Notes under the pieces: model-generated
Seen by the model: the letters and a program-made list of their open reading frames with translations, nothing else
Told to the model about the DNA's origin: nothing
Databases searched by the model: none
Part shown: positions 1 to 64,000 of the stretch, one piece after another
Position numbering within the stretch: position 1 is the first letter of the stretch
How the letters are laid out: each line of letters begins with the position of its first letter
Translations under genes and position numbers: made by a program
From: Puniceicoccales bacterium
GTDB taxonomy: Bacteria > Verrucomicrobiota > Verrucomicrobiia > Opitutales > JAIRLM01
Assembly: GCA_031282835.1 (NCBI GenBank)
Contig: JAITCU010000020.1
Location: forward strand, 15,805 to 79,804
Length of the DNA stretch: 64,000 bases
Direction of reading: 5' to 3'

Positions 1-598
1 CGGGCGCGGCGTTTTCGCTTGGAACGTCAAAAAGCGGGGAGGGCCGTATGACGATGACATCATCGAGCGTGGAATCGAGGGTGCCAATACCAATGATTGC
101 GGCACAGGCTAAAAAGAGGCTTAAAATTCCGATGAAAAGTAAACGGCGGCGGAGACGGGCCATCAGCGGGTAAGCACTCAAGGCAAAAAGCCCTAGCCAA
201 AAAGCCCCAACGAACAAAAGAATCCATCCATTGGGCGAGAGCGCACTGGCAAAGCGATGTCTCCAGCAGCGGCAGAGGTGGGGCAGGGCGGCAAAATCAT
301 GCACGGCGCTGAGTGCGTCCCAGAGAACGGAGTCATTCGGAGCCAGGACGAGGGCGTGGCGCAAATTGAGAACGCAAAATCCCAGATGGTTCAGATGGGC
401 TTCCGCGAGGGCAAGATTGGCAAAAATTTCCACGGACTTATCCCGGGTTGGAATCTGGGAATAGAGCTGGACCGCCTCCCGATAGTTACCCCGGTCGTAG
501 GCCGCACTGGCAGCACGGGACAGCGTTTCATCCCTGCCCGCCAGCAGGGTGGAAGCGCTCAAAATGATTAGGGAAAAGACCCCAGCCAGTGTTTTCAT
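1..598 (-). CDS. BatE-like TPR/membrane protein, partial (3' end lies beyond the window start)
   Basis: ATG at 598-596. The frame has no stop down to position 2 (checked codon by codon). Signal-like MKTLAGVFSLIILSAS, TPR-like AASAAYDRGNYREAVQLYSQI and two hydrophobic helices. ATGA overlap with the stop of the upstream BatD-like ORF. Absent from the ORF track because it runs off the window. Confidence 0.55.
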   Translation of the reverse strand, partial: MKTLAGVFSLIILSASTLLAGRDETLSRAASAAYDRGNYREAVQLYSQIPTRDKSVEIFANLALAEAHLNHLGFCVLNLRHALVLAPNDSVLWDALSAVHDFAALPHLCRCWRHRFASALSPNGWILLFVGAFWLGLFALSAYPLMARLRRRLLFIGILSLFLACAAIIGIGTLDSTLDDVIVIRPSPLFDVPSENAAP

Positions 599-2406
599 AG
601 GGCAACCTCCTGCAAGGCTTCAACGAGGCGGACCGCATCTTCCCAATTTTTTTCGCACTGGTGCCGGCTCAACCATGGAACGTGCGGACTGTGAATGTCT
701 TCCGCGGCGATAATAAAGCGGCGAATTTTTTCAAAATACTCCACCCATTGCCGATCCTTCGACGACCGAAGGATCTCTAAAACGCCGTAGACCGAGAGGC
801 GCACCTTGTTGTGGCGCATCATGTAGGCAAGCGTGGCCAAGATGGCCTGACGTAGGCTGCTATAAAAAAGCGTTTGGTCGTCGTTCGCAAGAGCCCGGCG
901 GGCCTTAAAAAGCAATGCCTTTATTTCCGGCGATCGCACCTTGTGCAGGTGAAAAAAGCCATAGCGCTCCCTTTGATGATGTTTCCAGAGTCGCAAAACG
1001 CCCCAAACGTAGAACCATAAAATAAATCCCTGGAGAACCCAAAAGGTGTAACTGCCCAAAATGGATGAAAAACTTCCAGCCGTGGATTCCCGGGGAGTTC
1101 GCAAGGGAAGTTTTTCCCCGAGGATTGTTCCCAGCGTGCGCTTGGCCCCATTAGGGCTCTTACTTGCCTTGGCCTTGGAATTGAAGGTCAACGGATTTTC
1201 AATTTCATAGGTTAATGTCATATATTCTCGGGCGTGGGGATCAAAGTATGAAAACGCAAAAGCTGGGAAGAGAAGCGCATCCGACCGTTGGGGGATTAGC
1301 GTATAGACGAATGTGATTTTCCCGGAAAATCCAAGGCGGTCCGTTGGCTCCACAATCTTCCGCGAACGATAAAGCCGCCATTGGGAATCCAATGAAAGCT
1401 CCGGGATGCCCACGCTCTGCAAATTTCCCTCACCGGCAACAACGAAGGCCACTTCGACGGGCTTCCCGACTTTCCGCGCCGTAGACGACTGAATGCGTGC
1501 CGGTAGAAGCTTAAATTGTCCAATGGCGCCGGAGAAGTTCTTAGGCCGCTTTTCGTCGGGTAGGGGAACAACCGAAATGGGGCACTTGAGCGATGTCACG
1601 GACAGTGGCACCCACTTATTCCCCTGATCAAAAAATCGGGAATAATTTTGCAACGTGGCCTCCTCCGGCAAAACCACGGAAATGCCGCATGCAAATACGA
1701 GCTCCCGCAACCCCAGGCGGGTTGGGGTAATCAAAGTCCGCCAGCGCTTTCCCCGGGAGCCATTCTCCCCGCCAACGTCATCTCCGCCAAGTTCCACATA
1801 GCTACCGATGGGCGCGTCCACACCACTGCCCACGCGAAACGGCCCCAATATTTTCTCCGGACTTGGCTCATTCATGCGAAAGCGCACACCATTTTGCAGG
1901 GAAAGGGTAATTTCTGCAGGAACCGTCTGCCCCAAAAACAAAGTTTTTTCTGGTACTTCCACGCCGAGCGTGGCAATGCGGGGGTGTTTCGCAATGGTTT
2001 CCTCCACCGTGGCGACATCCTCACGGACGACCAGAGTTGCCGCTGGGATCGGTAAAAGCTGTCCCGCCACCACGACAAAGGAGGAATTAAGCGTAAATTT
2101 TCCCTCCCCCCACGGGGTAACGCGGTAGATAAACCGATTGTTGAAGCGCCCGTTCGGTTGGGCCTCGTAGACCGCTTGCATGCGCTGCACATTAGCATCG
2201 GGCAGGCAAATTTGTGGCTCAATGGCCTGCTGGAACGGCCCATGGACGTCAATAACCAATTGGGAACTTTGGCGGACAAAAATTTCTGCGGGTTCAAAAT
2301 GGGCCCCAATCTGCACGTCTGGCTCCATCGCGGCAAAAACGGGAGAGGACAGCGTACCAACCCCCACCCATAGCGCGACAAGGACGCGGCCCACCAATGC
2401 ACCCAT
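595..2406 (-). CDS. BatD-like (oxygen-tolerance family) membrane protein
   Basis: 603-aa ORF with a signal-like N-terminus, a long extracytoplasmic region, a single late TM (FWVLQGFILWFYVWGVLRLW) and a basic cytoplasmic tail. Called from overall architecture and the TPR neighbour, not from a strict motif. Confidence 0.5.
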   Translation of the reverse strand: MGALVGRVLVALWVGVGTLSSPVFAAMEPDVQIGAHFEPAEIFVRQSSQLVIDVHGPFQQAIEPQICLPDANVQRMQAVYEAQPNGRFNNRFIYRVTPWGEGKFTLNSSFVVVAGQLLPIPAATLVVREDVATVEETIAKHPRIATLGVEVPEKTLFLGQTVPAEITLSLQNGVRFRMNEPSPEKILGPFRVGSGVDAPIGSYVELGGDDVGGENGSRGKRWRTLITPTRLGLRELVFACGISVVLPEEATLQNYSRFFDQGNKWVPLSVTSLKCPISVVPLPDEKRPKNFSGAIGQFKLLPARIQSSTARKVGKPVEVAFVVAGEGNLQSVGIPELSLDSQWRLYRSRKIVEPTDRLGFSGKITFVYTLIPQRSDALLFPAFAFSYFDPHAREYMTLTYEIENPLTFNSKAKASKSPNGAKRTLGTILGEKLPLRTPRESTAGSFSSILGSYTFWVLQGFILWFYVWGVLRLWKHHQRERYGFFHLHKVRSPEIKALLFKARRALANDDQTLFYSSLRQAILATLAYMMRHNKVRLSVYGVLEILRSSKDRQWVEYFEKIRRFIIAAEDIHSPHVPWLSRHQCEKNWEDAVRLVEALQEVAL

Positions 2407-2606
2407 CGGAGAGCATTTTGCCGCTCATGTTTCTCAAAAACAAGGAAAAACGACGCGAAGGCCTAGCTTGCCCCAGAGGCCAATATGCGATTTGCGAAAT
2501 TATGCGAGTTACGAAACCTAAACTCCTAGAGTCAGCATCAATATGCCGATCGCGATAGTCGTTTTTGATCATTCTCACAAGAGTTTTTCAGCATGACTGA
2601 CCTTAT

Positions 2607-4088
2607 TCAAATGACCACGCCAATTGGGTTAGTTTCTGCTAAGCATTTCGCCGCGACTTCAACGTCGCTAAACGGGACGGAGTGGTCACTAAATATTTGG
2701 CGTTCTTCGTGCCCCTTACCGGCAATGACCAGGGCTCCCCGATGAGTGCGCAGGGATTTTATCGCGAAAGAAATGGCCTCCCGCCGGTCATGTATGATGC
2801 GGTAATTTTTTTTGCAAAAACCTTGGACGATTTCATCGGTGATGGTTCCCGGGGCCTCCGAACGTGGGTTATCATCGGTTACAATGACGAAGTCGCTATG
2901 GGTTTCTGCAATTTTTGCCATTTGTGGGCGCTTTCCCCGGTCTCGGTCTCCGCCGCAACCAAAGAGCGTCCATAGGGTGCCAGTCTGGTGCTGGCGCAGG
3001 GTCATGAGGGTTTGTTCCAGCGCTCCAGGGCTATGGGCAAAATCGACAAATATTTTCCCCCCGTCGGCAAGAGTTAGCCGCTGGAGGCGGCCGCGAACGG
3101 GGACGAAAGTGGAAATGCGTTCCAAAAATTCTTGTAAGCGCTCGGGACAATCATGGGCAGCGGCGGCCAAGGCCTGGAGCAGGTTTATGGCATTAAATGC
3201 TCCTCGGAGAGCCGTCCGAAATGAATGGATCTTCCCGGCGTGGGAAAAATGGACGATCATCCCAAGTTCCGTTTGTTCGCAGCGGAGGAGTTGCCAATCG
3301 CATGGGTCGCTTTTCCCGACGGTGACGTATTTTTGTCCGTGGAGGAGGGTGATGAGTTGTTGTCCGCGGAGGTCGTCACCGTTGATGACGGCGCATCTGG
3401 GAACTTCTCCGTTACGGCCGTCGAAAAGGCGAAGTTTGGCATCGAAGTAGGCATCCATGTCGCCGTGAAAATCCAGGTGATCGCGGGAAAAGTTGGTGAA
3501 AACGGCGCATTCAAATGGCAGCCCGAAGACGCGATGCTGCATGAGCCCATGCGAACTTACTTCGAGGGCGACAGAATCACAGCCTTCGTTGGCCATCCGG
3601 CGAAGATGGGAAAAAATCAATTGGGCATCCGGGGTTGTTTGGTCGGCTTGTTCGACATGCCCAGCCCAGGCGATTTCGACGGTGCTCATGCACCCGCAGC
3701 GCTCCCCTAAAAGATGTCGGATGGCGTGGGTGGTGGTCGTTTTACCGGCGGTTCCGGTGACACCAAAGATGCGCAAGGACTGGTCGGGAAAACCATACCA
3801 GCACCTTTGGGCGTTTGCCCAGGCGATGGATGAATCGGAAACTTTTAATCCGCGAATTTGATGGGGAAGCTCGGTAAAATGCTCGCCAACGACGACCGTT
3901 GCCCCTCGTTGAATTGCCGCACCAACAAAACTGTGTCCATCTTTCACCGGGCCATGGATGGCGAAAAAAATTTTTATTCCCGGGACCTCATCCGTTGGAA
4001 TTTCTCCGTGATGTCGATACAGACCGGCGACGGATGTCTCCGCGGGGAAGATTTCGTTCCCAGGGAAAAAATCACACCACCGCTTCAT
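2607..4088 (-). CDS. murE: UDP-N-acetylmuramoyl-L-alanyl-D-glutamate--2,6-diaminopimelate ligase
   Basis: 493 aa. Mur-ligase P-loop GVTGTAGKTTT and a C-terminal DDNPRSE (the DNPR motif of meso-DAP-adding MurE). Confidence 0.9.
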   Translation of the reverse strand: MKRWCDFFPGNEIFPAETSVAGLYRHHGEIPTDEVPGIKIFFAIHGPVKDGHSFVGAAIQRGATVVVGEHFTELPHQIRGLKVSDSSIAWANAQRCWYGFPDQSLRIFGVTGTAGKTTTTHAIRHLLGERCGCMSTVEIAWAGHVEQADQTTPDAQLIFSHLRRMANEGCDSVALEVSSHGLMQHRVFGLPFECAVFTNFSRDHLDFHGDMDAYFDAKLRLFDGRNGEVPRCAVINGDDLRGQQLITLLHGQKYVTVGKSDPCDWQLLRCEQTELGMIVHFSHAGKIHSFRTALRGAFNAINLLQALAAAAHDCPERLQEFLERISTFVPVRGRLQRLTLADGGKIFVDFAHSPGALEQTLMTLRQHQTGTLWTLFGCGGDRDRGKRPQMAKIAETHSDFVIVTDDNPRSEAPGTITDEIVQGFCKKNYRIIHDRREAISFAIKSLRTHRGALVIAGKGHEERQIFSDHSVPFSDVEVAAKCLAETNPIGVVI

Positions 4089-4109
4089 CGAAGTACCCCA
4101 CCCAGTCCA

Positions 4110-4712
4110 TTAGACTTTATCCACAATTTTATCGGCGAGGCCGTATTCGATGGCCTGCTTGGCGTTGAGATAAAAATCACGATCCGTGTCCTTCTGGATT
4201 TTTTCCAGGGGCTGGCCAGAGGCATCCGCCAGGATGCGGTTCATTTCTTCCCGGATGCGTTCTATTTCCTCCGCTTGAATGTTAATGTCCACCGCCGGCG
4301 CATAGATTTGCCCGGAAATAAGCGGTTGATGGATTAGCACCTGGGCGTTCGGATAGAGCAGGCGGCGGCCCTTTTGTGGTGCGCACAGGAGGATGGATCC
4401 CATGCTGGCGGCCATTCCCGTCACAACCACGGTCACCGGCGAGGAAAGCAGCTTAATGGTATCATAGATAGCCATCCCCGATGTGGTGTGTCCGCCAGGT
4501 GTGTTAATGTAGAAGGTGATGGGTTTGCCCCGGTCGACAAGGTCCAGATAAATCAGCTTCTCCACAATGTCCTTCGCCGAGCGCTCGTTGACGCTACCCC
4601 AGAGAAATACGCGCCGCTCCTCCAGGAATCTTTCCTGGATTTTCATCACCACCGGCACGTCTTTTTTTTCGTCTTCCGCCTCTTCCCGATCGTCATCATC
4701 ATCCATTTTCAT
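4110..4712 (-). CDS. clpP: ATP-dependent Clp protease proteolytic subunit
   Basis: ClpP motifs YINTPGG, GMAASMGSILL (catalytic Ser context) and IHQPL. Start placed at MKMDDDDD (4712) rather than the ORF-track start 4775, to limit overlap with fabV. The N-terminus is uncertain. Confidence 0.85.
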   Translation of the reverse strand: MKMDDDDDREEAEDEKKDVPVVMKIQERFLEERRVFLWGSVNERSAKDIVEKLIYLDLVDRGKPITFYINTPGGHTTSGMAIYDTIKLLSSPVTVVVTGMAASMGSILLCAPQKGRRLLYPNAQVLIHQPLISGQIYAPAVDINIQAEEIERIREEMNRILADASGQPLEKIQKDTDRDFYLNAKQAIEYGLADKIVDKV

Positions 4713-5901
4713 CACTAATCTCCAATTCCGTTTCCACCGGCTGTGCATAGTCAATGTCGGAAAATCCAAAGCCAAAAAGCTTTAAAAATCCGGCAATGTA
4801 CGCGTCGTAGTCCGTTGCCGTGTGTAAATTTTCCGTTGTCAGCATGGGCCACGCTGCTGCCACCGCCGCCTGCACGTCCTCGCGCAATTCCAGGTTATCC
4901 ATGCGGATGCGGCCTTCTCCGTCGATGGTCGCTTTTTCGCCATAGAGCTCAGAAAACAGGCGGCACATCTGCTCGATGCAGCCCTCGTGGAGGCGCGCTT
5001 CCTTCATAATCTTAAATAGGAGGGAAATATACAGCGGGACCACGGGAATGGCGGAACTTGCCTGGGTAATAACCGCCTTGTTGACGGAAATAAACGCCTG
5101 GCCCTGAACAGGCGCCAGCAGCTTCCGAATTTTTTGGGCCGCCCGATCCAAGTCCATCTTTGCCCGGCCAATGGTGCCGTCCTTGTAAATGGCCCACGTG
5201 AGTTCTGGCCCGATGTAGCTGTAGGCCACCGTGCGCGCTCTAGGAGCCAAAACACCACCGGCAAGCAGGGCCTCTATCCATAGCTCCCAATCTTCGCCGC
5301 CCATCACCGCCACCGTTGCGGCAATTTCTTCCTCGGTGGCCGGATCGAGGGTTACCTCGTGTACAATGCCCCGGTCCGTGTTAACTGTTTTTCCCTGGAA
5401 CGCCTTGCCCGTGGGCTTCAATACCGAGTGGAAGACTTGGCCCGTTTTTGGGTGCGTCCGCCGGGGGGAAGCCAGGCTGTAGACGACCAGATCCACCGTG
5501 CCTAATGATTTTTTAACCGCCGCCACCGTTTGTGCCTTAATGGCATCGGAGAAGGCATCGCCGTTGATGTTGATGGACTTTACCCCCGGGCAATGGCGCC
5601 GCAGTTCGTCATTAAAGGCCACCGTGTTATACCAGCCGGCGGAGGCAGTGCGATCTCCGGCGGAGGGGCGCTCGAAGTACACCCCCACCGTGTTCGCATG
5701 GGCGCCGAATGCGGCGGCGATGCGGCTGGCGAGGCCATACCCGGTGGACGCGCCAATGACTAAGACGTTGTGCATGCCCACGATGGGTTTTTGTCCTTGC
5801 ACATGGGCGACCTGTTCTCGCACGTGGGTGGCACAGCCGGCTGGGTGGGCGGTGGTGCAAATAAACCCTTTGATGCGTGGTTCGATGATGCTTTTTGCCA
5901 T
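4699..5901 (-). CDS. fabV: trans-2-enoyl-ACP/CoA reductase, FabV/TER family
   Basis: 400 aa. N-terminus MAKSIIEPRIKGFICTTAHPAGC and GASTGYGLASRIA are characteristic of the FabV family. Confidence 0.85.
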   Translation of the reverse strand: MAKSIIEPRIKGFICTTAHPAGCATHVREQVAHVQGQKPIVGMHNVLVIGASTGYGLASRIAAAFGAHANTVGVYFERPSAGDRTASAGWYNTVAFNDELRRHCPGVKSININGDAFSDAIKAQTVAAVKKSLGTVDLVVYSLASPRRTHPKTGQVFHSVLKPTGKAFQGKTVNTDRGIVHEVTLDPATEEEIAATVAVMGGEDWELWIEALLAGGVLAPRARTVAYSYIGPELTWAIYKDGTIGRAKMDLDRAAQKIRKLLAPVQGQAFISVNKAVITQASSAIPVVPLYISLLFKIMKEARLHEGCIEQMCRLFSELYGEKATIDGEGRIRMDNLELREDVQAAVAAAWPMLTTENLHTATDYDAYIAGFLKLFGFGFSDIDYAQPVETELEISDENG

Positions 5902-5910
5902 GGCGTGGGT

Positions 5911-6429
5911 TTAACCTTTTCTATCCCCGGGGAAAGCATTTTTTGCCGCGCTCGCCGGTTCGAGCACGTCGATGTAACTGATAGTTTGCGGGGCGATACC
6001 AATGAGGTAGCGGCGCCCCTCGCATTCGGCGATGGCCAGATGGTGCTTGGCTCCAAGCGCCAGTGTGTCGCTGATGGAGATTTTAGCCACCTTCTTCGCC
6101 CGGCCGTTGTGTTTGCGCAGGTAGATGATGCCTCCGGCCAAAGCTCCGAGGAGGATGACCATGGTGGTTACTTTAAGCAGTACTTTTCCTGCGGATATTT
6201 GGGGCAAAACCGGTCCCAGGGGAGTGTCGAGATCCTTCCCGGCGGATTGGGGATCATGTAGATCATCGATGATGATGGCATTTACACTTGCCACATGTGC
6301 CGATCGGGGAATGCCCGGTGGAGCGGCAGGGGAATTATTGGTCGGACGCCTGTTGGTAATCCGCATGGCGATTGTCACATACGCCATAAGAATGAATACG
6401 GCGGCGAGTATGAAGAAGAAACGTTTCAC
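5911..6429 (-). CDS. FliO-like export-apparatus accessory protein (orphan)
   Basis: 172 aa. TM ILLGALAGGIIYLRK is followed by KISISDTLALGAKHHLAIAECEGRRYLIGIAPQTISYIDVL. This aligns by eye with E. coli FliO LKISASASLGARERVVVVDVEDARLVLGVTAGQINLLHKL. It also has an extra N-terminal signal-like helix. Confidence 0.5.
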   Translation of the reverse strand: MKRFFFILAAVFILMAYVTIAMRITNRRPTNNSPAAPPGIPRSAHVASVNAIIIDDLHDPQSAGKDLDTPLGPVLPQISAGKVLLKVTTMVILLGALAGGIIYLRKHNGRAKKVAKISISDTLALGAKHHLAIAECEGRRYLIGIAPQTISYIDVLEPASAAKNAFPGDRKG

Positions 6430-6477
6430 GGGAAATCTCTAGTAAAAAATTCGATTTTCGGCAAGCATTTTCTGCAA

Positions 6478-7278
6478 ATGGCGATTTATTATATCTATCA
6501 CCCCGAAGGTTTTAACCCAGGTACGGCCTGCCGGCCGGGGTTGAAGGAGGTGCACCACTTGCTGCGAGTCTTGCGGGCAACGGCCCGGGATAGGTTTTTT
6601 GTTTTCGACGGGACTGGAACCGTCGGCCGGTGTTCCCTGCAATGTGCGGAGCCCAATCATTGCGCCCTCGCCGTGGAGGAGGTGGTAAATTTTCCGCCGC
6701 CCAGGCCTCTCGCCCTTTTGCAGGGCGTGGTTAAAAACGCCGCCATGGACCAGATTATCCACCAAGCGGCGGAGTTGGGTGTGACGCAAATTTTCCCCAT
6801 CGTCGGTGCAAATGGCGTTGTTTCCACGGATGGAGCCCACATGGCTAAGCGCCTGGAGCGCTGGCGCCAAATCGCCATTGAAGCCTGCAAGCAGTCCAAA
6901 AATCCGTTTCTACCGCAAATTCTCCCGCCGCGTCCCCTGGGCGCGGCGTTGGAGACGCTATCCCGGGAGATGTTCAAAATTGTAGCGGCGCTGGGGGAAA
7001 ACTGCCAACCGTGGGCAAAATGCGTTTCCCGGGTGTCATCTGCGGAATCCATTGCCGTGGCGATTGGCCCGGAGGGTGATTTTTCAGGGGACGAATACGC
7101 AACCCTGGTAGCCGCAGATTTCTTCCCACTGACCCTTGGCCAACGCGTTTTAACCACGCAAACGGCCGCCGTTGCCCTCCTTGGAACTATTCAACAAACG
7201 TATTGCCTGGAGAAAAGCCCAGCCCATCTGGTCGGGATGGCCGGATTCGAACCGGCGGCCTCTACGTCCCGAACGTAG
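6478..7278 (+). CDS. rsmE: 16S rRNA (uracil1498-N3)-methyltransferase
   Basis: Start moved to ATG 6478 (MAIYYIY). Motifs RLERWRQIAIEACKQS, IGPEGDFS and LGQRVLTTQTA. The 3' end overlaps tRNA-Pro on the opposite strand. Confidence 0.8.
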   Translation: MAIYYIYHPEGFNPGTACRPGLKEVHHLLRVLRATARDRFFVFDGTGTVGRCSLQCAEPNHCALAVEEVVNFPPPRPLALLQGVVKNAAMDQIIHQAAELGVTQIFPIVGANGVVSTDGAHMAKRLERWRQIAIEACKQSKNPFLPQILPPRPLGAALETLSREMFKIVAALGENCQPWAKCVSRVSSAESIAVAIGPEGDFSGDEYATLVAADFFPLTLGQRVLTTQTAAVALLGTIQQTYCLEKSPAHLVGMAGFEPAASTSRT

Positions 7279-7305
7279 CGCTCTACCAGACTAAGCTACA
7301 TCCCG
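7229..7305 (-). tRNA. tRNA-Pro (anticodon CGG)
   Basis: Cloverleaf read by eye: acceptor CGGGATG/CATCCCG, anticodon stem CTACG/CGTAG with loop TTCGGGA, T-arm GCCGG-TTCGAAT-CCGGC, and an encoded CCA. Confidence 0.9.
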
Positions 7306-7411
7306 TCCGAGCGAATTCATGAATGGAACTTCGCCGTCCCACGCAAGCGCAAAAGCGTTTGGTGATTTCGGACGGGGACCACGGGGAATAACTTTCATCG
7401 GTCGACGGAAA

Positions 7412-8863
7412 CTATCCCACGATCTGGATATCCAATTCTCGCGTATCGCCCCGTCGGCGAAGGTCCTCTTTTGCCTGTTCCAGCGCCCCGTTGGCCATTC
7501 CCGGCGTAACAAGTGCCTCTCCGAGAGATCTAATGGTAACGGTTTTTAGATTTTTTGCTTCAATGAATAGGTGTTTCAGATCTTCGGCGGTGATGTTTTG
7601 CATACAACTGTAAATGGTAACCTCCGATAAATTCGGAAACTGGGCCAATTGCCGGATGTTGCAACACCCATAAGTCACACTGCCGACTTCATACATCAAG
7701 TTACCACCCGGCCTCTTAATTTTATTGTCATTAACACTGGCCGCGGTAACAGCATTCCAATCTTTTGGCGATTGCCCAACGCCGAGCTTTGACAGCGAAG
7801 CCCCAACGTTCGGCTTGGCTTCAATTGCTGCTCGCCCCTCAGTTAACCCACATTTAGTGTAATATTCCAAAAGGGCAGCCCGGGAAGCTTCGGGAAAGCA
7901 CCGCTCCAGGGCATAGTCAGCAATCCCATGGAGTGTACAATCAGCGTCGTCTAAGTAATTTTCAAAGTATTCCTGGGCGAAAAGGAACTTTCGCATCGCA
8001 TTGCCGCTGTCGTAGGCGTAAAGGGCGTCAAGCACTGCCTTGGCCGAATTTCTCTCGAAGTCATTTCCACCAAGTGCGGCGATGAAAATATCGGCGTTGC
8101 TTAATTCATTGCCCAACAAGGTGTCTGTAGTGGATTCATTAAACCAATTAAAAAAAGCTCCTACTTGTTCGGCTGTCAATGGTGTTGCGGTATTAAATTT
8201 AATGGCATCACACATTTTTGCCAATCTTGTTACTCCATCTTTTGCCCTGTGCTCAAGTGGTTTCCCGCCAACACCCAACCCGGTACTTGTATCTGGGGTA
8301 ATGTCTTGCTGCGCGAGGACGGAAATTATTTCTCCATTGTCCACCTGAAGATGCGCATCCGCATGCCATGTCGCAACCTCTTGTAGCGCTTCGGGCTCCT
8401 TGCTTGTATTTGCGGCAACGTATGCATAGAGACTCAGCGGGGGATTGCCAGTTGTTTTTTGCTGCAGCAATTCCTGCTGTTGTGAGGGGCTTAATTTCCC
8501 AATGAGGTTACCAAGGGGAGCGCGCGTTTGGGGATTCAAACAGGCGGCCATTGCCACGGTTATCCCTCCGGCATCCGCGATTTTTAAGAGATCAAGGATT
8601 TCCCGCCCTTCTCTGGTGGTTAGCTTCCTATCCAAGTTATTGAGTAATGGTCCCAATTTGGATGCCAAATCATTACGTGACGCAAATGCCCGTTCGAAGG
8701 TTGCCGTTTTTCCCAAACTACCCACGTATGCAGCGAATTCTCCGCCTCGAATTTCTCCTTTGAAAAACTTGCAAAGTGCATCCCAAAAGCCTTTCACTCC
8801 GGTCTGGGCAAGTGTGGAGAAATCTACCCTAGCTGGGGCGGCGAGGTTAATTGACATCGACAT
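7412..8863 (-). CDS. hypothetical protein with a C-terminal Cys-containing LRR-like segment (candidate secreted effector)
   Basis: 483-aa ORF with no signal peptide. C-terminus CCNIRQLAQFPNLSEVTIYSCMQNITAEDLKHLFIEAKNLKTVTIRSL resembles eukaryotic F-box-type LRR_CC repeats. A possible promoter TTGCCA-17-TATTCT lies upstream. Confidence 0.65.
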   Translation of the reverse strand: MSMSINLAAPARVDFSTLAQTGVKGFWDALCKFFKGEIRGGEFAAYVGSLGKTATFERAFASRNDLASKLGPLLNNLDRKLTTREGREILDLLKIADAGGITVAMAACLNPQTRAPLGNLIGKLSPSQQQELLQQKTTGNPPLSLYAYVAANTSKEPEALQEVATWHADAHLQVDNGEIISVLAQQDITPDTSTGLGVGGKPLEHRAKDGVTRLAKMCDAIKFNTATPLTAEQVGAFFNWFNESTTDTLLGNELSNADIFIAALGGNDFERNSAKAVLDALYAYDSGNAMRKFLFAQEYFENYLDDADCTLHGIADYALERCFPEASRAALLEYYTKCGLTEGRAAIEAKPNVGASLSKLGVGQSPKDWNAVTAASVNDNKIKRPGGNLMYEVGSVTYGCCNIRQLAQFPNLSEVTIYSCMQNITAEDLKHLFIEAKNLKTVTIRSLGEALVTPGMANGALEQAKEDLRRRGDTRELDIQIVG

Positions 8864-8955
8864 AACACCAAAAGAATACCGATGTTTTTTGTGGATGGCA
8901 AGAAATTTTTATGCTTATGCGTATTTCTAGCGTTAATCGCGGTAAATCCACACCA

Positions 8956-9585
8956 TTACGGGACTTCGGGCGCACCCCAACTGGGGCGGTTGCGCAATTT
9001 TTCGGCTCGATAGATGTGCCGCATGGCTTCGAAGGTAGCTCGCTTATTGCCGGGCGGGATGGAGTAATCATAGGTATGGGCCACCCGCACTTCGCTCCGA
9101 ATGGACTCCAGGCGCAGCGCGAGCTCGCTCTTTGACATCGGTCCCCGGCGGCGGATGCGGCGGATAAGTTCACTATCCGATGGAGGTAGTAAAAAGATGT
9201 TTACCACGCGACCGTGAAGCGTGGTGTTTTCTTCTTCCCGGGCTAGTTCGCGTAGCTTTGCCGCCCCCTGCACATCCAAATTAAGGAGCACGTCCAAGCC
9301 GTTTTTGAAATGCTGGCTGATTTCCAAATGGGTTAGCCCGTAAAAATGCTCCCGATGCACGCGGGAATATTCTAAAAATTCTCCCTCACTCCGCATGCGC
9401 AAGAATTCGTCCTTCGTAGTAAAATAGTAGTCCACTCCGTTGATTTCATGGGAGCGGGGAAGGCGGGTGGTCGTGGTGATGGCCGTGATGATTTGCCCGG
9501 GGAATGTACTGACGATACTCCTGCAAAGGGTCGTTTTACCAACGCCCGTTGGCCCTGAAATTACAAAGATTAGAGGCAATGTCAT
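8956..9585 (-). CDS. gmk: guanylate kinase
   Basis: P-loop ISGPTGVGKTTL and the TTTRLPRSHEINGVDYYF motif. Confidence 0.9.
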   Translation of the reverse strand: MTLPLIFVISGPTGVGKTTLCRSIVSTFPGQIITAITTTTRLPRSHEINGVDYYFTTKDEFLRMRSEGEFLEYSRVHREHFYGLTHLEISQHFKNGLDVLLNLDVQGAAKLRELAREEENTTLHGRVVNIFLLPPSDSELIRRIRRRGPMSKSELALRLESIRSEVRVAHTYDYSIPPGNKRATFEAMRHIYRAEKLRNRPSWGAPEVP

Positions 9586-9637
9586 CGAAGCGGTGGAGGG
9601 TCCTTGGGAAATGGATTTAAGTCAAGATTTCACGTGC

Positions 9638-10948
9638 TTAGAAGATAAAGTCATCATGTAGCACCGTCCGCTCGGGGACGCAAATGATCCCATCGACGAG
9701 GACGCAACCGTGGGACTCATAGCCATTTGGCTTGCCATCCGCAACAAGTCGGACCCGGTCGCCGATGCGGGAGTCCTTATCGATGATGGCGTTGCGGATG
9801 TAGCAATTTTTCCCAACTCCACAGGGAATGGGGCCATTTGGTGTGTGACGTTTTTCAAAAGCATTGTTCCCCATTACTAAAACGTCCTCCAGACATGAAT
9901 TTTCGCGGATAACCGATCGAATCCCGATGACACAACGGCGTAAAACCGCGCGATCAATGAGGCATCCATCGCCGATGATGACGCGTTCCATGGCGCACCC
10001 GTTGATTTTAGACGCCGGTAGATAGCGTGGTTTCGTAAAAATGGGATGCTTTTCGTCAAAGAAGTCGAACGGCGGGATAATATCCGTGAGGGCTAAATTT
10101 GCGTCGAAGAAAGAACGTACTGAGCCGATGTCCTCCCAATAGCCGCTGAAGAGATAGGTGTACATTGCCGTTCCCTGGGCCAATAGCTTAGGTAAAACGT
10201 TTTTCCCAAAGTCATTTTCGCTGCCTTCCAACGCTCGTTTAAGTGTTTCAAAACGAAATAAATAATTCCCCATGGACGCGACACAGTAGGATTGGTTAAC
10301 ATCGAGGTTGTGGCGTATGTATTCTTCTCGAGGGAGCAGGAGTCGGCGGATTTGCTCATCGGTGCTTGGCTTTTCCTCGAAGTTGCGGATTCGCATATCG
10401 GGATACAGTTCCATGACGCCGAGTTGGCGCACAATGCTGCTGGGAACGATTTTTCCCGAAATGGTAACTTCCGCTCTCGATTCCAAGTGCGCCCTTACCA
10501 TGGCGGAAAAATCCATGCGATAAAGGTGGTCCCCGGCGAGTATGAGGACCAGGTCATCGTCCGAAAGATTGATGTAATCCATATTTTTCCGGACCGCATC
10601 CGCGGTCCCTTCATACCAAGTATGGTCTTTCCCGTCAACTTGTTCGGCGGGAAGAACTTCAACAAACCCTCCAGCGAATGGATCAAAGTTATAGGTTTCA
10701 GCGACGTGGCGGTGGAGGGAACGGGTGTGGTACTGGGTCAGCAGGTAAATTTGATTATAGCCCGAGTGAATGCTGTTACTAATGGCAATGTCGACGAGTC
10801 GGTACTTGCCGCCGATGGGAACCGCCGGTTTGCATCGACCCTTGGTGAGGGGGAAAAGGCGACTTCCAACGCCTCCGCCCATAATGATCGTTTGCACCCG
10901 AACTTGTCGCATTATTTTATAGTATAATTGACGCTCGTAAAAACTCAA
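9638..10948 (-). CDS. glgC: glucose-1-phosphate adenylyltransferase
   Basis: GGGVGSRLFPLTKGRCKPAVPIGGKYRLVDIAISN plus a C-terminal left-handed beta-helix-type region. The true start may be the internal Met at 10912. Confidence 0.9.
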   Translation of the reverse strand: MSFYERQLYYKIMRQVRVQTIIMGGGVGSRLFPLTKGRCKPAVPIGGKYRLVDIAISNSIHSGYNQIYLLTQYHTRSLHRHVAETYNFDPFAGGFVEVLPAEQVDGKDHTWYEGTADAVRKNMDYINLSDDDLVLILAGDHLYRMDFSAMVRAHLESRAEVTISGKIVPSSIVRQLGVMELYPDMRIRNFEEKPSTDEQIRRLLLPREEYIRHNLDVNQSYCVASMGNYLFRFETLKRALEGSENDFGKNVLPKLLAQGTAMYTYLFSGYWEDIGSVRSFFDANLALTDIIPPFDFFDEKHPIFTKPRYLPASKINGCAMERVIIGDGCLIDRAVLRRCVIGIRSVIRENSCLEDVLVMGNNAFEKRHTPNGPIPCGVGKNCYIRNAIIDKDSRIGDRVRLVADGKPNGYESHGCVLVDGIICVPERTVLHDDFIF

Positions 10949-11102
10949 AACAATTCCGAAAATCGCTCACTTTTATGGATAACTTACATTATGCGCGATA
11001 CTTATGCAAGTTGACCGCTCACACGTGAATGTATGGAAATTTTTATCCGCCAGGATGCTGAGCGTGGGGCAACCATTTGATTTTACGTTCGATGCAGGCG
11101 AT

Positions 11103-12089
11103 TTAGCGGCGGGACCGACCCGATTTTGCCTCCTGCGCCGCGTTGATGATTTCTGCCGGAGTGGCGACCGCGGTACCGAATTTTCCGACAACGATCCCCG
11201 CCGCCGTGTTGGCAAAGCGTGCAGCCTCCTCCAAATCCTTGCCCACAGCAAGACTGATGGAAATCGCGGAAATAACCGTGTCCCCAGCCCCAGAGATATC
11301 GAAGACCTCCCGGACCGCCGTTGGAACCTGGCGTAATACCTGGCCGTCCTTACAGAGTAGCATTCCCTGGTCGCTCAGGGTGATAACCAAATATTTTGGC
11401 GCGTGTGACTGATAAATTTTTTTGCAGACAACTTGCCAGTCGACGGGGCGCCCCTTCTCCCGTTCCATTTCGGCCATTTCCAGGGCTTCATTGGCACTCG
11501 GGGTGATAAGGTCAACACTGGCGTAGCGCAACTTGTGTTGCGGGTTCGGATCCGCAGCCACGAAGCAGTTATTTCTATGGGCAATTTCAATGGCGGAATC
11601 GATCAAATGCTGCGTCAGCGCACCCTTGGCGTGATCCGACAGAATGAGCAAGTCCGTATTTTGCAAAATGTCTTTTAAATTTTCCATCGCCCGCTCAAAG
11701 GCGGTGGTATTTGTCGCCTTTCCCCGGTCAACGCGGCACAGCTGCTGCCGTTTCGCCATAATGCGCGTTTTGACGACCGTTTGCACATCATTGGTTCGCA
11801 ACCGTGTATCAAATAGGATCTTGTTGTCTACGAGTAGATTTTGCAACCGATCCCCGGCGGCGTCAACTCCCAGCGGCCCGATCACTTCAACGAGCGAACC
11901 AAATGTCTTCAAGTTTAGGGCCACATTGGCGGCGCCGCCCAACAACCAGATATCCTCGTGCACGTCCACAACGGGGACGGGTGCCTCAACGGAAAGCTGG
12001 CTCGCATCGCCCATTACGTAATGGTCGAGAAATAGGTCCCCAAGTATGACCGCGCGAATGCCGACGGCACGATCTAGAATTGACTGCAT
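11103..12089 (-). CDS. hldA: PfkB-family D-glycero-beta-D-manno-heptose-7-phosphate kinase (RfaE domain I-like)
   Basis: ILGDLFLDHYVMGDASQLSVEAPVPVV and DISGAGDT motifs. Start set at ATG 12089, preceded by GGAGGTAAGC, rather than the ORF-track start 12167. Confidence 0.7.
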   Translation of the reverse strand: MQSILDRAVGIRAVILGDLFLDHYVMGDASQLSVEAPVPVVDVHEDIWLLGGAANVALNLKTFGSLVEVIGPLGVDAAGDRLQNLLVDNKILFDTRLRTNDVQTVVKTRIMAKRQQLCRVDRGKATNTTAFERAMENLKDILQNTDLLILSDHAKGALTQHLIDSAIEIAHRNNCFVAADPNPQHKLRYASVDLITPSANEALEMAEMEREKGRPVDWQVVCKKIYQSHAPKYLVITLSDQGMLLCKDGQVLRQVPTAVREVFDISGAGDTVISAISISLAVGKDLEEAARFANTAAGIVVGKFGTAVATPAEIINAAQEAKSGRSRR

Positions 12090-12346
12090 GCTTACCTCCT
12101 GGTGGGAAAAAGCACTTTTGAGCACTTTTGTAAATATTTTGTTAATCAATTCCCTCGCAGGGAACATTCTCCCGCTTTTGGGGAGCTATTGGGATGAATG
12201 GCGGCGGCATGCGACCCACAGGACCCGCGCAGTAAATTCGCACACATCCGGGAAAACCGTAAAAATATCGCAAAAATTTCACCAACAGCCCAGCTCTTTT
12301 GTCGCAATCATCAAATAGATGGTCCTACTTTTGGAGCGCTGAGACT

Positions 12347-12390
12347 GAATAGAGATCCTGCAGAAGTCGCTTTTTGGCCATTTTGCAGGG
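12347..12390 (-). repeat. partial, inverted-orientation copy of the ~97-bp palindromic element
   Basis: GAATAGAGATCCTGCAGAAGTCGCTTTTTGGCCATTTTGC matches the reverse complement of the right arm of the 45982-46078 element over about 38 nt. The remainder has diverged. Confidence 0.45.
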
Positions 12391-12552
12391 CCGCTATAGA
12401 AATCTCAAAACCCATTGAAAAGTTCGCTTGGCCAAAATTTTTGCAAACAACCTGAGTTTGAGAAACGTTGGGAACAGCTTTTCGGGACGTTTGACGCTGG
12501 CTTCCAGTCGTGCTTGCTTTTCGTCGGTTTTGGTGGCGAGGATTGAAGCCTT

Positions 12553-13341
12553 GTGGAAGAAGGCAATCAACGGCAGCGGATTCAAAAGTTTCTTTCCGCG
12601 CAAGGGATTTGTTCCCGGCGCAGCGGCGAGAAAGCTGTTCTGGAGCAGCGTGTTTGCGTTAATGGGAAGCCTGCCACAATTGGGCAACTGATCGATCCTC
12701 AGCAGGACACTATTACCTTTGATGGGGAAACAATTCGTCCGCGTGTGCGCCAAAAACTTATCCTCATTGCCCTCCACAAACCGAGGGGTTACGTATGTAC
12801 CCATTGCGATCCACACTGTCCCATTTCCGACACAATTTATTCCCTTTTGCCTGGCTATGGCGATGTTAAGCTTATTTGTTGCGGGAGATTGGATAAGGAC
12901 AGTGAGGGTTTGGTGCTGTTGACAAATGATGGAGCTTTGGCCGCAAAGCTGCTGCATCCATCCAGTGGCATTGCGAAACACTACCGGGTGGAAATTCACA
13001 TGCCCCTTGATGAGGGCCACCGAAGGGCATTACTCGATGGCATTGAGTCGGAGGGTGATACCCTGCGCGCCGCGCACGTGGAGTGCGAGACCGGTGGCCG
13101 GCGACGGTTACACGTTGTTTTGCGCGAAGGTCGTAAGCGACACATCCGTAGGATGTTGGAATATTTTGGCTACCGGGTCGATCGGCTAATTCGCTTCCGC
13201 ATCGGCCACTTCGCCCTCGACAAAATCCCCGTTGGCCGCTACCGGAGGCTCGATGAAAGTCATTTGAAAAAACTCCTTGTGCATGACCAAAAGTTTGCCG
13301 ACAGTCTTCAGAAGTATGGGTCGCGCGGTGATTGTGAATAA
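12553..13341 (+). CDS. RsuA/RluB-family rRNA pseudouridine synthase
   Basis: N-terminal S4-like RIQKFLSAQGICSRR and the catalytic motif GRLDKDSEGLVLLTNDG. Confidence 0.8.
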   Translation: MEEGNQRQRIQKFLSAQGICSRRSGEKAVLEQRVCVNGKPATIGQLIDPQQDTITFDGETIRPRVRQKLILIALHKPRGYVCTHCDPHCPISDTIYSLLPGYGDVKLICCGRLDKDSEGLVLLTNDGALAAKLLHPSSGIAKHYRVEIHMPLDEGHRRALLDGIESEGDTLRAAHVECETGGRRRLHVVLREGRKRHIRRMLEYFGYRVDRLIRFRIGHFALDKIPVGRYRRLDESHLKKLLVHDQKFADSLQKYGSRGDCE

Positions 13342-13484
13342 CTTTGCGAATAAGATACCCAGATGTCGTCCAGACCGCGCCTTGCAAAGATGTTGGCCAT
13401 GGGCCGGCAAAAGTTGGATAATTTTGTAACGCTCTGTGTATGAGCCAGTTATCCATTGATGGCGGGTTTGTGGTTGGGGAGTAA

Positions 13485-14909
13485 TTGCTAGGGATGGCGA
13501 AGGATGCGATGAGCGGGTGCGCCGTGAATAACTTTGAAGATGTGGGCGAAAATGAGGTTCCATTTGCTGCGCTTTGGGGTGAACTGCAAAGCGATTTTCG
13601 CCAGCTATTTTCCGAGGATGTGTACCGTGTATGGTTTGCTAGTTTGCGTCCGGCGAAGGTGTCCGGGGATTCGCTTACCCTGCTCGCTCCCAATGAATTT
13701 GCTGCCATTTGGATCCGCGATAATTACAAGTCGCTCATCGAGTCTCAAATTGCCAAGCACACGGGGCGCAACATTTCCGTCGCGTTGGAATTTGCCGACA
13801 ATCGGGCGGAGACCGCGGCCAACCCCGTTGGACAAAACCAGCGGGCGAATACGGCGTCACGCTGCGCCGATGCCATGCAGAAATTCGACGAAACCTATTC
13901 GGTAAATTCCAAAAATACCTTCGAAAGTTTTGTAATTGGGCCTGGGAACCAGCTGGCACAGGCAACCTGTGTCGCCGTGGCGAGAAATCCGGGAAAGGCC
14001 TACAATCCGCTCTTTCTCTACGGGGCGACGGGGCTCGGGAAGACGCATTTGCTGCAAGCTATTGCCCATGAGGCGCTTAAAAAGAAAGCGCGGTTGAAAG
14101 CGGTGTATATTTCGACGGAAAAATTTACCAACGAATTCATTAAGTCCATCCAGGAAAACCGCGTTTCCAAATTCCGCGAAATGTACCGCGGGGTGGACCT
14201 CCTGCTCATCGACGACATCCATTTCATCGCCGGCAAGGAGCGGATTCAGGAAGAATTTTTCCACACGTTTAACGCGCTTTTTGAGTCCCAGCGGCAAATT
14301 TGTCTCTGCAGTGACCGGCCGGCGTCGGAAATCACAGGGCTGGAGAGTCGCCTGGTGTCCCGTTTCCAATGGGGATTTATCGCGGATATCCAGGCGCCGG
14401 ATCTGGAAACGCGCATCGCCATTTTGCAGCGAAAGGCGACCGCCATGAATTTGGAACTGGCCGAGGACGTTATCCATCTCCTGGCCAAGGGGGTGGCGAG
14501 CAACGTGCGCCGGCTGGAGGGCGCGCTTAACCGCGTGGCCGGGTACATGGCGCTAAAAGGTCGCCCGATCAATGTCGCCGACGCGCAGGACCTGCTGAAG
14601 GACTTTTTTTCCGATGAGCAACGGACGGCGAGCATTGGGCAAATTCAACGGCGCGTGGCCGACCACTATCGAATTACCCTTGCGGACATGTTGGGTAAGA
14701 AGCGGCCCGCGCGCATCGCCTTCCCCCGTCAGGTGGCCATGTATTTGTCGCGGTTGCTCACGTCGCATTCGCTCCAGCGCATCGGCAGCGAATTTGGCGG
14801 CAAGGACCATGGAACCGTGATCCACGCGTGCAAGGCCGTTGAGCTTGCAATTGAGCAAAACCCGGACGTGCGGCGCGACGTCAAAATGATCCAGGATGGC
14901 CTGCGGTGA
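13485..14909 (+). CDS. dnaA: chromosomal replication initiator DnaA
   Basis: AAA+ motifs GATGLGKTHLLQAI and LLLIDDIHF, and a C-terminal DNA-binding region SLQRIGSEFGGKDHGTVIHA. The start codon is ambiguous (Met at 13485, 13494 or 13509). Confidence 0.9.
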   Translation: MLGMAKDAMSGCAVNNFEDVGENEVPFAALWGELQSDFRQLFSEDVYRVWFASLRPAKVSGDSLTLLAPNEFAAIWIRDNYKSLIESQIAKHTGRNISVALEFADNRAETAANPVGQNQRANTASRCADAMQKFDETYSVNSKNTFESFVIGPGNQLAQATCVAVARNPGKAYNPLFLYGATGLGKTHLLQAIAHEALKKKARLKAVYISTEKFTNEFIKSIQENRVSKFREMYRGVDLLLIDDIHFIAGKERIQEEFFHTFNALFESQRQICLCSDRPASEITGLESRLVSRFQWGFIADIQAPDLETRIAILQRKATAMNLELAEDVIHLLAKGVASNVRRLEGALNRVAGYMALKGRPINVADAQDLLKDFFSDEQRTASIGQIQRRVADHYRITLADMLGKKRPARIAFPRQVAMYLSRLLTSHSLQRIGSEFGGKDHGTVIHACKAVELAIEQNPDVRRDVKMIQDGLR

Positions 14910-15002
14910 CTTCTTCGGCAACGCACCGGTTATTGGGAGTACGTTTTCCGTTTTCCAGCGAAATTAGCTTGCCATTAAACGGCATAGTAGTTTTATGGAT
15001 AT

Positions 15003-16715
15003 ATGATGCATATTCCCCAAGTGACGCGCCCGCTGGAATGGCAAACCATTTGGAAAAACCCGATCAAATTATTAGCACTTGTTGGCGTCGTAGTCACCTG
15101 GCCTATTTCCGCACCCATCTACGGACTGGTCCAGCTGCTGGCGGTTATGACTCAGTTGTCCGTCATTATTGGCTTTGCCAACGGCTATTGGGCTGCCATT
15201 TCCCTGGCTTTTCTGCGTAAGGCGATAGTTCCATCGCCTGGGGCGACCCCGCCACCGCCCGAGGTAACACCGGCCCTGCCCGTGGAAAAACCGCGGCTTT
15301 CGATCGAGAAGTTGCCAATATCCACGGAAAGTCCGCCTCTTGAACATTCGAGGACGAGCCCGTCTGAGAAGGTAGATTTTCAGGGATTATCTTCTCCTTC
15401 GGTATGGGATGACCCTATAACCGATGAATTTGTAGCCCGCCAAATAGAGATAGCTCGATCATGTGGCGATGACCTTAACCTGGAGGCTTTTTTGAGGCCA
15501 ATATTCCAGCGCAATTGTGGCCTTGAATTTTTTCATAGATGCGAACTGGCAGATCCGTTTCTAAGCGCAAGAGTAAGTGGATACATCAGTGGAAGGCAGA
15601 ATCTAAGATGGATGAGACGCGGCATGCAAATTTTAAGTACGCGATCACCTAACGCATTAATGATGTGCATACCGAAATTCGCTGAATGTACTAATCTGGC
15701 CAAGCAATGTGAGACTTTCCGTTACATCCTTAGGCATTATCCTAAACGTGTAAGCGAAATTTCCTCCGCGTTTGGGCAATATGTGGAATCTTCGAAAATG
15801 TGGATTAGCCTTGAGGATTTCAGGTGTTGCATCGATGCGGAGAAGTGCAAAGAATGCTTTTCATCTGGAAGCAATCCAGCGAGACAGTTGCTGGGACATC
15901 TACCGCGGTCGGCGGTTGCCAACGGTTGGAAGGCGACGGGGATTCCGCTTAATACGTTCATCTCGGAGCAACCTCCAGATTATGATACGGTTTTACACAT
16001 TCTTCAAGGTTTGCCAGTTAACGAGGCAGCGCGGGAACTTCAAAAACTTTCCCCATCTAATGCGGAACAGTTGATCCGTGATTCTTGCGGATTATGTCCG
16101 AAGCGGACGGCGCGAATTTTACTGCAAATTGATCCGTCACTTACTGAAACAATTCTCAGGGATTCAAATTTTTCCCTTGCACAACTGTTTGAGATGGCCA
16201 GCGAAATGAAAAAGCAAGATCACACAAAATGGGCAGAATTTTTTCCACAAGAGCCGAGTAAAATTCACAAAATGTACGCGAACCCTTTAACCCGCACGTT
16301 TTCATATGTGTGCATGCTCACCATGGCCGAAGATGAACGTTTGGCATTTTTTGAACAAGATCCGCATAGAATTGCCGATTTATTGGAACCCGTTGCAGAT
16401 TCTGGATCTCCGGAGCTTGCTAGAATTTTCTGGTTAATCTTCAAAAGCGGAATTATCATCAAGCATTCATTGCCTTTACGGCGCGTCAGTTTTTGGCACC
16501 GCCTTAAGCAAATGACTGCCAAACTTGCCGAAAGTAGATCCTTTTTTGCCTTTGTCGTTAAATGCGGGAATGCCTCGGACGCTGACCTCGCCCAGTTTTT
16601 CAATCGCTTCGAAAGCGAAGTGTTTGATGGAAGCCAACTTTTAAATCAGTTACCCCCCGAAAGGGTAAAAAATATCGAGCGTTTGATGGCTGCGGGGCGC
16701 CCAAATGCTCCGTGA
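15003..16715 (+). CDS. hypothetical membrane protein with an N-terminal bilobed hydrophobic domain (Inc-like)
   Basis: 570-aa ORF. Residues ~20-75 form two adjacent hydrophobic helices (LLALVGVVVTWPISAPIYGLVQLLAV / LSVIIGFANGYWAAISLAFL). A Pro-rich linker follows, and the rest has no motif I recognise. Confidence 0.7.
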   Translation: MMHIPQVTRPLEWQTIWKNPIKLLALVGVVVTWPISAPIYGLVQLLAVMTQLSVIIGFANGYWAAISLAFLRKAIVPSPGATPPPPEVTPALPVEKPRLSIEKLPISTESPPLEHSRTSPSEKVDFQGLSSPSVWDDPITDEFVARQIEIARSCGDDLNLEAFLRPIFQRNCGLEFFHRCELADPFLSARVSGYISGRQNLRWMRRGMQILSTRSPNALMMCIPKFAECTNLAKQCETFRYILRHYPKRVSEISSAFGQYVESSKMWISLEDFRCCIDAEKCKECFSSGSNPARQLLGHLPRSAVANGWKATGIPLNTFISEQPPDYDTVLHILQGLPVNEAARELQKLSPSNAEQLIRDSCGLCPKRTARILLQIDPSLTETILRDSNFSLAQLFEMASEMKKQDHTKWAEFFPQEPSKIHKMYANPLTRTFSYVCMLTMAEDERLAFFEQDPHRIADLLEPVADSGSPELARIFWLIFKSGIIIKHSLPLRRVSFWHRLKQMTAKLAESRSFFAFVVKCGNASDADLAQFFNRFESEVFDGSQLLNQLPPERVKNIERLMAAGRPNAP

Positions 16716-16790
16716 GCCATGCGGGGACGACGATTAAAACGGGACCCTTCGAAAATATTTGCTAGATTTTTACGTTCCAACGAAAAAGCG

Positions 16791-16855
16791 TTGACAACCA
16801 GCCACTTTCAAGCAGCATAATTCCCTAGAATTCGAATTCTAAAAAAAGGATTAAT
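16791..16855 (+). promoter_or_regulatory. cassette C1 promoter/operator
   Basis: TTGACA(16791-16796), 19 nt, CATAAT(16816-16821), TCCCT, AGAATTCGAATTCT (16827-16840, a perfect palindrome), AAAAAAAGGATTAAT, then ATG at 16856. Four other loci have the same layout. Confidence 0.55.
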
Positions 16856-16981
16856 ATGAAAAAAGATACCACTATCCCCGTCTCCGCGACAAGTATTCCC
16901 GATGGCGATTTAAAGCTGGCATGTTCCGAGCCCAGGCCTGATGAAGTGATTGACTGTAACAGTGATAATGTAATCCCATGA
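16856..16981 (+). CDS. 41-codon upstream ORF translationally coupled to alaS
   Basis: MKKDTTIPVSATSIPDGDLKLACSEPRPDEVIDCNSDNVIP. An SD-like AAGGA lies 6 nt upstream. Its TGA (16979-16981) overlaps the alaS ATG (16978-16980). Below the ORF-track size cutoff. Confidence 0.45.
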   Translation: MKKDTTIPVSATSIPDGDLKLACSEPRPDEVIDCNSDNVIP

Positions 16982-19695
16982 AAACCGCTGAAGAATTACG
17001 CCGGGAGTTTCTCGATTACTTTTCCACACACGAACACCGGATTGTTCCCTCCGAGTCGCTTTTGCCCGGTTCACCCAATTTGCTTTTTACAAATGCCGGG
17101 ATGAATCAATTCGTGCCCTATTTTCTTAACGAGCGCCCAAGCCCATTTGCGCGGGCGGCGGACTCTCAGAAATGCATCCGCGCCGGCGGGAAACACAACG
17201 ACTTGGACGACGTGGGCTACGACACCTACCACCACACGTTTTTTGAAATGCTCGGCAACTGGTCCTTTGGCGATTATTTCAAACATGAGGCCATCTCCAT
17301 GGCGTGGGATCTGCTGGTAAATCGGTGGAAATTTCCCAAGGAACGACTCCACGTAACCGTCTACAAGCCGAAAACCGGTGAACCCTCCGAGGAGGACCGG
17401 GAGGCGTACGGCATTTGGGAAAAAATATTTATCCGGGAGGGCTTGGAGCCCGGGCGGCACATCCACTTTGGAAGCGCGAGGGACAACTTTTGGATGATGG
17501 GCGAAACCGGTCCTTGCGGGCCCTGCACGGAAATTCACATGGACCTCACCCCCGATGGCAACGGGGAAAATTTGGTAAATTCCGGATCGCCCCGGTGCAT
17601 GGAGCTGTGGAATTTGGTATTTATCCAGTACAACGCATTGGGCGAGGGCAATTTCGCGCCGCTACCGGCTCGCTACGTGGACACGGGCATGGGACTGGAG
17701 CGCATTGCCGGGGTTATTGCTTCAACTGCAGGATTCCGCGATTTTTCCAAAAATCCCTCCAACTATGGCAGTGACCTATTTGAACCGCTTTTCGCCGCCG
17801 TGGAAGCGGCGGCGGGGCGGAAAATCACCTACAATGGCACCGTCCCGGCGGACCGGAAAAAGCTTTCTTCCCAGGAAATGGCCGATTGCTCCTTCCGCGT
17901 TGTTGCGGACCATGTGCGGGCCTTGACCTTTGCCATTGGCGACGGCATTTTGCCCGGTAATGAGGGTCGGGGATATGTGCTCCGCCGCATCCTCCGCCGG
18001 GCCATTTTATTTGGCCAACGCCTGGGCCTGGGGGGCAACTTTCTGGCCGATTTGTCCGCGGTCTGCATCCGGCAAATGGCCCATGCCTATCCGACGCTCG
18101 AAACCAATGGGGAAACCATCGGAAAGGTTCTCGTGCGCGAACAGGAAGCGTTCACACGCACCTTGGAGCGCGGGCTACAGTTGCTCCAAGCAGCTATCCG
18201 CGAGCATGATACCACCGTTCCCGGGGATGTGGTTTTCGAGCTTTACGATACCTACGGTTTCCCCGTCGACCTTGCCGAATTGGTCGCCGGGGAGTCGTCC
18301 CGGACTTTGGACCGGGATGGGTTTGAGAAGTGCATGGCGGCCCAACGGCAACGGGCGCGCGAGGCCCAACGGGCGGAAACAATCACCGTCAAAGATTCAG
18401 ACAATGCGGCCGCACAAACGGTCTTTGTGGGACATGCAACGACGGGCCCGGTGGAAACGTGCCTCATAAAAACGGTTTCGCAGGGTGGAAAATTTCGGGC
18501 GGTTTTTGCCGAAACGCCCTTTTATGCCGAAAAGGGCGGACAAGTCGGTGATAGCGGACACGCGTCCATCGATGGTCGAACTTACGCAATCACGGACACG
18601 CAAATTTCCTCGGATGGGACCATATTGCATGAAATGTCCGACGCCATCGGGGCCATCCCCTGTGGGAGTAGGGTTTTTTTAACCGTCGATGGGGACCGCC
18701 GGCAGCGCATTTGTTGCCATCACACGGCGACGCACGTTTTGCAGGCGGCACTTCGCCAAGTACTCGGTAACCATGTGAAACAGATGGGTTCGTCGGTCGG
18801 TGAGGATTCCCTCCGCTTTGATTTCAGCCACTTTGAAAAACTTTCCCGTGAACAGCTGGAACAAACGGAGGACCTGGCAAATGCCATCGTTCTCAAAAAT
18901 TTTGCCGTGCGCACGGCGGAAGTTCCATTTGCCCAACGGCCGGACCACTGCCTGGCCCATTTCGGGGAACGCTACGGGGATCGGGTGCGCGTGGTCGAGT
19001 TTGTTGGCACGCAAATGGCGGAACTGTGCGGAGGGACCCATGTACGGGCAACCGGTGAAATCGGTGTGATTAAAATTTTGAGCGAGCAGGGCATTGCCGC
19101 CGGGACGCGCCGCATCGAAGCCGTTGCCGGAGTGAATGCGCAAAAGCTTTTCGGAAAAATTTTCCGCGACCAATGCGAATGCGCTCAACGGCTCCACTGC
19201 CCAATGGATGACCTCGCCGATGCGCTTTCAAAATTGCAGAGCCAAAAACAACAACTGGAAAAACAGGTCAAAGCGATGGCTAAGACGCAGGCGCAACGGC
19301 AATTAAAGGAATTTCTTGAAAAAAGCGTTGAGGTAAACGGACAACGCTGGGTAACGGGATGCTTTGACGTACCTCTGGACAACGGCGCATTGCGGTCCTT
19401 TGCCAAGGAGGCATCGGTGCAATTACCGCAGGCGCATGCGCTATTGCTCGCTCGGGAGGACTCGGGCATCTCCTACGTTCTTTCCACGTCCCCAGAAAGC
19501 GGGGTTTCCGCACAGAAGCTCATCGAAACTTGGAACGCAATCGTAGGGGGCAGTGGTGGGGGAAACGACACCGTCGCGTGCGGCAAATGCCCTGCCATCA
19601 AGGATATCCAAACGGTGCTTCAAAAACTTTATGATGTTTCCTCCACCCGGAAATGGAACCTTGGAATAAGTACCCCAATACGCGCATCATTATAA
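16978..19695 (+). CDS. alaS: alanine--tRNA ligase
   Basis: 905 aa. HHTFFEMLGNWSFGDYFK, the editing-domain HTATHVL...CGGTHV pair, and a C-terminal GGSGGG segment. Confidence 0.95.
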   Translation: MKTAEELRREFLDYFSTHEHRIVPSESLLPGSPNLLFTNAGMNQFVPYFLNERPSPFARAADSQKCIRAGGKHNDLDDVGYDTYHHTFFEMLGNWSFGDYFKHEAISMAWDLLVNRWKFPKERLHVTVYKPKTGEPSEEDREAYGIWEKIFIREGLEPGRHIHFGSARDNFWMMGETGPCGPCTEIHMDLTPDGNGENLVNSGSPRCMELWNLVFIQYNALGEGNFAPLPARYVDTGMGLERIAGVIASTAGFRDFSKNPSNYGSDLFEPLFAAVEAAAGRKITYNGTVPADRKKLSSQEMADCSFRVVADHVRALTFAIGDGILPGNEGRGYVLRRILRRAILFGQRLGLGGNFLADLSAVCIRQMAHAYPTLETNGETIGKVLVREQEAFTRTLERGLQLLQAAIREHDTTVPGDVVFELYDTYGFPVDLAELVAGESSRTLDRDGFEKCMAAQRQRAREAQRAETITVKDSDNAAAQTVFVGHATTGPVETCLIKTVSQGGKFRAVFAETPFYAEKGGQVGDSGHASIDGRTYAITDTQISSDGTILHEMSDAIGAIPCGSRVFLTVDGDRRQRICCHHTATHVLQAALRQVLGNHVKQMGSSVGEDSLRFDFSHFEKLSREQLEQTEDLANAIVLKNFAVRTAEVPFAQRPDHCLAHFGERYGDRVRVVEFVGTQMAELCGGTHVRATGEIGVIKILSEQGIAAGTRRIEAVAGVNAQKLFGKIFRDQCECAQRLHCPMDDLADALSKLQSQKQQLEKQVKAMAKTQAQRQLKEFLEKSVEVNGQRWVTGCFDVPLDNGALRSFAKEASVQLPQAHALLLAREDSGISYVLSTSPESGVSAQKLIETWNAIVGGSGGGNDTVACGKCPAIKDIQTVLQKLYDVSSTRKWNLGISTPIRASL

Positions 19696-20027
19696 TCGTA
19701 CAGATGTGGTATTCCAGTCTCCACCATGCCAGCCCAATCCTGCCTCATTGAAGTTAAACACGACTCCATCTCTTGTCGTTGTCGATCAATCGTCATTGGG
19801 TGGCACGCTCGCATGACGACCCATCCAATAATTATCCCCGTATCAGAATTGCTCATAGGGCATACCGAAAATCCCGAATCACATCTGAGCGTCCTTACAC
19901 GTTCCATGAGATCTGAATAGCAGTCGTCACTTGCGTCACACATCAAAATGTAGCGAATAATTCCATCACTGGCATATTTGCTAGCTAAACAATATTCATA
20001 TTGCGAACGTGGAAAACCAACACCCAT
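19629..20027 (-). CDS. hypothetical small Cys-rich protein
   Basis: 132-aa ORF in a visibly A/T-richer stretch. Weak resemblance to the neighbouring 119-aa ORF (QYEYCLASKYASDGIIRYIL vs EFEYNCISFCRPEDGTTIWLL). Its 3' end overlaps alaS convergently. Confidence 0.35.
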   Translation of the reverse strand: MGVGFPRSQYEYCLASKYASDGIIRYILMCDASDDCYSDLMERVRTLRCDSGFSVCPMSNSDTGIIIGWVVMRACHPMTIDRQRQEMESCLTSMRQDWAGMVETGIPHLYDYNDARIGVLIPRFHFRVEETS

Positions 20028-20086
20028 AGGCAGTCAATCAGACGAAGTCAGGCAAAAACGCAAGTAAATTTTTTTTAACAAAACGC

Positions 20087-20446
20087 TCATCCGTTAACTC
20101 GCTCTATTTCTACAAACCGCGCCTTGCACGCCAGTGGGAACCCTTCTACCGCCCCTATGAAAGCACTCAAAGATTTACAATGTAATTCGGATTGCATAGG
20201 ATGAAACTCCCTAGAAAGAAGCCATATAGTAGTTCCATCCTCTGGACGGCAAAACGATATACAGTTATATTCAAATTCTGTAGCAATACCATTTAGCGCC
20301 TCTGCTATCGACACGCACGCAGGAGTATCTGGCACGCATGTTGCACAGACAGCATAGCCCACACCGCGGGGACTTTCCGCGGAATTGAATTTTACCAAAT
20401 GCTCCATTGTCCGAGTGGAGCGAGATTTAAGCGTGCATGCAAGCAT
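20087..20446 (-). CDS. hypothetical small protein
   Basis: 119-aa ORF (possibly starting at MEHLVKF, 20407). Same strand as sctSTU and downstream of it. No motif recognised. Confidence 0.4.
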   Translation of the reverse strand: MLACTLKSRSTRTMEHLVKFNSAESPRGVGYAVCATCVPDTPACVSIAEALNGIATEFEYNCISFCRPEDGTTIWLLSREFHPMQSELHCKSLSAFIGAVEGFPLACKARFVEIERVNG

Positions 20447-20670
20447 TTTTTTTGAACCCGGACGCCCCCTATTTCTTTTCCGCTGACCTTGTGGGCCATA
20501 TCGACCGCGGTGTTATTTCTAAGGTCCATGTCCGTACGGTCTCTTTCAGAGTTATACCAGCGATGGATAACGAATCCGTGCGATTGCCGTGACAAATTTT
20601 CACTCCGCCTGCATATTTCGTCTTGACTTTCAATCGAAAATTCCCATAAAAAAACGCAGTTCTTTGACAT
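20392..20670 (-). CDS. hypothetical 92-aa protein downstream of repeat copy 1
   Basis: MSKNCVFLWEFSIESQDEICRRSEN... has a protein-like composition. The homologous position in repeat copy 2 lacks the ATG and has an in-frame stop. Confidence 0.35.
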   Translation of the reverse strand: MSKNCVFLWEFSIESQDEICRRSENLSRQSHGFVIHRWYNSERDRTDMDLRNNTAVDMAHKVSGKEIGGVRVQKKCLHARLNLAPLGQWSIW

Positions 20671-21160
20671 TTTTCTAAGATTTGTGAAGCATTACAGACA
20701 TCGACCTGCCGTTTGGTCCTTTCGCCGAGCATGGTACTCGCACCTGAAAATGGTGCGACCGGCCGTGGGCGAGAACAAACTAATGGTGGGAAAGTTGCTG
20801 CGGTGGTATAGCAAGTGGCAGAAAAAATTTTATTCGTATACCGTAAGATCTGCGTATTCATTGCGTTGTGATATGGGAGCAGGTGTAAGAGTCGATTTTA
20901 AAGCATTCCGACTTCTGCAAAAGCTCCCCTGTCTCGACGCTCAAACGAGCATTCCTATGCAAGCATGCGATTCTTTGATAGACTTCTAACGCTTGTGAAA
21001 TGGTGCAGATTTCGACTTGTCTCTCGGTCCTTTCGCCGAGCATGGTACTCGCGTCTGAAAATGATGCGACCGGCCATGGGCGAGAACAAACCATTGATGA
21101 GAGGATTTTGCAATGGAAAGCAAGTAGCAGAAAAAATTTTATTCATATGCCGTAATGTCT
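20640..21160. repeat. tandem duplication, period 311 bp, with a ~150-bp highly conserved core
   Basis: 20697-20855 and 21008-21160 align by eye with few substitutions (GGTCCTTTCGCCGAGCATGGTACTCGC...GCGACCGGCC.TGGGCGAGAACAAAC...GCAGAAAAAATTTTATTC). Each core contains a 7-bp stem-loop, at 20738-20758 and 21049-21069. Confidence 0.75.
20862..20981 (-). pseudogene. decayed duplicate of the 92-aa ORF
   Basis: At the position homologous to ATG 20670 the sequence reads CTA (20981-20979). The frame gives LSKNRMLA and then TAG at 20957-20955. Confidence 0.3.
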
Positions 21161-21316
21161 GAGCACCCGCTGCGTCATAACGTCCGGGCTTGTGTCTCTT
21201 TTGGCTCCGTGTCCAATTAAAAATTTACCGCATGATCGTCGCGAAAGAGCCAACGCCGTTGCCGCCGAAGCGCTACATAGGCTGGGGTTCGGGTATTTTC
21301 CGAAAAAGCAAGATGC

Positions 21317-22432
21317 CTATTCTTCCTCTTCCAAGTACATGCCGAGGTCTTCGCGGGCCATGTCGACTTCGATGTTGCTCTCGCCAGCCTCCTGCAAATC
21401 CGCCACCCAGCGCAAAACCTCGGCCACCGCCTCAAGGAGCTGGGACGGAACATACTCCATCGCGTCCGCCGAGTCCATTAGCGCATGGGCCAGGGGGACG
21501 TTGCGCATGATGGGAATGCCTTCCGCGCGGGCAATGGCTATCATTTCCGCGGCGAGGATACCCTCGCCCATAGCCAACACGACGGGCAGTAGGGTAAGTT
21601 CCTCCTCGTAGAGTATGGCGACGGCCAGATGTGTTGGATTGGTAATCAGCGCCGAGGAACGCTTTGTGCGCTGGGCTGGACCCTCGTTCATCATTTCCTG
21701 GTGGATTTGCTTGCGTTTGCTTTTGATTTCCGGGGAGCCCTCCATTTCCTTATATTCGCGCTTAATTTCACTCTTGGACATCATCATCTTTTTGTTGAAG
21801 TCACGACGTTGGAAGAAGATATCCGCGACGGCGACCACCATATAGGCAAAGATGACCAGAGACGCGAATTTCTTCATCACCGGGCCAATAAACGCTATCA
21901 GACCCGACACCCCCGAGTAGGGCAGCAGGATCATCTCATCCAGCTGCGATTTGATAAGCCGGTAGATTAGGATACCCAGGAAGGTCACCTTTAAAACAGA
22001 TTTGAGAAATTCGAAGATATTTTTCTTCGAAAAGATCTGTTTAAATTTCTCTATGGGGTTGAGCTTTTTAATGTCAGGTTTAATGGGTTCGGTCGTGAAA
22101 ATGGCTCCCACCTGCATGAATCCAGCGGCAATGGCAAAAGCGGCCACAATCCCCAGTATGGGAAGGAGCAGGTCGACCAGTTCCGCAAAGCAGGCGGATA
22201 TAACCGCGCTCAGCCCCTGGCGGAACGGAGCACCGAAAAAGGGCACGGGGAGAACCAAAAATTCCTGAAGCTCGTCCACCGCCGTCCACCATTTCAGGCC
22301 GATGTAGGCAAATACGCCGATGAGCAAGACCGTGGACGTGAAATCCTTACTGTAGGCGACTTGTCCCTTTTTCTTTGCATCACGCAACCGCTTGGGTGTC
22401 GGCTGTTCTGTTTTTTCCTCGCCCTCTCCCAT
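21317..22432 (-). CDS. sctU: type III secretion export-apparatus switch protein SctU (YscU/FlhB family)
   Basis: 371 aa with four N-terminal TMs, the NPTH autocleavage motif (ALITNPTHLAVAI) and PIMRNVPLAHAL. Confidence 0.9.
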   Translation of the reverse strand: MGEGEEKTEQPTPKRLRDAKKKGQVAYSKDFTSTVLLIGVFAYIGLKWWTAVDELQEFLVLPVPFFGAPFRQGLSAVISACFAELVDLLLPILGIVAAFAIAAGFMQVGAIFTTEPIKPDIKKLNPIEKFKQIFSKKNIFEFLKSVLKVTFLGILIYRLIKSQLDEMILLPYSGVSGLIAFIGPVMKKFASLVIFAYMVVAVADIFFQRRDFNKKMMMSKSEIKREYKEMEGSPEIKSKRKQIHQEMMNEGPAQRTKRSSALITNPTHLAVAILYEEELTLLPVVLAMGEGILAAEMIAIARAEGIPIMRNVPLAHALMDSADAMEYVPSQLLEAVAEVLRWVADLQEAGESNIEVDMAREDLGMYLEEEE

Positions 22433-22438
22433 GGCAAC

Positions 22439-23227
22439 CTATCTCCAAAAAATCCTCACGAACTGGAGGGCACGGCTTTCTCCGAAGAAATGGGATTTAA
22501 AAAATCCCATGAGAAATGACAAATAGAGAATGATAAATAACGACGAGAGACCACTTTTAATGCCCATGGACAGGAAAAACACGTTAAGCTGGGGCGCAAA
22601 ACGATTGACCATACCCAAGCCGAATTCGGCAAGGAATAGGGCAAACAGAATCGGACCCACGAGAGCGAAAACGACATTGGCGTAATCGCTCGTCAATTGT
22701 ACGAAAAACGCCGCAACACCGCCGTCGAACATGGGAAATAGCGAAAACAGCGGCCACAGCCGATAGCTTTCGTAGAGGAGCTGCAGCAGAAAAAGAAATC
22801 CGCCGGTGATGAAAAAGAGCAGGAGGACGATTTGGACGAAAAAATCTGCCATCACCGTCGTTTGGCTCTCATTAAAGGCGCTGAACAGGGAAGCGGATGA
22901 GGCACCCCGCTGTACATCGATGAGATTCCCCACACCCTCCACGACGAAAAAAATAAAACTGGCCAAAAAACCGAGGACAAGCCCGATGAGCAGTTCCTTG
23001 GTGCAAAGCATGATGATCAGTCCCAGGCTGATGTCAGGGTTAATAAATTCCTTGTGGAGAACTGGATAAATAAAAAGCGTCAAGCCCAAAATCCATGCGT
23101 TGCGCCCCATGCCCATCACATTTTTTTTTCCGAAAAACGGAATGACCGAAAACATCGCTGCCGTGCGCACGATGCCCATGATCATCACAAAAAAGAAGCT
23201 GCGGAATATGAAGAGGAACGAAGGCAT
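22439..23227 (-). CDS. sctT: type III secretion export-apparatus protein SctT (YscT/FliR family)
   Basis: 262-aa polytopic membrane protein located between sctS and sctU, with FliR-like hydrophobic periodicity. Confidence 0.8.
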   Translation of the reverse strand: MPSFLFIFRSFFFVMIMGIVRTAAMFSVIPFFGKKNVMGMGRNAWILGLTLFIYPVLHKEFINPDISLGLIIMLCTKELLIGLVLGFLASFIFFVVEGVGNLIDVQRGASSASLFSAFNESQTTVMADFFVQIVLLLFFITGGFLFLLQLLYESYRLWPLFSLFPMFDGGVAAFFVQLTSDYANVVFALVGPILFALFLAEFGLGMVNRFAPQLNVFFLSMGIKSGLSSLFIILYLSFLMGFFKSHFFGESRALQFVRIFWR

Positions 23228-23248
23228 GGCGTATTCCCAGGGCTAGGG

Positions 23249-23518
23249 CTAGTGAAGTAAGGTCGGAAAATAGGCGAACAGGTAGCGGGTGAATTGCATC
23301 ACCTCCGATCCGATCCACCGGGCGGTGATCAGCAACACCACGACAACGGAAATGAGTTTCATCGTAAATCCCAGGGTTTGTTCCTGAATTTGTGTAAGTG
23401 CCTGCAGGAGGCTCACGATAAGTCCCACGCCCGTGGCCACCAAAATGGATGGCAACGACAAAATGAGCACCAAAATCATGGCGCGTATGCTAAAGTCTAG
23501 GACGATGCTGTTTTCCAT
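23249..23518 (-). CDS. sctS: type III secretion export-apparatus protein SctS (YscS/FliQ family)
   Basis: 89 aa: MENSIVLDFSIRAMILVLILSLPSILVATGVGLIVSLLQALTQIQEQTLGFTMKLISVVVVLL (the FliQ signature QA.TQIQEQTL). This is the C-terminal part of a spurious 594-aa ORF-track entry. Confidence 0.85.
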   Translation of the reverse strand: MENSIVLDFSIRAMILVLILSLPSILVATGVGLIVSLLQALTQIQEQTLGFTMKLISVVVVLLITARWIGSEVMQFTRYLFAYFPTLLH

Positions 23519-23659
23519 GGAACAATCCCCGCGTCGAGTGTTGGGAAAAAACGCCATACCGCAACTCTTTTGGAAGCGGATGGGCACAAATATTGGGCTA
23601 GTGGCGAAGTCGGCCATTTCCACTTGACGCTGCCGGGATACTACCGATTCATGGTCGCC

Positions 23660-24940
23660 ATGCTGGATCTCAAATCCCTGCGCGAGCACGGCGAAGAAGT
23701 CAAACTTGCCCTGCGGAAGAAGAAATTTTCCTGCGATATTGACGCATTTTTGGCGGTGGATGCGCTGCGCCGGGAGCGGATTTCGCGGGCAGAGTTGGCG
23801 CGGGCGGAATTGAAAAAAGCAAGCGACCAATTGGCGAAATCTTCGGGCGCGGGGGAAGACATTGGAAATTTGCGCGCCGCGTTGAAGGAACAATCCGTCC
23901 ATGCCAAGGAATTGGCTGATGCGGTTCAAACCCTTGAAGGAGAATGGCAAAGGCTTTATCTGTCCATCCCAAACGTGCCCCACGAAAGTGTTCCCGAGGG
24001 AAAAACGGAAGGAGATAATGTTACCATTTCCTTCTGGGGTGATGTGAATGCCGTTTCGCCGCACGCCATGCCGCACTATGACATCCCAGGGTTTGCAAAT
24101 GGATTGGATTTTGCCCGGGGGGTGAAGGTGGCCGGTGCCGGGTTTCCCTTTTACATCGGCGACATGGCCCGGTTGGTACGGGCGCTGGTTCAATTTTTTC
24201 TTTCCGAGGCCGAGGCCAATGGTTACGTGGAGTTCTTGCCGCCGATCCTGATCAACGGAGCGAGTGCGACCGCAACGGGCCAGCTCCCGGATAAGGAGGG
24301 CATGATGTATGAAATGCCCGCGGACGGGTTCTATGCTGTTCCCACGGCCGAGATTCCTGTGACCAATTTTTTTCGCGATGAAGTTTTCAGCGAGGCCGAT
24401 TTGCCCATCCGCCGCTGTGCCCACACGCCGTGCTTTCGCCGGGAGGCGGGTAGCTGGGGAAAAGACGTGCGCGGGCTCAACCGATTGCACCAGTTCGACA
24501 AGGTTGAGTTGGTCAAATGGGTTCACCCCTCCCGGAGTTTGGACGAATTGGAACTCCTGCGCGGGAATGCGGAGGGTCTGCTCCAGAAATTGGAGATTCC
24601 CTACCGCGTGCTCGCCATTTGTGCCGGTGATATGGGGTTTCCGCATTCCAAACAGTACGATTTGGAGGTTTGGTCCGGCGGGCAGAGGCGTTGGCTGGAG
24701 GTGTCCAGTTGTAGCAGCTTTACTGATTTTCAGGCACGCCGGGCCAATATCCGCTTCCGCCCAGCTGATGGGTCGGGGCTTCAATTTGTCCACACCCTCA
24801 ACGGCTCCGGGTTGGCGATTCCGCGAGTGTTGGCAGCCATTTTGGAAAATAACCTGCAGGAAGACGGGTCCATACGCGTGCCTTCTGTGCTCCACCGCTT
24901 CTTTGGGAAGGAAGTGGCGAAATTTTCCACGACGGTGTGA
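23660..24940 (+). CDS. serS: serine--tRNA ligase
   Basis: Start moved to MLDLKSLREHGEEV (23660). Class II motifs FRREAGS and GSGLAIPRVLAAILEN. Confidence 0.95.
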   Translation: MLDLKSLREHGEEVKLALRKKKFSCDIDAFLAVDALRRERISRAELARAELKKASDQLAKSSGAGEDIGNLRAALKEQSVHAKELADAVQTLEGEWQRLYLSIPNVPHESVPEGKTEGDNVTISFWGDVNAVSPHAMPHYDIPGFANGLDFARGVKVAGAGFPFYIGDMARLVRALVQFFLSEAEANGYVEFLPPILINGASATATGQLPDKEGMMYEMPADGFYAVPTAEIPVTNFFRDEVFSEADLPIRRCAHTPCFRREAGSWGKDVRGLNRLHQFDKVELVKWVHPSRSLDELELLRGNAEGLLQKLEIPYRVLAICAGDMGFPHSKQYDLEVWSGGQRRWLEVSSCSSFTDFQARRANIRFRPADGSGLQFVHTLNGSGLAIPRVLAAILENNLQEDGSIRVPSVLHRFFGKEVAKFSTTV

Positions 24941-24965
24941 GGGCCTGGGGATGTACGCTAGGCTG

Positions 24966-25115
24966 CTACCGAAATATGAATTTTTTAAAGATGTAAAATT
25001 TGTCATTAACATATGGTTGGGTCCAGTGAACATTAATACTGATTTGAATAATACCAGAGATACTAGCTGGGAGCTTTCCTGCGCGTGACATCATAATTGG
25101 AAGGTTCAATGCCAT
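24966..25115 (-). pseudogene. 49-codon relic of a giant-gene-like 5' end (cassette C2)
   Basis: Starts with ATGGCATTG at the same place relative to the conserved leader as the giant ORF (ATGGCGCCA). GGTATTATTCAAATCA...CCAACC resembles GGCATCTTCAAATCA...CCAACC at codons 36-50 of the giant gene. It stops after 49 codons, next to the serS 3' end. Confidence 0.35.
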
Positions 25116-25218
25116 TGTTGTTTCTGGCAACTTTACCGGAGTAACAATATGGCCTTTGTTCTTTGTTAATTGATTTCCATGCATTCTTTGATCGGCTGAG
25201 CCAGCTTGTTTTTTTTAT
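25116..25218 (-). promoter_or_regulatory. conserved leader, cassette C2
   Basis: Blocks AAAACAAGCTGGCT and AATGCATGGAAATCAATTAACAAA are shared with the leaders at 32885-33007 and 56173-56284. Confidence 0.4.
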
Positions 25219-25413
25219 TTATGGTGATATTTCCCAAGTGGTTTTTGTGGCTGGCAGCGGGCTAGCCCGTTCTAAAAACGCAGGAAATTCTCGTGCAGAC
25301 GAGGGTTCCAGTTTGAAGCCAGGTGTCAGTCCTGGGGTTAGGGACGTTTGCAGTCCCCAATCGTCATAAAAAATATCTGCCTCGAACGCGGCGGTAACGG
25401 TGGTGCTTTTCAT
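25219..25413 (-). CDS. cassette small protein, 64 aa (C2)
   Basis: MKSTTVTAAFEADIFYDDWGLQTSLTPGLTPGFKLEPSSAREFPAFLERASPLPATKTTWEISP. SD AAAGGAGAA upstream. It aligns full-length with the 61-aa C3 ORF, with an in-frame 9-nt indel, the same stop and several third-position-only differences. Confidence 0.5.
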   Translation of the reverse strand: MKSTTVTAAFEADIFYDDWGLQTSLTPGLTPGFKLEPSSAREFPAFLERASPLPATKTTWEISP

Positions 25414-25477
25414 ATTGAATTTTCTCCTTTGAACTCGAATTCGCAGGTTATATTGTTGGCAAGCGGGTGTTTGTCAA
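25414..25477 (-). promoter_or_regulatory. cassette C2 promoter/operator
   Basis: TTGACA(25477-25472), 19 nt, TATAAC, CTGC, GAATTCGAGTTC (25442-25431), AAAGGAGAAAATTCAAT, then ATG at 25413. Confidence 0.55.
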
Positions 25478-25533
25478 GCCAACTTGTAAAAAAAATGCGA
25501 AGGCCCACGAAAAATCCCTATTCACGCGGTGCC

Positions 25534-26169
25534 CTAGTTCGCCAGCGCTTGAATGGCCTTGCAAATTGTGCAACGGGTGCCGTCACATGCGCGCGCCGTG
25601 CAGTCCGTACGCCCATAGGCAATCATTCGTTGGTGAAGGGGGAACCATTTTTCGGGGGAAAAAATTTGCTTAAGATCCCTTTCAACGGCGATGGGCGTGC
25701 GGCCATTGGAAAGTTGCCATCGCCGGGAAAGCCGGTACACGTGGGTGTCTACGGGAAACGTGGGACGGTCGGTACACAGGCCGAGTACCACTGACGTCGT
25801 TTTATGGCCGACACCCGGCAGGGACTCCAAGTCTTCAAAGGTCATTGGCACGGTGCCGTTCCACCGATTTATCAAAATTTTGGACAACGACGAAAGTGCC
25901 CGGGCCTTTTGGCGGAAAAATCCAACGCCATGGATGAGTTCTTCTAACCTCATCAGCGGGAGATCCGCCATTGATCGGGCATCGGGCGCGACGGCAAAGA
26001 GCGCGGGAGTCACTCGATTGACTTGGACGTCCGTACATCGCGCTGACAAAACCACCGCGACTAGCAGCTGGAACGGCGATTTGAAGTCCAAGAAACCGTC
26101 CACACGCGGGAATCGGGCGAAGAGCATGGACTCGACAACCGCACCACGCCTTAGGCGTAAATCGACCAC
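25534..26169 (-). CDS. nth: endonuclease III
   Basis: HhH-GPD motif LPGVGHKTTSVVL and a C-terminal Cys cluster CTARACDGTRCTIC. Confidence 0.9.
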   Translation of the reverse strand: MVDLRLRRGAVVESMLFARFPRVDGFLDFKSPFQLLVAVVLSARCTDVQVNRVTPALFAVAPDARSMADLPLMRLEELIHGVGFFRQKARALSSLSKILINRWNGTVPMTFEDLESLPGVGHKTTSVVLGLCTDRPTFPVDTHVYRLSRRWQLSNGRTPIAVERDLKQIFSPEKWFPLHQRMIAYGRTDCTARACDGTRCTICKAIQALAN

Positions 26170-26181
26170 GGTAATTGCTTT

Positions 26182-26436
26182 TCATCCACCCGTTCGCCGA
26201 CGGGAGAAGCGCTTTTCAAATTTTTCCACCCGCCCGGCGGTATCGACAAAGCGCTTGATACCCGTGTAGGCTGGATGGGAGGCGGAGGTGATGTCGCAGT
26301 TGATGACACCGTAGGTGACCCCGTCGATTTCCTTCGTCTCGCGGAACTTCGCCGTGGAAACCGTCAAAAATTCTTTTCCGCTGGAGACGTCCACGAAACA
26401 TACGGGGTTCGATGTCGGATGCTTTCCCTTTTTCAT
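26182..26436 (-). CDS. rpmE: 50S ribosomal protein L31, type B (no zinc-binding Cys pairs)
   Basis: MKKGKHPTSNPVCFVD...SHPAYTGIKRFVDTAGRVEKFEKRF, with SD AGGAGGAGG upstream. Confidence 0.9.
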   Translation of the reverse strand: MKKGKHPTSNPVCFVDVSSGKEFLTVSTAKFRETKEIDGVTYGVINCDITSASHPAYTGIKRFVDTAGRVEKFEKRFSRRRTGG

Positions 26437-26650
26437 AAAACCTCCTCCTATGCCTGCTTGGCCTTGAACCGCGGGGCAACCTTATTAATGACGTACACCC
26501 GCCCCTTTCGCCGTACCACCTTACACGCGGGATGCCGGGACTTCAATGAACTCAACGACGCTGCAACCTTCATGACTGGCTCCACGCTGTACCACTGGCG
26601 GTGGATGTCAAGGCGTCCTTGGCAAGGATCTTGATTTTTTGGCTGTGCTA

Positions 26651-26747
26651 TAACAGAGGTCCTGCAAAAGTCGGAAACACTGTCTTAAGACCCGCATTTC
26701 ATGAGGGGCAAAATGGCCCAAAAGCGACTTCAGCAGGATCTCTAATG

Positions 26748-26750
<3 letters not shown>
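26651..26750 (+). repeat. ~97-bp palindromic element, copy A
   Basis: TAACAGAGGTCCTGCAAAAGTCGG...CGACTTCAGCAGGATCTCTAATGTTA: imperfect ~20-bp terminal inverted repeats around the internal hairpin CCCGCATTTCATGAGGGG. The right arm contains the stop codon of the Pro-rich gene on the other strand. Confidence 0.7.
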
Positions 26751-28382
<1,632 letters not shown>

Positions 28383-28559
28383 TGATGAGAAGTTTACTGA
28401 GATTTTTGTTTTGGCAACATAAAAATGCTCTGATGGGAAAATTTTGCTTAAAGATGCTTTATGGGTAGGATTTGGCGTTGGTTCATGTACGATGGAGAAA
28501 TGAATAATTTTTTATCGCAGGATTGATCGCAAACCTTAGGAGCTTCTCCGGGGACGGAG

Positions 28560-29363
28560 TTGGATATGAGGCAATATCTCATCCTATTGGAGGACGTTTT
28601 AAAAAATGGCGAGCCTTGCCACGATCGCACGGGCATTGGGACCCTGTGCCGGTTTGGGGCGCAAATGCGCTTTGATTTGCGCGAAGGGTTTCCGCTTCTG
28701 ACGACAAAAAAGGTGCACGTGAAGTCCGTGGTCCATGAGTTGCTCTGGTTCCTCAAGGGTTCCACTAACGTCAAATACTTGCAGGAACACGGGGTTCGCA
28801 TTTGGAACGAGTGGGCGGATGCGAATGGCGAATTGGGCCCAATATATGGAAAACAGTGGCGTTCGTGGCGTTGTACCGATGGGCGGACCGTTGACCAAAT
28901 CGCTGAGTTGATCCAAAATATTAAAAAGAATCCCCTGAGCCGGCGGCATGTAATTTCCGCGTGGAATGTGGGAGACATCGCCTCCATGGCGCTTCCCCCA
29001 TGTCACATACTCTTTCAATTCCACATTTCCGAAAAAGGCGAACTGCGTTGCCAGCTTTACCAGCGGAGCGGGGATTTATTCTTGGGGGTGCCGTTCAACA
29101 TCGCCAGTTATGCGCTGCTAACGCATATGGTTGCGCACGTGTGCGGGTTGCGGCCGCGGGAATTTATCCACGTGCTCGGGGACTACCACATCTACACAAA
29201 TCACCTGGAGCAGGTGCGGGAACAGTTGACGCGAGCGCCAAAGTCGCTCCCCCAGTTAAAAATTGCCGATCGCGGGCAGTCCATAGACACTTTTGCGTAC
29301 GAAGACTTTGAGTTCAGTGACTACGCCCCACACCCCACCATCCGCGGAGAGGTAGCCGTTTAG
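28560..29363 (+). CDS. thyA: thymidylate synthase (ThyA type)
   Basis: [25 protein letters not shown], the catalytic context [13 protein letters not shown], and [16 protein letters not shown]. Confidence 0.95.
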
Positions 29364-29417
29364 GCCCCGGGGGAACTCCAAATTTTTCCCAGTCCCCATG
29401 TCTGCGGAGATAACTTC

Positions 29418-30074
29418 TCACTTGGCATCGCGGGTTGTATCACTTCGTTTGAGGTAGTTTTTGTCGAGATCTTTGCTATTAAGGACTGTCCGCTCCTTGC
29501 GGACGTCCTCGTCTTCCGGGGGAGCCTCGGTGGCAATGTAACTTTCCATGACGCTAATTCCGTAGGAGTCCTTGCCCTTGAGGACAAAGCTTCCAGTGGA
29601 TAGGTTACCATCATCAAGTTTGGCATCTAATTTTTCCATCTCTTTCATGGAACGGTCTGGGTTCGTTACAACGATTTCCGTTAGGATCCTGCCGTCTCCG
29701 CGCTGTGTTTGCTGAATGTGCCAATTCCCGTTGATGGCTGTTTTTGCGATTTCGGGTACAACGGCTCCCGCATGCGCCCCTTCGACGGGGGACAGGTTAT
29801 GCTCCGTGTCACCTTCGGCCAGCTGCGTGAACGCTTCTTGGATTAACGCCACATCCCGTAAAAATCGTTGGTCTTCTCGGCGTTTCCATCCGTTCTTAAC
29901 CGTTGCAGCTCCCCATAAAACAACGGCAATAAAAACAACGAGCACGCCGCCGAATATGTAAACCTGCCGCCGTGTCCGCCGCCGTGCGCCGTCATTCGCC
30001 GCTCCGTCCGCCAGATCCGCTTCCGCGTTTTTCACGTCACCCTTGCCCATAATGAAGGCATTATGGAATGCCAA
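29418..30074 (-). CDS. hypothetical single-pass membrane protein
   Basis: 218-aa ORF with a basic stretch RRRTRRQ followed by the TM VYIFGGVLVVFIAVVLWGAA. No motif recognised. Confidence 0.55.
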   Translation of the reverse strand: MAFHNAFIMGKGDVKNAEADLADGAANDGARRRTRRQVYIFGGVLVVFIAVVLWGAATVKNGWKRREDQRFLRDVALIQEAFTQLAEGDTEHNLSPVEGAHAGAVVPEIAKTAINGNWHIQQTQRGDGRILTEIVVTNPDRSMKEMEKLDAKLDDGNLSTGSFVLKGKDSYGISVMESYIATEAPPEDEDVRKERTVLNSKDLDKNYLKRSDTTRDAK

Positions 30075-30098
30075 ATTCGAGATGCAAGAGGAAAAATA

Positions 30099-31277
30099 TC
30101 AGGTTGAAAGCCATTTAACCGCATTGCATACTCCGGCTTGAAAGCATTGTCGTAATTCGGCGGATACGGCGTTGAACTCCGAGCGTGCGTTGATGAGCAT
30201 AAGCAGTTGGCGCGCAATAACATCAGCCCGAGCCGCTCCTTGGATGTATTCCCGATAACATTCATAACCCAGGATGATATTTGCCAGGGCGAGAAATGGA
30301 ATTTTTATCAATTGCTGTCCGATCCAATGAGTCAGCGGACTGGTTTTGTAGATTACTACGCCGGGAATGCCCTCCAGGGCACACTGGAAAGACATGGTTC
30401 CAGAGCTTACGAGGGCCAGCCGTCCTCCGATGGGATTTTTGCGTGCCTCGTCCATGGGAATCAGTTGAATTTTGGGGGAAATTTTGGGGAATTTTCGCAA
30501 TTCCGCCTCCAGAAGTTCACGAATAGTTTCCGTGGGGTGAATGCAAACGGCGGACCAGTCGTCGCTTTTTTGCATTTCGGCGAATGCCTCCAGCATAGTC
30601 GGAAAAATACACCGAATATTTTGCCGCCGGCTGCCTGGGAGGAGGAAGATCGTTTGGTTTTTTTCGTAATGGATGGGACTTTTATGGTCTGGTGCCAGGA
30701 AGGGATGGCCTGTGAAAGTTACGGGCAGGGTGGTATCCGCGAAAACTTTGCTCTCAAATGGAAACAGGACGGCCAATGCGTCCAAGTCTTTTGCCATGGC
30801 AAAGCGGCGACTGGCTTTCCACGCCCACACCTGCGGCGCGACGTAGTAATAGAGCGAAACCGTCCCGCCACCCTTTAGGGAAATTTTTCGTTCACACAGG
30901 GCGCGAGCGACGCGCAAATGAAGTGCAGGGGAATCAATGAGGCAAATTCGTTTGGGGCGGTGGTTGTCTATCCACCGGATGACGTCCTGGTAATACTTAT
31001 AAAAAAAGCGCCCGTTGCGCAAGACTTCCCAAAATCCTAGAGCCGCATGCTCGGTGAGATCAAAGAGAAAATGAGGTGCTACCCGGGCCATATTGCGTCC
31101 GCCAATGGCGTAGATTTTTTCCCGAGGCCGTATTTTCAGAAGTCCTTCGATGAGTCGCGCCCCTAGCTCATCCCCAGAACACTCCGCCGCCATGAGCAAC
31201 AGGTCGACATCTCCTTGTGCCGGCGGGATTAACGGGATCGTGGAACTCACACATGGAATAACGGGTAAAAGTGGCAT
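30099..31277 (-). CDS. lpxB: lipid-A-disaccharide synthase
   Basis: The N-terminal AAECSGDELGARLIEGLL matches the LpxB AGE.SGD signature. Start set at Met 31277 to give ~392 aa; the longer ORF-track start (31409) would overlap divergent mpl. The start is uncertain. Confidence 0.8.
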   Translation of the reverse strand: MPLLPVIPCVSSTIPLIPPAQGDVDLLLMAAECSGDELGARLIEGLLKIRPREKIYAIGGRNMARVAPHFLFDLTEHAALGFWEVLRNGRFFYKYYQDVIRWIDNHRPKRICLIDSPALHLRVARALCERKISLKGGGTVSLYYYVAPQVWAWKASRRFAMAKDLDALAVLFPFESKVFADTTLPVTFTGHPFLAPDHKSPIHYEKNQTIFLLPGSRRQNIRCIFPTMLEAFAEMQKSDDWSAVCIHPTETIRELLEAELRKFPKISPKIQLIPMDEARKNPIGGRLALVSSGTMSFQCALEGIPGVVIYKTSPLTHWIGQQLIKIPFLALANIILGYECYREYIQGAARADVIARQLLMLINARSEFNAVSAELRQCFQAGVCNAVKWLST

Positions 31278-31323
31278 TAGCGCAATCCTATTGAGGCCGG
31301 ATTTGGGAACTCGACTTTCGCCG

Positions 31324-32805
31324 ATGGATTCTTGGAAATCGTCTGTGCAGCAAGATAATAAACGTGAACGTTTATATTTTTTAGCTATCGGCGGCGTGGC
31401 CATGGGCAATGTGGCGCTTTTGGCAAAGCGGCTGGGATACGAGGTTAGTGGCTGTGATCATAAGCTTTATCCGCCCATGGACCAGTTGTTGGGCGCAAGT
31501 GGCATTCCACTTGTGGAGGAATTTTCCCTGGAACATCTGATAAATTTTGTTCCACAGCGCGTTATTATTGGCAATGCCGTTGCCCGGGGAAATGCTGTGT
31601 TGGAGTATCTCCTTGAACGGGAGCGCCATCGTATGGTGTCGCTGCCAGAATTTTTTTCCCGGGATTTGGTAAAGGCTCGGAAACGCATTGTAATAAGCGG
31701 TACCCACGGGAAAACCACAACGGCTGCGCTGGCGGCATTTTACATGCGGCAAATGGGCGTACCTGGCGGATATTTTATTGGTGGCATTCCTAAGAATTTG
31801 CCGGGCGGTGTGGACCTGGGCGATGGTGCGGCTCCGTTCGTTTTTGAAGGGGATGAGTACGATTGTGCGTTCTTTGATAAGCGGAGCAAGTTTATTCATT
31901 ATTTGCCCGATACAGTTGTGATTAATCGCATCGATTTCGACCATGGGGATATTTTTCGCGATATCGGTGCCGTACAACGTAGTTTTTCTCATTTGCTGCG
32001 GCTCGTGCCGAACAGCGGTCATGTAATTGTCAACGGTGAGGACCCTAACATTGGCGCCATTTTGCCCGTGCCGTGGACGACCGTCCATCGGGTGGGATGG
32101 AAAAAGGAAAATGACTTTTCCCTGCAAAATTTTTCCATGGACCGGGGCGGTAGCAGGTGGGAGGTGGTACACGAGGGCGGGGCCTTTTGTGTGCAAACGG
32201 GTCTCCACGGGCGATTTAATGCCATGAATGCTACGATGGCCATTCTGGCGAACCACCTCACGCTGAATTTGCCTTTTCCCAAAGAAATTGATCTCCGGGA
32301 TTACGAAGGTGTGTGCCGGCGACAGGAAAAGTTGGTTGAAAATAGCGGTCTGGTTGTAATCGAAGACTTTGGCCACCATCCCCGGGCGGTTGCGGAAGTG
32401 CTTGCATCCCTGCGAGCACAGTACCCACATGATGAGCTTATTGCCTGCTTTGAGCCCGCCACTAACACTTCCATGTACCGCATGTGGGAGGAGGATTACG
32501 TCAGGGCATTTTCTGCCTGTGACCGCTGTTTCTGGGGCGTGCCGAGGAATATGGCTGGAGTTCCCTCGGAAAAGCGTTTGCGCGTTGATCGGCTCATGGG
32601 CGCGCTTTCCCAGAGCATTGGAGAAGCACGGCATTTTAGTGAAAACAAACTCCTGCTTGATCATCTGTTAGAGACACTCCAGGAAAATCCCAGCGGGAAA
32701 CGGCATGTGGTCGTACTTTTTTCCAGTGGCGCGTTTCCCGACGTACTCCCCTATTGGCGCTTGCGGGCCGGCCACGGCGCAAACGACAAGGAAGCGAGTT
32801 TATAG
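31324..32805 (+). CDS. mpl: UDP-N-acetylmuramate:L-alanyl-gamma-D-glutamyl-meso-DAP ligase (Mpl) / MurC-family ligase
   Basis: Start moved to MDSWKS (31324). N-terminal AIGGVAMGNVALLAKRLGYEVSGCD and the P-loop ISGTHGKTTT. Mpl versus MurC cannot be fully resolved by eye. Confidence 0.7.
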   Translation: MDSWKSSVQQDNKRERLYFLAIGGVAMGNVALLAKRLGYEVSGCDHKLYPPMDQLLGASGIPLVEEFSLEHLINFVPQRVIIGNAVARGNAVLEYLLERERHRMVSLPEFFSRDLVKARKRIVISGTHGKTTTAALAAFYMRQMGVPGGYFIGGIPKNLPGGVDLGDGAAPFVFEGDEYDCAFFDKRSKFIHYLPDTVVINRIDFDHGDIFRDIGAVQRSFSHLLRLVPNSGHVIVNGEDPNIGAILPVPWTTVHRVGWKKENDFSLQNFSMDRGGSRWEVVHEGGAFCVQTGLHGRFNAMNATMAILANHLTLNLPFPKEIDLRDYEGVCRRQEKLVENSGLVVIEDFGHHPRAVAEVLASLRAQYPHDELIACFEPATNTSMYRMWEEDYVRAFSACDRCFWGVPRNMAGVPSEKRLRVDRLMGALSQSIGEARHFSENKLLLDHLLETLQENPSGKRHVVVLFSSGAFPDVLPYWRLRAGHGANDKEASL

Positions 32806-32884
32806 TCAAGCCTGCGAAAGATTTATATACAAATCCAATGAACATTAAAATATTCACGAAAAATTTTCTTAGATACAATGCCAT

Positions 32885-33007
32885 AATTTAAAAGTCCAGT
32901 ACTGTTGTTGTCTTCGGCTCACTTGCCGAAATAATAACCCGTCATTTGTTTTTTTGTTAATTAGTTCCCATTGCTTCTCCAATCAGATAAGCTAGCTCAT
33001 TTTCTAT
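32885..33007 (-). promoter_or_regulatory. conserved leader, cassette C3
   Basis: GAGCTAGCTTATCTGAT, AATGGGAACTAATTAACAAAAAAA, and GTTATTATTTCGGCAAGTGAGCCGAAGAC with the stem-loop TTCGGC/GCCGAA (32913-32930). It ends in ATGGCATTG at 32884. Confidence 0.4.
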
Positions 33008-33193
33008 TTAGGGAGATATTCTCCAGGTGGCTTTCGCAGTTGGCAGCGGGCTGGCCCGTCCTAAAAACGCAGGAAATTCCCAAGAAAATGGGGGTTCCAG
33101 TTTGAAGCCAGGTGTCAGTTCTGAGACTGGTAACGTTTGCAATTTGCAATCATCATTAAAAATATCTGTCGTAGCTGTGGCGGTACTTTTCAT
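33008..33193 (-). CDS. cassette small protein, 61 aa (C3)
   Basis: MKSTATATTDIFNDDCKLQTLPVSELTPGFKLEPPFSWEFPAFLGRASPLPTAKATWRISP. SD AAAGGAGAA upstream. Paralog of the C2 ORF. Confidence 0.5.
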   Translation of the reverse strand: MKSTATATTDIFNDDCKLQTLPVSELTPGFKLEPPFSWEFPAFLGRASPLPTAKATWRISP

Positions 33194-33257
33194 ATTGAAT
33201 CTTCTCCTTTGAACTCGAATTCACAGACCATATTGCTGGAGAATAGGCGTTTGTCAA
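33194..33257 (-). promoter_or_regulatory. cassette C3 promoter/operator
   Basis: TTGACA(33257-33252), 19 nt, TATGGT, CTGT, GAATTCGAGTTC (33222-33211), AAAGGAGAAGATTCAAT, then ATG at 33193. Confidence 0.55.
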
Positions 33258-33829
33258 TCAACTTTTGAAAATTGTGAATATTTTTTGGGAAATCCCGCTT
33301 TATCCGGGGCCCGAGTCTGTCGGGATGGTTAAGAAATGCGCGCAGCACTTCAGGGGCCCACGTTCAACGGCGTTTGATATTTACTGGCTAGGGCGCGTTG
33401 ATTTTGAAAAAGGCAAAAAATTTTCTCTTTGCGTATTTAATACTCCTAGAAGTTGCTTCCCCAGATTTTCATCGCCACGGGGAGATGGATGCGCGTGTGT
33501 GCCCGACTGCGTGATGATTGAATGCCCCTTATACCCCCCAATGGAAGAAGTCTATGGCAAGAAATTTCTCACGGAAGTAGATTTTGGGTTGTTTCGTCTA
33601 GCATGGAGTTCGGATTTTGCAACGGCGGTTTCAACTTCCGCAAAAGCAGTGGGGTCCTTGGGAAGTACGTTAGCCTTTTAAGGCTACGGAAACTTTGACC
33701 GAGAAATTTCCGCGATCTCGACCTCCCAATCGGATTTCTTGGCCAACCGTGCCGCAGGTTGAGCCGTTTGCGTTTCGCATTTTACGGGCCCCCGGCCGCA
33801 TATACGGGGAGAAGCCTTTTCACGGGGGC

Positions 33830-33853
33830 GGACCTTGGCAAATTCCAAGGTCC
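33830..33853 (-). terminator. stem-loop just after the groEL stop
   Basis: GGACCTTGG-AATTTG-CCAAGGTCC (9-bp perfect stem) starts 13 nt after the stop. No U-run follows, so its terminator function is uncertain. Confidence 0.4.
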
Positions 33854-33865
33854 GTATTTCGAAAC

Positions 33866-35527
<1,662 letters not shown>

Positions 35528-35539
35528 TTATCCATCTCC

Positions 35540-35857
35540 TTAAAGAATCGCCAGAATGTCATTCTGGCGGACGATGAGATATTCCACCCCATCCATTTTG
35601 ATTTCATTGCCGCCGTAACGATTGATAAGGACCCGATCGCCGACTTTGACCTCGAAGGTCACCTTCTTATCCTTGCAGCAATCGTCCTTGCATTCGCACA
35701 CATTCCCCGTGCCCAGGGCAATGACCTCCGCTTCCTGGGACTGCTCCTTCGCCGTGTCCGGGATAACGATACCGCCCTTGACCTGCTCAGCGTCCTTCCG
35801 CCGCTTGACCAACACTCGGTCACCTAACGGTTTAATATTTATATTCGACTTACTCAT
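35540..35857 (-). CDS. groES: co-chaperonin GroES
   Basis: 105 aa with [12 protein letters not shown] at the N-terminus. It carries an unusual Cys-rich insertion ([15 protein letters not shown]). Confidence 0.9.
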
Positions 35858-36009
35858 AATACATCTCCTTTCGGTTGGAAATTCCTAACCCTCGATGGGG
35901 CTTAAGCACCTCCGCAGAGGGTAACGGCCCCTTATGGGTTCATTTTCTTCGCTTGGCAAATTTTTTTGAACCTTTCCTATGCCAAGTTAACCTCCCGATT
36001 TTTATTCGG

Positions 36010-37974
36010 TTACTTCTTGTCGTTGACCACTTCGAAGTCCGCGTCGACGACCTTCTCGCCCCCAGGGGCCGCACCCGTCCCCGGGGGGGGCGGTGGAGGT
36101 GCGCCAGCGGCGTTTTCGCTACCCGGTGGCGGCGATTGGGCATACATCTTCTGTGCTGCCGCTTGGAACTGTTTCATCAGCGCCTCTCGAGCCCGATTCA
36201 TCTCTTCCGTGGATGCCCCCGCGTTTTCGAAGACCTTTTTGGCTTCATCGAGGATGCTCTGAATGCCTTTGCGGTCGTCATCGGAGAACTTGTCCTTGAG
36301 TTCCTCCAGCTGCTTCCCGGTTTGATAAATTGTCGAATCCAACTGATTGCGCGCCTCGGCCTTATCTTTTCGTTCCTTGTCTGCCGCCGCGTACATTTCG
36401 GCATCTCTCTGCAACCGCTCCACTTCCGACTTGTCCAGTCCGGATCCGCCGCTGATGGTGATGGTCTGCTCTTTTCCGCTACCCTTATCCCGCGCGGTGA
36501 CGTGCAGGATGCCGTTGGCGTCAATGTCAAACGTTACCTCGATTTGCGGAACCCCACGCGGGGCCATTGGAATGCCTTCCAAGCGAAAGTTTCCCAGGCT
36601 TTTGTTATCGCAGGCCATTGGGCGCTCGCCCTGGAGGATGTGGACGTCCACACCGGTCTGACCATCCGCGTAGGTGGTAAAGGTCTGCGTTTTCTTGGTC
36701 GGAATGGTGGTGTTGCGCTCGATCATGGGCGTGGAAATTCCGCCCGCCGTTTCGATGCCCAGCGTCAGCGGAGTTACGTCCAGTAGCAAAATGCTTCCGA
36801 CACCCGCATCGCCCTGCAGTACGCCGCCCTGGATTGCGGCCCCGATGGCAACCACTTCATCCGGGTTGACCCCTTGGTTGGGTGTTTTACCGGTGAGCGT
36901 CCGCGCCGTCTCAATTACCTGCGGGTTGCGGGTCATGCCGCCTACAAGTACTAACTCATTGATGCTGCTTGATTTAATTTCCGCGTCCTTGAGGCAGGCT
37001 TCGAAAGGCGGCACGGTGCGCTTCACCAGGTGCTCACAGATGCGTTCTAACTCCGAACGGCGCAATTTGACATTTAGATGCTTTGGGCCAGAGGCGTCTG
37101 CCGTGATAAATGGCAAGTTGATATCCGTTTCCTGCGCTGAGGACAGGGCAATTTTGGCCTTTTCACCCTCTTCCTTAAGCCGCTGCAGGGCCATGGGGTC
37201 CTTGCGCAGGTCAATGCCATTGTCCTGTTGGAACTGATCCGCCAGCCATTTGATGATGGCTTCATCCCAGTCGTCACCGCCCAGTTGCGTGTCCCCGTTG
37301 GTGGCCTTTACCTCAAAGACGCTATCGCCGATTTCGAGGATAGAAATGTCGAAGGTGCCGCCACCCAAGTCGTAGACGGCAATTTTTTCCTCCTTTTTCT
37401 TGTCCAGTCCATAGGCCAGGGATGCCGCCGTGGGCTCGTTGATGATGCGAAGCACCTCCAATCCAGCGATTTGTCCTGCGTCCTTTGTGGCCTGCCGTTG
37501 TGAATCATTGAAATATGCTGGAACGGTGATGACCGCCCTGGTAATGGGCTCGCCCAGGTATTTTTCCGCATCCGCCTTCAGCTTGGCCAGAATCATGGAG
37601 GAGATTTCCTCTGGCGAGAAACGCTTAGTCTCACCGTTCACACTAACTTCCACCCAGGCATCGCCGTTTTTCCCCGCGACAACCGTGTATGGGAACTTCC
37701 TCGATTCTCGGTCGATTTCCTCCTTTTTCCTCCCGATGAGTCGCTTAATGGAAAAAATGGTATTTTGTGGGTTCGTGATCGCCTGCCGTTTGGCTGCCTG
37801 CCCCACCAACCGCTCGCCGTTTTTGGTAAACGCTACGATCGATGGCGTTGTCCGAGCTCCCTCCGCGTTGGGGATGACCACCGCTTTCCCGCCCTCCATA
37901 ACCGCCATGCACGAATTGGTCGTCCCCAGATCGATTCCTAAAATCTTCGTCCGCTTTGTATCCTGTGCTGCCAT
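36010..37974 (-). CDS. dnaK: molecular chaperone DnaK
   Basis: 654 aa. [25 protein letters not shown], and a Pro/Gly-rich C-terminus ending [11 protein letters not shown]. Confidence 0.97.
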
Positions 37975-38121
37975 AGTGCCCTTTACTTAGCAATTTGCCG
38001 ACCAAATCGTCCGTTTTTTTGCCGAAAACTCCTTAGGCCGCGCCAATGGTGACTTTGAGGGAAATGTTTCGTGGAATCGGCGGAAACTTTTCAGGGTCCG
38101 GACCCGCACCAGATGTTCCAT

Positions 38122-38163
38122 TGACACACTATAACGTGCGACAAGTGTGTCATTTGACACACT
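38122..38163. promoter_or_regulatory. inverted-repeat operator candidate in the dnaK/pgi divergent region
   Basis: TGACACACT (38122-38130), 13 nt, AGTGTGTCA (38144-38152), 2 nt, TGACACACT (38155-38163). A perfect 9-bp inverted repeat plus a third half-site, 150-190 nt upstream of dnaK. Confidence 0.45.
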
Positions 38164-38221
38164 AAACGACACTTTTATGTAATGGGGCGGAATGAAATGA
38201 TTTTGAAAATGCATTCCGGAA

Positions 38222-39754
38222 GTGGACAATGAGAACATGGGTTCATTGGCAGATTTTCTCCCCGGGTATATAAAGTTTGATACCATTGGGTTTGCCCTGG
38301 ACAGCAGCAAAATACCCATGGGAAAGGACATTTGGCGGAAACTTTCCCAGCCAACGGTGGCGGCATTTGAGGCCATGGACCGGCTGGAGAGGGGCGCCAT
38401 TGCCAATGAGACGGAGGGACGGCAAGTTGGCCACTATTGGTTGCGGTCACCGGAGCTAGCCCCGGACAAGACGGTGGGCGACGCCATCGGAGCCGTGGTG
38501 CAGCAAATTAAAACCTTTGCCGAAGCCGTCCATGGGGGGCAAATCAATGTCGGAGGCAAAAAATTTACCCATTTGCTTTGCATCGGCATTGGCGGATCCG
38601 CCCTCGGGCCACAGCTAATTGCGGACGCTCTTGGCCTGGAAAATTCGCCACTGGAAATTCTATTCCTCGACAACACGGATCCGGATGGCTTCGCCCGGTG
38701 CTTCAAATCATTGGAATCATACCTGGAAACTACCTTGGTCATTGCCACTTCTAAATCCGGATCAACGCCCGAGCCCAACAACGCGCTGGCGGCGACGACT
38801 GGATTTTTGGCTCAGCGCAAAATTCACTTCCCTTCCCACGCCGTTGCCATCACCTGCGATGGGAGCAAGCTTCACAAACGCGCCCGAAGTGAGGGCTGGT
38901 TGGCCATCTTCCCCATGTGGGACTGGGTTGGCGGCCGAACGAGTGTTACATCCGCGGTTGGCCTGCTGCCGGCAGCGCTCTACGGCATCGACATTGAATC
39001 CTTCTTGGAGGGTGCTGCGGCAATGGATGAACTCACCCGTGCCCGGGAAAACAACCCGGCCATGCGGCTAGCCCAGTGCTGGTATGTGGCGGCCGAAGGC
39101 AAAGGTACCAAGGATATGGTTATTATTCCCTACCGGGACGGGTTGGGGCTTCTTGCTAAATATCTGCAGCAACTTATTATGGAATCTCTGGGGAAGCGTT
39201 TGGACCGGAAGGGCAACGTGGTGTACCAGGGGATTACCGTCTATGGCAACAAGGGCTCAACGGATCAGCACGCCTACGTGCAGCAACTGCGGGATGGCAG
39301 GGATAATTTTTTCGTTACCTTTATTGAAGTTCTCCGAAGCCGGCGGGCCAATGGACGAAATGTGACCAATTTGGCTGAGGCGGCGGATTACCTGGAGGGA
39401 TTTTTGCTCGGCACCCGGGAAGCTCTGAGCGAATGCGGCCGGATGTCCCTAACCATTACCCTCCGGGAACTTACACCATTTTCCATGGGCATGCTCATTG
39501 CCCTGTACGAACGTGCGGTGGGTTTTTACGCGGAACTGATCGATGTAAATGCCTACGACCAGCCGGGCGTGGAAGCGGGGAAAAAGGCGGCTGCGGAAAT
39601 TTTGGTGCTCAAGAAGGAAATTTGTGATTATTTAAGCCAGAATTCCATTCTTCCGGAAAACGCTGATGTGACGGCCATCGCCGAAGCCCTTCATCGGGAG
39701 GAGCGGGGTGAATTGATTCTCAAACTGCTTGAGTTCTTGCGCGCCAATTCCTAG
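38222..39754 (+). CDS. pgi: glucose-6-phosphate isomerase
   Basis: 510 aa with LCIGIGGSALGPQ, SKSGSTPEP and GGRTSVTSAVGLLP motifs. The start is either 38222 or 38237. Confidence 0.9.
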   Translation: MDNENMGSLADFLPGYIKFDTIGFALDSSKIPMGKDIWRKLSQPTVAAFEAMDRLERGAIANETEGRQVGHYWLRSPELAPDKTVGDAIGAVVQQIKTFAEAVHGGQINVGGKKFTHLLCIGIGGSALGPQLIADALGLENSPLEILFLDNTDPDGFARCFKSLESYLETTLVIATSKSGSTPEPNNALAATTGFLAQRKIHFPSHAVAITCDGSKLHKRARSEGWLAIFPMWDWVGGRTSVTSAVGLLPAALYGIDIESFLEGAAAMDELTRARENNPAMRLAQCWYVAAEGKGTKDMVIIPYRDGLGLLAKYLQQLIMESLGKRLDRKGNVVYQGITVYGNKGSTDQHAYVQQLRDGRDNFFVTFIEVLRSRRANGRNVTNLAEAADYLEGFLLGTREALSECGRMSLTITLRELTPFSMGMLIALYERAVGFYAELIDVNAYDQPGVEAGKKAAAEILVLKKEICDYLSQNSILPENADVTAIAEALHREERGELILKLLEFLRANS

Positions 39755-39764
39755 GTATGTGCTC

Positions 39765-39920
39765 ATGTGCGTGCGTATCCTCGGGCTTTGTGCAGTCGTG
39801 GTTCTAAGTCTTTGTAGCGGGTGTCGATCGGAGCGCCCCCCCGATGAGGCGTCTTTGCCCTGGGCTCGCCCATCCAGTTGGGAGGGGAACAATCCCCTTT
39901 CGATGGTAACCCAGCGGTGA
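39765..39920 (+). CDS. possible small lipoprotein (51 aa)
   Basis: MCVRILGLCAVVVLSLCSGC is followed by a Pro/Ser-rich tail. It fills the pgi-rsmI gap. The lipobox is not canonical, so this is a weak call. Confidence 0.35.
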   Translation: MCVRILGLCAVVVLSLCSGCRSERPPDEASLPWARPSSWEGNNPLSMVTQR

Positions 39921-39924
39921 TTCC

Positions 39925-40647
39925 ATGGGACAGGTTGCGTCTTCACCGGCCCCTGGGCTTTATGTCGTTGCCACGCCCATTGGGAACTTGGGTGATATTA
40001 CCCTGCGCGCCCTAGAGGTTTTGCGGTCCGTGAACTTGATTGCCTGTGAGGACACGCGGACGACGGGTAGGTTGCTGCAGCACTATGACATAAAATGTGA
40101 GCTGATTTCCTACCATGAGCACAACGAACGGGCGCGGGCGGTGGAAATCGCCGATAAAATTCGGGATGGCCTGTCCGTGGCACTGGTTGGCGATGCGGGT
40201 ACGCCCACTGTTAGTGATCCTGGGTTTCGTCTCGTCCGAGAATGCCACGGGCGTCGGCTATTGGTTGTGCCGATTCCAGGGCCCAGTGCGTTTACCACGG
40301 CACTTTGTGCGTCGGGGCTGCCGTCCAATGCTTTTTTATTTTTAGGATTTTTGCCTAGTAAGTCCGCTGCACGTGTGCGGACATTGGAAAATTACCAAAA
40401 TTTCCCGCACACACTCATTTTGTATGAGTCTTGTCACCGGGCGCAAAAGCTCCTTAGTGAGATTGTCCAGATATTTAGTCCAGATCGGACCGTTACCGTC
40501 GCGCGGGAACTTACCAAATTGTACGAAACGCTTTACCGGGGGAACGCCGGTGAGGTTCAAAAAATATTAGGCGAGCGGCAGTGCCGCGGCGAATTTGTCT
40601 TCCTCATTGCCCCGAGAGATTTTGTTTGTTCTGAAACTCTGGCGTAG
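39925..40647 (+). CDS. rsmI: 16S rRNA (cytidine1402-2'-O)-methyltransferase
   Basis: GLYVVATPIGNLGDITLRALEVLRSVNLIACEDTRTTGRLL and the YESCHR motif. Confidence 0.9.
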   Translation: MGQVASSPAPGLYVVATPIGNLGDITLRALEVLRSVNLIACEDTRTTGRLLQHYDIKCELISYHEHNERARAVEIADKIRDGLSVALVGDAGTPTVSDPGFRLVRECHGRRLLVVPIPGPSAFTTALCASGLPSNAFLFLGFLPSKSAARVRTLENYQNFPHTLILYESCHRAQKLLSEIVQIFSPDRTVTVARELTKLYETLYRGNAGEVQKILGERQCRGEFVFLIAPRDFVCSETLA

Positions 40648-40664
40648 TTGCCAGGTCCAAAGCG

Positions 40665-42620
40665 TCATGCCTCATATTGCAAGGTTGCAATGTGGCTTTC
40701 GTGCCGAGACTTTCTTCCTCTCCACTTCCAGCTTTTTCGGCCATTTCGATGCGGTTTTTCAGGTATGACAAATTCGTCCATGTTGAGCGTTGGCTTTCCA
40801 GAGAGGTCACCTTTTTGGAAAAACTTTCCGTAGGGATCGGCTTCATCCGGTGAGACCTCCACGATGCGCGGGGAGATGATGAATAGGCGCTCCATGGTTT
40901 CCGTTGCCCGATCGGCCATGCTGAAAAGCCGGCCAACAACGGGCAGGTTCTTTAGGACTGGGATCCCACGCCGCCCATCGCTGTGGTGCTCATAGTAATA
41001 GCCGCCGACGATGAGGCTCTGTCCCTCGTTGAGGATGGATTGGGTGTTAATTTGACTACTGCTGACCAGAGGCATTCCCGCGGAGCCTCCGGAGTCGGAC
41101 ATGGCCCCGTCTTCGATGCTGACAAAGAGTTTGATTTTACGCTCCACTGTCCCATCCGACCTGGGAATCTCGATGATGTGGGGGATGACACGCAGGGCGA
41201 CCTTTGCGGAAACGGTGAATAGATCCGTGGCATAGGCGCCGGCCACGGGCACGTAGGTTTCCCGGTTATTGGAAATAACGGCGGCGATATTATCCAATGT
41301 CAGCACCGAGGGGCGGGAGAGGGTCTTTGCCGCACTGGATGACTCCAAAGCTTGCAACCGAGCAGTGATTCCCGATGCTCCAATGTTCGGGACCTTTAAA
41401 TAGAAGTTTAAATTTTTGTCGTCCAGTGTCACGTCCCCGCCTTCCGTGCGCCACAGCAGAGATCGTTCTCCATTAAGGAATTCCAGTACGTCGATACCCA
41501 TTTTGTGACTTCTGCCCACGTTGATATCCACGATGGCCACGTCGATTTCAACGGCCTTCGTGGGGACGTCAAAGCGGTCGATCAGCGATTGATAAAATGG
41601 CATGAGTTCCTTGCGATCCCTTATTATTACTGCATTTTGCCGGGCATCGTAGGTAATGGCGGTAAACTTTCCAGTTAGGTTCCTGGCCTCAGCTTCTTCA
41701 ACGGAGGTTTTAGTTTTTCTATCGTCCGTGGTCCGCAAAGGCTTGGAAGATAGCTTGGTAATTCCTTTCAATTGCGAAACCTGGGTTGATTGTTTTTTCG
41801 CCTCCTGGTCCTGTTGGGCCGCTTGTGCAGCCAACTGTTGGGCCTGATTTATCGCCGAGGAAACCGCAGATTGCTGCTGCAGTACTCCATCCAGGGTATG
41901 GGGCTTGGCCGGCGCACCCAGTAAGACGCTCTCCTGCATGACGTTGGGGATGGTGTTCATCCCGCTCAGGATGCGGGTTAGGAGCGTTGCCACGCCTTCG
42001 ATGAGGACGCCGTTGCCGGTGCCAACGTCTAATGTGACGTCGTAGGCGAAGGCATATTTTAATGGGAAAATTTGAACCACGGTTTCATCGGCGAAGTTCT
42101 GAATGGCATTCGTTTGGACCTTGGCGAGGAACGTGCGCAGTACCTCGAGGAACCGGGGCGGCCCGCTGGCGACCATCATCCGCGTATCTGGAACGTAGCG
42201 AAGGACGGTGTTTGACCCGGCAAAATCCAGGTCAGACACAACCTTTCGTAGGGCCGAGGCTTCTTGGGCGGTCATGGAAATGACCTCCGTCTTTATTTCC
42301 GTCCCCGGGTAGACGTAGAGCGCGGTGCCGTCGTAGAACCAAATCAAGTTGTAGGCCTTGGAGAGTCGCTCCCAAAATTCATGCGGCGGAATATTTTCAA
42401 AAATTCCGTTCACAATGCCGGACAATGGCGCGCCGATGACCACGTCCACCTGCTGAATGGCCGTGAAGTCGTGGATGAGGGCGTTGAGGTCTTGGTTTTG
42501 CGCAAAATGGTAGTAGTGCTCATCCGCCCATGGAATCTCGCCGGCCTGGAGCAAGCCGCCGAGTAGGGAGGAACCGATCGCCAGTACCGTGGACGAAAAA
42601 AAACGACGAAACAATTTCAT
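40665..42620 (-). CDS. sctC: type III secretion outer-membrane secretin SctC (YscC/InvG family)
   Basis: 651 aa with a signal-like N-terminus. The N-domain FWERLSKAYNLIWFYDGTALYVYPGTEI matches the YscC/InvG signature (L.WYYDGN.LYIY). The C-terminal secretin motif is GIPVLKNLPVVGRLF. Confidence 0.9.
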   Translation of the reverse strand: MKLFRRFFSSTVLAIGSSLLGGLLQAGEIPWADEHYYHFAQNQDLNALIHDFTAIQQVDVVIGAPLSGIVNGIFENIPPHEFWERLSKAYNLIWFYDGTALYVYPGTEIKTEVISMTAQEASALRKVVSDLDFAGSNTVLRYVPDTRMMVASGPPRFLEVLRTFLAKVQTNAIQNFADETVVQIFPLKYAFAYDVTLDVGTGNGVLIEGVATLLTRILSGMNTIPNVMQESVLLGAPAKPHTLDGVLQQQSAVSSAINQAQQLAAQAAQQDQEAKKQSTQVSQLKGITKLSSKPLRTTDDRKTKTSVEEAEARNLTGKFTAITYDARQNAVIIRDRKELMPFYQSLIDRFDVPTKAVEIDVAIVDINVGRSHKMGIDVLEFLNGERSLLWRTEGGDVTLDDKNLNFYLKVPNIGASGITARLQALESSSAAKTLSRPSVLTLDNIAAVISNNRETYVPVAGAYATDLFTVSAKVALRVIPHIIEIPRSDGTVERKIKLFVSIEDGAMSDSGGSAGMPLVSSSQINTQSILNEGQSLIVGGYYYEHHSDGRRGIPVLKNLPVVGRLFSMADRATETMERLFIISPRIVEVSPDEADPYGKFFQKGDLSGKPTLNMDEFVIPEKPHRNGRKSWKWRGRKSRHESHIATLQYEA

Positions 42621-42632
42621 TTTACGTGACCT

Positions 42633-43070
42633 CTATCTGTGGGGGTTAGATGGGAGCGTCCCCGGGGCGGGATCGACAAGGTTTTTCAGGGCGAGCCGGT
42701 TACGTTTTACGCTGTCAACGAAATCATCCACCATTTCCCCGATGGAATCTTCGTTGGCCGATTCGAATGGAACATCCAATGATAGGGCAAGCTCGTCGTA
42801 TTCCGGGACATAGACGAGGATCCCTAGTTCGACGATGGCGCGGTCGAAATTCATCTGCAGCAAATCCATGCATCTATCCATTTTCGTAAACACTTCGGAG
42901 GCCCCCTGTAGGAGCTGTCCCTCCAAAAGGAGATTCTTGCCGCTGCTTGCTATGAGCCGAATTTGTGACCCGTCGCCAAGTATGGCCCCGTAGTTACCGC
43001 TCCCATCGGCCTCCCAGTTGAAAACGCCCAACTCCGCGGCGATAATGGAAACTACCTCTGCCCTTTGCAT
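42633..43070 (-). CDS. CesT/SycE-like class I type III secretion chaperone (putative)
   Basis: 145 aa, acidic. N-terminal IIAAELGV....DGSGNYGAILGDGSQIRL and later ELALSLDVPFES follow the pattern I associate with the CesT family. It lies 12 nt upstream of sctC. Confidence 0.5.
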   Translation of the reverse strand: MQRAEVVSIIAAELGVFNWEADGSGNYGAILGDGSQIRLIASSGKNLLLEGQLLQGASEVFTKMDRCMDLLQMNFDRAIVELGILVYVPEYDELALSLDVPFESANEDSIGEMVDDFVDSVKRNRLALKNLVDPAPGTLPSNPHR

Positions 43071-43128
43071 ATAACAGACACGCGAAGTTACCTAGAAGGA
43101 TTTTGACTGGCAAGGAAAATCTTCCAAA

Positions 43129-43617
43129 TTACTCTGTTGGGTGAAACTTATTCGGGTACGACTGGCTGCCTTGCGCCCTGCCCTGCGTCCACCAGTCCCG
43201 CAATCGATAGGGACAGACAGCCAAATAGAGGCTTTCAAGGACAATGACGTAGACAAACACCTTCAATGCCAGGGACCACCATTGATAGTTGTCCAAAAGC
43301 GCATTGAGAATGGCCGCCGACCAAAGCAATTGCAGAATAACAATGCCGCGAACAACCAAGAAACCATAATTTCGCCAAAGGGCCCCCGCCGCCAGAAGCG
43401 CCAAAAAGCCCTCAATAACCTTCCGATGTTCGCCAAAATCCGCGTCTCCAAGCGTGGAAAATTTCCAAAAGAGACATCCCGCCCCGGCTAAAAAGACGGC
43501 GGAATTCACCCTCCGGCTAAATAAAAAACAGCGGATGGAATCGTCTCCAAACGGACGCCAAACCGCCAACACCAGCACCATAGCCGGAAGAAGACCCGTA
43601 ACGACCAAAAACCACAC
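43129..43617 (-). CDS. hypothetical polytopic membrane protein
   Basis: 162-aa ORF with about five hydrophobic helices, on the same strand as the run ending in sctC. Confidence 0.6.
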   Translation of the reverse strand: MWFLVVTGLLPAMVLVLAVWRPFGDDSIRCFLFSRRVNSAVFLAGAGCLFWKFSTLGDADFGEHRKVIEGFLALLAAGALWRNYGFLVVRGIVILQLLWSAAILNALLDNYQWWSLALKVFVYVIVLESLYLAVCPYRLRDWWTQGRAQGSQSYPNKFHPTE

Positions 43618-43668
43618 AAAACTACCTTGGGAACGCCCGCGTAGGATGCCACAAAAAACATAGGTGGA

Positions 43669-44352
43669 TCACACCTGTCCCATCGCGTAACGTCTGACGA
43701 ACCACTGCGCCAAACTGCCCAGCAAAAAGCCGAGTATTGCCGTGACGGCTGACAGAAAAATGCCCTGCCCGGGGATATTAAACCCGGCAAGCGACGCACA
43801 CAGCAGCCCAAGGAACGTGCAAAAGGCCGTAAACCCAGTTGCCAAACCGCCAGTACCCGCCCCCCCCAGGAGCGTGCGCACGATACCTTCCGGCGCCGCG
43901 GGAATCTTGCACGTCATGGTAAACCCCGAGTCCGCCACGACGTACCGAAACATTGTCTCGCGTCCGTTCGTTGCTTCCTGGATAAACTTTACCACATTGG
44001 AGAGATACCCATCGTTCTTTATCAGAAAAACGGACATGGCGCCACAAGTGCCAATCGCCACCATGACAACTCTATCCGCTACCCCTTCCACCAATTCAAC
44101 GGATTTTGTTCCCGGAGTGCCTACGGCAGACGGCTTGGTGACCTCAGCAATCCTCTTGCCGTCTTTATCAAAAAAGACCGGCGGGCCAGTCGCTGGTCCG
44201 ATCGCTTGCACTGCCGCGCTCGCGTCAACACTCCACGCATTCAATAAGGCGGTGGCTAGGCGTACATCACCTACCTCTTGCGCCCTAGACATGCTTCGTT
44301 TTCTACGCCCCTTCGCGTTGCAATGGCAGAGTACAATGCTGTATTTACTCAC
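43669..44352 (-). CDS. hypothetical protein with a C-terminal bilobed hydrophobic domain
   Basis: 227 aa. The last ~55 aa are GGLATGFTAFCTFLGLLCASLAGFNIPGQGIFLSAVTAILGFLLGSLAQWFV (two helices with a short loop). Confidence 0.6.
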   Translation of the reverse strand: MSKYSIVLCHCNAKGRRKRSMSRAQEVGDVRLATALLNAWSVDASAAVQAIGPATGPPVFFDKDGKRIAEVTKPSAVGTPGTKSVELVEGVADRVVMVAIGTCGAMSVFLIKNDGYLSNVVKFIQEATNGRETMFRYVVADSGFTMTCKIPAAPEGIVRTLLGGAGTGGLATGFTAFCTFLGLLCASLAGFNIPGQGIFLSAVTAILGFLLGSLAQWFVRRYAMGQV

Positions 44353-44775
44353 GGCAGCGACATTGCAGATTTTATTTTACATCTACAAAGCGTGCAAAAC
44401 GGCTGCTTACCAATTGTTAAAATGTAGCAGTTTTTTTGTGCGCAACAAAAATGTACTTGCCGCATCCGTTGACGTGTGGCGAGACTGCGCACATGGATGT
44501 GTGTATGGCGACGCCTTTGTGGCCGCAGTCGGGGTCATTTGGCGTGGGCAGTGGTGTGTCTATTGTGGGAAGCGCGGATGCAGAAGAAGAGGAAGTTTCT
44601 GATGCGAATGTGCTCATCGCGCGAATGAAGAGTGGACAGGCGGAGAAACTGGTGACGTGCCCTGGGCAAGTGCGCGCGAAAGTGAGTGCCATCGTGGTTC
44701 CGCGTAATGTCGCCATGTGGCTCGCGGCTTTGTGTGCGGTACATGGCGGGTTGCAAGCAGGTGGATGGGGTGTTC

Positions 44776-45759
44776 CTATTTCGGTTTTTGCGGCGAAAAC
44801 AGGGTAGAGGGCGAGAGTGGCTGGTGTTGTGTTGCGTAATTCGTTATGATATGGTCGGCTGCCTTTTTCATTTTCCCCGCCGGCGGTTGGAGTTCAAAGA
44901 TACGAAGAATCCCGTCCCTGGTGGCGACTTCCAGGGCTCCGTTTTGAATGCCCAAGGTAGTCCCTAGTTCGGCGCTCGGGTTCCCCTCGCGCCACTCGGT
45001 GCGTCCGACCTTGGTCGGCTTGTTGTTGTGAATAAAAAAGCTCCCCGGCCATGGTGTGTAAGCGCGGATTTGCGCCTCCAGATCCCTGGCGGGTTTGTTG
45101 AAGTCTAGGAGCCCGTCGGATTTTCGGATGAGTTTTGTGTAGGTTGCCTTTGTGTGGTCCTGTTCCATGGGCAGTAATCCGCCGGCCAGGGCGGCTTCTA
45201 AGTATTTCTTCAACACTTCGACGGCAGCATGGGATACCTTTTCCCGGAGCGTGGGTGTGGTTTCCTCCGGGGCGATGTCGATGGCTAAGGTTGCATAAAC
45301 GGGTCCCGTATCCATGGCCGGGACGAGTTTCATAAGCGATACACCTGTCTGGGTTTTCCGCTGCAAAATGGCGCTTTCGATGGGCGATGGGCCTCGGAGC
45401 TCCGGCAACAGCGATGGGTGCAAATTCAAAAAGCCAAGGGAAATGCCGTCCAACAACGTTTTGGGCAGAATGCACCCATAGGCAAAGACGAGGCCCACGT
45501 CCGCTTCCAGATCCAACATCCAGGGCAAAATTTCCTCCCTCGGCCGCTCCGGCTGCAACAAAGGAATGTTGTTTTCGCGTGCCCAGGCTGTGATGGGGTT
45601 TGGTTGAAGGCGGAGGCCGCGACCGCGCCTTTTGTCCGGACCACTCACGACGCCGGCGAGGCGGATTGCCGAGCCGGCGGTTGAAAAAAGCCATTGCAGT
45701 ACCCGGAGGCCGATACCATCGGATCCCAGGTAAACCAACCTCTTGGGTAAATCGCTCAA
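44776..45759 (-). CDS. fmt: methionyl-tRNA formyltransferase
   Basis: The HPSLLPELRGPSPIESAIL motif, plus a C-terminal domain with LQPPAGKMKKAADHI. Confidence 0.9.
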   Translation of the reverse strand: MSDLPKRLVYLGSDGIGLRVLQWLFSTAGSAIRLAGVVSGPDKRRGRGLRLQPNPITAWARENNIPLLQPERPREEILPWMLDLEADVGLVFAYGCILPKTLLDGISLGFLNLHPSLLPELRGPSPIESAILQRKTQTGVSLMKLVPAMDTGPVYATLAIDIAPEETTPTLREKVSHAAVEVLKKYLEAALAGGLLPMEQDHTKATYTKLIRKSDGLLDFNKPARDLEAQIRAYTPWPGSFFIHNNKPTKVGRTEWREGNPSAELGTTLGIQNGALEVATRDGILRIFELQPPAGKMKKAADHIITNYATQHQPLSPSTLFSPQKPK

Positions 45760-45872
45760 AGTGGCAGACTCTCAAACGATTCTCGGGCCTTGCCAAGGAA
45801 AGATATGCCGGCACCATCGAAACGGGGTTCCCCGGGAATATTTACAAAATCTTCGCATTTCCTCCGAAAGCG

Positions 45873-45937
45873 TTGACAAGCGCCCATTCTCAAGCAAGAT
45901 AGTCCAAGAATCTGGATTCTAAAAAAGAAAGTTCAAT
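45873..45937 (+). promoter_or_regulatory. cassette C4 promoter/operator
   Basis: TTGACA(45873-45878), 19 nt, GATAGT, CCA, AGAATCTGGATTCT (45907-45920), AAAAAAGAAAGTTCAAT, then ATG at 45938. Confidence 0.5.
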
Positions 45938-46111
45938 ATGAAAAATGTCATCATTATCGCCCCGCCCATGGCAGATATTTTTAATAGAGGTCCTGCGAAA
46001 GTCAGAAACACTGCCTTGAAACCCGCATTTCATGCGGGGCAAAATGGCTCAAAAGCGACTTCTGCAGGACCTCTATTATCCTCTTACCAACGTAGCCGGC
46101 TAAAACATTAA
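45938..46111 (+). pseudogene. cassette small ORF interrupted by the palindromic element (C4)
   Basis: MKNVIIIAPPMADIFN shares the ADIF(Y/N) motif with C2/C3. From codon 16-17 the frame runs into the 97-bp element and reads through it to a stop at 46109-46111. Confidence 0.4.
45982..46078 (+). repeat. ~97-bp palindromic element, copy B
   Basis: TAATAGAGGTCCTGCGAAAGTC...GACTTCTGCAGGACCTCTATTA, with the internal hairpin CCCGCATTTCATGCGGGG. Confidence 0.75.
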
Positions 46112-46674
46112 ACTTATTTTTTTCGGAGGAGGCCGTGGCGTTTATTTTGAGCTGTGCACGCATCACATTTAACAGATGAGACACGAAAGAAATAGCGCAT
46201 GGAGTGGATGTGGCATAATTGCCCGGAGACCGTTCTCCGGGTTCGTACCGCAGAGCCGAGCGGAAGCTGATTTGCTCGCCCCTTATGCGAATATTGAGCG
46301 AGAAAGACAGCGGGGACAAAATTGTATGTTGAAACTGCAGTATTGCATGCCAAGACGAATAAAATTTTTGTGCACCCTAGAAAGGGCGAGGTACGTTTCG
46401 GGGCGATGGCCACAGAAAAACAGCACCAGTGTTGGGTCACCGTCGTGCGGGAAGAGGGCACTGATGATGGAATCGCAAAAAGCAAAGGCGGTACGCCCAC
46501 AAGTCCCAACGGGGCAACCTGCAACCACAGAAAGCGGAAACTGGATTTTTGGCCCGAATGCAAAGTTTATTCGGTGGTGGCAAGCCTGGGTAATTTTGCC
46601 GCTTAGTACGCCCTGTAAATGGTTGTTGTCTCTGATTTGTCATAGTGGGGCCAACGGATACGGTTGCACCACTT

Positions 46675-49600
46675 CTAACCAACCCAACGTGGGATCCAGA
46701 GGGCAACGGCCGCGATGCCCGATGCGGCCCCCGGAAAGAAAAGAAGTGCGTATCCCCAGATGCCAATGGCAAGGATACCGATTATGTTGGTAAATACAAG
46801 GGCCAAAGCGGCGGCGATGAGCAGCAAACCGGAAATAATAGTAAGCGCGATGGCCCAACGTGGGTGCAGTATCTTCCGAGTTGCCGTGACTTGCATTATT
46901 TTCGATTTTGAAGGTCGATCGGGCACGACGGCAATGTCCTCTCTTACCGGGATGTTACCGTCTCCGTCGGGCCAGGTCTTGCCACAGCCCATTCCGAGGG
47001 GCCGGGAGTGGGAAATTGTTGTCCTAACATCCTCCCTGTCCTGGGTCGGGGTGCGGAGGAGGAGATAGTTTTGCCGCAGATTCAACAGCTTTGGATCGTG
47101 ATGTCCCTCACCGTCAGCGGCCATCACCTGCGCCACAAGGTCGCTGTTTTCCGTGAGGAGGTAGGGTATGTTTGCATTAAAAAGCGCCAATTCGCACAAC
47201 TTCCGCTGGCGGAACTCTTTAAGTTCATCCGGGATCTGCCCGTGGAGGCATGTGCCGGTTCCGGCGAGATAGATGCAGCAATTTTGCAGGTTTCCCTCCT
47301 TGGCGCGCAATGTATCGTACTCTTGCTTGGAAACGGCGATTGCACGTGGATTGGTCCTTTCGCTCTCCCATGTGATGACTAAATAACTGCAGTGCTTCTG
47401 GGTACGGTCGAAGACCGTATGTTCGGTTTCGCAGGATTGGGCGAAATTGCGGCTCAAATACAAGTCGGACGGAAAACAAGCGTCAAATTGGGAATAAATT
47501 TCGCGATCCTTCGGGTCCATGGGCCCGCCGTGCTCTCTTATTTGTTCGGGAACCGAACGACTTTTATCGGCGAAAAAGGTGTGCATATCCGTTGGACCAT
47601 CAATGATGAGCAGGTCCTCTTCTTTGGGATCCAGTCGATCGCCATAGCCGACTCGGGTTAGAAATTCTTCCAGCTGCAAATTAACGGAAATATTGCAGTT
47701 AACTTCCACCTCGGTCTGTTCTTGCACTTCGACCTGCACGGAGGCGTCGACATCCCCGGCATAGTTATCCGCGCCAACGGTGACGCATATGCCTTCCGTC
47801 CCTTGGAGGATTCTTACCTTTGTTTCATTGAAAGTTTTGGCGGCTTGTTCATCGAAGCGATCCAACAGTTGCGACTGCTCTAATTTTGTTTTTAATAGTT
47901 GTACTTTCCGATTGTAGTAGGCCTCAACGGCTTCATTGAGCGACATCGTGCGTTGGAGTGCAAAAAACATGGCTTCCGGCGAGAAATCATCCACTTTAGT
48001 CAATAGTTCTCCGACGGCGTTGGAAAAAATTGAAAGCCGCCAAGGGTCACTGGCCAAAGCGATCGCCGTCCGGCGGATGAAATCATCGACGAGTGTGTCC
48101 ACCTTGTCGTAACTGGCCCGGATGTATTGCTGGATAATGCTGCGCGACTGATTTCGCTGCAGGGTCGCATATATGTCCGCGGCCGTCGGTTCCCCGCCGT
48201 CCGCGAGGCGAAGGAATTGCGGCCGCGATTTTTCCAACGCCATGTAGTCAATGGTTTGCGAGCTGAGAAAGGCCCGCGGGCGGATATTCGCTTGGGCATT
48301 GCGATCGGTCGTTAGCCAGCTGGGATCGAGGGTTTGGAGTGCATGGCAATCGATGGGAAGCGGGAGGTCGGTACCCGTGCAACGTTGTTCGTCGTAGTAT
48401 GCAAAAAGAGCGTTGAAATCGTTGACGACGGCCGCCAGGGCCTCCCGGTTCATCGGCCGGATTGCGATGGGCTCCGTTCGATCCGCGCAAAGGACGAAGA
48501 ATGTCTGCCTATCGGGATCGTAATAAAGCACATGACGCACATCCGGAATGTCTTTCTGCGCGAAAGCCAAAATATCCCGCGCCACATCCCGTGGATGCTG
48601 GCCGTTGAGCAATGCTCCGGCGTCAATGAGTGCCCGCAGGCCTGTCACACCACCGACATGGGCCTCCAGCAGCATTTTCGCCGTTGGCCGCGCTTCACCG
48701 TTGTCCACGAATTGAATGGGCTGGGGCCGAGCGCCCATGAGTTCACAGTTCCGGGCAATGACCTGGCCGTCGCTGCCGGCCTGCAATTGGATGTCGACCT
48801 TGGCAAAGTTATATACGCCCTTGTTGGCCATGGTTCCGGAAAATCCGACGGTGCGGCTGAATAACCGCGGAAACTGTGCCGATTTACTCTCAACGGATTG
48901 GGTGGAAAAATGGATGCTTTTTTGGGCAAAAATTCGCGCAACTTTTTGCCGGCCGGAAATTTGAGTGTCTTGCCGAAGGAATGCGCACAGGCATTCGCAT
49001 ATCTTTTTCCGCGTGGATGGATCTGCCGTGGTTACGAGCGTTTCCACGGTCACCGGGCGATCCTCATAGTTGCAGTCCTTGAAGATTTCGTCAAATTCGT
49101 CGAAGGCCTTCCGCTGGCTTTCCTCGTCCGCCACGAGTCGCGATAACATGTCCACGTAGCTCTCAAGCATCCGCAGGGGAACGCCATCGATACTAATTCC
49201 AGCAAAGAAACAGCAGGCCGTCTGGTAGCAATTTTTGAATTCACTGCCCAGGTTGGGCTCGTTGGGCCCTTTGAAGGGGATGCAGGCGCCGTCGAGACCG
49301 AAGCCGAAGTTTTGGTTATATTTTTGCGTGAAAAGATGGGGCAACAGCGTGCCCAGCAGGCCCCGGGCTATGAGTATGCGATCGTAGGAGCGGAGGGATG
49401 CGGCGGTGCCCTGTTCCTTTTGCTGCTGTAAAAAGGCCAAAAATGCGTTTGCTTCCTGGCGCGTGGCGGTGTCCGTCTCCGGGACGTTGTCAAACTGGCC
49501 AAGGACGTATTTGTGGAAGGAGTTGCGCATTTCGTCGGGAATTTGAATGGCAAATTTTTCTTCAAGAACGTTTTGGGACAGCCGCCGCAGCACTTCCTGA

Positions 49601-52600
49601 ACTCGGTCCGGAGCCATGAGATGCTGCTGATTTTGCCGGAGTTCGGGACAAATCTCTGCAACGGAAATAATCACGTCACTGATAAAATCCAGATGCGCCT
49701 GGGGCATTCCCGGCAGCTGTCCGGCTGCCGGAGGTAGGGAAACATTCAGGTATTCCAGCGGGTTGAGGATGCGGTCAATTTCGTCGCCGATGAATATGGC
49801 ATCTTCGCCGAGAAGTTTGAAGATGTCTAGCAAAGTTTGGAGGCAAAGTTCATCCGTTTTGTTCCGCTGGGGCTTCCGCGCCAGGAGCTTGAATTGGGCT
49901 TCGAGTATTTCGATGGTGGTCGGGTCGATGACGAACACCCGGTCCCGCTCCTCCAGCGCCATTTGCATCTCCCGCAAAAGCCACTCCAGATTCCACGGTT
50001 CCCGTGTGTCCTGGAGGGTGAAGTTCGCGGACACAACCCGTATGTTCAGCCGCGAAAAGCTGGGTGCCAGTTCTGCGCGGAGGGCGTCAAACTGGGATTG
50101 ATTGTGGGCACAAACAAATGGGAGCTTCCGCTGCTGGGCTACCCGGGCGGCGTAGGTGGGGATGACCACACTCGTCTTTCCGGCGCCCATCTGCATTTGT
50201 ATGACCGTATCCGTTGGATTTTCCGCCCCCAAACCATCACACAATTTTTTAAGGATGTCGATTTGCCCGCGGCGGGCGTGTTTGCCGCTAACATATTCGT
50301 TGAGAAGGGCGTAGGGGTAACTTTCCGGGTTGTAGGTGTCGTCCCATTCTTCTAATTGGTCGAATAGGCGACTTTGGCAGGCGGACCGGCGGGCACCGTC
50401 ATTACCACCGGCACGTTGGAGGTCCTGAATGACTTGCATCAAATTGGCCATGCGGCGGAACATAATTTTGTGCCGCATGTACTGATGGGAACATTCCATG
50501 ATTTGAGGGACGTCGTCCGGCGTGATGCTGGGATTATATTTTTTGAGGAAATGAAAAAATCGCGCCGTATCGGGTGGCACGCGCGTTGCGAATTGGCCGT
50601 AGGCGGCGATGACCGCTTTGAGCTTTATGGGCGCGGAACAAACGACAACGTCCTGTGCCATTAGCATGGGACTCGGTTTGTTGACCAAGGCGAGGAGTTC
50701 CTCATGCAATTTCCGCGTCTCGGCGCGCATTTTTTGGCGGTGGACCTCGATGGATTGAGATGCGGCGTCACAATCGAAGGGCACCTTCTTAAGTTCCTCG
50801 TTGCGAGCTCGCTTGAGAGCCAATTGCTCGGCGCCGGTCTGGATTTCGCCGTTGAGTTCTTCGAGGGATTTTTGAAACGCATCGCCGATGGTATCCCGGT
50901 CGTCTGGGCTTAATTTTTTCAGATAATCCGCTGGAGTAAAATGGAGTGGACTTGCGGGCGCGGGCGAAGGGTTTTGGTGGAAGGCCACGAGCGCTCTTCG
51001 TAAACCTCCAAGGGCGGTTCCGACTCGGAAAAGTTCATCCTGCATGGGCAGGACTTGCAAATCGTGTGCCGCGGACGAGCCACTTTCCATGGCTTGAACT
51101 TTCTCTTCCTTTGCCAGCAACGGGTCGTAGTGCCGTAACCGTTCCGCCGGTTGTGCAAACTCTGCGGCAACTGAACCCGGGCGCAAAAAGTGGTCCAATG
51201 ACAGTAAACGCTTGGCAATGATCGGCTCCTGCGGATTGAGAATGCCGATGGACGCAAGGTGTTCCAACAGGCGCCGCTCCCGGCGGGGATCCATGCGCAA
51301 TTGTAGGGGCATGGAAGGTAAATTTTTGAGGTATGTTTCGAGGAGCGTCCCCAGGGGTTCGTTTTCAAATTTTAAAGCTCCCTCCCTGGGTTTGAGCACG
51401 GCGATGTCATTGCAATTGAGGCCGTACATTTCCGCCCATTTTTCCAATAGGAGCATGTGAACGGCGGCAACCTTCCCGGAATACCCCTTCATGCGTCGGC
51501 CTTCTAAAAGACAGTCTATCATAAGCTGGTGATGGACCGGCGAGAGGGCGGCTCCGGCGTGAAGTCGCTTAAAATATTCCGCAGCTTGGTCGTAGTCGCC
51601 CTGGAGCAGAAAAATGACGCCCAGTTGCAGGTTCCCGTCGTTGGATAATCCATCCAGGCGGGTTGCACCCGGTTCTTCCCGGCGTTGGACGAAGTGCGCC
51701 TCCACGGGTGTGGCTGTCCCGATGAAAGGCTTGTCCATGGTTGGCGTATTGCAGAAGGCGGAGGACACGGTTGCCCCAATTGGCCCAGCTCGCCCAAGCA
51801 TCTGGGCCACGCCGTCGGGCGCCGCATCATCCAATGCATCATCTCGCTGTGATTGTAAGCCGACGGCGGGCATTATAACTTTGTAGGAACCGGGCTGTTT
51901 CGTATTATGCAAAAAAATCGCATTTTTGTAGCTCCCGAGTGGGTTTGATTTTTTATTGCCGCCCGGGCCGGCGTACATCTCCGGCACGTCTACCAGCTGG
52001 TAATCCGTGCCGCGCTGCATCCATTTGTCGTCGCGCAACTCAAAGCATAAATCATAACGAGGGGCCCAGACCTTTTGCAGCTTGTTATGCGCATCCACAA
52101 AAAAAGCGCAATTTTTCTCATTTTCGAAGCGGGAGAGCCATGTGACACTTTGGGGGTTAGGATGGGGCGCCAAGAAAAGGCCCTTGTATGGTTCAAACGT
52201 GCACTCCAGTTTCCAGTCGGGACCGCTTCCCTGGCTTTGGAAGTAGATGATTTCTGGATGTTTCCGATCGCGCACCTGCAGTTGTCCACCGGGCCCCATC
52301 CATGCGGTGTATGTTTCGCTGCATAGCCAATTCGGAAGTTGAAGAGCCCTTTGTAAAATTCTCGCCGGTGCGTACTGCCACCACTGGTCCGATTTACCGA
52401 AATTGGTGCTAATCACCTGTCCATGCGTACCATAGGAAAGTCGGACGTTCCCGTAGGCTGGATCGGTGAAGGATGTCCATTCGCCGCTGTGGATAAATTC
52501 GCGGTTTTCAGGGCCAAAAAGCCGCTGATAGTCCCGCGCACTGGTGAGTGTGTCCGCCGTTCGAATTTCGTGCCCGCCCCAGAAAACGTGGAAATTGTTA

Positions 52601-55600
52601 AAATCTACCCAGGAATTTTTTGGCACCTCTCCCCCCATGCGTTGGCAGAAACTTGCCAATATTGATCGTTCGATGCGTGCCCGTTTGTTTGGAGACTTTT
52701 GCAGGAGACCACCCAGCTCTGGAACGGTACCACAAATGGTTTTGTAGCAGGAGTGCGGTATGCCTTGTAATTTGAGCGCGCGGGAGGCGAAAACGTCTCC
52801 GTAGAACCCGACGAGGAGTCCATCATCGATTTCTTCAATTTTGGAGCCATCGGTGAAGAACTTCATCCGTTCCACGGCGAGCTCGACCCTGGCTAGGTGT
52901 AAAATCGCCTGTTCGTCCGAGCCCAGGGTGCGGCCAAACTTTCTTTCTATTTCGTCGAGTTGCTGTAACCTCAATTCGACGGATGGGAAAATGGGTTCTT
53001 CGGTGGAACTAAATGGGCAGCCATGTATCTCCATGTGGATTTCTTGACACTGATGGATGAGGTGTGCCATGTAACAAAGGGCGTGTACGTCTGGCCGCTG
53101 GAAGGGTTTCATTTCCAGGTGGAGGCGCAGGACGGAGTTATACGTATCTTGCAATACTCTGAATAATTTTTCCGGATTTCGTTCGATCTCATCGGCAAGG
53201 GAACAAACCGGTCGGCTGGCAAACGGCCTTTCTCTGAAGAGTTGGCCATCCATTACGTAATGGGATCTGTTTTCCGCGGCGTTGGGAATGGATTCCGGAC
53301 GCTCGGCCTGTTGAAAGTTGGCAAGCAGCATGTTGTCCAACAGCGCAAGGAGCATGGTCTTTCCGTGCTGTTCCCTGTCATCGACGCCGAAACGGCTGAA
53401 TAGATCCAGGTGTGAATTGATGATGTCGAAGAGGGAATACACCTGCGTCCCGGGGACGGAGAGGGCCTTCCCAATTTCATAGAATAGGGGATGCTCGGCA
53501 AACGCCGTGTTGCCACCGTTTAGGAAACGTTTGCTGTGATATTCCAGCTTGGCCGGGGCGCCACGGCCATCGCACACCAGCTCAGGGACATGGGTCACAT
53601 TCCATGGGTCCAGGGCGGACACGTGATTTTCATCGTTGAAGCAGCGCCAATTGAACTTATCGCGTTCGTCCCAGTAATCCCACATGAGAGGAAGTTGATC
53701 CGATTGGACGCAGGCGCTCTCAAGTTGTACGCTTGGAAGCTGGTGCGGGTAAAATTCGTTGAATAAAAGTTTCGGACCGGGGATACCACCCAAAATCTTG
53801 CGCACGGACTCCCAATGGGCGCATTGGTCCTCAAATACGTATTTCGTGTCGTCGACGGATCTTGCCCAAACGTACGCCCATTTTCGTTCTTCGAAAAACT
53901 TGTCCATTTGGCCGTCAGGAGCTCCCGGGACTATCTTGCCAGCCACATTTTGAAAACCGGGACACGCCGCTGAAAAGCGTTGCAATTGACTCATGCCCTC
54001 GTCAGGTCCATGGCCGCCGTAGTTACAATACGAACGCATATAGGAATCACTGCGATCGATGGTTCCACAACCTAACGAAAAATCCACGGTCTGTGACTTG
54101 TTGTGCCTGTAAAAGTCTAACACCTTTTGCTGTCGTTCGCGATCTGCGGCGGACATGGATTGGCATGCGTCATTGGCGGTAAATAATTCAAATACATGGC
54201 AATCAAGTGAATATGCGGACAGACTGTCATCTGTCGCGCCACCGAGGCCTCCGGGCATTTTTAATAGCCAGAATGTGACCAGCCTGATATTGGTCACTTC
54301 CGCCGCGAATGGGGCCGCAATGTGCCAGGGGAGTTCGGCGCTGCTTTGGTCCAAAATTTGTTCCTCGAGGCCGGAACTGAAGAAATGTCGGTAGCCATCG
54401 GTTACGGACGACAAACTACCCCCCATTTGCTCGGTTAGCTTATCTAAGAATCTAGCAAAGATAGCAACGCACCGCTTATGGTCGTCAGAGTTCCCCTGCG
54501 CCCAGAATGGATCATTGGGCAATGGCAAAAGGGACATCAATTCCTTGGCGTAAAAGATACCCGCGTAGTCGTAGGGTTTACTTGTGGTGTCAAATGAGAA
54601 ATTCGCCATCGCATTAAGAACTTTGGCGTAATCTCTCTTTAGCAATTCGATTTCCGGGCGGACGATCTCAATGTGGGGGACCACATCGGCTTCGGTGGCC
54701 TTGTGAAGCACGCTTTGAATTTTAGCCGACATGTCACCACCCGGCGGCGGGGCGATGGTTTCAGGGAATGCATTTCGCGTCTCCGCCTGGTGCATGGCTT
54801 GGTAGTATTCGGGACTTTTTAGTGTGGTGTCGCATCGGTTCAAAAGGGCTTCCATCCCGTCAACGTATGGCGCAGCATCCGCGGAAAGTTCCTTAAGCCT
54901 ATGGCCATATTTTCTTAGAAAAAGCTCCGTGGTACCGACGCTTTCCCGGAGCATCCACAATTGATCCATTTTCCGCGCCGGGTCTCCAGCGGGATCGGTA
55001 AGTACATTGCTACAATGGTCATGAAGTGCCCCAAGCGCGCCCAGGCGGTTGAAGAGTTCGATGAGCCGCGTGTATTCACCGCTGCGTTTGACGAGCGCTT
55101 TCAATTCCGAAGGTGTTCCGTGTGGGTGTTTGCGCAAGAGATGCTGATAGATCGTCATGCGGAAGAGTGCCGCCAACGAAGCCCATGGGTCTTTATCGGA
55201 AACCTTGGAAAATAAATCCCCACGCAATGCTGCATGGCCATCCAGGAGAACCTCGTGGCCAATCTGGGTACTGGGATCCTCACCCCCCCAAAGTTTTTCG
55301 AAATTGCCTTGCTGGGCTGCAAATTCAATGAATTTGGGTAGAATGCTTTTGAGTGCATCCGCATTCAGGTGGAAGGACCGGCCCAGTCGGCTTTTTTCTA
55401 CGAAGGACGCATGCCTCTGTTTGTCGAATTCACCGCGCGCCCGGCTGGAACTAACATCGATCTCATGAAAATAAAATGTCCCGTCATCCAGCTTCTCAAC
55501 CACCACATAGCAGCAACTGGTTTGGCCATGAGCCTCGGGATAAGTGAGAGGCATGCAAAATCGTTGGCCTGGGTTTAGCGTACGGATTTTCTCAGAGATT

Positions 55601-56172
55601 TCCTCAGATTTTGCGGCAATTTGTGTTTTCAGCTCCGGTTCCCATAACGCCGCAAACGGGACCATTTCCGCGGAGAATGCTTGCGCCTGCTTGGCCATTG
55701 AGCGCAGTTCGGCGACCAAATCATGGGCCTCGCGGCCTTTGAGGATCCCCTCCATTTGGTCGAATACCCGCACGCTTGTTTCCAGCGGAGATTGCGAATC
55801 GCCATCATTTTCAATGGAAGTTTCGTGGATGAATTCGCGCATCAGGACCGGACCAACGGGCGCAGAGAAATGAGACGGGCTTTCCTCCTCGGGCGGCAAT
55901 GCGTTGGATGGAGCAAACGCCTCGGAAAACGGGTTGATATTCATAATGGCGGTATTATACATCTCCCGGGAGAGAACGCAATGCTCTCCCCATGGAATGT
56001 CTATTATAAATAGACAATTCCCCGGGTTGGCAAAATTTAAAGTAGAATTTTTGATTTGAAGATGCCCTTTTAGCAGACACACTCCCTTCTTTTGTTTTTT
56101 CATATTTTCTCGCGCTTTCTTAATATTAGAGCACGCCACGCCACCGGAAGGGTCTTCCGGACATGGCGCCAT
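46675..56172 (-). CDS. giant (3165-aa) tail-anchored protein with a SecA/SF2-like P-loop ATPase module (candidate effector)
   Basis: Uninterrupted 9498-nt ORF. Motifs: QMQMGAGKTSVVIP (nt 50173-50187), FIGDEIDRIL (49774-49785), VGFSGTM (48832-48846) and YDEQRCTGTDLPLP (~48364-48393). A C-terminal bilobed hydrophobic anchor at 46678-46860. No signal peptide. The start codon is uncertain. Confidence 0.9.
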   Translation of the reverse strand: MAPCPEDPSGGVACSNIKKARENMKKQKKGVCLLKGHLQIKNSTLNFANPGNCLFIIDIPWGEHCVLSREMYNTAIMNINPFSEAFAPSNALPPEEESPSHFSAPVGPVLMREFIHETSIENDGDSQSPLETSVRVFDQMEGILKGREAHDLVAELRSMAKQAQAFSAEMVPFAALWEPELKTQIAAKSEEISEKIRTLNPGQRFCMPLTYPEAHGQTSCCYVVVEKLDDGTFYFHEIDVSSSRARGEFDKQRHASFVEKSRLGRSFHLNADALKSILPKFIEFAAQQGNFEKLWGGEDPSTQIGHEVLLDGHAALRGDLFSKVSDKDPWASLAALFRMTIYQHLLRKHPHGTPSELKALVKRSGEYTRLIELFNRLGALGALHDHCSNVLTDPAGDPARKMDQLWMLRESVGTTELFLRKYGHRLKELSADAAPYVDGMEALLNRCDTTLKSPEYYQAMHQAETRNAFPETIAPPPGGDMSAKIQSVLHKATEADVVPHIEIVRPEIELLKRDYAKVLNAMANFSFDTTSKPYDYAGIFYAKELMSLLPLPNDPFWAQGNSDDHKRCVAIFARFLDKLTEQMGGSLSSVTDGYRHFFSSGLEEQILDQSSAELPWHIAAPFAAEVTNIRLVTFWLLKMPGGLGGATDDSLSAYSLDCHVFELFTANDACQSMSAADRERQQKVLDFYRHNKSQTVDFSLGCGTIDRSDSYMRSYCNYGGHGPDEGMSQLQRFSAACPGFQNVAGKIVPGAPDGQMDKFFEERKWAYVWARSVDDTKYVFEDQCAHWESVRKILGGIPGPKLLFNEFYPHQLPSVQLESACVQSDQLPLMWDYWDERDKFNWRCFNDENHVSALDPWNVTHVPELVCDGRGAPAKLEYHSKRFLNGGNTAFAEHPLFYEIGKALSVPGTQVYSLFDIINSHLDLFSRFGVDDREQHGKTMLLALLDNMLLANFQQAERPESIPNAAENRSHYVMDGQLFRERPFASRPVCSLADEIERNPEKLFRVLQDTYNSVLRLHLEMKPFQRPDVHALCYMAHLIHQCQEIHMEIHGCPFSSTEEPIFPSVELRLQQLDEIERKFGRTLGSDEQAILHLARVELAVERMKFFTDGSKIEEIDDGLLVGFYGDVFASRALKLQGIPHSCYKTICGTVPELGGLLQKSPNKRARIERSILASFCQRMGGEVPKNSWVDFNNFHVFWGGHEIRTADTLTSARDYQRLFGPENREFIHSGEWTSFTDPAYGNVRLSYGTHGQVISTNFGKSDQWWQYAPARILQRALQLPNWLCSETYTAWMGPGGQLQVRDRKHPEIIYFQSQGSGPDWKLECTFEPYKGLFLAPHPNPQSVTWLSRFENEKNCAFFVDAHNKLQKVWAPRYDLCFELRDDKWMQRGTDYQLVDVPEMYAGPGGNKKSNPLGSYKNAIFLHNTKQPGSYKVIMPAVGLQSQRDDALDDAAPDGVAQMLGRAGPIGATVSSAFCNTPTMDKPFIGTATPVEAHFVQRREEPGATRLDGLSNDGNLQLGVIFLLQGDYDQAAEYFKRLHAGAALSPVHHQLMIDCLLEGRRMKGYSGKVAAVHMLLLEKWAEMYGLNCNDIAVLKPREGALKFENEPLGTLLETYLKNLPSMPLQLRMDPRRERRLLEHLASIGILNPQEPIIAKRLLSLDHFLRPGSVAAEFAQPAERLRHYDPLLAKEEKVQAMESGSSAAHDLQVLPMQDELFRVGTALGGLRRALVAFHQNPSPAPASPLHFTPADYLKKLSPDDRDTIGDAFQKSLEELNGEIQTGAEQLALKRARNEELKKVPFDCDAASQSIEVHRQKMRAETRKLHEELLALVNKPSPMLMAQDVVVCSAPIKLKAVIAAYGQFATRVPPDTARFFHFLKKYNPSITPDDVPQIMECSHQYMRHKIMFRRMANLMQVIQDLQRAGGNDGARRSACQSRLFDQLEEWDDTYNPESYPYALLNEYVSGKHARRGQIDILKKLCDGLGAENPTDTVIQMQMGAGKTSVVIPTYAARVAQQRKLPFVCAHNQSQFDALRAELAPSFSRLNIRVVSANFTLQDTREPWNLEWLLREMQMALEERDRVFVIDPTTIEILEAQFKLLARKPQRNKTDELCLQTLLDIFKLLGEDAIFIGDEIDRILNPLEYLNVSLPPAAGQLPGMPQAHLDFISDVIISVAEICPELRQNQQHLMAPDRVQEVLRRLSQNVLEEKFAIQIPDEMRNSFHKYVLGQFDNVPETDTATRQEANAFLAFLQQQKEQGTAASLRSYDRILIARGLLGTLLPHLFTQKYNQNFGFGLDGACIPFKGPNEPNLGSEFKNCYQTACCFFAGISIDGVPLRMLESYVDMLSRLVADEESQRKAFDEFDEIFKDCNYEDRPVTVETLVTTADPSTRKKICECLCAFLRQDTQISGRQKVARIFAQKSIHFSTQSVESKSAQFPRLFSRTVGFSGTMANKGVYNFAKVDIQLQAGSDGQVIARNCELMGARPQPIQFVDNGEARPTAKMLLEAHVGGVTGLRALIDAGALLNGQHPRDVARDILAFAQKDIPDVRHVLYYDPDRQTFFVLCADRTEPIAIRPMNREALAAVVNDFNALFAYYDEQRCTGTDLPLPIDCHALQTLDPSWLTTDRNAQANIRPRAFLSSQTIDYMALEKSRPQFLRLADGGEPTAADIYATLQRNQSRSIIQQYIRASYDKVDTLVDDFIRRTAIALASDPWRLSIFSNAVGELLTKVDDFSPEAMFFALQRTMSLNEAVEAYYNRKVQLLKTKLEQSQLLDRFDEQAAKTFNETKVRILQGTEGICVTVGADNYAGDVDASVQVEVQEQTEVEVNCNISVNLQLEEFLTRVGYGDRLDPKEEDLLIIDGPTDMHTFFADKSRSVPEQIREHGGPMDPKDREIYSQFDACFPSDLYLSRNFAQSCETEHTVFDRTQKHCSYLVITWESERTNPRAIAVSKQEYDTLRAKEGNLQNCCIYLAGTGTCLHGQIPDELKEFRQRKLCELALFNANIPYLLTENSDLVAQVMAADGEGHHDPKLLNLRQNYLLLRTPTQDREDVRTTISHSRPLGMGCGKTWPDGDGNIPVREDIAVVPDRPSKSKIMQVTATRKILHPRWAIALTIISGLLLIAAALALVFTNIIGILAIGIWGYALLFFPGAASGIAAVALWIPRWVG

Positions 56173-56284
56173 TAGGAGGCTAAATGCTATTGTCGTCTTC
56201 GGCCGATTTGCCGAAGTAATAACTCGCCTTTTTTGTTAATTGATTTTCATTGGTTTTCCGATCGTCCAAGCTAGCTTGTTTTTT
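56173..56284 (-). promoter_or_regulatory. conserved structured leader, cassette C5
   Basis: AAAAAACAAGCTAGCTTGGACGATCGG, AATGAAAATCAATTAACAAAAAAGG, and GTTATTACTTCGGCAAATCGGCCGAAGAC with the stem-loop CTTCGGC/GCCGAAG (56197-56216). CCTCCT lies immediately before ATG 56172. Confidence 0.45.
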
Positions 56285-56329
56285 CTACTTACCCGCCGTG
56301 TGGGCGGTGATAATGGTAATACTTTTCAT
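56285..56329 (-). CDS. 14-codon cassette ORF (C5), internally deleted version of the C2/C3 ORF
   Basis: MKSITIITAHTAGK. It has the same promoter, SD and ATGAAAAG start as C2/C3. Whether it is translated is unknown. Confidence 0.3.
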   Translation of the reverse strand: MKSITIITAHTAGK

Positions 56330-56392
56330 GTTGAGCCTTTTTTTAGAATCCTGATTCTGGAATTATCTTGCGGGTAAGTTTGGGAATGTCAA
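56330..56392 (-). promoter_or_regulatory. cassette C5 promoter/operator upstream of the giant gene
   Basis: TTGACA(56392-56387), 19 nt, GATAAT(56367-56362), TCC, AGAATCAGGATTCT (56358-56345), AAAAAAAGGCTCAAC, then ATG at 56329. Confidence 0.55.
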
Positions 56393-56936
56393 CGGCTTTG
56401 TAAAAAACGCATGAATTTGGCAGATATTTTCGGAAAGTCCTCTTTTCGGCGGCAACGTGGCACGAGGTTTCCGGAAGGGGACCTGCCTTCTGGGCCAAGC
56501 CGTTTGTTTATGAAGGCCACAGCCTAGCAACGCCAGCAGTATCCGTGAGCGATTCAAAGATTTAAGACCCTCCACTCAAGAGAATTGCCAACAAAAACAC
56601 AATGTCATGGGTTGCGCAAATGGCAAGATCGGCGGCTGTCAATTCGTAGGCAAAAATCACACCTTATATGATATGCGCAAATACAATTAAGTGCGAATTG
56701 CAAAGCCCAGAGTTGTAAAATCAATAGCCGCGGCTAACTACGCAAATAGCACTCAGCAAACTAGCCATAAAATTTTTGCACATAGCAATTGCCGGTTACT
56801 GCAGGGAAAACTCGCATCGCAAGATCACCCGAGGATGATGCGATAAATTTTTGACAGACCCAACTATAATTCCGCCTAGAAATAATAGGTTTGGCGTTGT
56901 CATTGGCGGGATGGATAGCATTCATTGCCCCGGATA

Positions 56937-58784
56937 ATGTGTGGTATTGCGGCGTATCTGGGCCGGCGGCGGGCGGTGGAGATTCTTGTGGATGCGCTGC
57001 GAAGGATGGAATATCGCGGCTATGACTCGGCTGGAATTGCGACATTGGAGAATGATAAAATTCATTGCTGCCGGTCCGTTGGAGCCATTTCCGCGCTGCA
57101 GAAAAAACTTAGCGGCCAACCCCTGCCTGGCACCATTGGCATTGGCCATACCCGCTGGGCAACCCATGGGGGGGTTACGGAGTTAAATACCCACCCTCAT
57201 TTTAGTATGGATGGCAAGTTTGCCCTCGTGCACAACGGGGTTGTTGAAAACTTCACCTCCATCCGCGAGTTTTTATCTCTACAAGGGTATGCCTTTTATT
57301 CGGATACGGATACGGAAGCCCTGGTAAATCTCATCGCCTACCATTACGCCAAAGAGCCGATAAATCCCGTGAAGGACCGCTTCCTGGAGAGTGTTCGCAA
57401 ATCCCTCTTGCACGTGCGGGGGACCTACGGCATTGCCGTCGTTTGCTGTGAACGGCCGCGGGAAATGATCGGTGCCCGCAACAGTTCCCCCCTCGTACTC
57501 GGCATCGGCAAGGACGAACTTTTCCTTGGTAGCGATGTTGCCAGTTTCACCGCCCACACCCGGGACGTGGTCTTCCTCAACGACAACGAATTGGTTCACA
57601 TTAAAAATGACTCCTTTGCCATTACCACGCTGGACCGGGAGGAGGTGGCCGCCGTCCGGCAGCAGGTGGACTGGGACACGGTTGCCGCGGAGCTAAATGG
57701 CTATCCCCACTTCATGCTGAAGGAAATTTTCGAGCAACCATTAGCCCTGGAAAACGCCCTCCGGGGGCGCATCGAAAACGAAACCGCCACGGCCCATTTT
57801 GGCGGATTGCAAATGACAGCCGATGAACTGCGGGGCATTAACCGTATCATTTTCTGTGCCTGCGGAACCGCCTGGTGCGCATGCCTGGTCGCCGAATATC
57901 TCATCGAGCGATTTGCCCGCATTCCAGTGGAGGTGGAATATGCCTCGGAATTTCGCTACCGGAACGCTCCCCTTGACCCGAAAACATTGGTAATCGTCAT
58001 CAGTCAAAGCGGAGAAACCGTTGATACCCTTGCTGCCATGCGGGAAGCCCAACGGCGCGGAGTCCGCGTGCTCGCCATCACCAACGGCGTGGGGTCCGCC
58101 ATCGCCCGGGAGGCAAACGGCGGCATCTATCAGCACTCGGGACCGGAAATTGGCGTGGCCTCCACCAAAGCTTTCACATCCCAGCTGTGTATCGCCGCGC
58201 TCCTCGCCCTGCACCTGGGCCGTCTGCGAGACCTATCGGAGGCAAATGGCGCGGAAATCATTAGCGCGCTCAAGCAGTTACCCGCTCAGGTGAAAAGCAT
58301 CCTCGAACAAAGTCCCAATATTTTGAGCATTGCCGAGCACTATCAAAATTGTAACGATATGATTTTCTTGGGCCGGCAAAGCATGTTCCCCATTGCCCTG
58401 GAGGGGGCACTTAAATTGAAAGAGATTTCCTACATCCATGCGGAGGGCTATCCAGCGGCAGAAATGAAACACGGTCCTATCGCCCTCGTTGCCCCTCAGT
58501 GCCCCGTTTTATGTTTGGCGTGCAACGAGGAAAATATTTTCGAAAAGACATTAGCCAACGTGCAGGAGGTGCGTGCCCGCGGCGCCCGGACCATAGTCAT
58601 TGCCCGGGAAGGCAGTCCCATCGGCGACACGGACGATGTCATTTGGATTCCGCCGGCACATGCGGTGACAAGTTCCATCCTGGCAACCATTCCCGTCCAA
58701 CTTTTTGCCTACCACATGGGGGTTCTCCGCGGCTGCAATGTTGACAAGCCTCGGCACTTGGCTAAGTCCGTAACCGTGGAATGA
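56937..58784 (+). CDS. glmS: glutamine--fructose-6-phosphate aminotransferase
   Basis: Start moved to MCGIAAY (56937; Cys2 nucleophile). SIS-domain motifs are present and the C-terminus is KSVTVE. Confidence 0.95.
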   Translation: MCGIAAYLGRRRAVEILVDALRRMEYRGYDSAGIATLENDKIHCCRSVGAISALQKKLSGQPLPGTIGIGHTRWATHGGVTELNTHPHFSMDGKFALVHNGVVENFTSIREFLSLQGYAFYSDTDTEALVNLIAYHYAKEPINPVKDRFLESVRKSLLHVRGTYGIAVVCCERPREMIGARNSSPLVLGIGKDELFLGSDVASFTAHTRDVVFLNDNELVHIKNDSFAITTLDREEVAAVRQQVDWDTVAAELNGYPHFMLKEIFEQPLALENALRGRIENETATAHFGGLQMTADELRGINRIIFCACGTAWCACLVAEYLIERFARIPVEVEYASEFRYRNAPLDPKTLVIVISQSGETVDTLAAMREAQRRGVRVLAITNGVGSAIAREANGGIYQHSGPEIGVASTKAFTSQLCIAALLALHLGRLRDLSEANGAEIISALKQLPAQVKSILEQSPNILSIAEHYQNCNDMIFLGRQSMFPIALEGALKLKEISYIHAEGYPAAEMKHGPIALVAPQCPVLCLACNEENIFEKTLANVQEVRARGARTIVIAREGSPIGDTDDVIWIPPAHAVTSSILATIPVQLFAYHMGVLRGCNVDKPRHLAKSVTVE

Positions 58785-58927
58785 GGCATTGGTTTTTGCT
58801 CTGTTGGGGATTATGCTTCTTGGGCCCCAACATCCCAGCCCATGGTCAGTCATCCAACGGATTTGTTAAGTTTGGCAGCCTACAGGAGCTTTTGGACACC
58901 CATCAACGGGAATTTTTGGAGGAAAGA

Positions 58928-59620
58928 ATGCAAACAACACCGCAGCAGGCCCCATGGGAGAAGGGGGAATTCGTTCTCATCGCTATCGATGGCGGGGCGG
59001 GATCGGGAAAGACTTCGACGGCCCGTGTCATCGCCGAGCGGAACAATTTTGCGTTTGTTTCCACGGGAGAGCACTACCGCATCCTCACCCGTTACCTGGC
59101 GGAGGAAAATATTTCGCCCGGAAACGCCGCGGCCCTCCGGGGGGCACTGGGCCGGCTGCGACCCACCACGCAATTCATCGGCAACCAGGCACATATGTGC
59201 CTGGACGGGACTGTTGTGCCTGCTGAGGAGCTCCACAACGGCGTAATCAATACCATCGTCGCTGACTATGCCCAGAACCCCACTTTGCGGGAATTTCTCC
59301 ATGACTATCAGCGGCAGCTACCCCAGACGGCCCAGGCAGTCGGCTATGCCGGACTTGTCATCGAGGGTCGAGACATGACCAGCGCCGTTTTTCCCGAGGC
59401 CGATCTGTGTGTTTTCCTCGACGCCGATCCCCGGACACGACAACTTCGCCGAAAAATGGAGGGCATAGCCGATGACATCCATGCCCGGGATACCAAGGAT
59501 AGTCCACGATTACAACGAAGAGACGGCATGTTGTACGTGGATTCCACGGAACTTTCCCTAGACGAAGTGGTCTCCATAATTCAAAAAGAAATACAAAAAC
59601 TAACCGTCGAACATCATTAG
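58928..59620 (+). CDS. cmk: cytidylate kinase
   Basis: IAIDGGAGSGKTSTARVIA...VSTGEHYR. Start set at ATG 58928, preceded by GGAGGAAAGA. The longer ORF-track start (58781, ATGA overlap with glmS) would add a 49-aa hydrophobic extension. Confidence 0.85.
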   Translation: MQTTPQQAPWEKGEFVLIAIDGGAGSGKTSTARVIAERNNFAFVSTGEHYRILTRYLAEENISPGNAAALRGALGRLRPTTQFIGNQAHMCLDGTVVPAEELHNGVINTIVADYAQNPTLREFLHDYQRQLPQTAQAVGYAGLVIEGRDMTSAVFPEADLCVFLDADPRTRQLRRKMEGIADDIHARDTKDSPRLQRRDGMLYVDSTELSLDEVVSIIQKEIQKLTVEHH

Positions 59621-59712
59621 AAGTCCTGCAAAAATCAGAAACACTGCCTTGAAGCTCGCATTTTATGCGGGGTAAAACGGCCAAAAAGCGACTTCTGCAG
59701 GACCTCTAATAG
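59617..59712 (+). repeat. ~97-bp palindromic element, copy C
   Basis: TTAGAAGTCCTGCAAAAATCAG...GCGACTTCTGCAGGACCTCTAATAG. The left arm contains the cmk stop codon TAG. Confidence 0.7.
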
Positions 59713-59720
59713 AGCTAAAA

Positions 59721-59796
59721 TGGTGGAGCCGAGGGGATTCGAACCCCTGACCCCCACAATGCCATTGTGGTGCTCTACCAACTGAGCTACGACCCC
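59721..59796 (-). tRNA. tRNA-Ala (anticodon GGC)
   Basis: GGGGTCGTAGCTCAGTTGGTAGAGCACCACAATGGCATTGTGGGGGTCAGGGGTTCGAATCCCCTCGGCTCCACCA. It has the G3:U70 identity pair, anticodon loop ATGGCAT, and an encoded CCA. Confidence 0.95.
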
Positions 59797-59802
59797 AATC
59801 CC

Positions 59803-59879
59803 TGGCACGCCCCACAGGAGTCGAACCTGTAACCTCCTGATCCGTAGTCAGGTGCTCTATCCAATTGGGCTAGGGGCGC
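59803..59879 (-). tRNA. tRNA-Arg (anticodon ACG)
   Basis: GCGCCCCTAGCCCAATTGGATAGAGCACCTGACTACGGATCAGGAGGTTACAGGTTCGACTCCTGTGGGGCGTGCCA. Anticodon loop CTACGGA. One D-stem mismatch. Confidence 0.85.
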
Positions 59880-59948
59880 CAACGGGCCCCTAGCCTCGGT
59901 TCGCCAACATCCCAAGGCAAGGAAATTCTTTGTGCTCGTGTTCGCAGA

Positions 59949-61310
59949 TTATCGCAATTTTTGCAAACGATAGCCATCGGCTGTATCTTCGATGGCCCAA
60001 CCAAAGGCTTCCAATTGCTTCCGCAAGGAGTCCGCCCGGGTAAAATTTCTGTCTTTTCGTGCAGTAAGTCGTTCTTGTGCTAAATGTTCGATCTCCATCG
60101 GAATTTCCATCGCATTTCGATGAAATCCCAAGGCAAACATCAATCTCTGCCATTCCGCCCATTCGTTTACCGCTTGCACTTGGACTGGCGGATTCAATTC
60201 ACATTGGTGCACGTGGCTGAAAACTCGCCCCAATGCCTCCGGAACATTCAAATCATCGCAAATGGCGTCCCATGCAGGTGCCAATGAACAAAATTCAGAA
60301 GCCATGGGAACTTCGACTCCAGCGAGTTCCTGCAGTTTTCGACCAAATCGCTCCAACCGCTCCAAAGCCTTCCGCGCGGCATGGAGGGATTCAAAGGTAA
60401 AATTAAGTGGCTGCCGATAATGTCCGGCGAGCAATGCGTACCGCAATTCCATGGGCGTGTAGCCTTTTTGCTCAATTTCCGCAAGCGTGTACAAATTGCC
60501 CAGGCTCTTGGACATTTTTTCGCCATTCACGCATAGGTGGGCCACATGAAACCAATGGCGGGCAAATGGCTGCCCCGTCGCTGCCTCACTTTGGGCGATT
60601 TCGTTTTCATGATGGGGAAAGCAGAGGTCCATTCCTCCGCCATGGACACCGAAATTATTTCCTAAATACTTCAAGGCCATGGCACTACATTCGATGTGCC
60701 AACCAGGCCGGCCCTTCCCAAAAGGGCTATCCCAGAAGATGGATCCATCCATCGGTTTGTACGCTTTCCATAGGGCAAAATCTTCTGCGGCTTCTTTGTT
60801 AGAGGACACCTCCGCGCCCATGCGCAGTTCCCGTTCATCGAGGCGGGAAAGTCGGCCGTAATGTTTCCACGTGGAAACATCAAAGTATACTGACCCCTCG
60901 CGCCCATAGGCGAATTTTTTGTCAATAAGCGTCTGAATGAGGGCTATCTGCTCCTCCATATGCCCAACGGCGTGGGGTTCGCAGTCAGGGGGGAGAAGGT
61001 TTAATGCGACACAATCAGAGTGGAAAATATCCTCCCAGTGGCTTGTAAATGCATATAGGGAAACACCCTCCCGCTGCGCCCCGGCAATTGTTTTATCGTC
61101 CACATCGGTGACATTGCGGACGTAAAAGGGATTATACCCCGCCAGTGCGAGAACGCGGTAAAGGAGATCCGCCGCTAGGAAGGTGCGAAAATTGCCGATG
61201 TGGGCGAAGCTATATGCCGTCGGACCACAGCAGTAAAATCCAAATCTTTCCCCGTAGGGTTCCAGGGTTTTTACGCGACGGGAGAGTGTATCGTAGAGTC
61301 TAATATGCAT
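59949..61310 (-). CDS. cysS: cysteine--tRNA ligase
   Basis: HIGH-type motif AHIGNFRTF and KMSKS (GEKMSKSLGN). Confidence 0.95.
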   Translation of the reverse strand: MHIRLYDTLSRRVKTLEPYGERFGFYCCGPTAYSFAHIGNFRTFLAADLLYRVLALAGYNPFYVRNVTDVDDKTIAGAQREGVSLYAFTSHWEDIFHSDCVALNLLPPDCEPHAVGHMEEQIALIQTLIDKKFAYGREGSVYFDVSTWKHYGRLSRLDERELRMGAEVSSNKEAAEDFALWKAYKPMDGSIFWDSPFGKGRPGWHIECSAMALKYLGNNFGVHGGGMDLCFPHHENEIAQSEAATGQPFARHWFHVAHLCVNGEKMSKSLGNLYTLAEIEQKGYTPMELRYALLAGHYRQPLNFTFESLHAARKALERLERFGRKLQELAGVEVPMASEFCSLAPAWDAICDDLNVPEALGRVFSHVHQCELNPPVQVQAVNEWAEWQRLMFALGFHRNAMEIPMEIEHLAQERLTARKDRNFTRADSLRKQLEAFGWAIEDTADGYRLQKLR

Positions 61311-61352
61311 TTATGGGATCAATTCATAAAGACTTTTTGCCGGATGGCAAGC

Positions 61353-63521
61353 TCATTCCTCAGAACACGAGCAAGATGGCGAAAAATGCGCCGCTCTGCG
61401 CTGTTTGAATTCGCTCTGTTTTCCATCATTCCACTGCTGGACTGGGCGTAGGTACCCGACGACACGCGAATAAATTTCACAAGTAGCGCCGCAATGGGGG
61501 CACTTACCCTGCTCACCGGCCAGGTAGCCATGGGCGGGACAGACGGAGAACGTCGGAGTCAGGGAAAAATAGGGCAGCCTGTAATTGGACGTGATTTTGC
61601 GGACGAGATTTTTCACCACGGATGGGTCCGAAACACACTCGCCGAGAAAGAGATGCACGACGGTCCCTCCGGTGAACTTCGTCTGCAGTTCATCCTGATG
61701 GTCTAGCACTTCGAAAATGTCATCGGTGGCATCCACTGGGACATGGACCGAATTGGTATAGTAGGGAGCCGATTCGGACAAATTGGCATTATTTGCCACA
61801 CGGATGTCCGGAAACTCCGCCCGATCCTTCCGAGCAAGGCGGAAGGACGTCCCCTCCGCCGGAGTGGCTTCCAGATTGTAATGGTTCCCCGTCGCTTGCT
61901 GATAACCTAGAATTCGCTGGCGCATGAAATCCAAGACGCGAACGGCAAACGGTTTGCCCAATTTCCCACAAATATTTTCCCCCAACAGGTTGGTGCAAGC
62001 CTCGTTCATGCCCACGAGCCCGATTGTGGAAAAATGATTCTTCCAGAAGGATCCGAAGCGGGCACGGATGTGATCCAGGTAAAACGTCGTATAAGGATAG
62101 AGATTGGACTCGGTAAGCTCTTCCAGCCGCCGGCGCTTGATTTCCAGGCTGTCCCGGGCAATGTCCATGAGATCCCCGAGGCGGCGAAGAAAATCTTCCT
62201 CGTTCTGTGCCTGGTGCGCTAGCCGGGGGAGGTTGAGCGTAACCACGCCCACACTTCCCGTCAGCGGATTTGCCCCGAACAGGCCGCCTCCGCGCCGTTC
62301 CAATTGGGTATTATCGATGCGCAGGCGACAACACATGGACCGGCAGTCTTCCGGGGACATATCCGAGTTTACGAAGTTCGAAAAATAAGGAATTCCGTAT
62401 TTTCCCGTCATCTCCCAGAGACCGAGTAAATTGGGGTTATCCCAGTCAAAATCCTTTGTGATGTTTATTGTCGGAATCGGGAAGGTGAGCACGCGGCCCT
62501 TCGCATCGCCCGCGATCAGCACCTCGAAGAGCGCCCGATTAAAAACGTTCATCTCCTCCTGGAAATCTCCGTAAGACTTGTCCTGCGGTTCTCCACCGAT
62601 GATCACCGGTTCGTTGGCCAGATGCGTGGGGCAAAATAAATCGAGGGTAATGTTGGTAAATGGCGTTTGAAATCCAACCCGCGTGGGCACGTTCACGTTG
62701 AAAATAAACTCCTGCAGGGCCTGCTTGACGGCATCAAAGTCCAAATTGTCATAGCGGATGAATGGCGCCAGAAGCGTATCGAAATTCGAAAACGCCTGAG
62801 CTCCAGCGGCTTCTCCTTGGAGCGTGTAGAAAAAGTTAACAATCTGGCCCAGAGCCGTCCGCAAGTGGCGCGGCGGCGCCGCTTCTAATTTCCCAGCCAC
62901 GCCACAAAACCCACGCTGGAGTAGGTCGCCCAGGTCCCAGCCCACGCAGTAGACGGAGATTTGCCCTAGATCGTGGATGTGCATGGCCCCAGATTGATGC
63001 GCCTCGCGGATGCGCTCATTGTAAACATCGTAAAGCCAGTAGTTTTGACTCATTATCCCAGACAGGTAGTGGTTCAGCCCCTGGAGAGAGTAGGTCATGT
63101 TGCTGTTTTCCTTCACCTTCCAGTCGGCACGGGACAGGTACTCGTTAACCCTTTGAACATCGGCCAAATGGGCATGTTCCGCTTCCCGGGCTTCCCGGTC
63201 GCGGGCAATGATGAACGTGCGCGCGGTCAAGTGGTACGGGGAACGCAGGAGTACGTCCTCTATGACTTCCATGGGGGTCCGATCCGCATTTCCCCGCAAT
63301 TTGGCACTGCTAAGGCACTCGGCAACAACCGCATCTGCTAACTGGCGGGCTTCCGCTTCGCCGTATTCACCGGTCATTTTTCCGCAATCGGCGAGAATGG
63401 TAAAAATCTGCTCGCAGGCTTGTGCGTCCGTTTGGGCGGCCCCCATCGGGAGCCATGATTCAAAGCTTTTCAATGTTTCCATACTAATCCTAGTGGTCAC
63501 CCAAATGAAACGGCGGCACAT
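61353..63521 (-). CDS. nrdD: anaerobic ribonucleoside-triphosphate reductase (class III)
   Basis: C-terminal zinc ribbon CPAHG...CPHCG and the glycyl-radical motif SRVVGYLRP. The start may be Met 63482 (METLKSF). Confidence 0.9.
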   Translation of the reverse strand: MCRRFIWVTTRISMETLKSFESWLPMGAAQTDAQACEQIFTILADCGKMTGEYGEAEARQLADAVVAECLSSAKLRGNADRTPMEVIEDVLLRSPYHLTARTFIIARDREAREAEHAHLADVQRVNEYLSRADWKVKENSNMTYSLQGLNHYLSGIMSQNYWLYDVYNERIREAHQSGAMHIHDLGQISVYCVGWDLGDLLQRGFCGVAGKLEAAPPRHLRTALGQIVNFFYTLQGEAAGAQAFSNFDTLLAPFIRYDNLDFDAVKQALQEFIFNVNVPTRVGFQTPFTNITLDLFCPTHLANEPVIIGGEPQDKSYGDFQEEMNVFNRALFEVLIAGDAKGRVLTFPIPTINITKDFDWDNPNLLGLWEMTGKYGIPYFSNFVNSDMSPEDCRSMCCRLRIDNTQLERRGGGLFGANPLTGSVGVVTLNLPRLAHQAQNEEDFLRRLGDLMDIARDSLEIKRRRLEELTESNLYPYTTFYLDHIRARFGSFWKNHFSTIGLVGMNEACTNLLGENICGKLGKPFAVRVLDFMRQRILGYQQATGNHYNLEATPAEGTSFRLARKDRAEFPDIRVANNANLSESAPYYTNSVHVPVDATDDIFEVLDHQDELQTKFTGGTVVHLFLGECVSDPSVVKNLVRKITSNYRLPYFSLTPTFSVCPAHGYLAGEQGKCPHCGATCEIYSRVVGYLRPVQQWNDGKQSEFKQRRAAHFSPSCSCSEE

Positions 63522-63676
63522 TTAGGGCGCAAGGAGATTTTTTGCCAGCGAACATTTCTTTCGCAAATATACATACAACATGAACACCCTTGGAATCATC
63601 TCTGGAACGAGATTTAACACCTCCCCCGGCCAATTATGGGACAAAAATTTTCCAAACCTATTTTGAAAAACGCGGA

Positions 63677-63949
63677 TTAATCTTCATTTTTTGGTGGTTC
63701 AGGCAAATTTGTTTCCGGTGATTCGGCCAGCTTACACGCATAAGGGTATATAGCCCTGTGGATAGCAGAGCATGCAAACATACCAACCAAAAATGCCCCC
63801 ACCGTACAAAGGGCAGTGTGCAAAATGGATGCGGTTAAAAACGTAGCCACGCAGCCAAGAGCTGGAAAGATGGGCAGGAGGTATGGCATCGCCAGGAAGA
63901 CACACGCAAGAAACACGCCCGCAAACAGTATGCCGCTGAGCGCGCCCAC
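63677..63949 (-). CDS. small (90-aa) protein consisting mostly of hydrophobic helices
   Basis: MGALSGILFAGVFLACVFLAMPYLLPIFPALGCVATFLTASILHTALCTVGAFLVGMFACSAI, followed by a polar tail PETNLPEPPKNED. Confidence 0.5.
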   Translation of the reverse strand: MGALSGILFAGVFLACVFLAMPYLLPIFPALGCVATFLTASILHTALCTVGAFLVGMFACSAIHRAIYPYACKLAESPETNLPEPPKNED

Positions 63950-64000
63950 CGCGGCGAGCGACCAATGCCCCTTGGCCCCGGTGATGGCGACGGTATCCTC

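Follow-up and report, generated by a model that had tools for sequence, protein, structure and literature searches.

The question raised by this locus is whether a short ORF (uORF) whose stop codon overlaps the start codon of alaS, together with the promoter-like, palindrome-containing cassette that precedes it, constitutes a device dedicated to the control of AlaRS synthesis. The initial annotation took it to be one. It saw the uORF as a translational leader on which alaS depends, and the palindrome as the operator of a regulator shared with the other genes that have the same cassette. The DNA analysed, here called the window, is a 64-kb stretch, and the AlaRS it encodes is 100% identical to that of a Puniceicoccales (Verrucomicrobiota) MAG. 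The answer given below is that the uORF is likely a deletion derivative of a dispersed promoter-carrying repeat: an evolutionary accident, which has probably left alaS with a captured promoter, rather than a device dedicated to alaS control.

The alaS start and the sequence preceding it

The features of the immediate region, from 5′ to 3′, are:

16722-16790, + strand: conserved block upstream of the cassette, ..TAAAACGGGACCCTTCGAAAATATTTGC.. (the nhmmer match described below starts at 16722; the block is kept in 5 of the 5 window copies)
16791-16796, + strand: -35-like hexamer TTGACA, read from the sequence (invariant in C1-C5, L001 and L060)
16813-16821, + strand: -10 region CAGCATAAT (identical spacing in every copy)
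16826-16841, + strand: perfect palindrome of 16 nt, TAGAATTCGAATTCTA, located where the transcript is predicted to begin
16846-16850, + strand: SD-like AAGGA, 5 nt 5′ of the uORF ATG (16856)
16856-16981, + strand: uORF of 41 codons, MKKDTTIPVSATSIPDGDLKLACSEPRPDEVIDCNSDNVIP, identified from the ORF list, the C1 profile match and the comparison of loci
16963-16971, + strand: -10-like box TGATAATGT inside the uORF (extended TGn + TAATGT, or GATAAT at 16964-16969), 6-8 nt 5′ of the alaS ATG
16978-16981, + strand: ATGA overlap of the uORF TGA and the alaS ATG
16978-19695, + strand: alaS (AlaRS, 905 aa), its start confirmed by the MKT.. N-termini of homologues

The cassette, which proves to be a repeated one, the 41-codon uORF with its good SD and the overlap of its TGA with the alaS ATG are all present as the initial annotation had described them. 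The palindrome that it singled out, AGAATTCGAATTCT (16827-16840), is the inner part of the 16-nt perfect palindrome, and an A-run precedes the AAGGA of the cassette.

The -10 region can be read in two registers, as CATAAT (16816-16821) with a 19-nt spacer from TTGACA, or as CAGCAT (16813-16818) with a 16-nt spacer. The promoter of this copy is a prediction from motifs, and either way an unusual one, the spacer being 19 nt or the -10 at 16 nt being weak. A standard promoter scan, with spacers of 16-18 nt, finds no site at the cassette, and so it is conservation among the repeat copies that supports a promoter: the 7 copies in which this part is present all have TTGACA with the same spacing. A terminator search found none at 16715-16790, 5′ of the cassette, and none between the uORF and alaS (16856-16978). 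Read-through into alaS from the upstream gene of 570 aa is possible.

The initial annotation's view that classic attenuation is unlikely holds. Two of the 41 uORF codons specify Ala, with no enrichment of Ala codons, there is the lack of a terminator just given, and 199 of 200 shuffles fold better than the predicted transcript from 16827 to 17040 (z = +2.05). In Rfam searches at the gathering threshold tRNAs alone pass, and no T-box or other leader does; permissive searches yield scattered matches with E > 5, all of them far below the gathering scores of their families.

The missing SD and the ATGA overlap

The proposal that translation of alaS is coupled to that of the uORF was deduced from the overlap and from the lack of an SD for alaS. 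The lack is real, as there is no SD-like tetramer within the 25 nt 5′ of the alaS ATG. The uORF and alaS are also co-directional, and at 16978-16981 they have the formal ATGA stop/start arrangement. That such overlaps usually couple translation is a point in favor of a dedicated leader: Huber et al. 2019 (PMC6728339) found translation to be strictly coupled in 13 of the 14 ATGA pairs tested.

However, the step from a missing SD to coupling does not follow, since lack of an SD is the norm in this genome. With SD-like defined as GGAG, GAGG or AGGA at -18 to -8, just 3 of the 36 long ORFs of the window have such a motif, which is the background (9.3%), and the alaS orthologues that have no uORF have no properly placed SD either. 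These orthologues keep the same alaS start without any uORF. It is the SD of the uORF that stands out, as one of the few good SDs in an SD-poor genome.

One copy of a dispersed repeat

Alignment reveals the cassette and uORF 5′ of alaS to be one copy, C1, of a dispersed repeat of ~0.5 kb with five copies in the 64-kb window. An nhmmer profile made from the other copies matches C1 with E = 2.4e-21; across the copies of the repeat the nhmmer E-values extend from 1e-11 to 1e-150. The copies are:

C1, 5′ of alaS, + strand: internal deletion; the downstream gene is alaS
C2, 25081-25558, - strand: full length, with a 64-codon small ORF (25413-25219); faces the 3′ end of convergent serS
C3, 32871-33339, - strand: full length, with a 61-codon small ORF (33193-33008); faces the 3′ end of a convergent mpl-like gene
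C4, 45812-45989, + strand: the 5′ part alone is left, interrupted by a 94-nt MITE-like insertion (45982-46075)
C5, 56161-56452, - strand: internal deletion, with a 14-codon ORF; directly followed at its 3′ end by the ATG (56172) of a gene for 3165 aa

In a full copy the order is upstream block, TTGACA and -10, palindrome, SD, ATGAAAA, an ORF of ~60 codons and a 3′ module. The module consists of a mini-ORF (ATG..AATTAA), a hairpin and then ACAACAAC.., plus the conserved ATTATGGC. All copies have the SD, as AAGGA or AGGAG. Against an identity of only ~60-80% between copies elsewhere, TTGACA, SD and ATGAAAA do not vary, and this difference argues that the promoter and start have been kept functional.

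The cassette as a whole is far beyond chance in the window. Taken alone the palindrome is statistically unremarkable, with one match where 23 of 100 shuffles give at least one, and the looser palindrome class GAATTCGARTTC is not enriched in the window (13 matches versus 15 expected).

A profile of the C2 and C3 peptides retrieves 28 small ORFs from 5.8 billion proteins, every one of them from this one MAG, where they carry locus tags LBB26_00095 to _04560 and are spread over many contigs. When 1.84 billion representatives were searched exhaustively with a profile, 38 clusters resulted. At least 3 of these add to the set from this MAG, several come from JGI contigs belonging to other organisms, and none of the 38 is a longer ‘parent’ protein with a consistent architecture. 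The called small ORFs of the family in this Puniceicoccales MAG thus number at least 31. The uORF peptide itself is a singleton cluster among 15 billion proteins.

Three further copies were found on Logan contigs, 5′ of co-oriented rseP, of a Na+/H+ antiporter gene and of an ABC transporter operon. Two of these three contigs end within the repeat, which is usual for assemblies at repeats. A whole-collection scan of genome contigs with a pattern from the 3′ module, ATGRRAAYNAATTAACAAARAA, gave 53 matches, all in unrelated AT-rich genomes and attributable to chance, and a scan of metagenome contigs with AGAATYNNRATTCTAAAAAAN{9,11}ATGAAAA gave 2, both in ordinary Bacteroidota-like sequence. A search of the literature on this lineage found nothing relevant.

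The ends of the repeat fade rather than stop sharply. The three full copies have no consistent terminal inverted repeats, for which reason a MITE reading of the repeat was rejected, and no target duplication was recognised. Gene conversion of the C1 promoter from paralogues was another candidate that was set aside: the identities of the segments are too close (63% versus 71-72%, with the C4 start misplaced in this comparison).

Related alaS loci and the origin of the uORF

The alaS locus of the window (P0001 in the AlaRS tree) was compared with those of four relatives:

L001 (P0002), AlaRS 85% identical: full-length repeat copy in the same place and with the same 3′ junction, ..ACAACAGTAATA / ATGCAATGCC-ATG
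L061 (P0003), AlaRS 84% identical: no element
L002 (P0004), AlaRS 82% identical: no element
L004 (P0007), AlaRS 79% identical: no element

P0001, P0002 and P0003 form one clade of the tree, with P0004, P0006, P0005 and P0007 outside it; the tree leaves open the branching order of the window and L001 versus L061.

Of these five loci the repeat adjoins alaS in two, those of the window's species and of L001's species, and in both its 3′ junction is 10-12 nt 5′ of the alaS ATG. At the other three nhmmer finds no match to the repeat, and there is neither cassette nor uORF. What these three loci have in common is an ancestral leader, ..TAAAAAC-TTGCCTCGCC..GGAGAC.CCTGAT.T..YCCC-ATG, and it is this leader that the repeat has evidently replaced in the window and L001. 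The start context ..CCC/GCC-ATG-AAA-AC is kept in all five loci, with L061, L002 and L004 keeping ..YCCC-ATG-AAA-AC. A single insertion followed by a loss is a possible history of the element at this site.

Looking for the uORF in related genomes was a check proposed by the initial annotation, which had held that absence of the uORF from close relatives, beside an unchanged alaS start, would refute coupling. Absence with the start unchanged is what L061, L002 and L004 display. In L001 a 1-nt deletion gives an ORF of 78 codons whose second half is in another frame and which stops at the TAA of the mini-ORF, ~60 nt before alaS, with no stop/start overlap. The ATGA overlap is present in the window genome only, among the five loci.

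The way in which it arose can be traced by alignment. Relative to L001, the window copy is missing ~180 nt, from after ..CAGGCCTG to ..CTGATYGAC. Codons 1 to ~28 of the uORF (16856-16941) have their homologue in the 5′ portion of the small ORF of the repeat, 16942-16967 correspond to the repeat's 3′ module and 16968-16977 are a residue, ~10 nt, of the ancestral alaS leader. Over its last 33 nt the uORF matches the 3′ end of the L001 copy at 76% identity, and by hand alignment the uORF peptide is ~45% identical to the N-terminus of its L001 positional orthologue. To judge from these correspondences, an internal deletion of ~180 nt clearly joined the first ~28 repeat-ORF codons to the repeat's 3′ end, so creating the 41-codon frame and, by chance, the ATGA. 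The same deletion evidently took the structured core of the repeat out of C1. For a dedicated translational leader, then, the comparison is unfavorable on several counts: of 4 close relatives 3 lack the uORF and one has it uncoupled, and the uORF peptide is a singleton that is little like its own positional counterpart.

RNA hairpin or operator

The other half of the proposed device, the operator, depends on the palindrome. Palindromes of this class are present in 8 repeat copies at unrelated loci, which bears out the earlier opinion that E. coli-type autoregulation by AlaRS is unlikely here, since the palindrome is not specific to alaS. In every copy it is between the -10 and the SD, a position that favors the regulator, shared among the cassette genes, that was proposed instead. 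Such a regulator is nonetheless less likely than a hairpin at the 5′ end of the RNA.

With either -10 register the transcript is predicted to start at the palindrome or a few nt before it. Over the 8 copies 39 of the 40 cells of the 5-bp core are paired and 4 pairs have double changes, with flips from A:U to U:A, from G:C to A:U and from U:A to C:G; none of 500 shuffles and none of the slid controls reaches the covariation score. Between the orthologous copies the half-sites differ at 4 of 8 positions (TAGAATTC versus GAAAGCTC in the positional orthologue L001), and the pairing is retained. The full palindrome in L001 is GAAAGCTCGAGTTTTC, so that at the RNA level GAAAGC-UCGA-GUUUUC has as its window counterpart UAGAAU-UCGA-AUUCUA. 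Four cells of the core are G·U on the sense strand, and all four asymmetries are G·U (this strand bias represents ~3 independent events). C4 and C5 have a symmetric T:A to C:G change beside a non-symmetric centre; it would fall in the loop of an RNA, and as a symmetric change it fits a DNA palindrome and hence an operator.

Drift of the half-sites with the pairing kept favors the hairpin, as a single regulator of at least 30 sites would not tolerate it. Most likely, therefore, the palindrome is a 5′-terminal RNA stem-loop of the mRNA-stabilising kind, with a stem of 5-6 bp and a UCGA loop. There is also the position of C2 and C3, which are without a downstream gene to regulate. With both its halves considered, a dedicated leader combined with a shared operator is judged very improbable.

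How alaS may be expressed

The preferred reading, a deletion derivative of a promoter-carrying repeat, leads to a simple account of alaS expression. Its starting point is promoter capture, which is proposed because the ancestral leader is gone and the nearest conserved promoter-like signal is that of the repeat, with no terminator between it and alaS. On loss of the ancestral leader, alaS would have come to be transcribed at least partly from the repeat's promoter. The resulting mRNA would begin with the stabilising 5′ hairpin, the uORF with its good SD would probably be translated, and ribosomes ending at the AUGA may reinitiate on alaS. Any such coupling would be an incidental by-product rather than a conserved regulatory device, and would have no tie to alanine or to AlaRS.

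Alternatively, alaS may be expressed independently of both repeat promoter and uORF. A proximal promoter inside the uORF would yield a leaderless or near-leaderless mRNA requiring neither SD nor coupling, and the uORF would be a bystander. Several features are in keeping with this. The sequence TGAT.. before ..YCCC-ATG is kept in 4 of the 5 orthologous loci, element-free ones included, and a 5/6 match to TATAAT is found 8 nt before the ATG in both the window (GATAAT) and L001 (AATAAT). The genome hardly uses SD motifs. In the window TANNNT ends 3-9 nt before the start of 8 among 31 genes, versus ~1.7-2.5 expected, though the genes are few and the start calls uncertain, and rseP in L060 is preceded by TTGACG-N19-TATACA-CCC-ATG. 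However, the -10-like box in the uORF has no -35-like hexamer at 16-19 nt, repeat sequence having taken the place of the ancestral TTGCCT, and no more than 8-10 nt separate TTGACT (16950-16955) from the box. The hexamers of the element-free orthologues are poor (TTTGAT, TGTGGT and TGTAAC). Independent, leaderless expression is held to be somewhat unlikely, though it is the main rival, and transcription from the captured promoter of the repeat is the account preferred here.

Small protein or structured RNA

If the alaS uORF is a remnant, the nature of the repeat from which it derives becomes of interest. One reading sees in the repeat a genuine multigene family that encodes small proteins, for instance secreted or type III substrates, with the alaS uORF as a pseudogene remnant. 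At least 31 copies have an open frame of 54-100 codons, with conserved SD and ATGAAAA, and the N-termini are Ser/Thr/Ile-rich. The window contains export genes of the FlhB/YscU and FliR/YscT families, and a relative has a YscD-like gene.

The substitutions do not have the character expected of this reading. For C2, C3 and L060 dN/dS of the small ORF is 0.4-1.07, and the differences by codon position are 45:34:38, with no third-position excess. Peptide identity (~55-66%) is lower than DNA identity (~78%), the position of the stop varies between copies, and in copies from other organisms a different frame of the same conserved DNA is used (..YENFPRFYNGPARC.. versus ..LREFPAFLGRASPLP..). None of the 28 repeat peptides belongs to a Pfam family, and the AlphaFold2 model of the repeat peptide is of low confidence (pLDDT 57.8, pTM 0.18). 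Together these comparisons show a repeat ORF that appears to be free of protein-level constraint.

Covariation of base pairs inside the ‘ORF’ tells further against a protein family. RNAalifold, applied to 6 copies, gives 8 helices within it with 91% of cells paired, the structure being derived from these same few related sequences. In the same 6 copies 9 pairs of the helices have double changes, versus a shuffle mean of 4.2 (none of 500 shuffles reaches 9) and at most 5 in slid controls. One hairpin, CCCAU..AUGGG in some copies and CUCGU..ACGAG in others, is visible even at the peptide level, as a balanced P..W / S..R covariation in the 28 peptides (10 + 9 versus 3 + 1). By a shuffle-normalised score, used as raw mutual information is dominated by high-entropy columns, this pair has rank 5 of 1037 column pairs and is the sole top pair with two common states.

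On the present comparisons, the repeat is best described as a promoter-equipped element in which it is the nucleic acid that appears to be conserved. A family of structured RNA genes, a dual-function RNA and a selfish repeat are all possible identities for it, while a genuine small-protein family is considered decidedly unlikely. A tentative and more specific suggestion, which may well be wrong, is that it represents a new family of promoter-equipped structured RNAs, or of dual-function RNA/small-ORF genes, of ~0.35-0.5 kb and at least 30-40 copies, in a small, host-associated Puniceicoccales lineage with type III-type export genes. Truncated copies would have been domesticated as expression cassettes (promoter, 5′ hairpin and SD) for essential genes such as alaS and rseP.

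Implications

What has the appearance of a designed alaS leader, complete with uORF, ATGA and palindrome, seems to be what is left of a decayed repeat, and in this genome a ‘missing’ SD is nothing unusual. This is a caution against reading regulatory meaning from single genomes. As a device for regulating alaS the arrangement is ordinary and accidental. The repeat is the more interesting object, since through it essential genes of a symbiont-like verrucomicrobium have probably captured a promoter, and it may represent a new structured RNA that is multicopy and brings a promoter with it. Its presence or absence among five related genomes amounts to a natural experiment in the wholesale replacement of the expression signals of an essential gene. 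A new promoter-carrying repeat that reshapes such signals is of moderate interest.

Comparison with known systems

In E. coli, AlaRS reportedly binds a palindrome flanking the transcription start of its own gene and so autoregulates alaS; alanine enhances this repression. The likeness is that here too there is a palindrome at the predicted alaS transcription start. However, it is part of a repeat with many copies at loci other than alaS, 3 relatives lack it at alaS and its sequence is changed in L001. Among aminoacyl-tRNA synthetase genes, control by leader-peptide attenuation (as with the pheST leader) and by T-box riboswitches is known, and a short ORF or leader 5′ of such a gene is common to these systems and the present one. 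Here, in contrast, there is no run of cognate codons, no terminator/antiterminator and no Rfam T-box match. As candidates for alaS in the window, AlaRS autoregulation, attenuation and T-box control were each rejected, each failing its defining tests.

The 5′-terminal stem-loops that are said to stabilise bacterial mRNAs, that of the ompA 5′ UTR for example, offer a nearer parallel. In both there is a short hairpin at the very 5′ end of the transcript (a predicted one here), followed by an A-rich single-stranded stretch and an SD, and in the repeat it is pairing rather than sequence that is conserved. The stem in the present case differs in being short (5-6 bp) and AU-rich, and its placement depends on a predicted transcription start.

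Termination-reinitiation at ATGA (PMC6728339; reviewed in PMC12548453) is matched in the 4-nt overlap and in an upstream ORF with, and a downstream gene without, an SD. However, the upstream ORF is in this case what remains of a repeat (41 codons) and not a functionally linked gene, and the overlap, with the putative coupling, is confined to one genome.

The closest known kind, by sequence organisation, is promoter reuse via promoter-bearing repeats, the ‘putative mobile promoters’ of Nijveen, Matus-Garcia & van Passel 2012 (PMC3575422). Some differences are evident. Unlike mobile promoters and Correia, ERIC and REPIN elements, the present repeat is without terminal inverted repeats or a recognised target duplication and has a unit of ~0.5 kb versus 100-150 nt. 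It also differs from mobile promoters in carrying an SD, a start codon, an ORF of ~60 codons and conserved helices, and in being limited to one narrow Puniceicoccales lineage. The likeness lies in three features. As with mobile promoters and the Correia, ERIC and REPIN class, similar promoter-carrying copies are found 5′ of unrelated genes (alaS, rseP, transporters and the giant gene). As with mobile promoters, presence varies between close relatives at an orthologous site (the window and L001 versus L061, L002 and L004), and a housekeeping gene appears to have captured the promoter.

The dnaA-alaS interval and the adjacent repeat copy

Between dnaA and alaS there is an ORF of 570 aa for which no Pfam family above threshold was found.

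15003-16715, +, 570-aa ORF between dnaA and alaS

An interval with this ORF is present only in the window and in L001, the alaS locus of a relative. At two other such loci, the ORF is reduced to collapsed N- and C-terminal remnants (L061), and the order is dnaA, then 52 nt, then alaS (L004).

The promoter part of C1, the copy of the large dispersed repeat before alaS, resembles same-genome paralogues about as closely as it does the positional orthologue in L001, or more closely. The segments compared were:

Window 16785-16819, against window 45867-45901
L001 3630-3700

The small-ORF part of C1, by contrast, has derived features (MKK.., DGDLK) in common with L001. The pattern may be due to gene conversion among paralogues, though the differences involved are slight. 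[Downstream of alaS, among small unannotated ORFs, there is a tandem duplication of period ~310 nt at 20620-21175.]

20620-20791 / 20931-21102 and 20810-20866 / 21119-21175, paired segments of the tandem duplication, 76-81% identical

A MITE-like repeat and the 3′ end of the large repeat

A second, MITE-like repeat of 94 nt is bounded by terminal inverted repeats of ~20 nt (AGAGGTCCTGCRAAAGTC..) and contains an internal hairpin, CCCGCAT..ATGCGGGG.

26651-26744, window copy
45982-46075, window copy
59615-59708, window copy
L062 301-392, fourth copy, at a locus outside the window

Two of the four are insertions into copies of the large repeat, one in the small ORF of C4 and the other in the 3′ module at L062. 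[A long GGY-rich array with periods of 9, 12, 15 and 18 nt, at 27625-28057, falls within a 544-aa ORF (26748-28382, −), and its predicted product would be a low-complexity repetitive protein segment.]

A start-like motif (ATTATGGC.. / ATTGTG..) is conserved in the 3′ end of the large repeat; it is seen at window 56172, in copies C2 and C3, and at L060, L062 and L063 outside the window. The C5 instance of this motif serves as the annotated ATG (56172) of a gene whose 3165-aa product has a DUF3638 domain, and the N-terminus of that gene may therefore be repeat-derived or mis-called. The window also encodes FlhB/YscU-family and FliR/YscT-family export genes (coordinates, given together with the giant gene, 21317-23227 and 46675-56172, both −). 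Taken together, these genes, a YscD-like gene in the relative L002 and the small genome suggested by locus tags point to a host-associated lifestyle.

Start-codon signals

Across the whole window, SD-like motifs before start codons are at background level (3 of 36 long ORFs vs 9.3%), while −10-like TANNNT hexamers are over-represented 3-9 nt before them (8 vs ~2 expected), a hint that this organism commonly makes mRNAs with a very short leader or none. The region upstream of rseP at L060 holds a leaderless-looking putative promoter.

L060 646-683, TTGACG-N19-TATACA-CCC-ATG before rseP

Its boxes lie ~135 nt downstream of the repeat copy there, and their 19-nt spacing is identical to that in the promoter of the large repeat.

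Follow-up and report, generated by a model that had tools for sequence, protein, structure and literature searches.

The DNA analysed here is a 64-kb window from a Puniceicoccales (Verrucomicrobiota) MAG, part of a 107-kb contig and identical to Logan contig L001 (run SRR14710905). Two genes in it face each other, alaS (16978-19695, plus strand) on the left and sctU (21317-22432, minus strand) on the right. SctU, identified by TIGR01404 (407 bits; cutoff 358) and PF01312, is the switch protein of the type III secretion export apparatus. Upstream of sctU on the minus strand are sctS and sctT, with serS beyond, and sctSTU is a short, isolated type III secretion cluster. A terminator-like hairpin with a T-run, found by consensus scan only (21228-21244, minus strand), is positioned 73 nt after the sctU stop codon and probably ends the sctSTU transcript before it reaches the repeats described below. 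The isolate names of the relatives (Gsp477, Pcl387, Cc175 and Nm470) look like what we take to be termite-gut sample codes, and the termite-gut Puniceicoccales considered here carry chlamydia-like scattered type III secretion genes. A literature search combining Puniceicoccales, termite and type III secretion returned nothing relevant.

The spacer between alaS and sctU (19696-21316) is lineage-specific. In two close relatives it is absent and the 3' ends of the two genes overlap by 4 nt (sctU 6001-7125 and alaS 7122-9788 in contig L002; alaS 775-3441 and sctU 3438-3971 in contig L099), and the 1.6 kb present in the window is therefore inserted DNA. The L002 proteins are 96% (SctU) and 79% (AlaS) identical to those of the window, and the L099 AlaS is 84% identical. 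AlaS is 905 aa long here compared with 887-897 aa in relatives, and the L002 alignment ends at residue 884; the last ~20 alaS codons are unlike those of relatives because of the inserted DNA. Unrelated genes directly follow sctU in two further contigs (L003 and L004), one of them coding for a fragment of a ubiquitin carboxyl-terminal hydrolase (PF00443, E=4.6e-16), and the alaS-sctU junction is thus a variable spot. A search of metagenomes with the SctU C-terminus recovered only relatives that are at most 57% identical, mostly from human-gut metagenome assemblies.

Within the spacer is a direct repeat, with 20620-20852 matching 20931-21161 at 76.4% identity over 233 nt (two small gaps, E=3e-43) and a start-to-start offset of 311 nt, which becomes 309 after a 2-nt indel. 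The first-pass annotation, made from the sequence of the window, had described a 311-bp tandem duplication at this location, as is indeed found, but the near-identical core that it had put at ~150 bp measures only ~66 nt (20715-20780), with 4 differences between the units. A 39-nt block further to the right (20810-20848) is 87% identical between the units, and the remainder of the repeat unit outside the core and this block is 55-65% identical. Tandem Repeats Finder does not report the repeat and detects no array, and no third copy was found in the 64-kb window.

A search with AlaS identified a single closer relative (P0002, 85% identical), whose contig (L094, JGI sample 3300042612) has an alaS-sctU spacer of 1.87 kb. 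Window positions 20561-21176 align by blastn to 8369-9012 of this contig at 74% over 648 nt, with the order and orientation of the units the same, and blastn and MAFFT together place the kept part of the spacer at 20560-21195 (plus strand; 8369-9030 in L094), with both units inside. To the left and right of this segment the two spacers are unrelated, and the repeat region is the sole part of the insert retained in both genomes. With a covariance model made from the pair of window cores, L094 gives plus-strand matches of 77 bits (8513-8597) and 67 bits (8850-8937). As both units are present at the same locus in L094, the duplication is older than the split of the two species.

The 4-fold degenerate sites of alaS, sctU and sctT (0.68-0.71 identity, window vs L094) provide a neutral yardstick, against which the repeat region is more highly conserved, with 478/627 sites identical in a MAFFT alignment (0.76; P=4e-5). 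Repeat unit 1 (20620-20880, plus strand), composed of a left flank, the hairpin, the 39-nt block and a unit-1-specific conserved tail, matches its L094 orthologue at 211/260 sites (0.81, above the neutral level of ~0.69), and unit 2 (20931-21189, plus strand) does so at 196/258. The segment following hairpin 1 (20810-20880), which reads AGCAAGTGGCAGAAAAAATTTTATTCG...GTGATATGGGAG, is identical to L094 at 66 of its 71 sites; its first 39 nt are common to unit 2 (21119-21157), and its folding is not significant on either strand (z about 0). Candidate roles for this segment are a tail on the RNA, a seed region, a promoter and a protein-binding site. The hairpin core is 0.80-0.83 identical to its L094 orthologue and the left flank 0.76-0.80, so the core is little better kept.

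The first-pass annotation had placed an inner hairpin in each unit (TCGCACC-TGAAAAT-GGTGCGA at 20738-20758 and TCGCGTC-TGAAAAT-GATGCGA at 21049-21069) together with an outer TCGCC/GGCGA pairing, and all of these are present exactly, although the full structure exceeds them and is a 38-bp rod spanning ~110 nt. An alignment of the four copies from the two genomes (A6, generated with MAFFT and not fitted to any structure) yields with RNAalifold one hairpin whose six helices total 38 pairs; the covariation term is -4.12 kcal/mol. Hairpin copy 1 occupies 20693-20802 on the plus strand (covariance-model match 126.8 bits), with a three-helix core at 20720-20774 that folds by itself at -31.2 kcal/mol (z=-3.85) and an apical loop, UGAAAAU, at 20745-20751. 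Hairpin copy 2, at 21004-21112 on the same strand, has the same 38-bp architecture (RNAalifold consensus; 136.6 bits), and its core (21031-21085) folds at -29.7 kcal/mol (z=-3.25).

Standard pairs are present in 147/152 pair cells (96.7%) across the four copies, and five pairs are preserved via two-sided, compensatory changes. Both changes previously noted between the window copies, the compensatory C:G to T:A and the wobble A:T to G:T, are confirmed, but with these two copies alone the compensatory evidence is not significant, five random transitions keeping all 23 core pairs in ~20% of trials; it becomes significant after the two orthologous copies are added. In tests that use n=4 sequences from two genomes, and a consensus structure derived from those same sequences, the compensated-pair count was matched in 7 and the covariation score in 2 of 500 shuffles, control structures with their 3' partners slid by 1-3 columns were only 40-54% paired, and re-placement of the 48 observed substitutions on random columns of the same consensus base gave an expectation of 16.7±2.5 broken cells vs 5 observed, with 0/50,000 trials as low (P<2e-5).

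The structural constraint is strand-specific. When the same pairing is read on the minus strand there are 31 broken cells vs 5 on the plus strand, because 28 plus-strand cells are G.U; G.U occurs at 18 pair positions on the plus strand (these 28 cells) vs A.C at 2 (binomial P=4e-4). Single-sequence folds of the cores have z-scores of -3.85, -3.25, -2.41 and -2.34 on the plus strand, and -2.49 and -1.82 on the minus strand. Taken together, the pair counts, the strand asymmetry and the folds argue for a constraint that acts on a single-stranded plus-strand molecule, with selection on its pairing. It had been proposed that the wobble is tolerated only if the plus strand is the RNA; the choice of strand stands, and RNA appears the simplest reading, although plus-strand ssDNA would fit equally. 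Judged by these alignments, the 38-bp hairpin behaves as a structured non-coding RNA would, with its pairs maintained on one strand.

The repeat belongs to no known RNA family. At gathering thresholds Rfam 15 reports 3 tRNAs only in the whole window, and a search of 19600-21400 at E<=10 gives as its best matches mir-3151 (23 bits, threshold 83) and PsrR1 (21.7 bits, threshold 42), both at chance level, so that this check, which the first-pass annotation had named, leaves the repeat unexplained by any known family. The hairpin shares the extended irregular ~110-nt shape of 6S RNA and the small SRP RNA, but differs from both in having no Rfam match at E<=10 and in lacking a central bubble and the GNRA-loop motif of domain IV. 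Since it is absent from the close relatives L002 and L099 it is not essential, unlike these housekeeping RNAs.

A search for further copies had also been suggested, and the two orthologous copies in L094, with their preserved pairing, are the only ones added to the window pair. A covariance model (R2) built from the four-copy alignment finds only the four known copies in ~750 kb, comprising the window, ~3 kb more of its contig and related loci. An exact 21-mer from the core has no match in genome contigs or in metagenome contigs, although it also fails on the L094 copies and is blind to diverged members; GGTYCTTTCGYYGRGCATGG is an example of a degenerate pattern that fits all four copies. Exact-pattern scans of viral sequences gave no match except one (L102), a chance match rejected by the covariance model, and blastn against phages and plasmids gave none. 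The window also holds a MITE-like family of ~94 nt with terminal inverted repeats (26651-26744, 45982-46078 and 59618-59711, and a fragment at 12348-12386), one copy of which folds with z as low as -8.4.

No convincing sigma-70 promoter common to all four copies was found upstream of the hairpin. A TTGACA at 20665-20670, ~30 nt before the hairpin, is without an acceptable -10 box, and a minus-strand -10-like TAAAAT (20826-20821) in an A/T-rich block has a poor -35 box. Reading of the sequence revealed no hrp-box, PIP-box, sigma-54 or sigma-28 promoter motifs, and a consensus scan together with sequence reading revealed no intrinsic terminator after either hairpin. The hairpin itself was rejected as a Rho-independent terminator, there being no T-run within 20 nt of its base on either strand. 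Several other roles were considered and rejected: a CsrA-sponge RNA, as there are no repeated GGA loops; a diversity-generating retroelement or retron, as no reverse transcriptase is present and the differences are not specific to adenine; and a chromosomal replication origin, dnaA being 6 kb away but with no skew switch here and no spacer in L002 and L099.

The reading that we favour, at a probability of roughly 55%, is that the two units are paralogous genes for a ~110-nt rod-like structured RNA, encoded on the plus strand and acting as RNA. The first-pass annotation had offered a duplicated sRNA or cis-regulatory RNA, and its RNA component is supported by the compensation and by the preference for G.U over A.C, whereas a plus-strand 5' leader (riboswitch, T-box or attenuator) is unlikely, since the repeats are followed by the 3' end of the convergent sctU. 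The first plus-strand gene past the repeats is serS, at 23570 and beyond sctSTU; with no plus-strand gene downstream, the RNA would most likely act in its own right. We infer its transcription, transcript ends and target from the sequence.

Tandem paralogous sRNA genes are familiar in bacteria, such as OmrA/OmrB in E. coli, PrrF1/PrrF2 in Pseudomonas and AbcR1/AbcR2 in Rhizobiales. The units here resemble these in being two adjacent intergenic copies on the same strand with a shared conserved segment beside otherwise diverged sequence, concerted evolution and no coding capacity. They differ in that the hairpin pair is without Rfam similarity, a recognisable promoter or a Rho-independent terminator, that conservation lies in a long paired rod and not in a single-stranded seed, and that the candidate is known from sequence. 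The pair is probably a new lineage-specific small RNA pair, and constitutes a well-supported if modest candidate for a structured RNA family, narrowly distributed in two genomes.

Alternatively, though we regard this as rather unlikely, the units could be palindromic repeats of a mobile element (of the MITE, ERIC or Correia type), or a site at which a now decayed integrated element recombined or replicated as a single strand; they would have come with the inserted DNA and be at most passively transcribed in the alaS 3' region. The setting is suggestive, as the spacer is inserted DNA absent from close relatives, a 103-nt stretch of the sctU 3' end recurs in direct orientation at the boundary of the L094 insert in a way that resembles an attachment-site duplication, and the sctU 3' flank is a hotspot with other accessory genes in L003 and L004. 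The hairpin is, like ERIC, Correia and MITE palindromes, an intergenic imperfect palindrome of ~110 nt, and a true MITE-like family, with 3-4 dispersed copies in the window, is found alongside it in this genome. That family, however, is dispersed and bounded by inverted repeats and the sctU-side element is neither: there are two adjacent copies only, with no dispersed copy in the 64-kb window or the ~750 kb of related loci, and no target-site duplications, terminal inverted repeats or attC R-box motifs at the units. Homology between the units continues past the palindrome on both sides, for ~75 nt leftward and ~65 nt rightward, so that the repeat is not the hairpin alone, the repeat unit (~250-310 nt) being far larger. 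Neither a transposase, integrase or relaxase remnant nor any phage, plasmid or viral collection match was found.

A G.T wobble is compatible with plus-strand ssDNA, and ERIC elements are reported to be under orientation-specific constraint at the RNA level, but in a decaying palindrome A.C should arise no less often than G.T, and no compensation is expected after immobilisation. Integron attC sites are similar in being strand-specific hairpins with bulged bases, repeated every few hundred bases. They were rejected for this locus, as no RYYYAAC or GTTRRRY core site occurs on either strand in a regular-expression search of 20560-21210; there is also no integrase, and what separates the copies is homologous sequence, not a set of unrelated cassettes.

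Quite improbable is a pair of sense/antisense control modules of the plasmid copy-control or type I toxin-antitoxin type, in which the plus-strand hairpin would pair, as an antisense RNA, with the leader of a minus-strand transcript starting in the A/T-rich block that holds the TAAAAT at 20826-20821. The recognition hairpins of CopA, Sok and RNAI have a long bulged stem and a 7-nt YUNR-like loop, and the window hairpin likewise has a long stem with bulges and internal loops and a 7-nt apical loop starting C-U-G-A (YUNR-like, although this is a short and weak motif). Tandem duplication is common for such loci, the DNA here is acquired and the locus duplicated, and on the minus strand there is a conserved block upstream. 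What such a module should control is nonetheless missing: opposite the hairpin there is no conserved target ORF or replication gene and no small hydrophobic peptide ORF common to the four copies, no plasmid or phage homology was found, and the putative -35 box is poor. Downstream on the minus strand no ORF is conserved, the 92-aa ORF located there (20392-20670) having lost its start in L094, where CTG replaces ATG, and genome-to-genome similarity stopping inside it at ~20560.

The evolution of the core raises the further possibility, which we consider very unlikely, that this is an old neutral duplication without function, whose core looks conserved only from recent gene conversion. Informative sites in the left flank, 39-nt block and tail group the copies by orthology (19 to 1), but those in the 66-nt core group them by genome (3 to 0), and the core is 94% identical between the window copies vs 80-83% to each orthologue. 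Each genome has thus homogenised the apical part of its two hairpins, perhaps by short-tract gene conversion or else through parallel adaptation to a common partner. As a consequence of this concerted evolution the near-identity of the core in the window overstates purifying selection on its sequence, and preservation of pairing makes the stronger case for function. That preservation, which is confined to one strand, is left unexplained by gene conversion, as are the retention of the units as the only part of the spacer kept in both species and the identity above that of 4-fold sites, including the 66/71 sites in the unit-1 tail.

The core is non-coding, as the first-pass annotation had judged it. 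Seven spacer ORFs (65-132 aa) all score -2.4 to -9.0 bits per 100 nt with a 3-periodic Markov model trained on the window, compared with 5.8±3.6 for real-gene segments; as one concatenated query they have no homologue among 5.8 billion proteins, they have no Pfam or NCBIfam match above cutoff, and there are no gene calls between sctU and alaS in the identical contig L001. The 92-aa ORF, with no homologue and a score of -3.2 bits per 100 nt, is judged a non-gene, and its copy-2 counterpart is decayed as previously described, with CTA for ATG and a stop at codon 9 (L-S-K-N-R-M-L-A-stop). The four core differences between the units are non-synonymous in all six frames, there is no third-position excess among the differences between units 1 and 2 in any frame, and codon periodicity between orthologues is absent (chi-square P=0.10-0.98 across blocks). 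Non-synonymous changes dominate nearly every frame and block, the exception being the 39-nt block with only 7 differences, and between the window and L094 the indels are not multiples of 3 and no frame is open in both genomes across the region. A duplicated promoter-plus-gene unit, as had been entertained earlier, or a small protein gene (minus-strand 92-, 130- and 78-aa or plus-strand 101- and 65-aa ORFs) is thus rejected as extremely improbable: in the two window copies several frames do run open through the core, but stops or frameshifts break them in L094, with no conserved open frame, no synonymous excess and no homologue or family match for any of the seven ORFs.

If the two units are indeed genes for a structured RNA, their history may be pictured as follows. 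The common ancestor of the window genome and L094 would have acquired extra DNA between alaS and sctU that already held, or soon gained, the duplication, and the surrounding spacer would have turned over since, with the two units retained. The RNA would be read in the alaS direction, toward the 3' end of the convergent sctU, and substitutions in its stem would have been compensated or have passed through G.U intermediates under selection for plus-strand pairing, while the 66-nt apical core evolved in concert, through gene conversion over short tracts or through co-adaptation to a partner that both copies share. The product may be a small RNA that regulates or binds protein, and the tail at 20810-20880 may be its interaction region. 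A bolder extension, which we think unlikely, is that these hairpin RNAs are a new lineage-specific regulatory class tied to the type III export-gate operon of termite-gut Puniceicoccales, co-evolving as a pair with a shared protein or RNA partner and tuning secretion-system or effector expression in a host-associated verrucomicrobium, with transcription that runs toward, and possibly antisense into, the sctU 3' end.

To our knowledge few regulatory RNAs have been described in the Verrucomicrobiota, and we know of none from uncultured termite-gut Puniceicoccales. The hairpin RNA is a candidate with both covariation support and an assigned strand, whose coordinates and covariance model could be checked against metatranscriptomes, although, as it is known from two genomes only, it is of modest importance at present. 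As a small hotspot for accessory DNA, where one relative carries a deubiquitinase-like, effector-type gene, the alaS-sctU junction may aid the search for secretion-related cargo in such genomes.

The AlaS protein encoded in the window is 905 aa long, compared with 887–897 aa in relatives, and its alignment to AlaS of the related contig L002 ends at residue 884; the last ~20 codons of the gene (19630-19695) have therefore been replaced or extended by inserted DNA. The adjacent junction between alaS and sctU is variously occupied among relatives. In the close relative L003 (SctU 95% identical), a minus-strand gene immediately after sctU (7130-7837) occupies the place of the window's tandem hairpin repeats, and encodes a domain of the ubiquitin carboxyl-terminal hydrolase family (PF00443, E=4.6e-16) that is eukaryote-like; the contig ends within this gene, whose product is plausibly a type III effector. 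In the alaS-sctU spacer of L094, the closest relative found, the 3' end of sctU and the terminator region recur as a direct copy of 103 nt (8105-8207 vs 9487-9599, 78% identical), which resembles the duplicated attachment site that an integrated element leaves behind. No such copy of the sctU 3' end is present in the window.

Three further repeat families are dispersed in the window. The first, ~94 nt long and intergenic, looks like a MITE, with three copies in the plus orientation (26651-26744, 45982-46078 and 59618-59711) and a partial copy on the minus strand (12348-12386). Copies are 84-89% identical, their terminal inverted repeats (AUAGAGGUCCUGCAGAAGUC...GACUUCUGCAGGACCUCUAU) are long, and the unit folds into a near-perfect hairpin (z down to -8.4). 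Members of a second intergenic family of ~400 nt (25092-25492, 32882-33271 and 56171-56291) are 72-74% identical, and one adjoins the start of a single ORF of 3165 aa (46675-56172, minus strand). The third family is weak, with copies of ~80-95 nt (16785-16879, 45867-45972 and 56295-56371) that are 74-77% identical; one of them is in the inverted orientation, and one is found immediately upstream of alaS. The dnaA gene (13485-14909) is located 6 kb upstream of the tandem repeats, and the chromosomal origin is thus probably nearby; GC skew along the window is weak, with no clear switch seen.

The type III secretion genes on the minus strand at 21317-23500 are limited to sctS, sctT and sctU, sandwiched between serS and alaS. 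Because neither sctR nor further secretion genes are adjacent to these three, the type III secretion genes appear to be scattered, similar to the arrangement in Chlamydiae. Among loci from other relatives, L095 has an SctD-like gene close to alaS, and L097 includes a CesT chaperone gene.

Follow-up and report, generated by a model that had tools for sequence, protein, structure and literature searches.

A lineage-specific interspersed repeat with a putative promoter and a start codon in an uncultured Puniceicoccales bacterium

Five loci in the 64,000-nucleotide stretch of DNA analysed here (the window) are best explained as copies of an interspersed repeat, about 0.45-0.6 kb long and present in high copy number, that bears a promoter and a start codon and is specific to one lineage of uncultured Puniceicoccales (we put the probability of this reading at roughly 0.7). 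The first-pass annotation had proposed either a regulon under one palindrome-binding regulator or a promoter-carrying dispersed repeat, and the second proposal is supported by homology over hundreds of bases, by deletion derivatives and a copy interrupted by a MITE, by at least 28 copies in the MAG, and by empty sites in a relative. Each copy appears to comprise a sigma-70-type promoter (TTGACAA, 19 nt, an nATAnT-like hexamer), a short dyad close to where transcription is predicted to begin, a purine-rich stretch that would bind the ribosome and an ATGAAA start codon, and the repeat would in effect be a portable module for the initiation of transcription and translation.

Five homologous copies in the window

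All strings quoted in the first-pass annotation for the five promoter-ORF loci were found in the window at their positions and strands (Table 1). A profile of the five copies, run over the whole window with nhmmer, recovered all five at E 1e-34 to 1e-39 and no other locus above noise. The pattern TTGACA-N19-NATNNT occurs four times in the window against 0.40 expected matches, and none of 100 shuffles reached four; C2, whose hexamer is TATAAC, stands outside this count and makes the fifth copy.

Table 1. Coordinates of the five repeat copies and of their parts in the window
Copy	Feature	Position	Strand	Remark
C1	whole copy	16716..16981	+	internal-deletion derivative
C1	-35 TTGACA	16791-16796	+	
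C1	hexamer CATAAT	16816-16821	+	
C1	dyad TAGAATTcgAATTCTA	16826-16841	+	
C1	ORF	16856-16981	+	41 aa
C2	whole copy	25044..25541	-	full length
C2	-35	25477-25472	-	
C2	hexamer TATAAC	25452-25447	-	
C2	dyad GAATTcgAGTTC	25442-25431	-	
C2	ORF	25413-25219	-	64 aa, annotated LBB26_02000
C2	3' segment	~25218-25090	-	mini-ORF 25180-25166
C3	whole copy	32833..33319	-	full length
C3	-35	33257-33252	-	
C3	hexamer TATGGT	33232-33227	-	
C3	dyad TGAATTcgAGTTCA	33223-33210	-	
C3	ORF	33193-33008	-	61 aa
C3	3' segment	~33007-32884	-	mini-ORF 32971-32957
C4	whole copy	45806..46111	+	MITE-interrupted
C4	-35	45873-45878	+	
C4	hexamer GATAGT	45898-45903	+	
C4	dyad AGAATCtgGATTCT	45907-45920	+	
C4	ATG	45938	+	
C4	inserted 94-nt MITE	45982-46075		family homology ends at codon 16
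C5	whole copy	56141..56464	-	internal deletion removes most of ORF
C5	-35	56392-56387	-	
C5	hexamer GATAAT	56367-56362	-	
C5	dyad AGAATCagGATTCT	56358-56345	-	
C5	ORF	56329-56285	-	14 aa
C5	3' segment	56286-56141	-	mini-ORF 56250-56236

The common layout of 63-65 nt that had been described is present, but the shared block is far longer: in all five copies it extends over about 150 nt, from about 65 nt 5' of TTGACA through about 20 nt of the ORF. Between C2 and C3 the homology covers about 400-490 nt, taking in the promoter, the ORF and, beyond it, a 3' segment of 130 nt with a conserved ATTATGG at its end (aligned over 402 nt, the two are 74% identical). Three more loci of the same genome align with C2 or C3 over 215-377 nt, and patchy homology reaches about 100 nt beyond the 3' segment. 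The five copies are homologous by descent, beyond a likeness of motifs.

C5 has the 5' and 3' parts of C2 and C3 and has lost most of the ORF, with 14 codons left, and the internal deletion in C1, with its 3' junction about 15 nt upstream of the start of alaS, has spared about 26 homologous codons. In C4 homology is lost at codon 16, exactly at the insertion point of a 94-nt MITE-like element. This element is unrelated to the promoter-bearing repeat; it is present in four copies in the window (one of them inside the C4 ORF) and once more in another locus of the same genome. Together with a 310-nt tandem duplication, also in the window, it contradicts the earlier description of this DNA as otherwise single-copy. 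No terminal inverted repeats joining the unit ends were found in C2, C3 or C5, and no transposase was found in the window or in the sampled related loci. Direct repeats as boundaries of the unit, or a second degenerate cassette on its 3' side, were considered and rejected, the similarity between the flank and the 5' cassette being no greater than that of shuffles.

Copy number and distribution among relatives

In a Puniceicoccales bacterium MAG (Verrucomicrobiota; locus tags LBB26_), the C2 peptide carries the annotation LBB26_02000. When a profile of seven family peptides was searched against 1.84 billion representative proteins, 33 hits were obtained which, taken with the C2 annotation, place ORFs of the family under 28 distinct LBB26_ locus tags in this one MAG; the remaining hits were some JGI-only proteins of a related bin, and a single low-complexity match that is spurious. 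C2 is the only one among the five window copies in the list of 28 tags, so the total for the MAG is probably several-fold higher. The copies are intergenic, with a density of about one per 6-13 kb. The dyad/RBS stretch is also where three Logan contigs of this genome start, as would be expected of assemblies that break at the repeat.

Matches to the cassette pattern in collections of genome contigs (23 hits, each a single match, in unrelated taxa) and of metagenome contigs (34 hits) were dismissed as chance, as none of them matches the cassette profile. The plasmid and phage collections contained no match to the repeat. The earlier statement that this is not a described element holds as far as it was tested, namely against Rfam, plasmids, phages and other genomes.

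AlaS as a query recovered Puniceicoccales MAGs and bins that form a small clade, with identities of 79-85%. The closest relative is from JGI sample 3300042612 (AlaS 85% identical, dS 0.5-0.8 to the window), and this sister population has seven copies in 45 kb: two at sites orthologous to those of the window (O1 upstream of alaS, the site of C1; O2 between nth and serS, the site of C2) and five on two other contigs. The shared sites C1/O1 and C2/O2 indicate that some insertions predate the split of the two sister populations. In L064 (AlaS 79%, dS >1.5 to the window) both sites are empty, dnaA and alaS being separated by 53 nt and serS and nth by 17 nt, which may reflect gain in the window clade or else loss in L064. 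No copies were found in 22 kb of L064, nor in 22 kb of L062 (the 82% relative). Within the relatives sampled, the repeat family is confined to the two sister populations.

Whichever part of the unit is compared, identity between the orthologs C2 and O2 is 0.54-0.60 (about 0.57 is calculated for neutral sites at dS 0.65); between paralogs within the window genome it is 0.77-1.00. That paralogs resemble each other more closely than positional orthologs do points to gene conversion (concerted evolution) or to continued spread in each lineage. From promoter to ATG, identity is 83% over 74 columns for C2-C3, 76% for C1-C5 and 57-70% for other pairs; it reaches 97% for C4-L026 and 100% for C3-L025, over short retained overlaps only.

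Conservation of the initiation signals

TTGACA is kept in all 12 copies having 5' sequence, and in every one of them its distance to the hexamer is 19 nt, despite frequent indels elsewhere. The hexamer itself is nATAnT-like (poor in two copies, O2 and O4), the dyad begins 2-5 nt past it in 11 of the 12 copies and is centred on CG in nine, and the start context AAYATGAAA(A) is found in every copy that retains the start except O7, which has TATATGAAAG. In an alignment of seven copies two runs are invariant, TTGACA and ATGAAAA (P = 5e-6, column permutation). The -35 element and its distance to the hexamer are thus fixed, as are the dyad and the context of the start codon, while the body of the repeat, the small ORF included, drifts approximately neutrally. 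Promoter activity is predicted here from sequence conservation alone.

This pattern bears on the idea that the copies are dead relics, i.e., decaying 5' fragments of a once multi-copy gene or insertion sequence that have no present function. Divergence of the orthologs at about the neutral rate agrees with such decay, as do the truncated, deleted and MITE-interrupted copies, the patchy homology about 100 nt beyond the 3' segment, and the other signs of decay and the repeat load of this genome. Relics would not be expected to hold TTGACA, the spacer length and ATGAAA(A) fixed in 12 copies from two populations amid drift, nor to be closer to one another within a genome than to their orthologs, and no master gene or transposase with the N-terminus of the family was found by the profile search among the 1.84 billion proteins. 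We consider it quite unlikely that the copies are nothing but relics.

The assignment of a TATAAT-like -10 hexamer at exactly 19 nt from the -35 element stands as far as the distance is concerned, but it is not the only one that the spacers allow, for a second register, CAAnAT, is present at a distance of 16 nt, and its final position is T in all 10 of the copies whose spacers were read for this feature. A spacer of 19 nt is an unusual length for sigma-70 promoters; given the second register, the promoter need not be exotic.

The arms of the dyad vary between copies (TAGAATT, GAATT, AGAATC, GAATC, GAAAGCT, GACT, CGATT, GTGTT) and the symmetry is preserved; between orthologs, changes in length are matched on both arms, and G-T pairs occur in C2, C3 and O1. 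Variable arms with kept symmetry favour a hairpin over a single sequence-specific operator. The RNA hairpins that the dyads could form are weak (-1.4 to -4.2 kcal/mol, not better than shuffles), and a stable 5' RNA hairpin was rejected on account of these energies, although the symmetry is conserved.

The same observations bear on how far the dyad can be read as the operator of one dimeric regulator, in a regulon in which the 19-nt spacer might mark a MerR-like, activator-dependent promoter. The position of the dyad, its frequent CG centre and the constancy of the spacer amid indels would all suit such a regulator, the weakness of the RNA hairpins leaves room for a role at the level of DNA, and the spacer falls in the 19-20-bp range of MerR-type promoters, with the 16-nt register as the other possible one. 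Arms that differ while symmetry is kept, G-T pairs included, suit a hairpin better, so the palindrome-binding regulator of the first-pass annotation retains its dyad in 11 of the 12 copies but is a poor fit for a single operator. By eye, no clear dyad is seen within the spacers and only a weak TTGAnAA...TTnTCAA symmetry in some of them; the scanned ORFs of the window include neither a regulator gene nor any protein with a MerR-like domain. As the similarity is by descent over hundreds of bases, the shared motifs need no regulon to explain them. A regulon seems improbable to us, and it is compatible with the repeat reading rather than opposed to it.

Evolution of the small ORF

As had been noted, the 64-aa ORF of C2 and the 61-aa ORF of C3 differ by an in-frame 9-nt indel and have aligned TAA stops, and the ADIF(Y/N) motif is present in C4, as ADIFN. 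About seven third-position-only differences between C2 and C3 had also been noted, but the two copies do not differ mainly at third positions: over 45 aligned codons the differences are distributed 12/9/8 over the three codon positions, with a dN/dS of 1.00. Across 10 pairs dN/dS ranges from 0.46 to 2.28 with a mean of about 1, and differences are spread roughly evenly over codon positions in other comparisons too (e.g., 8/16/5). O1 and O2, the orthologs of C1 and C2, depart from the C2/C3 frame after about codon 17-20, O3 leaves the frame and then returns to it, and frameshifting indels are found in L025 (an 11-nt deletion) and L026 (a 1-nt deletion); the copies of the sister population mostly read another frame in the C-terminal half (...ENFPRFYNGPARCQ...). 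The first-pass annotation, which favoured real translation of a conserved peptide, had itself named frameshifts in orthologous copies as grounds for abandoning it, and the switch of frame in O1 and O2 is of this kind; with a dN/dS of about 1 it argues against such a peptide. A conserved small-protein gene family is likewise not supported, no purifying selection on the peptide being seen and the frame not being kept in orthologous copies.

The ATG frame is nevertheless open over 61-96 codons in the four full-length copies C2, C3, O1 and O2, all found by DNA homology (P of about 0.01 in a substitution-only simulation), a hint that a peptide, or the act of translation as such, could be of importance; the argument is weakened by a second frame of the region that is also largely open. 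The evidence fits selection on the initiation signals and not on the encoded peptide, and we infer that the peptide products have no sequence-dependent function.

The strongest form in which a protein product might be retained is a real, fast-evolving family of small proteins, for instance substrates of type III secretion, or other host-directed peptides, in which only expression and the first ~15 residues count, the remainder being unconstrained or under diversifying selection. Type III secretion signals are N-terminal, rich in Ser, Thr and Ile, and tolerant of frameshifts; the first ~15 residues of the family peptides are MK-S/N/K followed by a Thr/Ile/Ala-rich stretch, and the genome has sctC, sctS, sctT and sctU and a CesT-like chaperone. 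The invariant start context, the open frames of the four full-length copies and the 28 ORFs annotated in one MAG are in line with such a family. We nonetheless find it rather improbable: dN/dS is about 1 and there is no excess of third-position changes, positional orthologs encode different sequences past about codon 17-20, the two populations read the C-terminal half in different frames, the promoter is kept by C5 and C1 with only 14 and about 26 homologous codons, and hits in a protein search are biased to open frames in the first place. A search of the literature found nothing on type III secretion in Puniceicoccales, and publications on verrucomicrobial symbionts offered nothing that could be linked to this MAG.

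Genomic context and the 3' segment

Genes in the window include dnaA, alaS, serS, groEL, dnaK, nrdD and type III secretion genes. The TGA of the C1 ORF overlaps the ATG of alaS at 16978 (ATGA). C2 starts directly after the nth stop codon and faces the 3' end of the convergent serS, C3 sits between groEL and the convergent mpl, C4 is divergent from fmt and aimed at the 3' end of the giant gene, and C5 leads straight into that gene (which encodes a DUF3638 protein; annotated ATG at 56172). Of the 15 loci, nine read in the direction of the gene that follows (alaS twice, the giant gene, an ABC substrate-binding gene, a Na+/H+ antiporter gene, ppdK, an ABC-F gene, a gene for 278 aa, and rplY), and the other six run towards a neighbour of opposite orientation (serS twice, mpl, the 3' end of the giant gene, a glycosyltransferase gene and a Na/Ala symporter gene), a split of 9:6 that is not different from random. 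Since six of the 15 copies have no co-directional gene, supplying a gene with a promoter cannot be their general role. O5 retains only the promoter part, before a gene with its own ribosome-binding site. That the neighbouring genes are unrelated, as had been observed for the window, holds for the larger sample, in which alaS, the giant DUF3638 gene, transporters, ppdK, rplY, or no gene at all, lie downstream; a conserved downstream gene, suggested by the "gene relics" beside some copies, was rejected, because the read-through tails of P0128, P0129, P0131 and P0138 are mutually unrelated.

Where a co-directional gene follows, the repeat very likely provides it with a promoter and a translated leader; alaS (with the stop/start overlap), the giant gene, ppdK, the ABC-F gene, the antiporter gene and rplY would be headed in this way. 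Towards a convergent neighbour (serS, mpl, the 3' end of the giant gene) it would yield only a short leader transcript or an antisense RNA. A bolder version holds that the repeat is a self-propagating expression cassette which now heads a sizeable fraction of transcription units, those of the housekeeping genes alaS and rplY among them, that the ORF stays open since translation of a leader, whatever its sequence, is itself required, and that about a hundred drifting translated ORFs have arisen as a by-product. Leader translation would then guard the long 5' region from premature termination, or pass ribosomes on to the next gene; the probably host-associated lineage would have come to depend on the repeat, and its drifting ORFs would be a natural pool of proto-genes. 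We regard this version as unlikely.

In the 3' segment a mini-ORF (SD, ATG, three codons, TAA) is present in eight of 10 copies, at the most conserved stretch, and may be nothing beyond inherited sequence. This mini-ORF and the hairpin accompanying it, together with N-terminal codons rich in Thr, Ile, Val and Ala that loosely resemble leaders of amino-acid operons, might suggest a structured non-coding RNA or a cis-regulatory leader, such as a leader-peptide attenuator or a small RNA. The hairpin is broken in several copies, RNAalifold gave no consensus structure for the 3' segment (three pairs, -2.1 kcal/mol), no terminator-like site was found on the sense strand at C2 or C3, and the downstream genes are unrelated rather than biosynthetic operons. 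In Rfam only three tRNAs of the window reach the gathering threshold, and the C2 and C3 units are without a hit even at E <=5. We judge an RNA element of this sort very improbable. A terminator on the antisense strand at the boundary of ORF and 3' segment was rejected as a feature of the family, as it is seen only in the subfamily of the window population.

Comparison with known elements

Promoter-bearing, MITE-like intergenic repeats, such as the Correia elements of Neisseria, Rickettsia palindromic elements, REP/BIME and ERIC, measure 30-300 nt and are palindromic or have terminal inverted repeats (TIRs) and target-site duplications; they affect how nearby genes are expressed and are often found in bacteria that live with hosts. 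The repeat described here is likewise high-copy, lineage-specific and intergenic, but it is about 0.5 kb long and asymmetric, lacks TIRs, and carries a complete set of -35, -10, RBS and ATG. It also differs from the IS200/IS605-derived non-autonomous elements (PATE), which have matching subterminal hairpins at their two ends and a TnpA/TnpB partner: here the 5' hairpin (CGGGrTTyCCCG) and 3' hairpin (CTTCGGC...GCCGAAG) are unrelated and the 3' one is not conserved, and there is no transposase partner in the window or in the sampled related loci.

Coupled upstream leader ORFs are approached by C1, where the stop of the ORF overlaps the start of alaS, and by the family as a whole in that openness and start context are kept and the peptide is not; the overlap, however, is found at C1 only, the distances of other stops vary, and many copies have no downstream gene. 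From ribosome-mediated attenuation leaders such as thrL and ilvL, with their runs of the regulatory codon and their alternative terminator and antiterminator hairpins, the repeat is set apart by having neither a conserved structure after the ORF nor a sense terminator nor a cognate biosynthetic operon.

The closest described concept is the class of putative mobile promoters (Matus-Garcia, Nijveen & van Passel 2012, PMC3488235), homologous promoter regions repeated within a genome before unrelated genes, most families of which are lineage-specific and of unknown mobility; the repeat agrees with this class only in part. The class is operational: a match of 50-100 nt at >=80% identity, upstream of non-homologous CDSs and within 100-150 nt upstream of translation starts (PMC3488235). 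As in the Treponema example of that study, conservation here extends right to the translation start (PMC3488235). Identity between pairs is mostly 57-83%, some pairs passing 80% and most lying below it, the repeat is much longer and has its own start codon and leader ORF, and in about 40% of the sampled copies no gene in the same direction follows. Whether the CDSs count as non-homologous depends on which are taken: the real downstream genes fit, the ORFs borne by the repeat do not.

Implications

Should the promoters be active, many unrelated genes take their expression signals from a single repeat family, in a small verrucomicrobial genome that is probably host-associated, and nature would offer here a clear example of regulation rewired through the propagation of promoters. 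The combination of fixed initiation signals with a drifting, frame-switching ORF offers a handy system for studying selection on leader translation that is independent of its product. For annotation, the roughly 28 "hypothetical proteins" predicted from the repeat in the MAG are not to be taken for a conserved family of proteins. Short-read assemblies break at the repeat, as is seen from the three Logan contigs mentioned above, which end within it.

Sequence variation in the main repeat

The copies O1, O4 and O7 constitute a sister-population subfamily of the main repeat, with about 100-120 nt of extra sequence 5' of the -35 hexamer; this stretch, which contains short CAAAAATTCGCC-like reiterations, is absent from all copies in the window. 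In the 3' segment of the repeat, a mini-ORF is laid out as a Shine-Dalgarno-like GGAG or GGAA, an ATG, three codons and a TAA (M-x-x-N-stop), and is retained in eight of the ten repeat copies, both populations being represented (in some copies its TAA also terminates the long ORF). The first ~15 codons of the giant gene (DUF3638, annotated at 3165 aa; window 56172-56101, minus strand) are still homologous to the 3' end of the repeat (compare 335-370 of locus L024), and translation may in fact begin further downstream, at an ATG at 56103 (MKKQKK...).

Coordinates of repeat-associated features and other elements
Feature	Sequence	Coordinates	Strand	Remark
Extra 5' stretch	L061	7770-7890
Extra 5' stretch	L065	13060-12965	-
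Extra 5' stretch	L067	12975-13040
Mini-ORF	window	25180-25166	-
Mini-ORF	window	32971-32957	-
Mini-ORF	window	56250-56236	-
MITE-like copy	window	12348-12440	-
MITE-like copy	window	26651-26744
MITE-like copy	window	45982-46075		inside C4 ORF
MITE-like copy	window	59615-59708
MITE-like copy	L025	303-392		just past main repeat
570-aa ORF	window	15003-16715	+	between dnaA and alaS
594-aa ORF	window	23249-25033	-

Other features of the window

A second repeat family of the window genome, MITE-like, about 94 nt long and unrelated to the main repeat, has an inner hairpin, CCCGCATTTCATGCGGG, between terminal inverted repeats (AGAGGTCCTGCrAAAGTC ... GACTTCTGCAGGACCTCT); its copies show 81-89% identity to the reference copy.

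The 570-aa ORF had no Pfam or NCBIfam match; the gene is evolving very rapidly or else is in decay. Its counterpart in the sister-population locus L061 is only 35% identical (dN 0.66), the adjoining genes being 85-97% identical, and the more distant relative L064 lacks it, dnaA and alaS being 53 nt apart there. Between alaS and sctU, amid small ORFs without family matches, lies a tandem duplication (20620-21175) whose period is about 310 nt and whose blocks, of 172 and 57 nt, show 76-81% identity.

The 594-aa ORF is spurious: only its final ~75-90 residues match SctS (Bac_export_3), and the remainder is the antisense of serS (23570-24940, plus strand). No family was assigned to a 544-aa ORF (26748-28382, minus strand), the sole match being a sub-threshold one to Mitofilin; within it falls a long GGC/GGT-rich tract (27625-28057) with a 12-18-nt periodicity.

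Follow-up and report, generated by a model that had tools for sequence, protein, structure and literature searches.

The locus at positions 26651-26747 of the 64,000-nt stretch of DNA analysed here (referred to as the window) raises the question of what an imperfect palindrome represents that abuts the stop codon of a proline-rich gene and recurs elsewhere in the same stretch: a mobile element, a hairpin maintained by the host at gene ends, or a product of chance or of assembly. The window encodes the proteins MDR2677321 to MDR2677344 of a Puniceicoccales MAG (Verrucomicrobiota, Opitutia). An earlier note on this DNA had described the palindrome as a REP/MITE-type repeat of about 97 bp, occurring in three full copies of the same orientation and one partial reversed copy, positioned on stop codons and possibly doubling as a bidirectional terminator.

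A dispersed family of 97-bp palindromes

The following sequences in the window were assigned to the family:

26651-26747, plus strand: copy A, full length, 97 bp including the flanking TA...TG
45982-46078, plus strand: copy B, full length, 97 bp with TA...TA flanks, the best-preserved copy (left terminal repeat 45984-46003, central hairpin 46022-46038, right terminal repeat 46057-46076)
59615-59711, plus strand: copy C, full length, 97 bp with CA...TA flanks
12347-12400, minus strand: copy D, an internally deleted derivative with both termini kept (ATAGCGGCCCTGC joined to AAAATGGCC...GCAGGATCTCTAT)
33558-33653, minus strand: candidate decayed relic with GCGGAAGT...ACTTCCGT arms and CCCAAAATCTACTT core, a weak assignment

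In agreement with the earlier note, the three full copies share one orientation and are each exactly 97 bp long, a length that counts the dinucleotide just outside the conserved end. They align without gaps and are 88% (A/B), 87% (B/C) and 82% (A/C) identical over 95 columns, and no exact word longer than 25 nt is common to the window copies. A repeat scan without prior bias recovered the copies both as a direct family and as inverted pairs, a 23-nt core pattern matched the window four times with 0.00 matches expected from shuffles, and a pattern for the terminal repeat matched seven times with 0.07 expected. A search of the entire window, with filters off, using a covariance model derived from four copies returned only A, B, C and D (124 bits for copy B, 30.3 bits for copy D) and the weak candidate at 33558-33653 (19.8 bits, E 0.003-0.009), which is located downstream of groEL and upstream of the small-ORF paralogue p33. 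The dispersed repeat family is real. The left parts of A and C recur with 100% identity in independent Logan assemblies of this strain, so that an artefact confined to a single assembly can be dismissed. Two of these Logan contigs (SRR14710905) end within A and C near the central hairpin, position 1 of L001 corresponding to window position 26686 and position 2527 of L020 to window position 59664; these breaks suggest either near-identical copies elsewhere or a drop in coverage at the hairpin.

Copy D had been taken for a half copy at 12347-12390. Its reversed orientation was borne out, and the sequence reaches to about 12400, keeps both termini and lacks about 46 internal nucleotides. In a MAFFT alignment the left terminal repeat is matched by ATAGCGGCCCTGC, which ends near 12399 on the minus strand. 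The junction lies in GCAAAA, a hexamer that is present twice in full copies (CCTGCAAAAGTC and GGGGCAAAATGG), as is typical of a microhomology deletion.

Each copy constitutes one long hairpin that consists of an outer stem, a 3-bp GCC/GGC helix and a central 7-bp hairpin, CCCGCAT-TTC-ATGCGGG. The outer stem is formed by terminal inverted repeats of about 22 bp (TAGAGGTCCTGC..AAGTC). Its consensus, (A)WTAGAGGTCCTGC-RA-AAGTC ... GACTT-CW-GCAGGAYCTCTAWT, comprises 17 pairs spanning 18 nt per arm, with up to 23 contiguous pairs in one copy. The arms are complementary in copies A, B and C as well as in copy E1 from a related genome (see below), and the central hairpin is broken in copy A. Folded as RNA, the copies reach -33.5 to -49.1 kcal/mol, and the z-scores for both strands range from -4.4 to -8.2, copy B being the most stable (-49.1 kcal/mol, z -8.2). 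The proposed arrangement of terminal inverted repeats of roughly 20 bp around an inner hairpin was confirmed, and the copies fold far better than shuffled sequences. The element is non-coding: stop codons occur in five of its six frames, one frame being open, and a query of concatenated six-frame element peptides found no homologue with E<=10 among 5.8 billion proteins.

Gene context, related genomes and insertion sites

With respect to neighbouring genes the settings of the copies differ. Copy A lies between tandem genes of the same strand, copy B inside a small ORF, copy C between convergent genes and copy D in the spacer between divergent genes for a pfkB-family kinase (minus strand) and a pseudouridine synthase (plus strand); ORFs read through copies A, B and D. 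The features next to A and C are:

26748-26750, minus strand: TAA stop codon of the proline-rich gene, abutting copy A, the last conserved base of which is at 26745-26747
26448-26573, minus strand: rpmJ (ribosomal protein L36, 41 aa), start at 26573, between copy A and rpmE
59618-59620: TAG stop codon of cmk, inside the left terminal repeat of copy C
59721-59796, minus strand: tRNA-Ala, its 3' end 9 bp from the right end of copy C

Copy A thus separates the stop codon of the proline-rich gene from the rpmJ-rpmE-nth operon, the first gene of which is missing from the ORF list because of its length cut-off of 50 aa. From copy A, rpmJ begins 77 bp downstream, and a TTGACA block (26606-26611) that is conserved in relatives follows at a distance of about 40 bp on the same side. 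The cmk product of the window is 2-3 aa longer than its orthologues and terminates within copy C, from which we infer that the left terminal repeat of this copy now provides the cmk stop and about 2-3 additional C-terminal residues. Of the notion that the copies are positioned on stop codons, the part concerning copy C holds, since the stop lies inside the terminal repeat; for copy A the stop is adjacent only, and to copies B and D the description does not apply.

To look beyond the window, contigs of relatives were collected via protein look-ups. The relatives compared are not of the same species, the nearest being about 85% identical in coding DNA. Copies were present on two contigs:

L022 (JGI 3300042612), about 811-916: copy E1, 90.2 bits, 77% identical to the window copies, hairpin of -35.7 kcal/mol
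L022, about 187-292: copy E2, 68.5 bits, degraded
L002 (MAG Pcl387_bin45), 1118-1222: one copy downstream of thyA, colinear, 65-68% identical

L022 carries a cmk gene 78% identical to that of the window at the protein level. The copy in L002 folds no better than shuffles (z -0.4), and the thyA site is without a copy in the window (54-bp spacer) and in L014 (55-bp spacer), neither of which gave a covariance-model match there. Likewise, the model detected no copy in L004, L014, L015 and L017-L019 (about 77 kb, a stretch of L018 that repeats L017 not being counted). Upstream of rpmJ, the element is missing from L002, L004, L014 and L015, where the flanking genes are 76-85% identical; downstream of cmk, it is missing from L017, L018, L019 and L022. 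An exact empty site is not reconstructable from these relatives, as the intergenic DNA is too diverged (76-85% identity).

No match to the exact 23-nt pattern was obtained among 185,579 species genomes or among JGI metagenome contigs, collections outside which the source MAG itself lies. A relaxed 26-nt core pattern yielded eight genome matches, only one of which is real (JAITKJ010000013.1, the copy downstream of thyA in L002); four matches in Verrucomicrobia were rejected as one conserved coding gene and the remaining ones as chance. The coding segment concerned (…GGGAAAACGGCGRAAAAGCGACTTNGGCA…), found in L005, L006, L011 and L012 from Chthoniobacterales and other Verrucomicrobiota MAGs, bears no relation to the element; its overlap with the pattern is due to chance. 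Elsewhere the relaxed pattern gave one chance match in metagenomes and none in viral contigs.

All in all, about eight copies were found, the window with about five in 64 kb being the densest region. The family is common to at least three related lineages and always resides at different loci. The earlier note had named confinement to the window copies as the outcome that would speak against its reading, and related copies do exist in two other Puniceicoccales MAGs. The copies form a series of decay: B and E1 are intact, A, C and E2 carry point mutations, D has lost internal sequence, and the L002 copy and the relic are unfoldable. Such a series is what selfish insertions without maintenance should show. 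The identity of 82-88% between copies gives no sign of recent activity.

Two of the insertions fall into a paralogous module that occurs at least six times and consists of a shared TTGACA-type promoter, the palindrome (A)GAATTCGAATTC(T), a ribosome-binding site and a small ORF (MK..ADIF..., e.g., the 64-aa MKSTTVTAAFEADIFYDDWGLQTSLTPGLTPGFKLEPSSAREFPAFLERASPLPATKTTWEISP). The members are:

16785-16900, plus strand: module member in the window
45867-45985, plus strand: module member in the window
25219-25491, minus strand: module member in the window
33000-33271, minus strand: module member in the window
56229-56358, minus strand: module member in the window
L016, 10200-10380: module member outside the window
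L022, 300-610, minus strand: module member in a relative

A conserved ...AATTAACAAAAAA... segment follows the small ORF in p25, p33 and p56. Copy B is located inside one module member (MKNVIIIAPPMADIF followed directly by the element), and homology to the paralogues ends exactly at the left end of the element, at position 45985. Downstream of copy B nothing is homologous to the paralogues, which argues for a deletion or later decay that accompanied this insertion. E2 interrupts another member, with flanks on both sides that are homologous to three paralogues from the window (…ATTAACAAAAAA to the left and CGGCAAA…GACAACAATGGCATT… to the right of the element). E1 and the relic at 33558 are each located 200-300 bp upstream of a module member.

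Mobile element, host hairpin or single-stranded intermediate

MITEs are defined as elements of 70-300 bp with terminal inverted repeats of 15-30 bp (PMC3733652), and those of bacteria typically give rise to long stem-loop transcripts and have 5'-TA-3' termini (PMC2229807, Table 1). The element described here has a size of 97 bp, terminal inverted repeats and no coding capacity, and its dispersed copies occupy non-orthologous sites with presence/absence differences between related, not same-species, genomes. The location at non-orthologous sites in three genomes, the absence at the orthologous sites tested, the two insertions into the small-ORF module and the decayed or deleted copies argue for MITE-like behaviour. 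The family is therefore probably a lineage-restricted MITE-like mobile element. It is best classified as a new member of the bacterial MITEs, and nothing about it challenges the current understanding of bacterial MITEs. A full-text literature search retrieved no description of small mobile repeats in the Puniceicoccales lineage.

As a MITE, the element would be non-autonomous and moved in trans by a DDE-type transposase encoded outside the window, for which the terminal repeats of about 22 bp would be the likely binding and cleavage sites. Consistent with the statement of the earlier note that the window lacks a transposase, none was found among 20 window ORFs scanned with Pfam, mostly those without obvious assignment. 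A blastn search of the PLSDB plasmids for an insertion sequence with the same ends gave only two chance 30-nt matches, and neither the window nor these plasmids yielded a full-length insertion sequence bounded by such terminal repeats. Insertion may occur at TA-containing, AT-rich sites, as for IS630-mobilised MITEs. When eleven ends were aligned by eye on AGAGG, position -1 was T in ten and position -3 was A in nine of them. The dinucleotide at -4/-3 is TA at four of nine scorable ends (CA, GA or AA at the others), a palindromic TA being inseparable from the inverted repeat, and no direct repeat other than a possible TA was seen at the scored ends. A TA duplication of the IS630/Correia type is possible. 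Stop codons would be among the few sites with TA in a genome of 52% G+C, which might account for landing in A/T-rich intergenic DNA, often beside stop codons. After insertion, gene ends would be remodelled, as for cmk, and small ORFs disrupted, as for B and E2. On transcription, a copy would fold into an extended double-stranded hairpin (-34 to -49 kcal/mol, with a perfect stem of about 20 bp) that, by analogy with Correia and ERIC elements, could attract RNase III or protect a 3' end (PMC10969869; PMC2229807).

Alternatively, the hairpins could be functional RNAs or regulatory structures maintained by the host and spread by duplication, for example 3'-end stabilisers, processing sites, unconventional bidirectional terminators or small RNAs. 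The very stable folds on both strands, some compensatory variation and the location of copies at gene ends (A after the proline-rich gene, C between the convergent cmk and tRNA-Ala genes) are in line with such a role, and other MITE hairpins are known to affect the fate of mRNA via RNase III or RNase E (PMC10969869). However, the genomic context is inconsistent (tandem for A, convergent for C, divergent for D, inside an ORF for B), the orientation relative to transcription varies, and orthologous genes in relatives do without the element. Its copies also decay freely, the L002 copy being unfoldable, D internally deleted and the central hairpin of A broken. With regard to termination, no T-run follows any stem or is present in the flanks on either strand, and a terminator scan gave zero sites around A, B and C; neither the proposed bidirectional terminator nor a function as canonical Rho-independent terminator is supported. 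Nor is there an Rfam match. In Rfam 15 at the gathering threshold only tRNAs pass in the window, and at a relaxed threshold the best hit of copy B, and the only one with E<1, is mir-548 with 22 bits against a gathering score of 90, which is noise. Taken together, maintenance by the host as functional RNA appears unlikely.

A second alternative retains mobility and assigns it to a different mechanism, in which an HUH (Y1) transposase (REPIN/RAYT, TIRYT or IS200/IS605-derived) would recognise the folded structure, instead of terminal repeats in double-stranded form, and mobilise the hairpin as a single strand. The whole element being one long hairpin would agree with this mechanism, as would the lack of a convincing target-site duplication, and RAYT-like genes flanked by terminal inverted repeats and associated with repeat families have been described (PMC3733652). 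Further evidence comes from covariation. Over seven sequences 89.5% of the cells pair, and 5 of 27 stem pairs show changes on both sides compared to 2.2 in shuffles, 9 of 500 shuffles reaching the observed number, although this shuffle control is known for false positives with related sequences. Two-sided changes in both terminal repeats are also expected from co-recognition by a transposase. One of the five pairs with changes on both sides lies outside the terminal repeats and converts the internal GCC/GGC helix to GUC/GAC in both L022 copies. This may be read as a moderate hint that the pairing of the hairpin itself is maintained and not only the transposase-binding ends. Variable positions amount to 8 of 54 paired and 12 of 41 unpaired columns, a difference that is not significant (p=0.13).

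The distribution around dnaA (13485-14909), with the full copies to the right on the plus strand and the copy to the left on the minus strand, would fit a replication-strand bias, but the pattern comprises four copies, the GC skew is flat, the DnaA boxes are unclustered and no origin was located. Furthermore, no HUH gene is present among the window ORFs scanned, and no conserved 4-5-nt target is found to the left of the copies, unlike in IS200/IS605. As for the REP label, a REP is a 20-40-bp imperfect palindromic unit that carries a GTAG or CGTC tag (PMC3733652). GTAG/CTAC or CGTC/GACG at the ends is absent from the consensus and from every copy, and the arms hold no self-palindromic unit of this size. 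Of the combined REP/MITE designation the MITE part consequently stands, on the grounds of terminal inverted repeats and dispersed non-orthologous sites, and REP/RAYT membership is not supported. Mobilisation as single-stranded DNA is accordingly quite improbable. It is hardly likely, too, that the whole hairpin is under selection and that all copies share one orientation relative to replication, which would make it an untagged and undescribed hairpin element of Verrucomicrobiota, either mobilised as single-stranded DNA by an HUH-type enzyme or domesticated as a portable 3'-end module with TAA-TAG stops on both strands.

Among other classes, an integron attC site was rejected for its lack of GTTRRRY ends, a retron or CRISPR repeat for the lack of a reverse transcriptase or an array, and an IS200/IS605 end for the lack of a conserved flanking target. 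Finally, chance similarity or a metagenome assembly artefact can be dismissed as extremely improbable, for although the sequence comes from a MAG and chimeric repeats can arise in short-read assembly, shuffles are expected to give no match, the copies differ by 12-18% and are thus no duplicated read or adapter, the independent Logan contigs reproduce A and C, and related copies exist in other MAGs and metagenomes.

The host genome and comparison with known systems

The window that harbours the MITE-like family further contains type III secretion genes, specifying an SctU/FlhB-family protein, SctT and a secretin with an SPI-1 N0 domain, together with genes for two unusual proteins:

21317-23227, minus strand: type III secretion components
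40665-42620, minus strand: type III secretion components
46675-56172, minus strand: 3165-aa ORF
26748-28382, minus strand: 544-aa proline-rich protein

More than 40 prolines in a row and PEPE/EAEA repeats characterise the proline-rich protein, the L014 orthologue of which has 697 aa. The type III secretion genes, the 3165-aa ORF and the proline-rich protein suggest a host-associated Puniceicoccales bacterium. Between alaS and sctU, about 1.6 kb (19700-21300) are devoid of a convincing ORF and hold two tandem units of about 310 bp (20620-20866 and 20931-21175) that are 76-81% identical.

An uncultured Puniceicoccales lineage that appears to be host-associated thereby gains a MITE-like family. 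Repeats of this kind break up short-read assemblies, as exemplified by the two Logan contigs that end inside copies, and they can mislead gene callers, given the ORFs through A, B and D and the remodelled end of cmk. Copies of the element can also be used as strain markers.

Comparable elements, i.e., Correia/NEMIS, RUP and ERIC, are known only from phyla other than Verrucomicrobiota. The human mir-548 family derives from the hairpin of a mariner-type MITE (Made1). This resemblance concerns architecture alone, the score being well under the gathering threshold and the hosts belonging to another domain, and homology is not claimed. REP and REPIN sequences are likewise dispersed extragenic palindromes, a REPIN being a hairpin of about 100 bp made up of two inverted units. 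In contrast to REP/REPIN systems with RAYT, the arms of the present element are not palindromic REP units and bear no GTAG/CGTC tag, and no RAYT gene is seen in the window. ERIC/IRU and Rickettsia palindromic elements (RPE) are similar in being palindromic, about 100-150 bp long and located at the 3' ends of genes or read through in frame, for which the small ORF that reads through copy B and the cmk C-terminus remodelled by copy C provide parallels. They differ in that no sequence relationship is apparent and that no tolerated in-frame insertions into conserved proteins are evident here.

Closer in size is the 107-bp RUP of S. pneumoniae, which likewise is non-coding and has terminal inverted repeats; insertion sites that contain TA may be a further common trait. 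RUP is often inserted in other repeats or mobile sequences (PMC2229807), and two copies of the present element similarly reside inside the repeated small-ORF module. RUP is thought to be mobilised by IS630-Spn1, a matching parent insertion sequence, and has stops in all six frames, whereas the element from Puniceicoccales has no known parent insertion sequence and one open frame.

Correia/NEMIS elements, the MITEs of Neisseria, belong to Betaproteobacteria and not to Verrucomicrobiota, and no sequence similarity is apparent. The Correia consensus is TATAGTGGATTAACAAAAATCAGGACAA, unlike TAGAGGTCCTGC of the present element. For Correia elements a TA duplication is proven, and they have an IHF site, promoters and over 100 copies in a genome; of the element from Puniceicoccales, about five copies were counted in 64 kb. 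In other respects the two are alike: both are non-coding, fall into or close to a size range of about 100-155 bp, possess terminal inverted repeats of about 24 bp or similar length and have A/T-rich termini with TA. Both are also found in intergenic regions near gene ends and have long-hairpin transcripts, which in the case of Correia elements are substrates of RNase III (PMC2229807; PMC10969869).

Follow-up and report, generated by a model that had tools for sequence, protein, structure and literature searches.

A truncated promoter/leader cassette ending at an apparently mobile palindromic repeat at a synteny break beside fmt in a Puniceicoccales bacterium

The stretch of DNA analysed here, called the window in the following, comprises 64,000 nucleotides of a contig assigned to a Puniceicoccales bacterium. 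The locus under study is anchored by fmt (44776-45759, minus strand), the gene for methionyl-tRNA formyltransferase, whose product is 100% identical to protein P0001 from a 107-kb JGI contig. Divergently from fmt lies a truncated, orphan copy of a repeated cassette (C4, 45826-45985, plus strand), followed by a 97-bp imperfect palindrome (E3, 45982-46078, no strand assigned) and by a right flank of about 600 bp (46079-46674, no strand assigned). This flank reaches up to a giant gene (46675-56172, minus strand), which is convergent with C4 and encodes a 3165-aa protein with a DUF3638 domain. Components of type III secretion are also encoded by the host genome, and on the basis of these and of the giant DUF3638 protein the bacterium is probably host-associated; no paper on type III secretion in Puniceicoccales turned up in a literature search.

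The cassette consists of a promoter-like region and a leader of about 150-450 bp, together with a small, putatively coding ORF, and recurs before unrelated genes (alaS, the giant DUF3638 gene) as well as in orphan form. In C1 (16745-16982, plus strand), the stop codon of a 41-aa ORF overlaps the alaS start (ATGA). C2 (24966-25540, minus strand) contains a promoter, a 64-aa ORF (25219-25413), a linker and a short ORF beginning MALNLPIM, and reaches into the 3' end of serS, which is convergent with it. C3 (32636-33320, minus strand) is built in the same way, with a 61-aa ORF (33008-33193), and extends into the 3' end of a convergent gene (31150-32805, plus strand), whose 551-aa product, judged by eye, we take to be Mur-ligase-like. 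C5 (56173-56455, minus strand) lies upstream of the giant gene; an internal deletion has left its small ORF with 14 codons. Identity is about 65-69% among the cassettes and also between them and an orthologous module in the relative L004. The most conserved cassette block is CTGACACCTGG. Homologs of the small ORF were found in at least 21 protein clusters. P0147, P0161 and P0164 were rejected as homologs, being unrelated tandem-repeat proteins whose scores were inflated by many weak stretches.

The promoter-like and 5' leader part of C4 (45826-45937, plus strand) is homologous to C1, C2, C3 and C5 (blastn E 1e-12 to 3e-17; nhmmer E 5e-43), and homologs in relatives are located at L004:9932-9804 and L009:647-486. 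It carries a conserved GGGnTTyCCC/AATATTT box, an invariant TTGACA (45874-45879) and a -10-like GATAGT, along with the palindrome GAATCTGGATTC and an A-rich, RBS-like stretch. From this consensus we infer a putative promoter, which a simple promoter scan left unflagged because of its spacer of 19 nt. The first 16 codons of the small ORF follow (45938-45985, plus strand) and read MKNVIIIAPPMADIFN, the last stretch homologous to C2 and C3. C4 as a whole matches C2 and C3 with blastn E 1e-12 to 7e-14, and on their own these codons score 18-22 against 6.5±1.2 in shuffles, and the family HMM of the small ORF matches C4 at positions 1-17 only. The register shared with C2 and C3 (GCA GAT ATT TTT, codons 12-15) is kept until 45985, and a whole-window repeat search, unconstrained by query ends, places the end of homology at this same position. 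In the paralogs the ORF continues as ...EADIFYDDWGLQ (C2) and ...TDIFNDDCKLQ (C3). The reading frame of C4 instead passes from MKNVIIIAPPMADIFN into RGPAKVRN..., giving a chimeric 57-aa ORF (45938-46111, plus strand) made of 16 cassette codons, the read-through of the element and 11 flank codons. No Pfam match was obtained for this ORF, a gene call for it exists in the same strain only, and most likely it has no functional product. The first-pass annotation of this DNA had described the C4 ORF, the element and the C2 and C3 continuations exactly as they were found here.

The palindrome E3, which begins and ends with the letters TAATAGAGGTCCTGC...GCAGGACCTCTATTA, is built of an outer stem with 16 perfect bp, a middle stem and, at the apex, a 7-bp hairpin (CCCGCAT-TTC-ATGCGGG). 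Its 16 terminal bases are perfectly complementary, and its folding energy is -48.3 kcal/mol (z = -7.9 relative to shuffled sequences). Its 97 nt are not divisible by 3, and the element codes for nothing by itself, the chimeric read-through being the sole ORF across it. Three full copies, one partial (half) copy and one decayed copy of the palindrome are present in the 64-kb window, in which the 15-mer terminus of E3 occurs five times against 0.09 expected. The full copy E2 (26651-26747, plus strand; nhmmer match 26648-26749, E about 1e-33) adjoins the TAA stop (26748-26750) of a 544-aa gene on the minus strand, while the full copy E4 (59612-59711, plus strand; nhmmer match 59613-59713, E about 1e-33) contains the TAG stop of cmk (59618-59620) inside its terminus and is followed after about 10 nt by tRNA-Ala. 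Only the right half of E1 (12347-12400, minus strand) is recognisable (nhmmer 12348-12386, E 4e-10), and an element-like palindrome between groEL and C3 (33568-33643, minus strand; nhmmer E 0.014-0.022) is decayed, its assignment being weak. Diverged copies also occur in related uncultured Puniceicoccales: nhmmer matched L009:816-912 (E 2e-20), L009:193-283 (E 5e-14) and L005:1511-1602, and a further copy (L004:5440-5520) lies 9 nt after the clpB stop, the L005 copy being likewise near a stop. E3 is 88% identical to E2 and 87% to E4, the latter two sharing 80%, and is the least diverged copy; its arms are perfect over 16 bp and those of E2 and E4 are decayed. It is the best preserved copy and probably the youngest. 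A comparison of left-half and right-half identity of E3 gave no sign of chimerism.

Copies of the element are found in both orientations, at non-orthologous sites and preferentially in A/T-rich contexts at gene ends. In L009, one copy is situated inside the leader of an otherwise intact cassette: homology to C2 and C3 extends up to L009:283, the element occupies 286-194, and homology to C2 is found again at 167-124. The element is absent upstream of fmt in five relatives, and the cmk loci of L009-L012 have none downstream of that gene. Because of the in-cassette copy and of these absences, the earlier proposal that the element is or was mobile is supported by the comparison of sequences. A TA/TAA target duplication, suggested along with it, was not consistent across the five full copies. 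When the flanks of these and of two partial or diverged copies were aligned, no single rule for a duplication of fixed length fitted this set of old and few copies: E3 can be read as TA..TA or AT..AT and copy L9A as ACT..ACT, and no matching repeat flanks E2 and E4. The element ends read TAGAGGTCCTGC, and the termini vary between copies (TAATAGAG, TAACAGAG, CATTAGAA, AACTAGAG). No transposase, RAYT included, was detected by Pfam among the approximately 30 larger window ORFs scanned. The pattern AAGCGACTTCNGCAGGAYCTCT gave no matches in metagenome or viral contigs and a single chance match in genome contigs, and a degenerate core pattern of the element gave zero matches in metagenome contigs. 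The match in question, from a Chloroflexia MAG, was discarded, as it covers 24 nt, has no palindrome partner and corresponds to about chance expectation.

The location of several copies at stop codons or a few nt from them (E2, E4, L004:5440-5520, L005) would also suit a conserved 3'-end hairpin, that is, a terminator or stabiliser maintained by selection instead of mobile DNA. The consensus hairpin and an extended imperfect stem are kept in six copies, and folding z-scores of the copies range from -4.2 to -7.9; the compensatory changes seen at five pairs likewise suit such maintenance. Yet even a functional RNA would have to move, given the non-orthologous sites, the absence at the same sites in relatives, the occurrence in both orientations and the copy within the L009 cassette. 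Moreover, no U-tract follows E3, and Rfam 15 reported only tRNAs at the gathering score, with no match for the element. Within 45700-46700, a search at E <= 1 returned one chance-level match, to 6A RNA (20 bits against a cut-off of 41), which falls in the C4 leader outside the element, and cassette C2 gave no Rfam match. As a full account of the palindrome, an RNA function is given a very low probability, but a secondary role of the element at 3' ends is possible and compatible with the reading of E3 as a once mobile repeat.

If E3 had merely been inserted into an intact ORF, the missing codons should reappear beyond 46078. The left junction does resemble an insertion junction, with the element abutting codon 16 of the ORF. 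Nevertheless, a MAFFT alignment of C2, C3 and C4 with the element deleted in silico did not rejoin the C4 ORF to sequence like that of C2 or C3. No likeness of 46079-46700 to the cassettes or to the rest of the window was found by blastn (word 7). Cassette signal was likewise absent from the right flank in Smith-Waterman alignments against shuffles, in an nhmmer search with a profile of the remainder and in a six-frame search with the protein family HMM, so that the first-pass annotation was right in calling the sequence past the element unlike C2 and C3. An insertion of 97 bp and nothing else is therefore extremely improbable. The same annotation had regarded the ORF as split by insertion, a description which agrees with the left junction; for the right-hand side, where no remainder of the ORF was found, a second event is needed.

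Other searches of this flank were equally negative. A tblastx comparison of 46079-46700 with the window and the relatives gave no translated similarity (the fmt control was positive), the flank matched nothing in the relatives at the DNA level either, and no ORF in 46002-46793 matched Pfam. The C-terminal 800 aa of the giant protein, used as a query, returned no homologs in results from which the query protein itself was also missing. Downstream of the stop of the giant gene, the minus strand carries two terminator-like hairpins (46498-46486 and 46442-46427). In one alignment a degraded continuation of the ORF could be suspected: when the 597-bp flank is aligned locally with the C3 remainder, the best match (46464-46526 against C3 33156-33093, 65% identity) begins exactly at the C3 break point and scores 17 against 12.0±1.5 for shuffled sequences (p about 0.007). 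This would imply a larger insertion, composed of E3 and about 385 bp (45986-46463), with the ORF resuming from 46464. However, the alignment is one among 20 tests, and nothing was obtained with C2, C1, C5 or L009. The nhmmer profile of the C2, C3 and L009 remainders misses 46464-46526 even at E 100, the protein family HMM is blank in every frame, and the block CTGACACCTGG is not kept. Such a larger insertion is accordingly considered very improbable.

Comparison with relatives places the locus at a break in synteny. In five relatives, the Na+/H+ antiporter gene is followed by fmt, whereas in the window the order is giant gene, 600 bp, element and C4. No antiporter remnants were found by tblastn in the whole window or in 46079-46675. 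On the basis of this difference in gene order, E3 would mark a rearrangement junction. L004 contains the orthologous module in the same place and orientation, as a 150-bp copy without the element in the spacer between the antiporter gene and fmt, and this comparison shows, at the level of sequence, that the module upstream of fmt predates the split of the window and L004 lineages. The module in L004 stops 26 nt after the ATG, before the insertion point of E3, and for this reason it does not display the pre-insertion sequence. Regarding empty sites, then, the five relatives do have fmt without an upstream element, but none of them provides a true empty-site allele. The earlier dating of the insertion to a time after cassette duplication was borne out by the identities of the cassettes (about 65-69%) against those of the element copies (80-88%), by the low divergence and perfect arms of E3, and by the element-free module of L004.

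The module of L004 also shows that the cassette can be shortened with no element nearby, and the internal deletion in C5 begins about 40 nt after the ATG, near the break in C4. These element-free truncations count against a causal part of E3 at this locus, and the coincidence of break point and element could therefore be accidental. C4 would then already have been short like its L004 ortholog, and the element would have arrived later at the A/T-rich junction or together with the right-hand block, the ORF never having been cut by it; the preference of the element for A/T-rich gene-end contexts is favourable to such a course. Against it, the right arm of E3 is intact to the very point where non-homology begins, and the homology to C2 and C3 reaches the other terminus, so the boundaries of two unrelated events would have to coincide within 4 nt. 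In addition, L009 demonstrates that the element inserts into cassettes. We regard independent truncation as unlikely, although it is the alternative to which we give most weight.

A misassembly could likewise produce an apparent junction, if the fmt-side promoter and the side comprising the ORF start, E3 and the giant gene came from two cassette copies misjoined via the repeat. Such a chimera would fit the break between two Logan contigs within the cassette, where they have only 22 nt (45915-45936) in common. The join is, however, spanned by the window itself; the other cassettes of the window are only about 67% identical there and have no long exact word in common with it, and by reasoning an overlap shorter than k-1 is the product of a coverage gap and not of a repeat branch. 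Both junctions of E3 recur within one separately assembled Logan contig of run SRR14710905, a data set of the same strain and the only other one holding the locus, which is 100% identical over 10,197 bp. The junction of element and ORF holds regardless, and a chimera is very improbable.

Taken together, 45982-46078 represents one copy of a family of non-coding palindromic repeats of about 95-100 bp, behaving like bacterial elements of the MITE/REPIN type in a clade of uncultured Puniceicoccales, and C4 is rather probably a dead or re-purposed module and not a gene with a cleanly excisable insert. A transcript from its promoter-like site would enter the -48 kcal/mol hairpin and encode only the 57-aa chimera, which argues for this view of C4. 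For the history of the locus, the likeliest course appears to be an insertion and, after it, a deletion, inversion or recombination associated with the element; to this course we lend somewhat more than even credence. The second event is required because no cassette remainder was found and because the locus is a synteny breakpoint with respect to five genomes. Starting from the module already present upstream of fmt before the lineages split, a copy of the element would have entered the small ORF at its A/T-rich stretch ...GATATTTTTAAT, as suggested by the left junction. Later, an event at the intact right end of the element would have exchanged the rest of the module for unrelated DNA beside the 3' end of the giant gene. 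This could have been an adjacent deletion or inversion as caused by transposable elements, or homologous recombination between two element copies. The same event may have parted fmt from its ancestral neighbour, the antiporter gene. The inconsistent target-site duplications and the absence of a transposase among the window ORFs scanned count against this history.

Among known systems, the element resembles bacterial MITEs, such as the Correia elements of Neisseria, ERIC and RUP (PMC10969869), in its short length (97 bp), its lack of coding content and its terminal inverted repeats, which form a long hairpin when folded. It is also like them in its dispersal in many copies, mainly intergenic and near gene ends, in its occasional disruption of ORFs or regulatory regions, in its association with genome rearrangement, and in its presence or absence differing between genomes and paralogous sites. 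Unlike MITEs, it lacks a consistent target-site duplication, and the window ORFs scanned yielded neither a cognate transposase nor an IS sharing its ends. A second similarity exists with the Rickettsia palindromic elements (RPE), whose insertion sites lie in ORFs of intracellular bacteria (PMC10969869): E3 lies inside an ORF, a called gene reads in frame through it, and the bacterium is probably host-associated. RPEs are about 150 bp long and inserted in frame, leaving the host protein otherwise intact, whereas the 97 nt of E3 cannot be divided by 3 and its host ORF lacks the distal part. The element further resembles the RAYT-mobilised REP/REPIN sequences as a palindromic doublet with spacer of about 100 bp, extragenic just after stops (the E2, E4, L004 and L005 copies), without target duplications and with its structure kept by compensatory changes. 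REPs carry a conserved terminal tetranucleotide of the GTAG type, which is not conserved in the element, where the termini are (A/T)TAGAG, CAGAG or CTAGAG. The sequence of the element is presumably unrelated to the Correia inverted repeat. In the literature searched, no such element was described in the uncultured Puniceicoccales lineage. The cassette, for its part, is comparable to re-used or 'mobile' promoter regions, in which homologous upstream regions precede unrelated genes; the likeness lies in its recurrence upstream of alaS and the giant DUF3638 gene and as orphans, and the difference in the small ORF that it also carries.

A functional link between the element and the promoter/leader cassette, in which copies flank or cut cassettes and so mobilise or recombine promoter fragments, can be envisaged but is quite unlikely. 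Hints of it are the L009 cassette, bracketed by two copies of the same orientation (816-912 and 193-283), the decayed copy about 250 nt upstream of C3, and the termination of C4 by E3. Were the link true, it would re-wire the expression of genes, those related to type III secretion and the giant DUF3638 genes among them, and would drive frequent synteny breaks in a symbiont-like lineage.

For annotation, the locus carries a warning. The 57-aa ORF at C4 and an adjoining 205-aa ORF are called as genes in a public assembly, and a 594-aa reading frame near C2 could pass for a gene; these frames are by-products of repeats or of antisense reading. Conversely, a terminus of the element can supply the stop codon of a real gene, as for cmk. 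The event itself, probably a MITE-like insertion followed by rearrangement, is otherwise of a routine and ordinary kind, met here in an unstudied bacterial lineage. The locus shows two repeat families, a hairpin repeat and a promoter/leader module, shaping gene order in an uncultured verrucomicrobial lineage with type III secretion genes.

From its ATG at 45938, the small ORF of C4, the cassette beside fmt, reads MKNVIIIAPPMADIFN and then enters the palindromic element E3 (TAATAGAGGTCCTGCG...CTGCAGGACCTCTATTA, 45982 to 46078). Reading of the sequence from 45400 to 46600 placed the TTGACA box of this cassette at 45874-45879, and the ORF listing carried the frame through E3 to a stop at 46111 (57 aa in total), as the first-pass annotation had described. 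Only positions 1-17 of the HMM of the small-ORF family are retained in C4. Up to the element, C4 runs in register with the paralogous cassettes C2 and C3 (GCA GAT ATT TTT represents codons 12-15 in both C4 and C2), its 16 codons alone scoring 18-22 against 6.5±1.2 for shuffles, and its homology stops at 45985 in a repeat search with no query-end limit. To judge by the sequence, this left junction looks like one made by an insertion.

On the right side, this is not the case. Alignment of the cassettes by MAFFT after in silico removal of E3, a check proposed with the original claim, gave nothing meaningful past the junction. No similarity to 46079-46700 was found by blastn (word size 7) within the window or the related loci, and tblastx of the right flank was negative while the fmt control was strongly positive. 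Smith-Waterman comparison with the remainders of C1, C2, C3, C5 and the cassette of L009, a locus from a related uncultured Puniceicoccales, stayed at shuffle level with one exception: 46464-46526 showed 65% similarity to C3 33156-33093, beginning exactly at the C3 break point (score 17 against 12.0±1.5 for shuffles, p about 0.007, one of 20 tests). A profile of the C2, C3 and L009 remainders, which found C5 at E 2e-7, missed this segment even at E 100, and a protein HMM found nothing there; it is therefore kept as an unconfirmed hint only. Apart from that hint, the stated loss of resemblance to C2 and C3 downstream of E3 is borne out by these searches. The claim that the ORF was split by insertion agrees with the left junction; to the right of E3 no cassette remainder is seen, and the sequence therefore does not display a simple, cleanly excisable insertion.

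Five cassettes were located in the 64 kb, at 16745-16982 (C1), 24966-25540 (C2), 32636-33320 (C3), 45826-45985 (C4) and 56173-56455 (C5). The module consists, in order, of a conserved GGGATTTCCC/AATATTT box, an invariant TTGACA, a -10-like xATAAT 19 nt downstream, a GAATTCGAATTC-type palindrome, an A-rich, RBS-like stretch and an ATG AAA start. Downstream of the ORFs of C2 and C3 (64 and 61 aa) come a conserved linker (..ATTAACAAAAAA..), a hairpin and a short MAL... ORF. C4 shares 65-69% identity with every other cassette of the window, and C2 about 78% with C3. Gene cassettes in the integron sense were rejected, as the modules precede unrelated genes or face convergent 3' ends. C1 precedes alaS, its ORF stop overlapping the alaS ATG, and C5, in which an internal deletion left an ORF of 14 codons, precedes the 3165-aa DUF3638 gene (46675-56172, minus strand). 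The orphan cassettes face the 3' ends of convergent genes: C2 extends into that of serS, and C3 into that of the gene at 31150-32805, whose 551-aa product we take, by eye only, to be Mur-ligase-like. A 594-aa ORF near C2 (23249-25033, minus) is an antisense artefact over serS (23570-24940, plus); only its last ~90 residues look real, matching SctS/Bac_export_3, and sctT (22439-23227) and sctU (21317-22432) come next on the same strand.

Evidence on whether the cassette small ORF encodes a protein rather than an RNA is mixed. When 1.84 billion cluster representatives were scanned in full with HMMER, 21 small proteins with 52-69% identity were recovered; in public protein data, homologs of the ORF make up at least 21 clusters at 50% identity. 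The 21 proteins share the motif ..DIF.GDW.LQ...LTPGFKLEPSF.REFPAFL.RASPLP.., which favours the protein reading, as do the in-ORF length differences of 9 and 6 nt among the C2, C3 and L009 copies. Against it stand the substitutions between C2 and C3 (16/10/15 at codon positions 1/2/3; 21 non-synonymous and 7 synonymous codon differences), the frameshifted C-termini of many family members, and two in-frame TGA codons where C3 has TGG in the L009 ORF (L009:337-534, minus). The latter aligns in frame across 64/64 HMM positions, with DNA conserved past the stops, and could represent a pseudogene or a non-coding element, or possibly be read through. Other genes of the L009 organism end in ordinary stops.

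The window contains five occurrences of the 15-nt terminus of E3, where 0.09 would be expected. The repeat search and an nhmmer profile identified two further full copies, E2 (26651-26747) and E4 (59612-59711), both at E about 1e-33, and E1 (12347-12386), a right half only (E 4e-10); a weak, decayed copy at 33568-33643 was found by the profile. E3 shares 88% identity with E2 and 87% with E4, which are 80% identical to each other, so E3 lies nearest the family consensus. Its arms are perfect, and those of E2 and E4 are decayed. Nothing indicates that two diverged copies were combined in E3, its left and right halves being alike in identity to the other copies. It folds at -48.3 kcal/mol (shuffles -21.2±3.5, z = -7.9), with the same result for the opposite strand, into 16 perfect terminal pairs, a middle stem and an apical 7-bp hairpin. 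The window, L009 and L005 together provide six copies in which the hairpin is retained, with compensatory changes at five pairs; no Rfam family matches the element.

Diverged copies in L005 and L004 lie directly past gene ends. E2 adjoins the TAA stop (26748-26750) of a 544-aa gene (26748-28382) that carries long GGC/GGT triplet runs and 12- and 18-nt periodic repeats at 27625-28057 and has no Pfam match above the gathering score. The TAG stop of cmk falls inside the E4 terminus (59612-59620), window cmk departing from its relatives only at the last few C-terminal residues. The termini contain stop codons in several frames.

L009, from the JGI sample 3300042612 and with a cmk 78% identical to that of the window, holds a complete cassette (650-100, minus, E 3e-23) and two element copies (816-912, E 2e-20; 193-283, E 5e-14). 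By blastn against the window, its cassette resembles C3 and C2 up to L009:283, the element fills L009:286-194, and similarity to C2 returns at L009:167-124, an interval of 115 nt in L009 against 38 nt in C2. As read from these alignments, the paralogs serve as empty sites for a clean insertion in the L009 cassette leader, and this copy, opposite to E3 in its orientation relative to the cassette, provides independent proof that the element moves, and into cassettes. Unlike E4 in the window, no element lies past cmk in the cmk loci of the relatives L009-L012. These observations, together with the diverged copies in L004 and L005 and the hairpin kept across copies, uphold the proposal that the element is or was mobile. 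A solitary 22-nt match to the terminus (TATAGAGCTCCTGCAGAAGTC, 19/21 identical to E3) lies at L009:77-98, in the first codons of an ORF (MALNIPIM...HIIELLQKSG) downstream of the L009 cassette, where the contig ends.

Aligned ends of five full and two partial or diverged copies gave a core (T)AGAGGTCCTGC...GCAGGACCTCT(A), beyond which the bases vary and are A/T-rich. The E3 flanks can be read as TA...TA or AT...AT, those of one L009 copy are ACT...ACT, and E2 and E4 have no matching repeat, so a TA/TAA target duplication, as initially suggested, is not supported in this set of few and old copies. No transposase domain was found in the about 30 larger window ORFs scanned, which comprise housekeeping genes (dnaA, alaS, serS, groEL, dnaK, thyA, lpxB, cysS, nrdD), type III secretion SctS/T/U and secretin, and hypothetical proteins without Pfam match.

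Homologs of fmt put the window in Puniceicoccales (best named matches, Puniceicoccales MAGs at 73-75%; JGI proteins at 78-81%). Exact matches to the fmt protein and to the 57-aa chimeric ORF come from one other data set only, the Logan assemblies of SRR14710905, whose contigs show 100% identity to the window. As these contigs break inside the C4 cassette at 45915-45936, a mis-join at that point of the window is a slight possibility; however, no long exact word is shared with the other window cassettes at this place, and the 22-nt contig overlap looks more like the product of a coverage gap than of a repeat branch. SRR14710905 represents the same strain, in which both E3 junctions are independently confirmed, with no alternative allele.

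In all five related fmt loci (L004 and L007 from JGI 3300042612, L005 and L006 from NCBI MAGs, L008 from Logan), fmt is immediately preceded by a Na_H_antiport_3 gene of the same strand, with a spacer of 57-81 nt, or 206 nt in L004. No antiporter gene or remnant was found anywhere in the window, where the region upstream of fmt consists of C4, E3, some 600 bp of DNA with no match and the 3' end of the giant DUF3638 gene. The L004 spacer holds a module (9948-9795, nhmmer E 6e-13) that corresponds to C4 in position and orientation, ends 26 nt past its ATG, on the stop codon of the antiporter gene, and lacks the element. The module upstream of fmt is therefore older than the split of the two lineages, and E3 with its right flank is specific to that of the window. 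As the L004 module ends before the insertion point of E3, it is no true empty site; the check for empty sites in related strains, advised in the first-pass annotation, gave none for E3 among the loci compared.

Cassette sequence to the left, unrelated sequence starting from an intact element terminus to the right, and a break in otherwise conserved gene order together form the pattern typically left when a transposable element inserts and a later event is anchored on it. On these grounds, such a history is the probable one for this locus: the element would have inserted into the C4 cassette and would then have served as the anchor of a deletion or inversion alongside it, or of homologous recombination with another copy. 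The main rival, an independent truncation of C4 with the element at the junction by coincidence or through a preference for A/T-rich gene ends, has precedents in the truncated modules of L004 and C5; we regard it as unlikely. The cassettes are about 65-69% identical to one another and to the L004 ortholog and the element copies 80-88%, E3 being the least diverged; with the absence of the element from this locus in L004, this sustains the earlier dating of E3 to after cassette duplication.

The glmS-cmk pair is conserved in the window (58781-59900) and in L009-L012, and is followed by tRNA-Ala and tRNA-Arg in the window, a 510-aa gene in L009, a 249-aa gene in L010 and rpmF-plsX-fabH in L011 and L012. 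Every lineage examined has its own content after cmk, so that gene order in the clade is highly fluid. Two tandem ~310-bp units, 76-81% identical, lie at 20620-21175 between alaS and sctU. The presence of dnaA (13485-14909) indicates that the window may be near the replication origin, and nrdD, type III secretion, secretin and the 3165-aa DUF3638 protein, together with the fact that every relative is an uncultured Puniceicoccales MAG, suggest that the bacterium is anaerobic and host-associated.

No such element was found described for this lineage in the literature searched. Compared with bacterial MITEs and REPINs as reviewed in PMC10969869, it is likewise short, non-coding, palindromic and multicopy near gene ends, occasionally located inside ORFs or leaders and linked to rearrangements. 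It differs from MITEs in having no fixed TSD, from REPs in lacking a conserved GTAG-type terminus, and from RPE in not being an in-frame insertion. Overall, the element behaves like bacterial MITEs or REPINs, and the cassette family is the less ordinary feature of the two.
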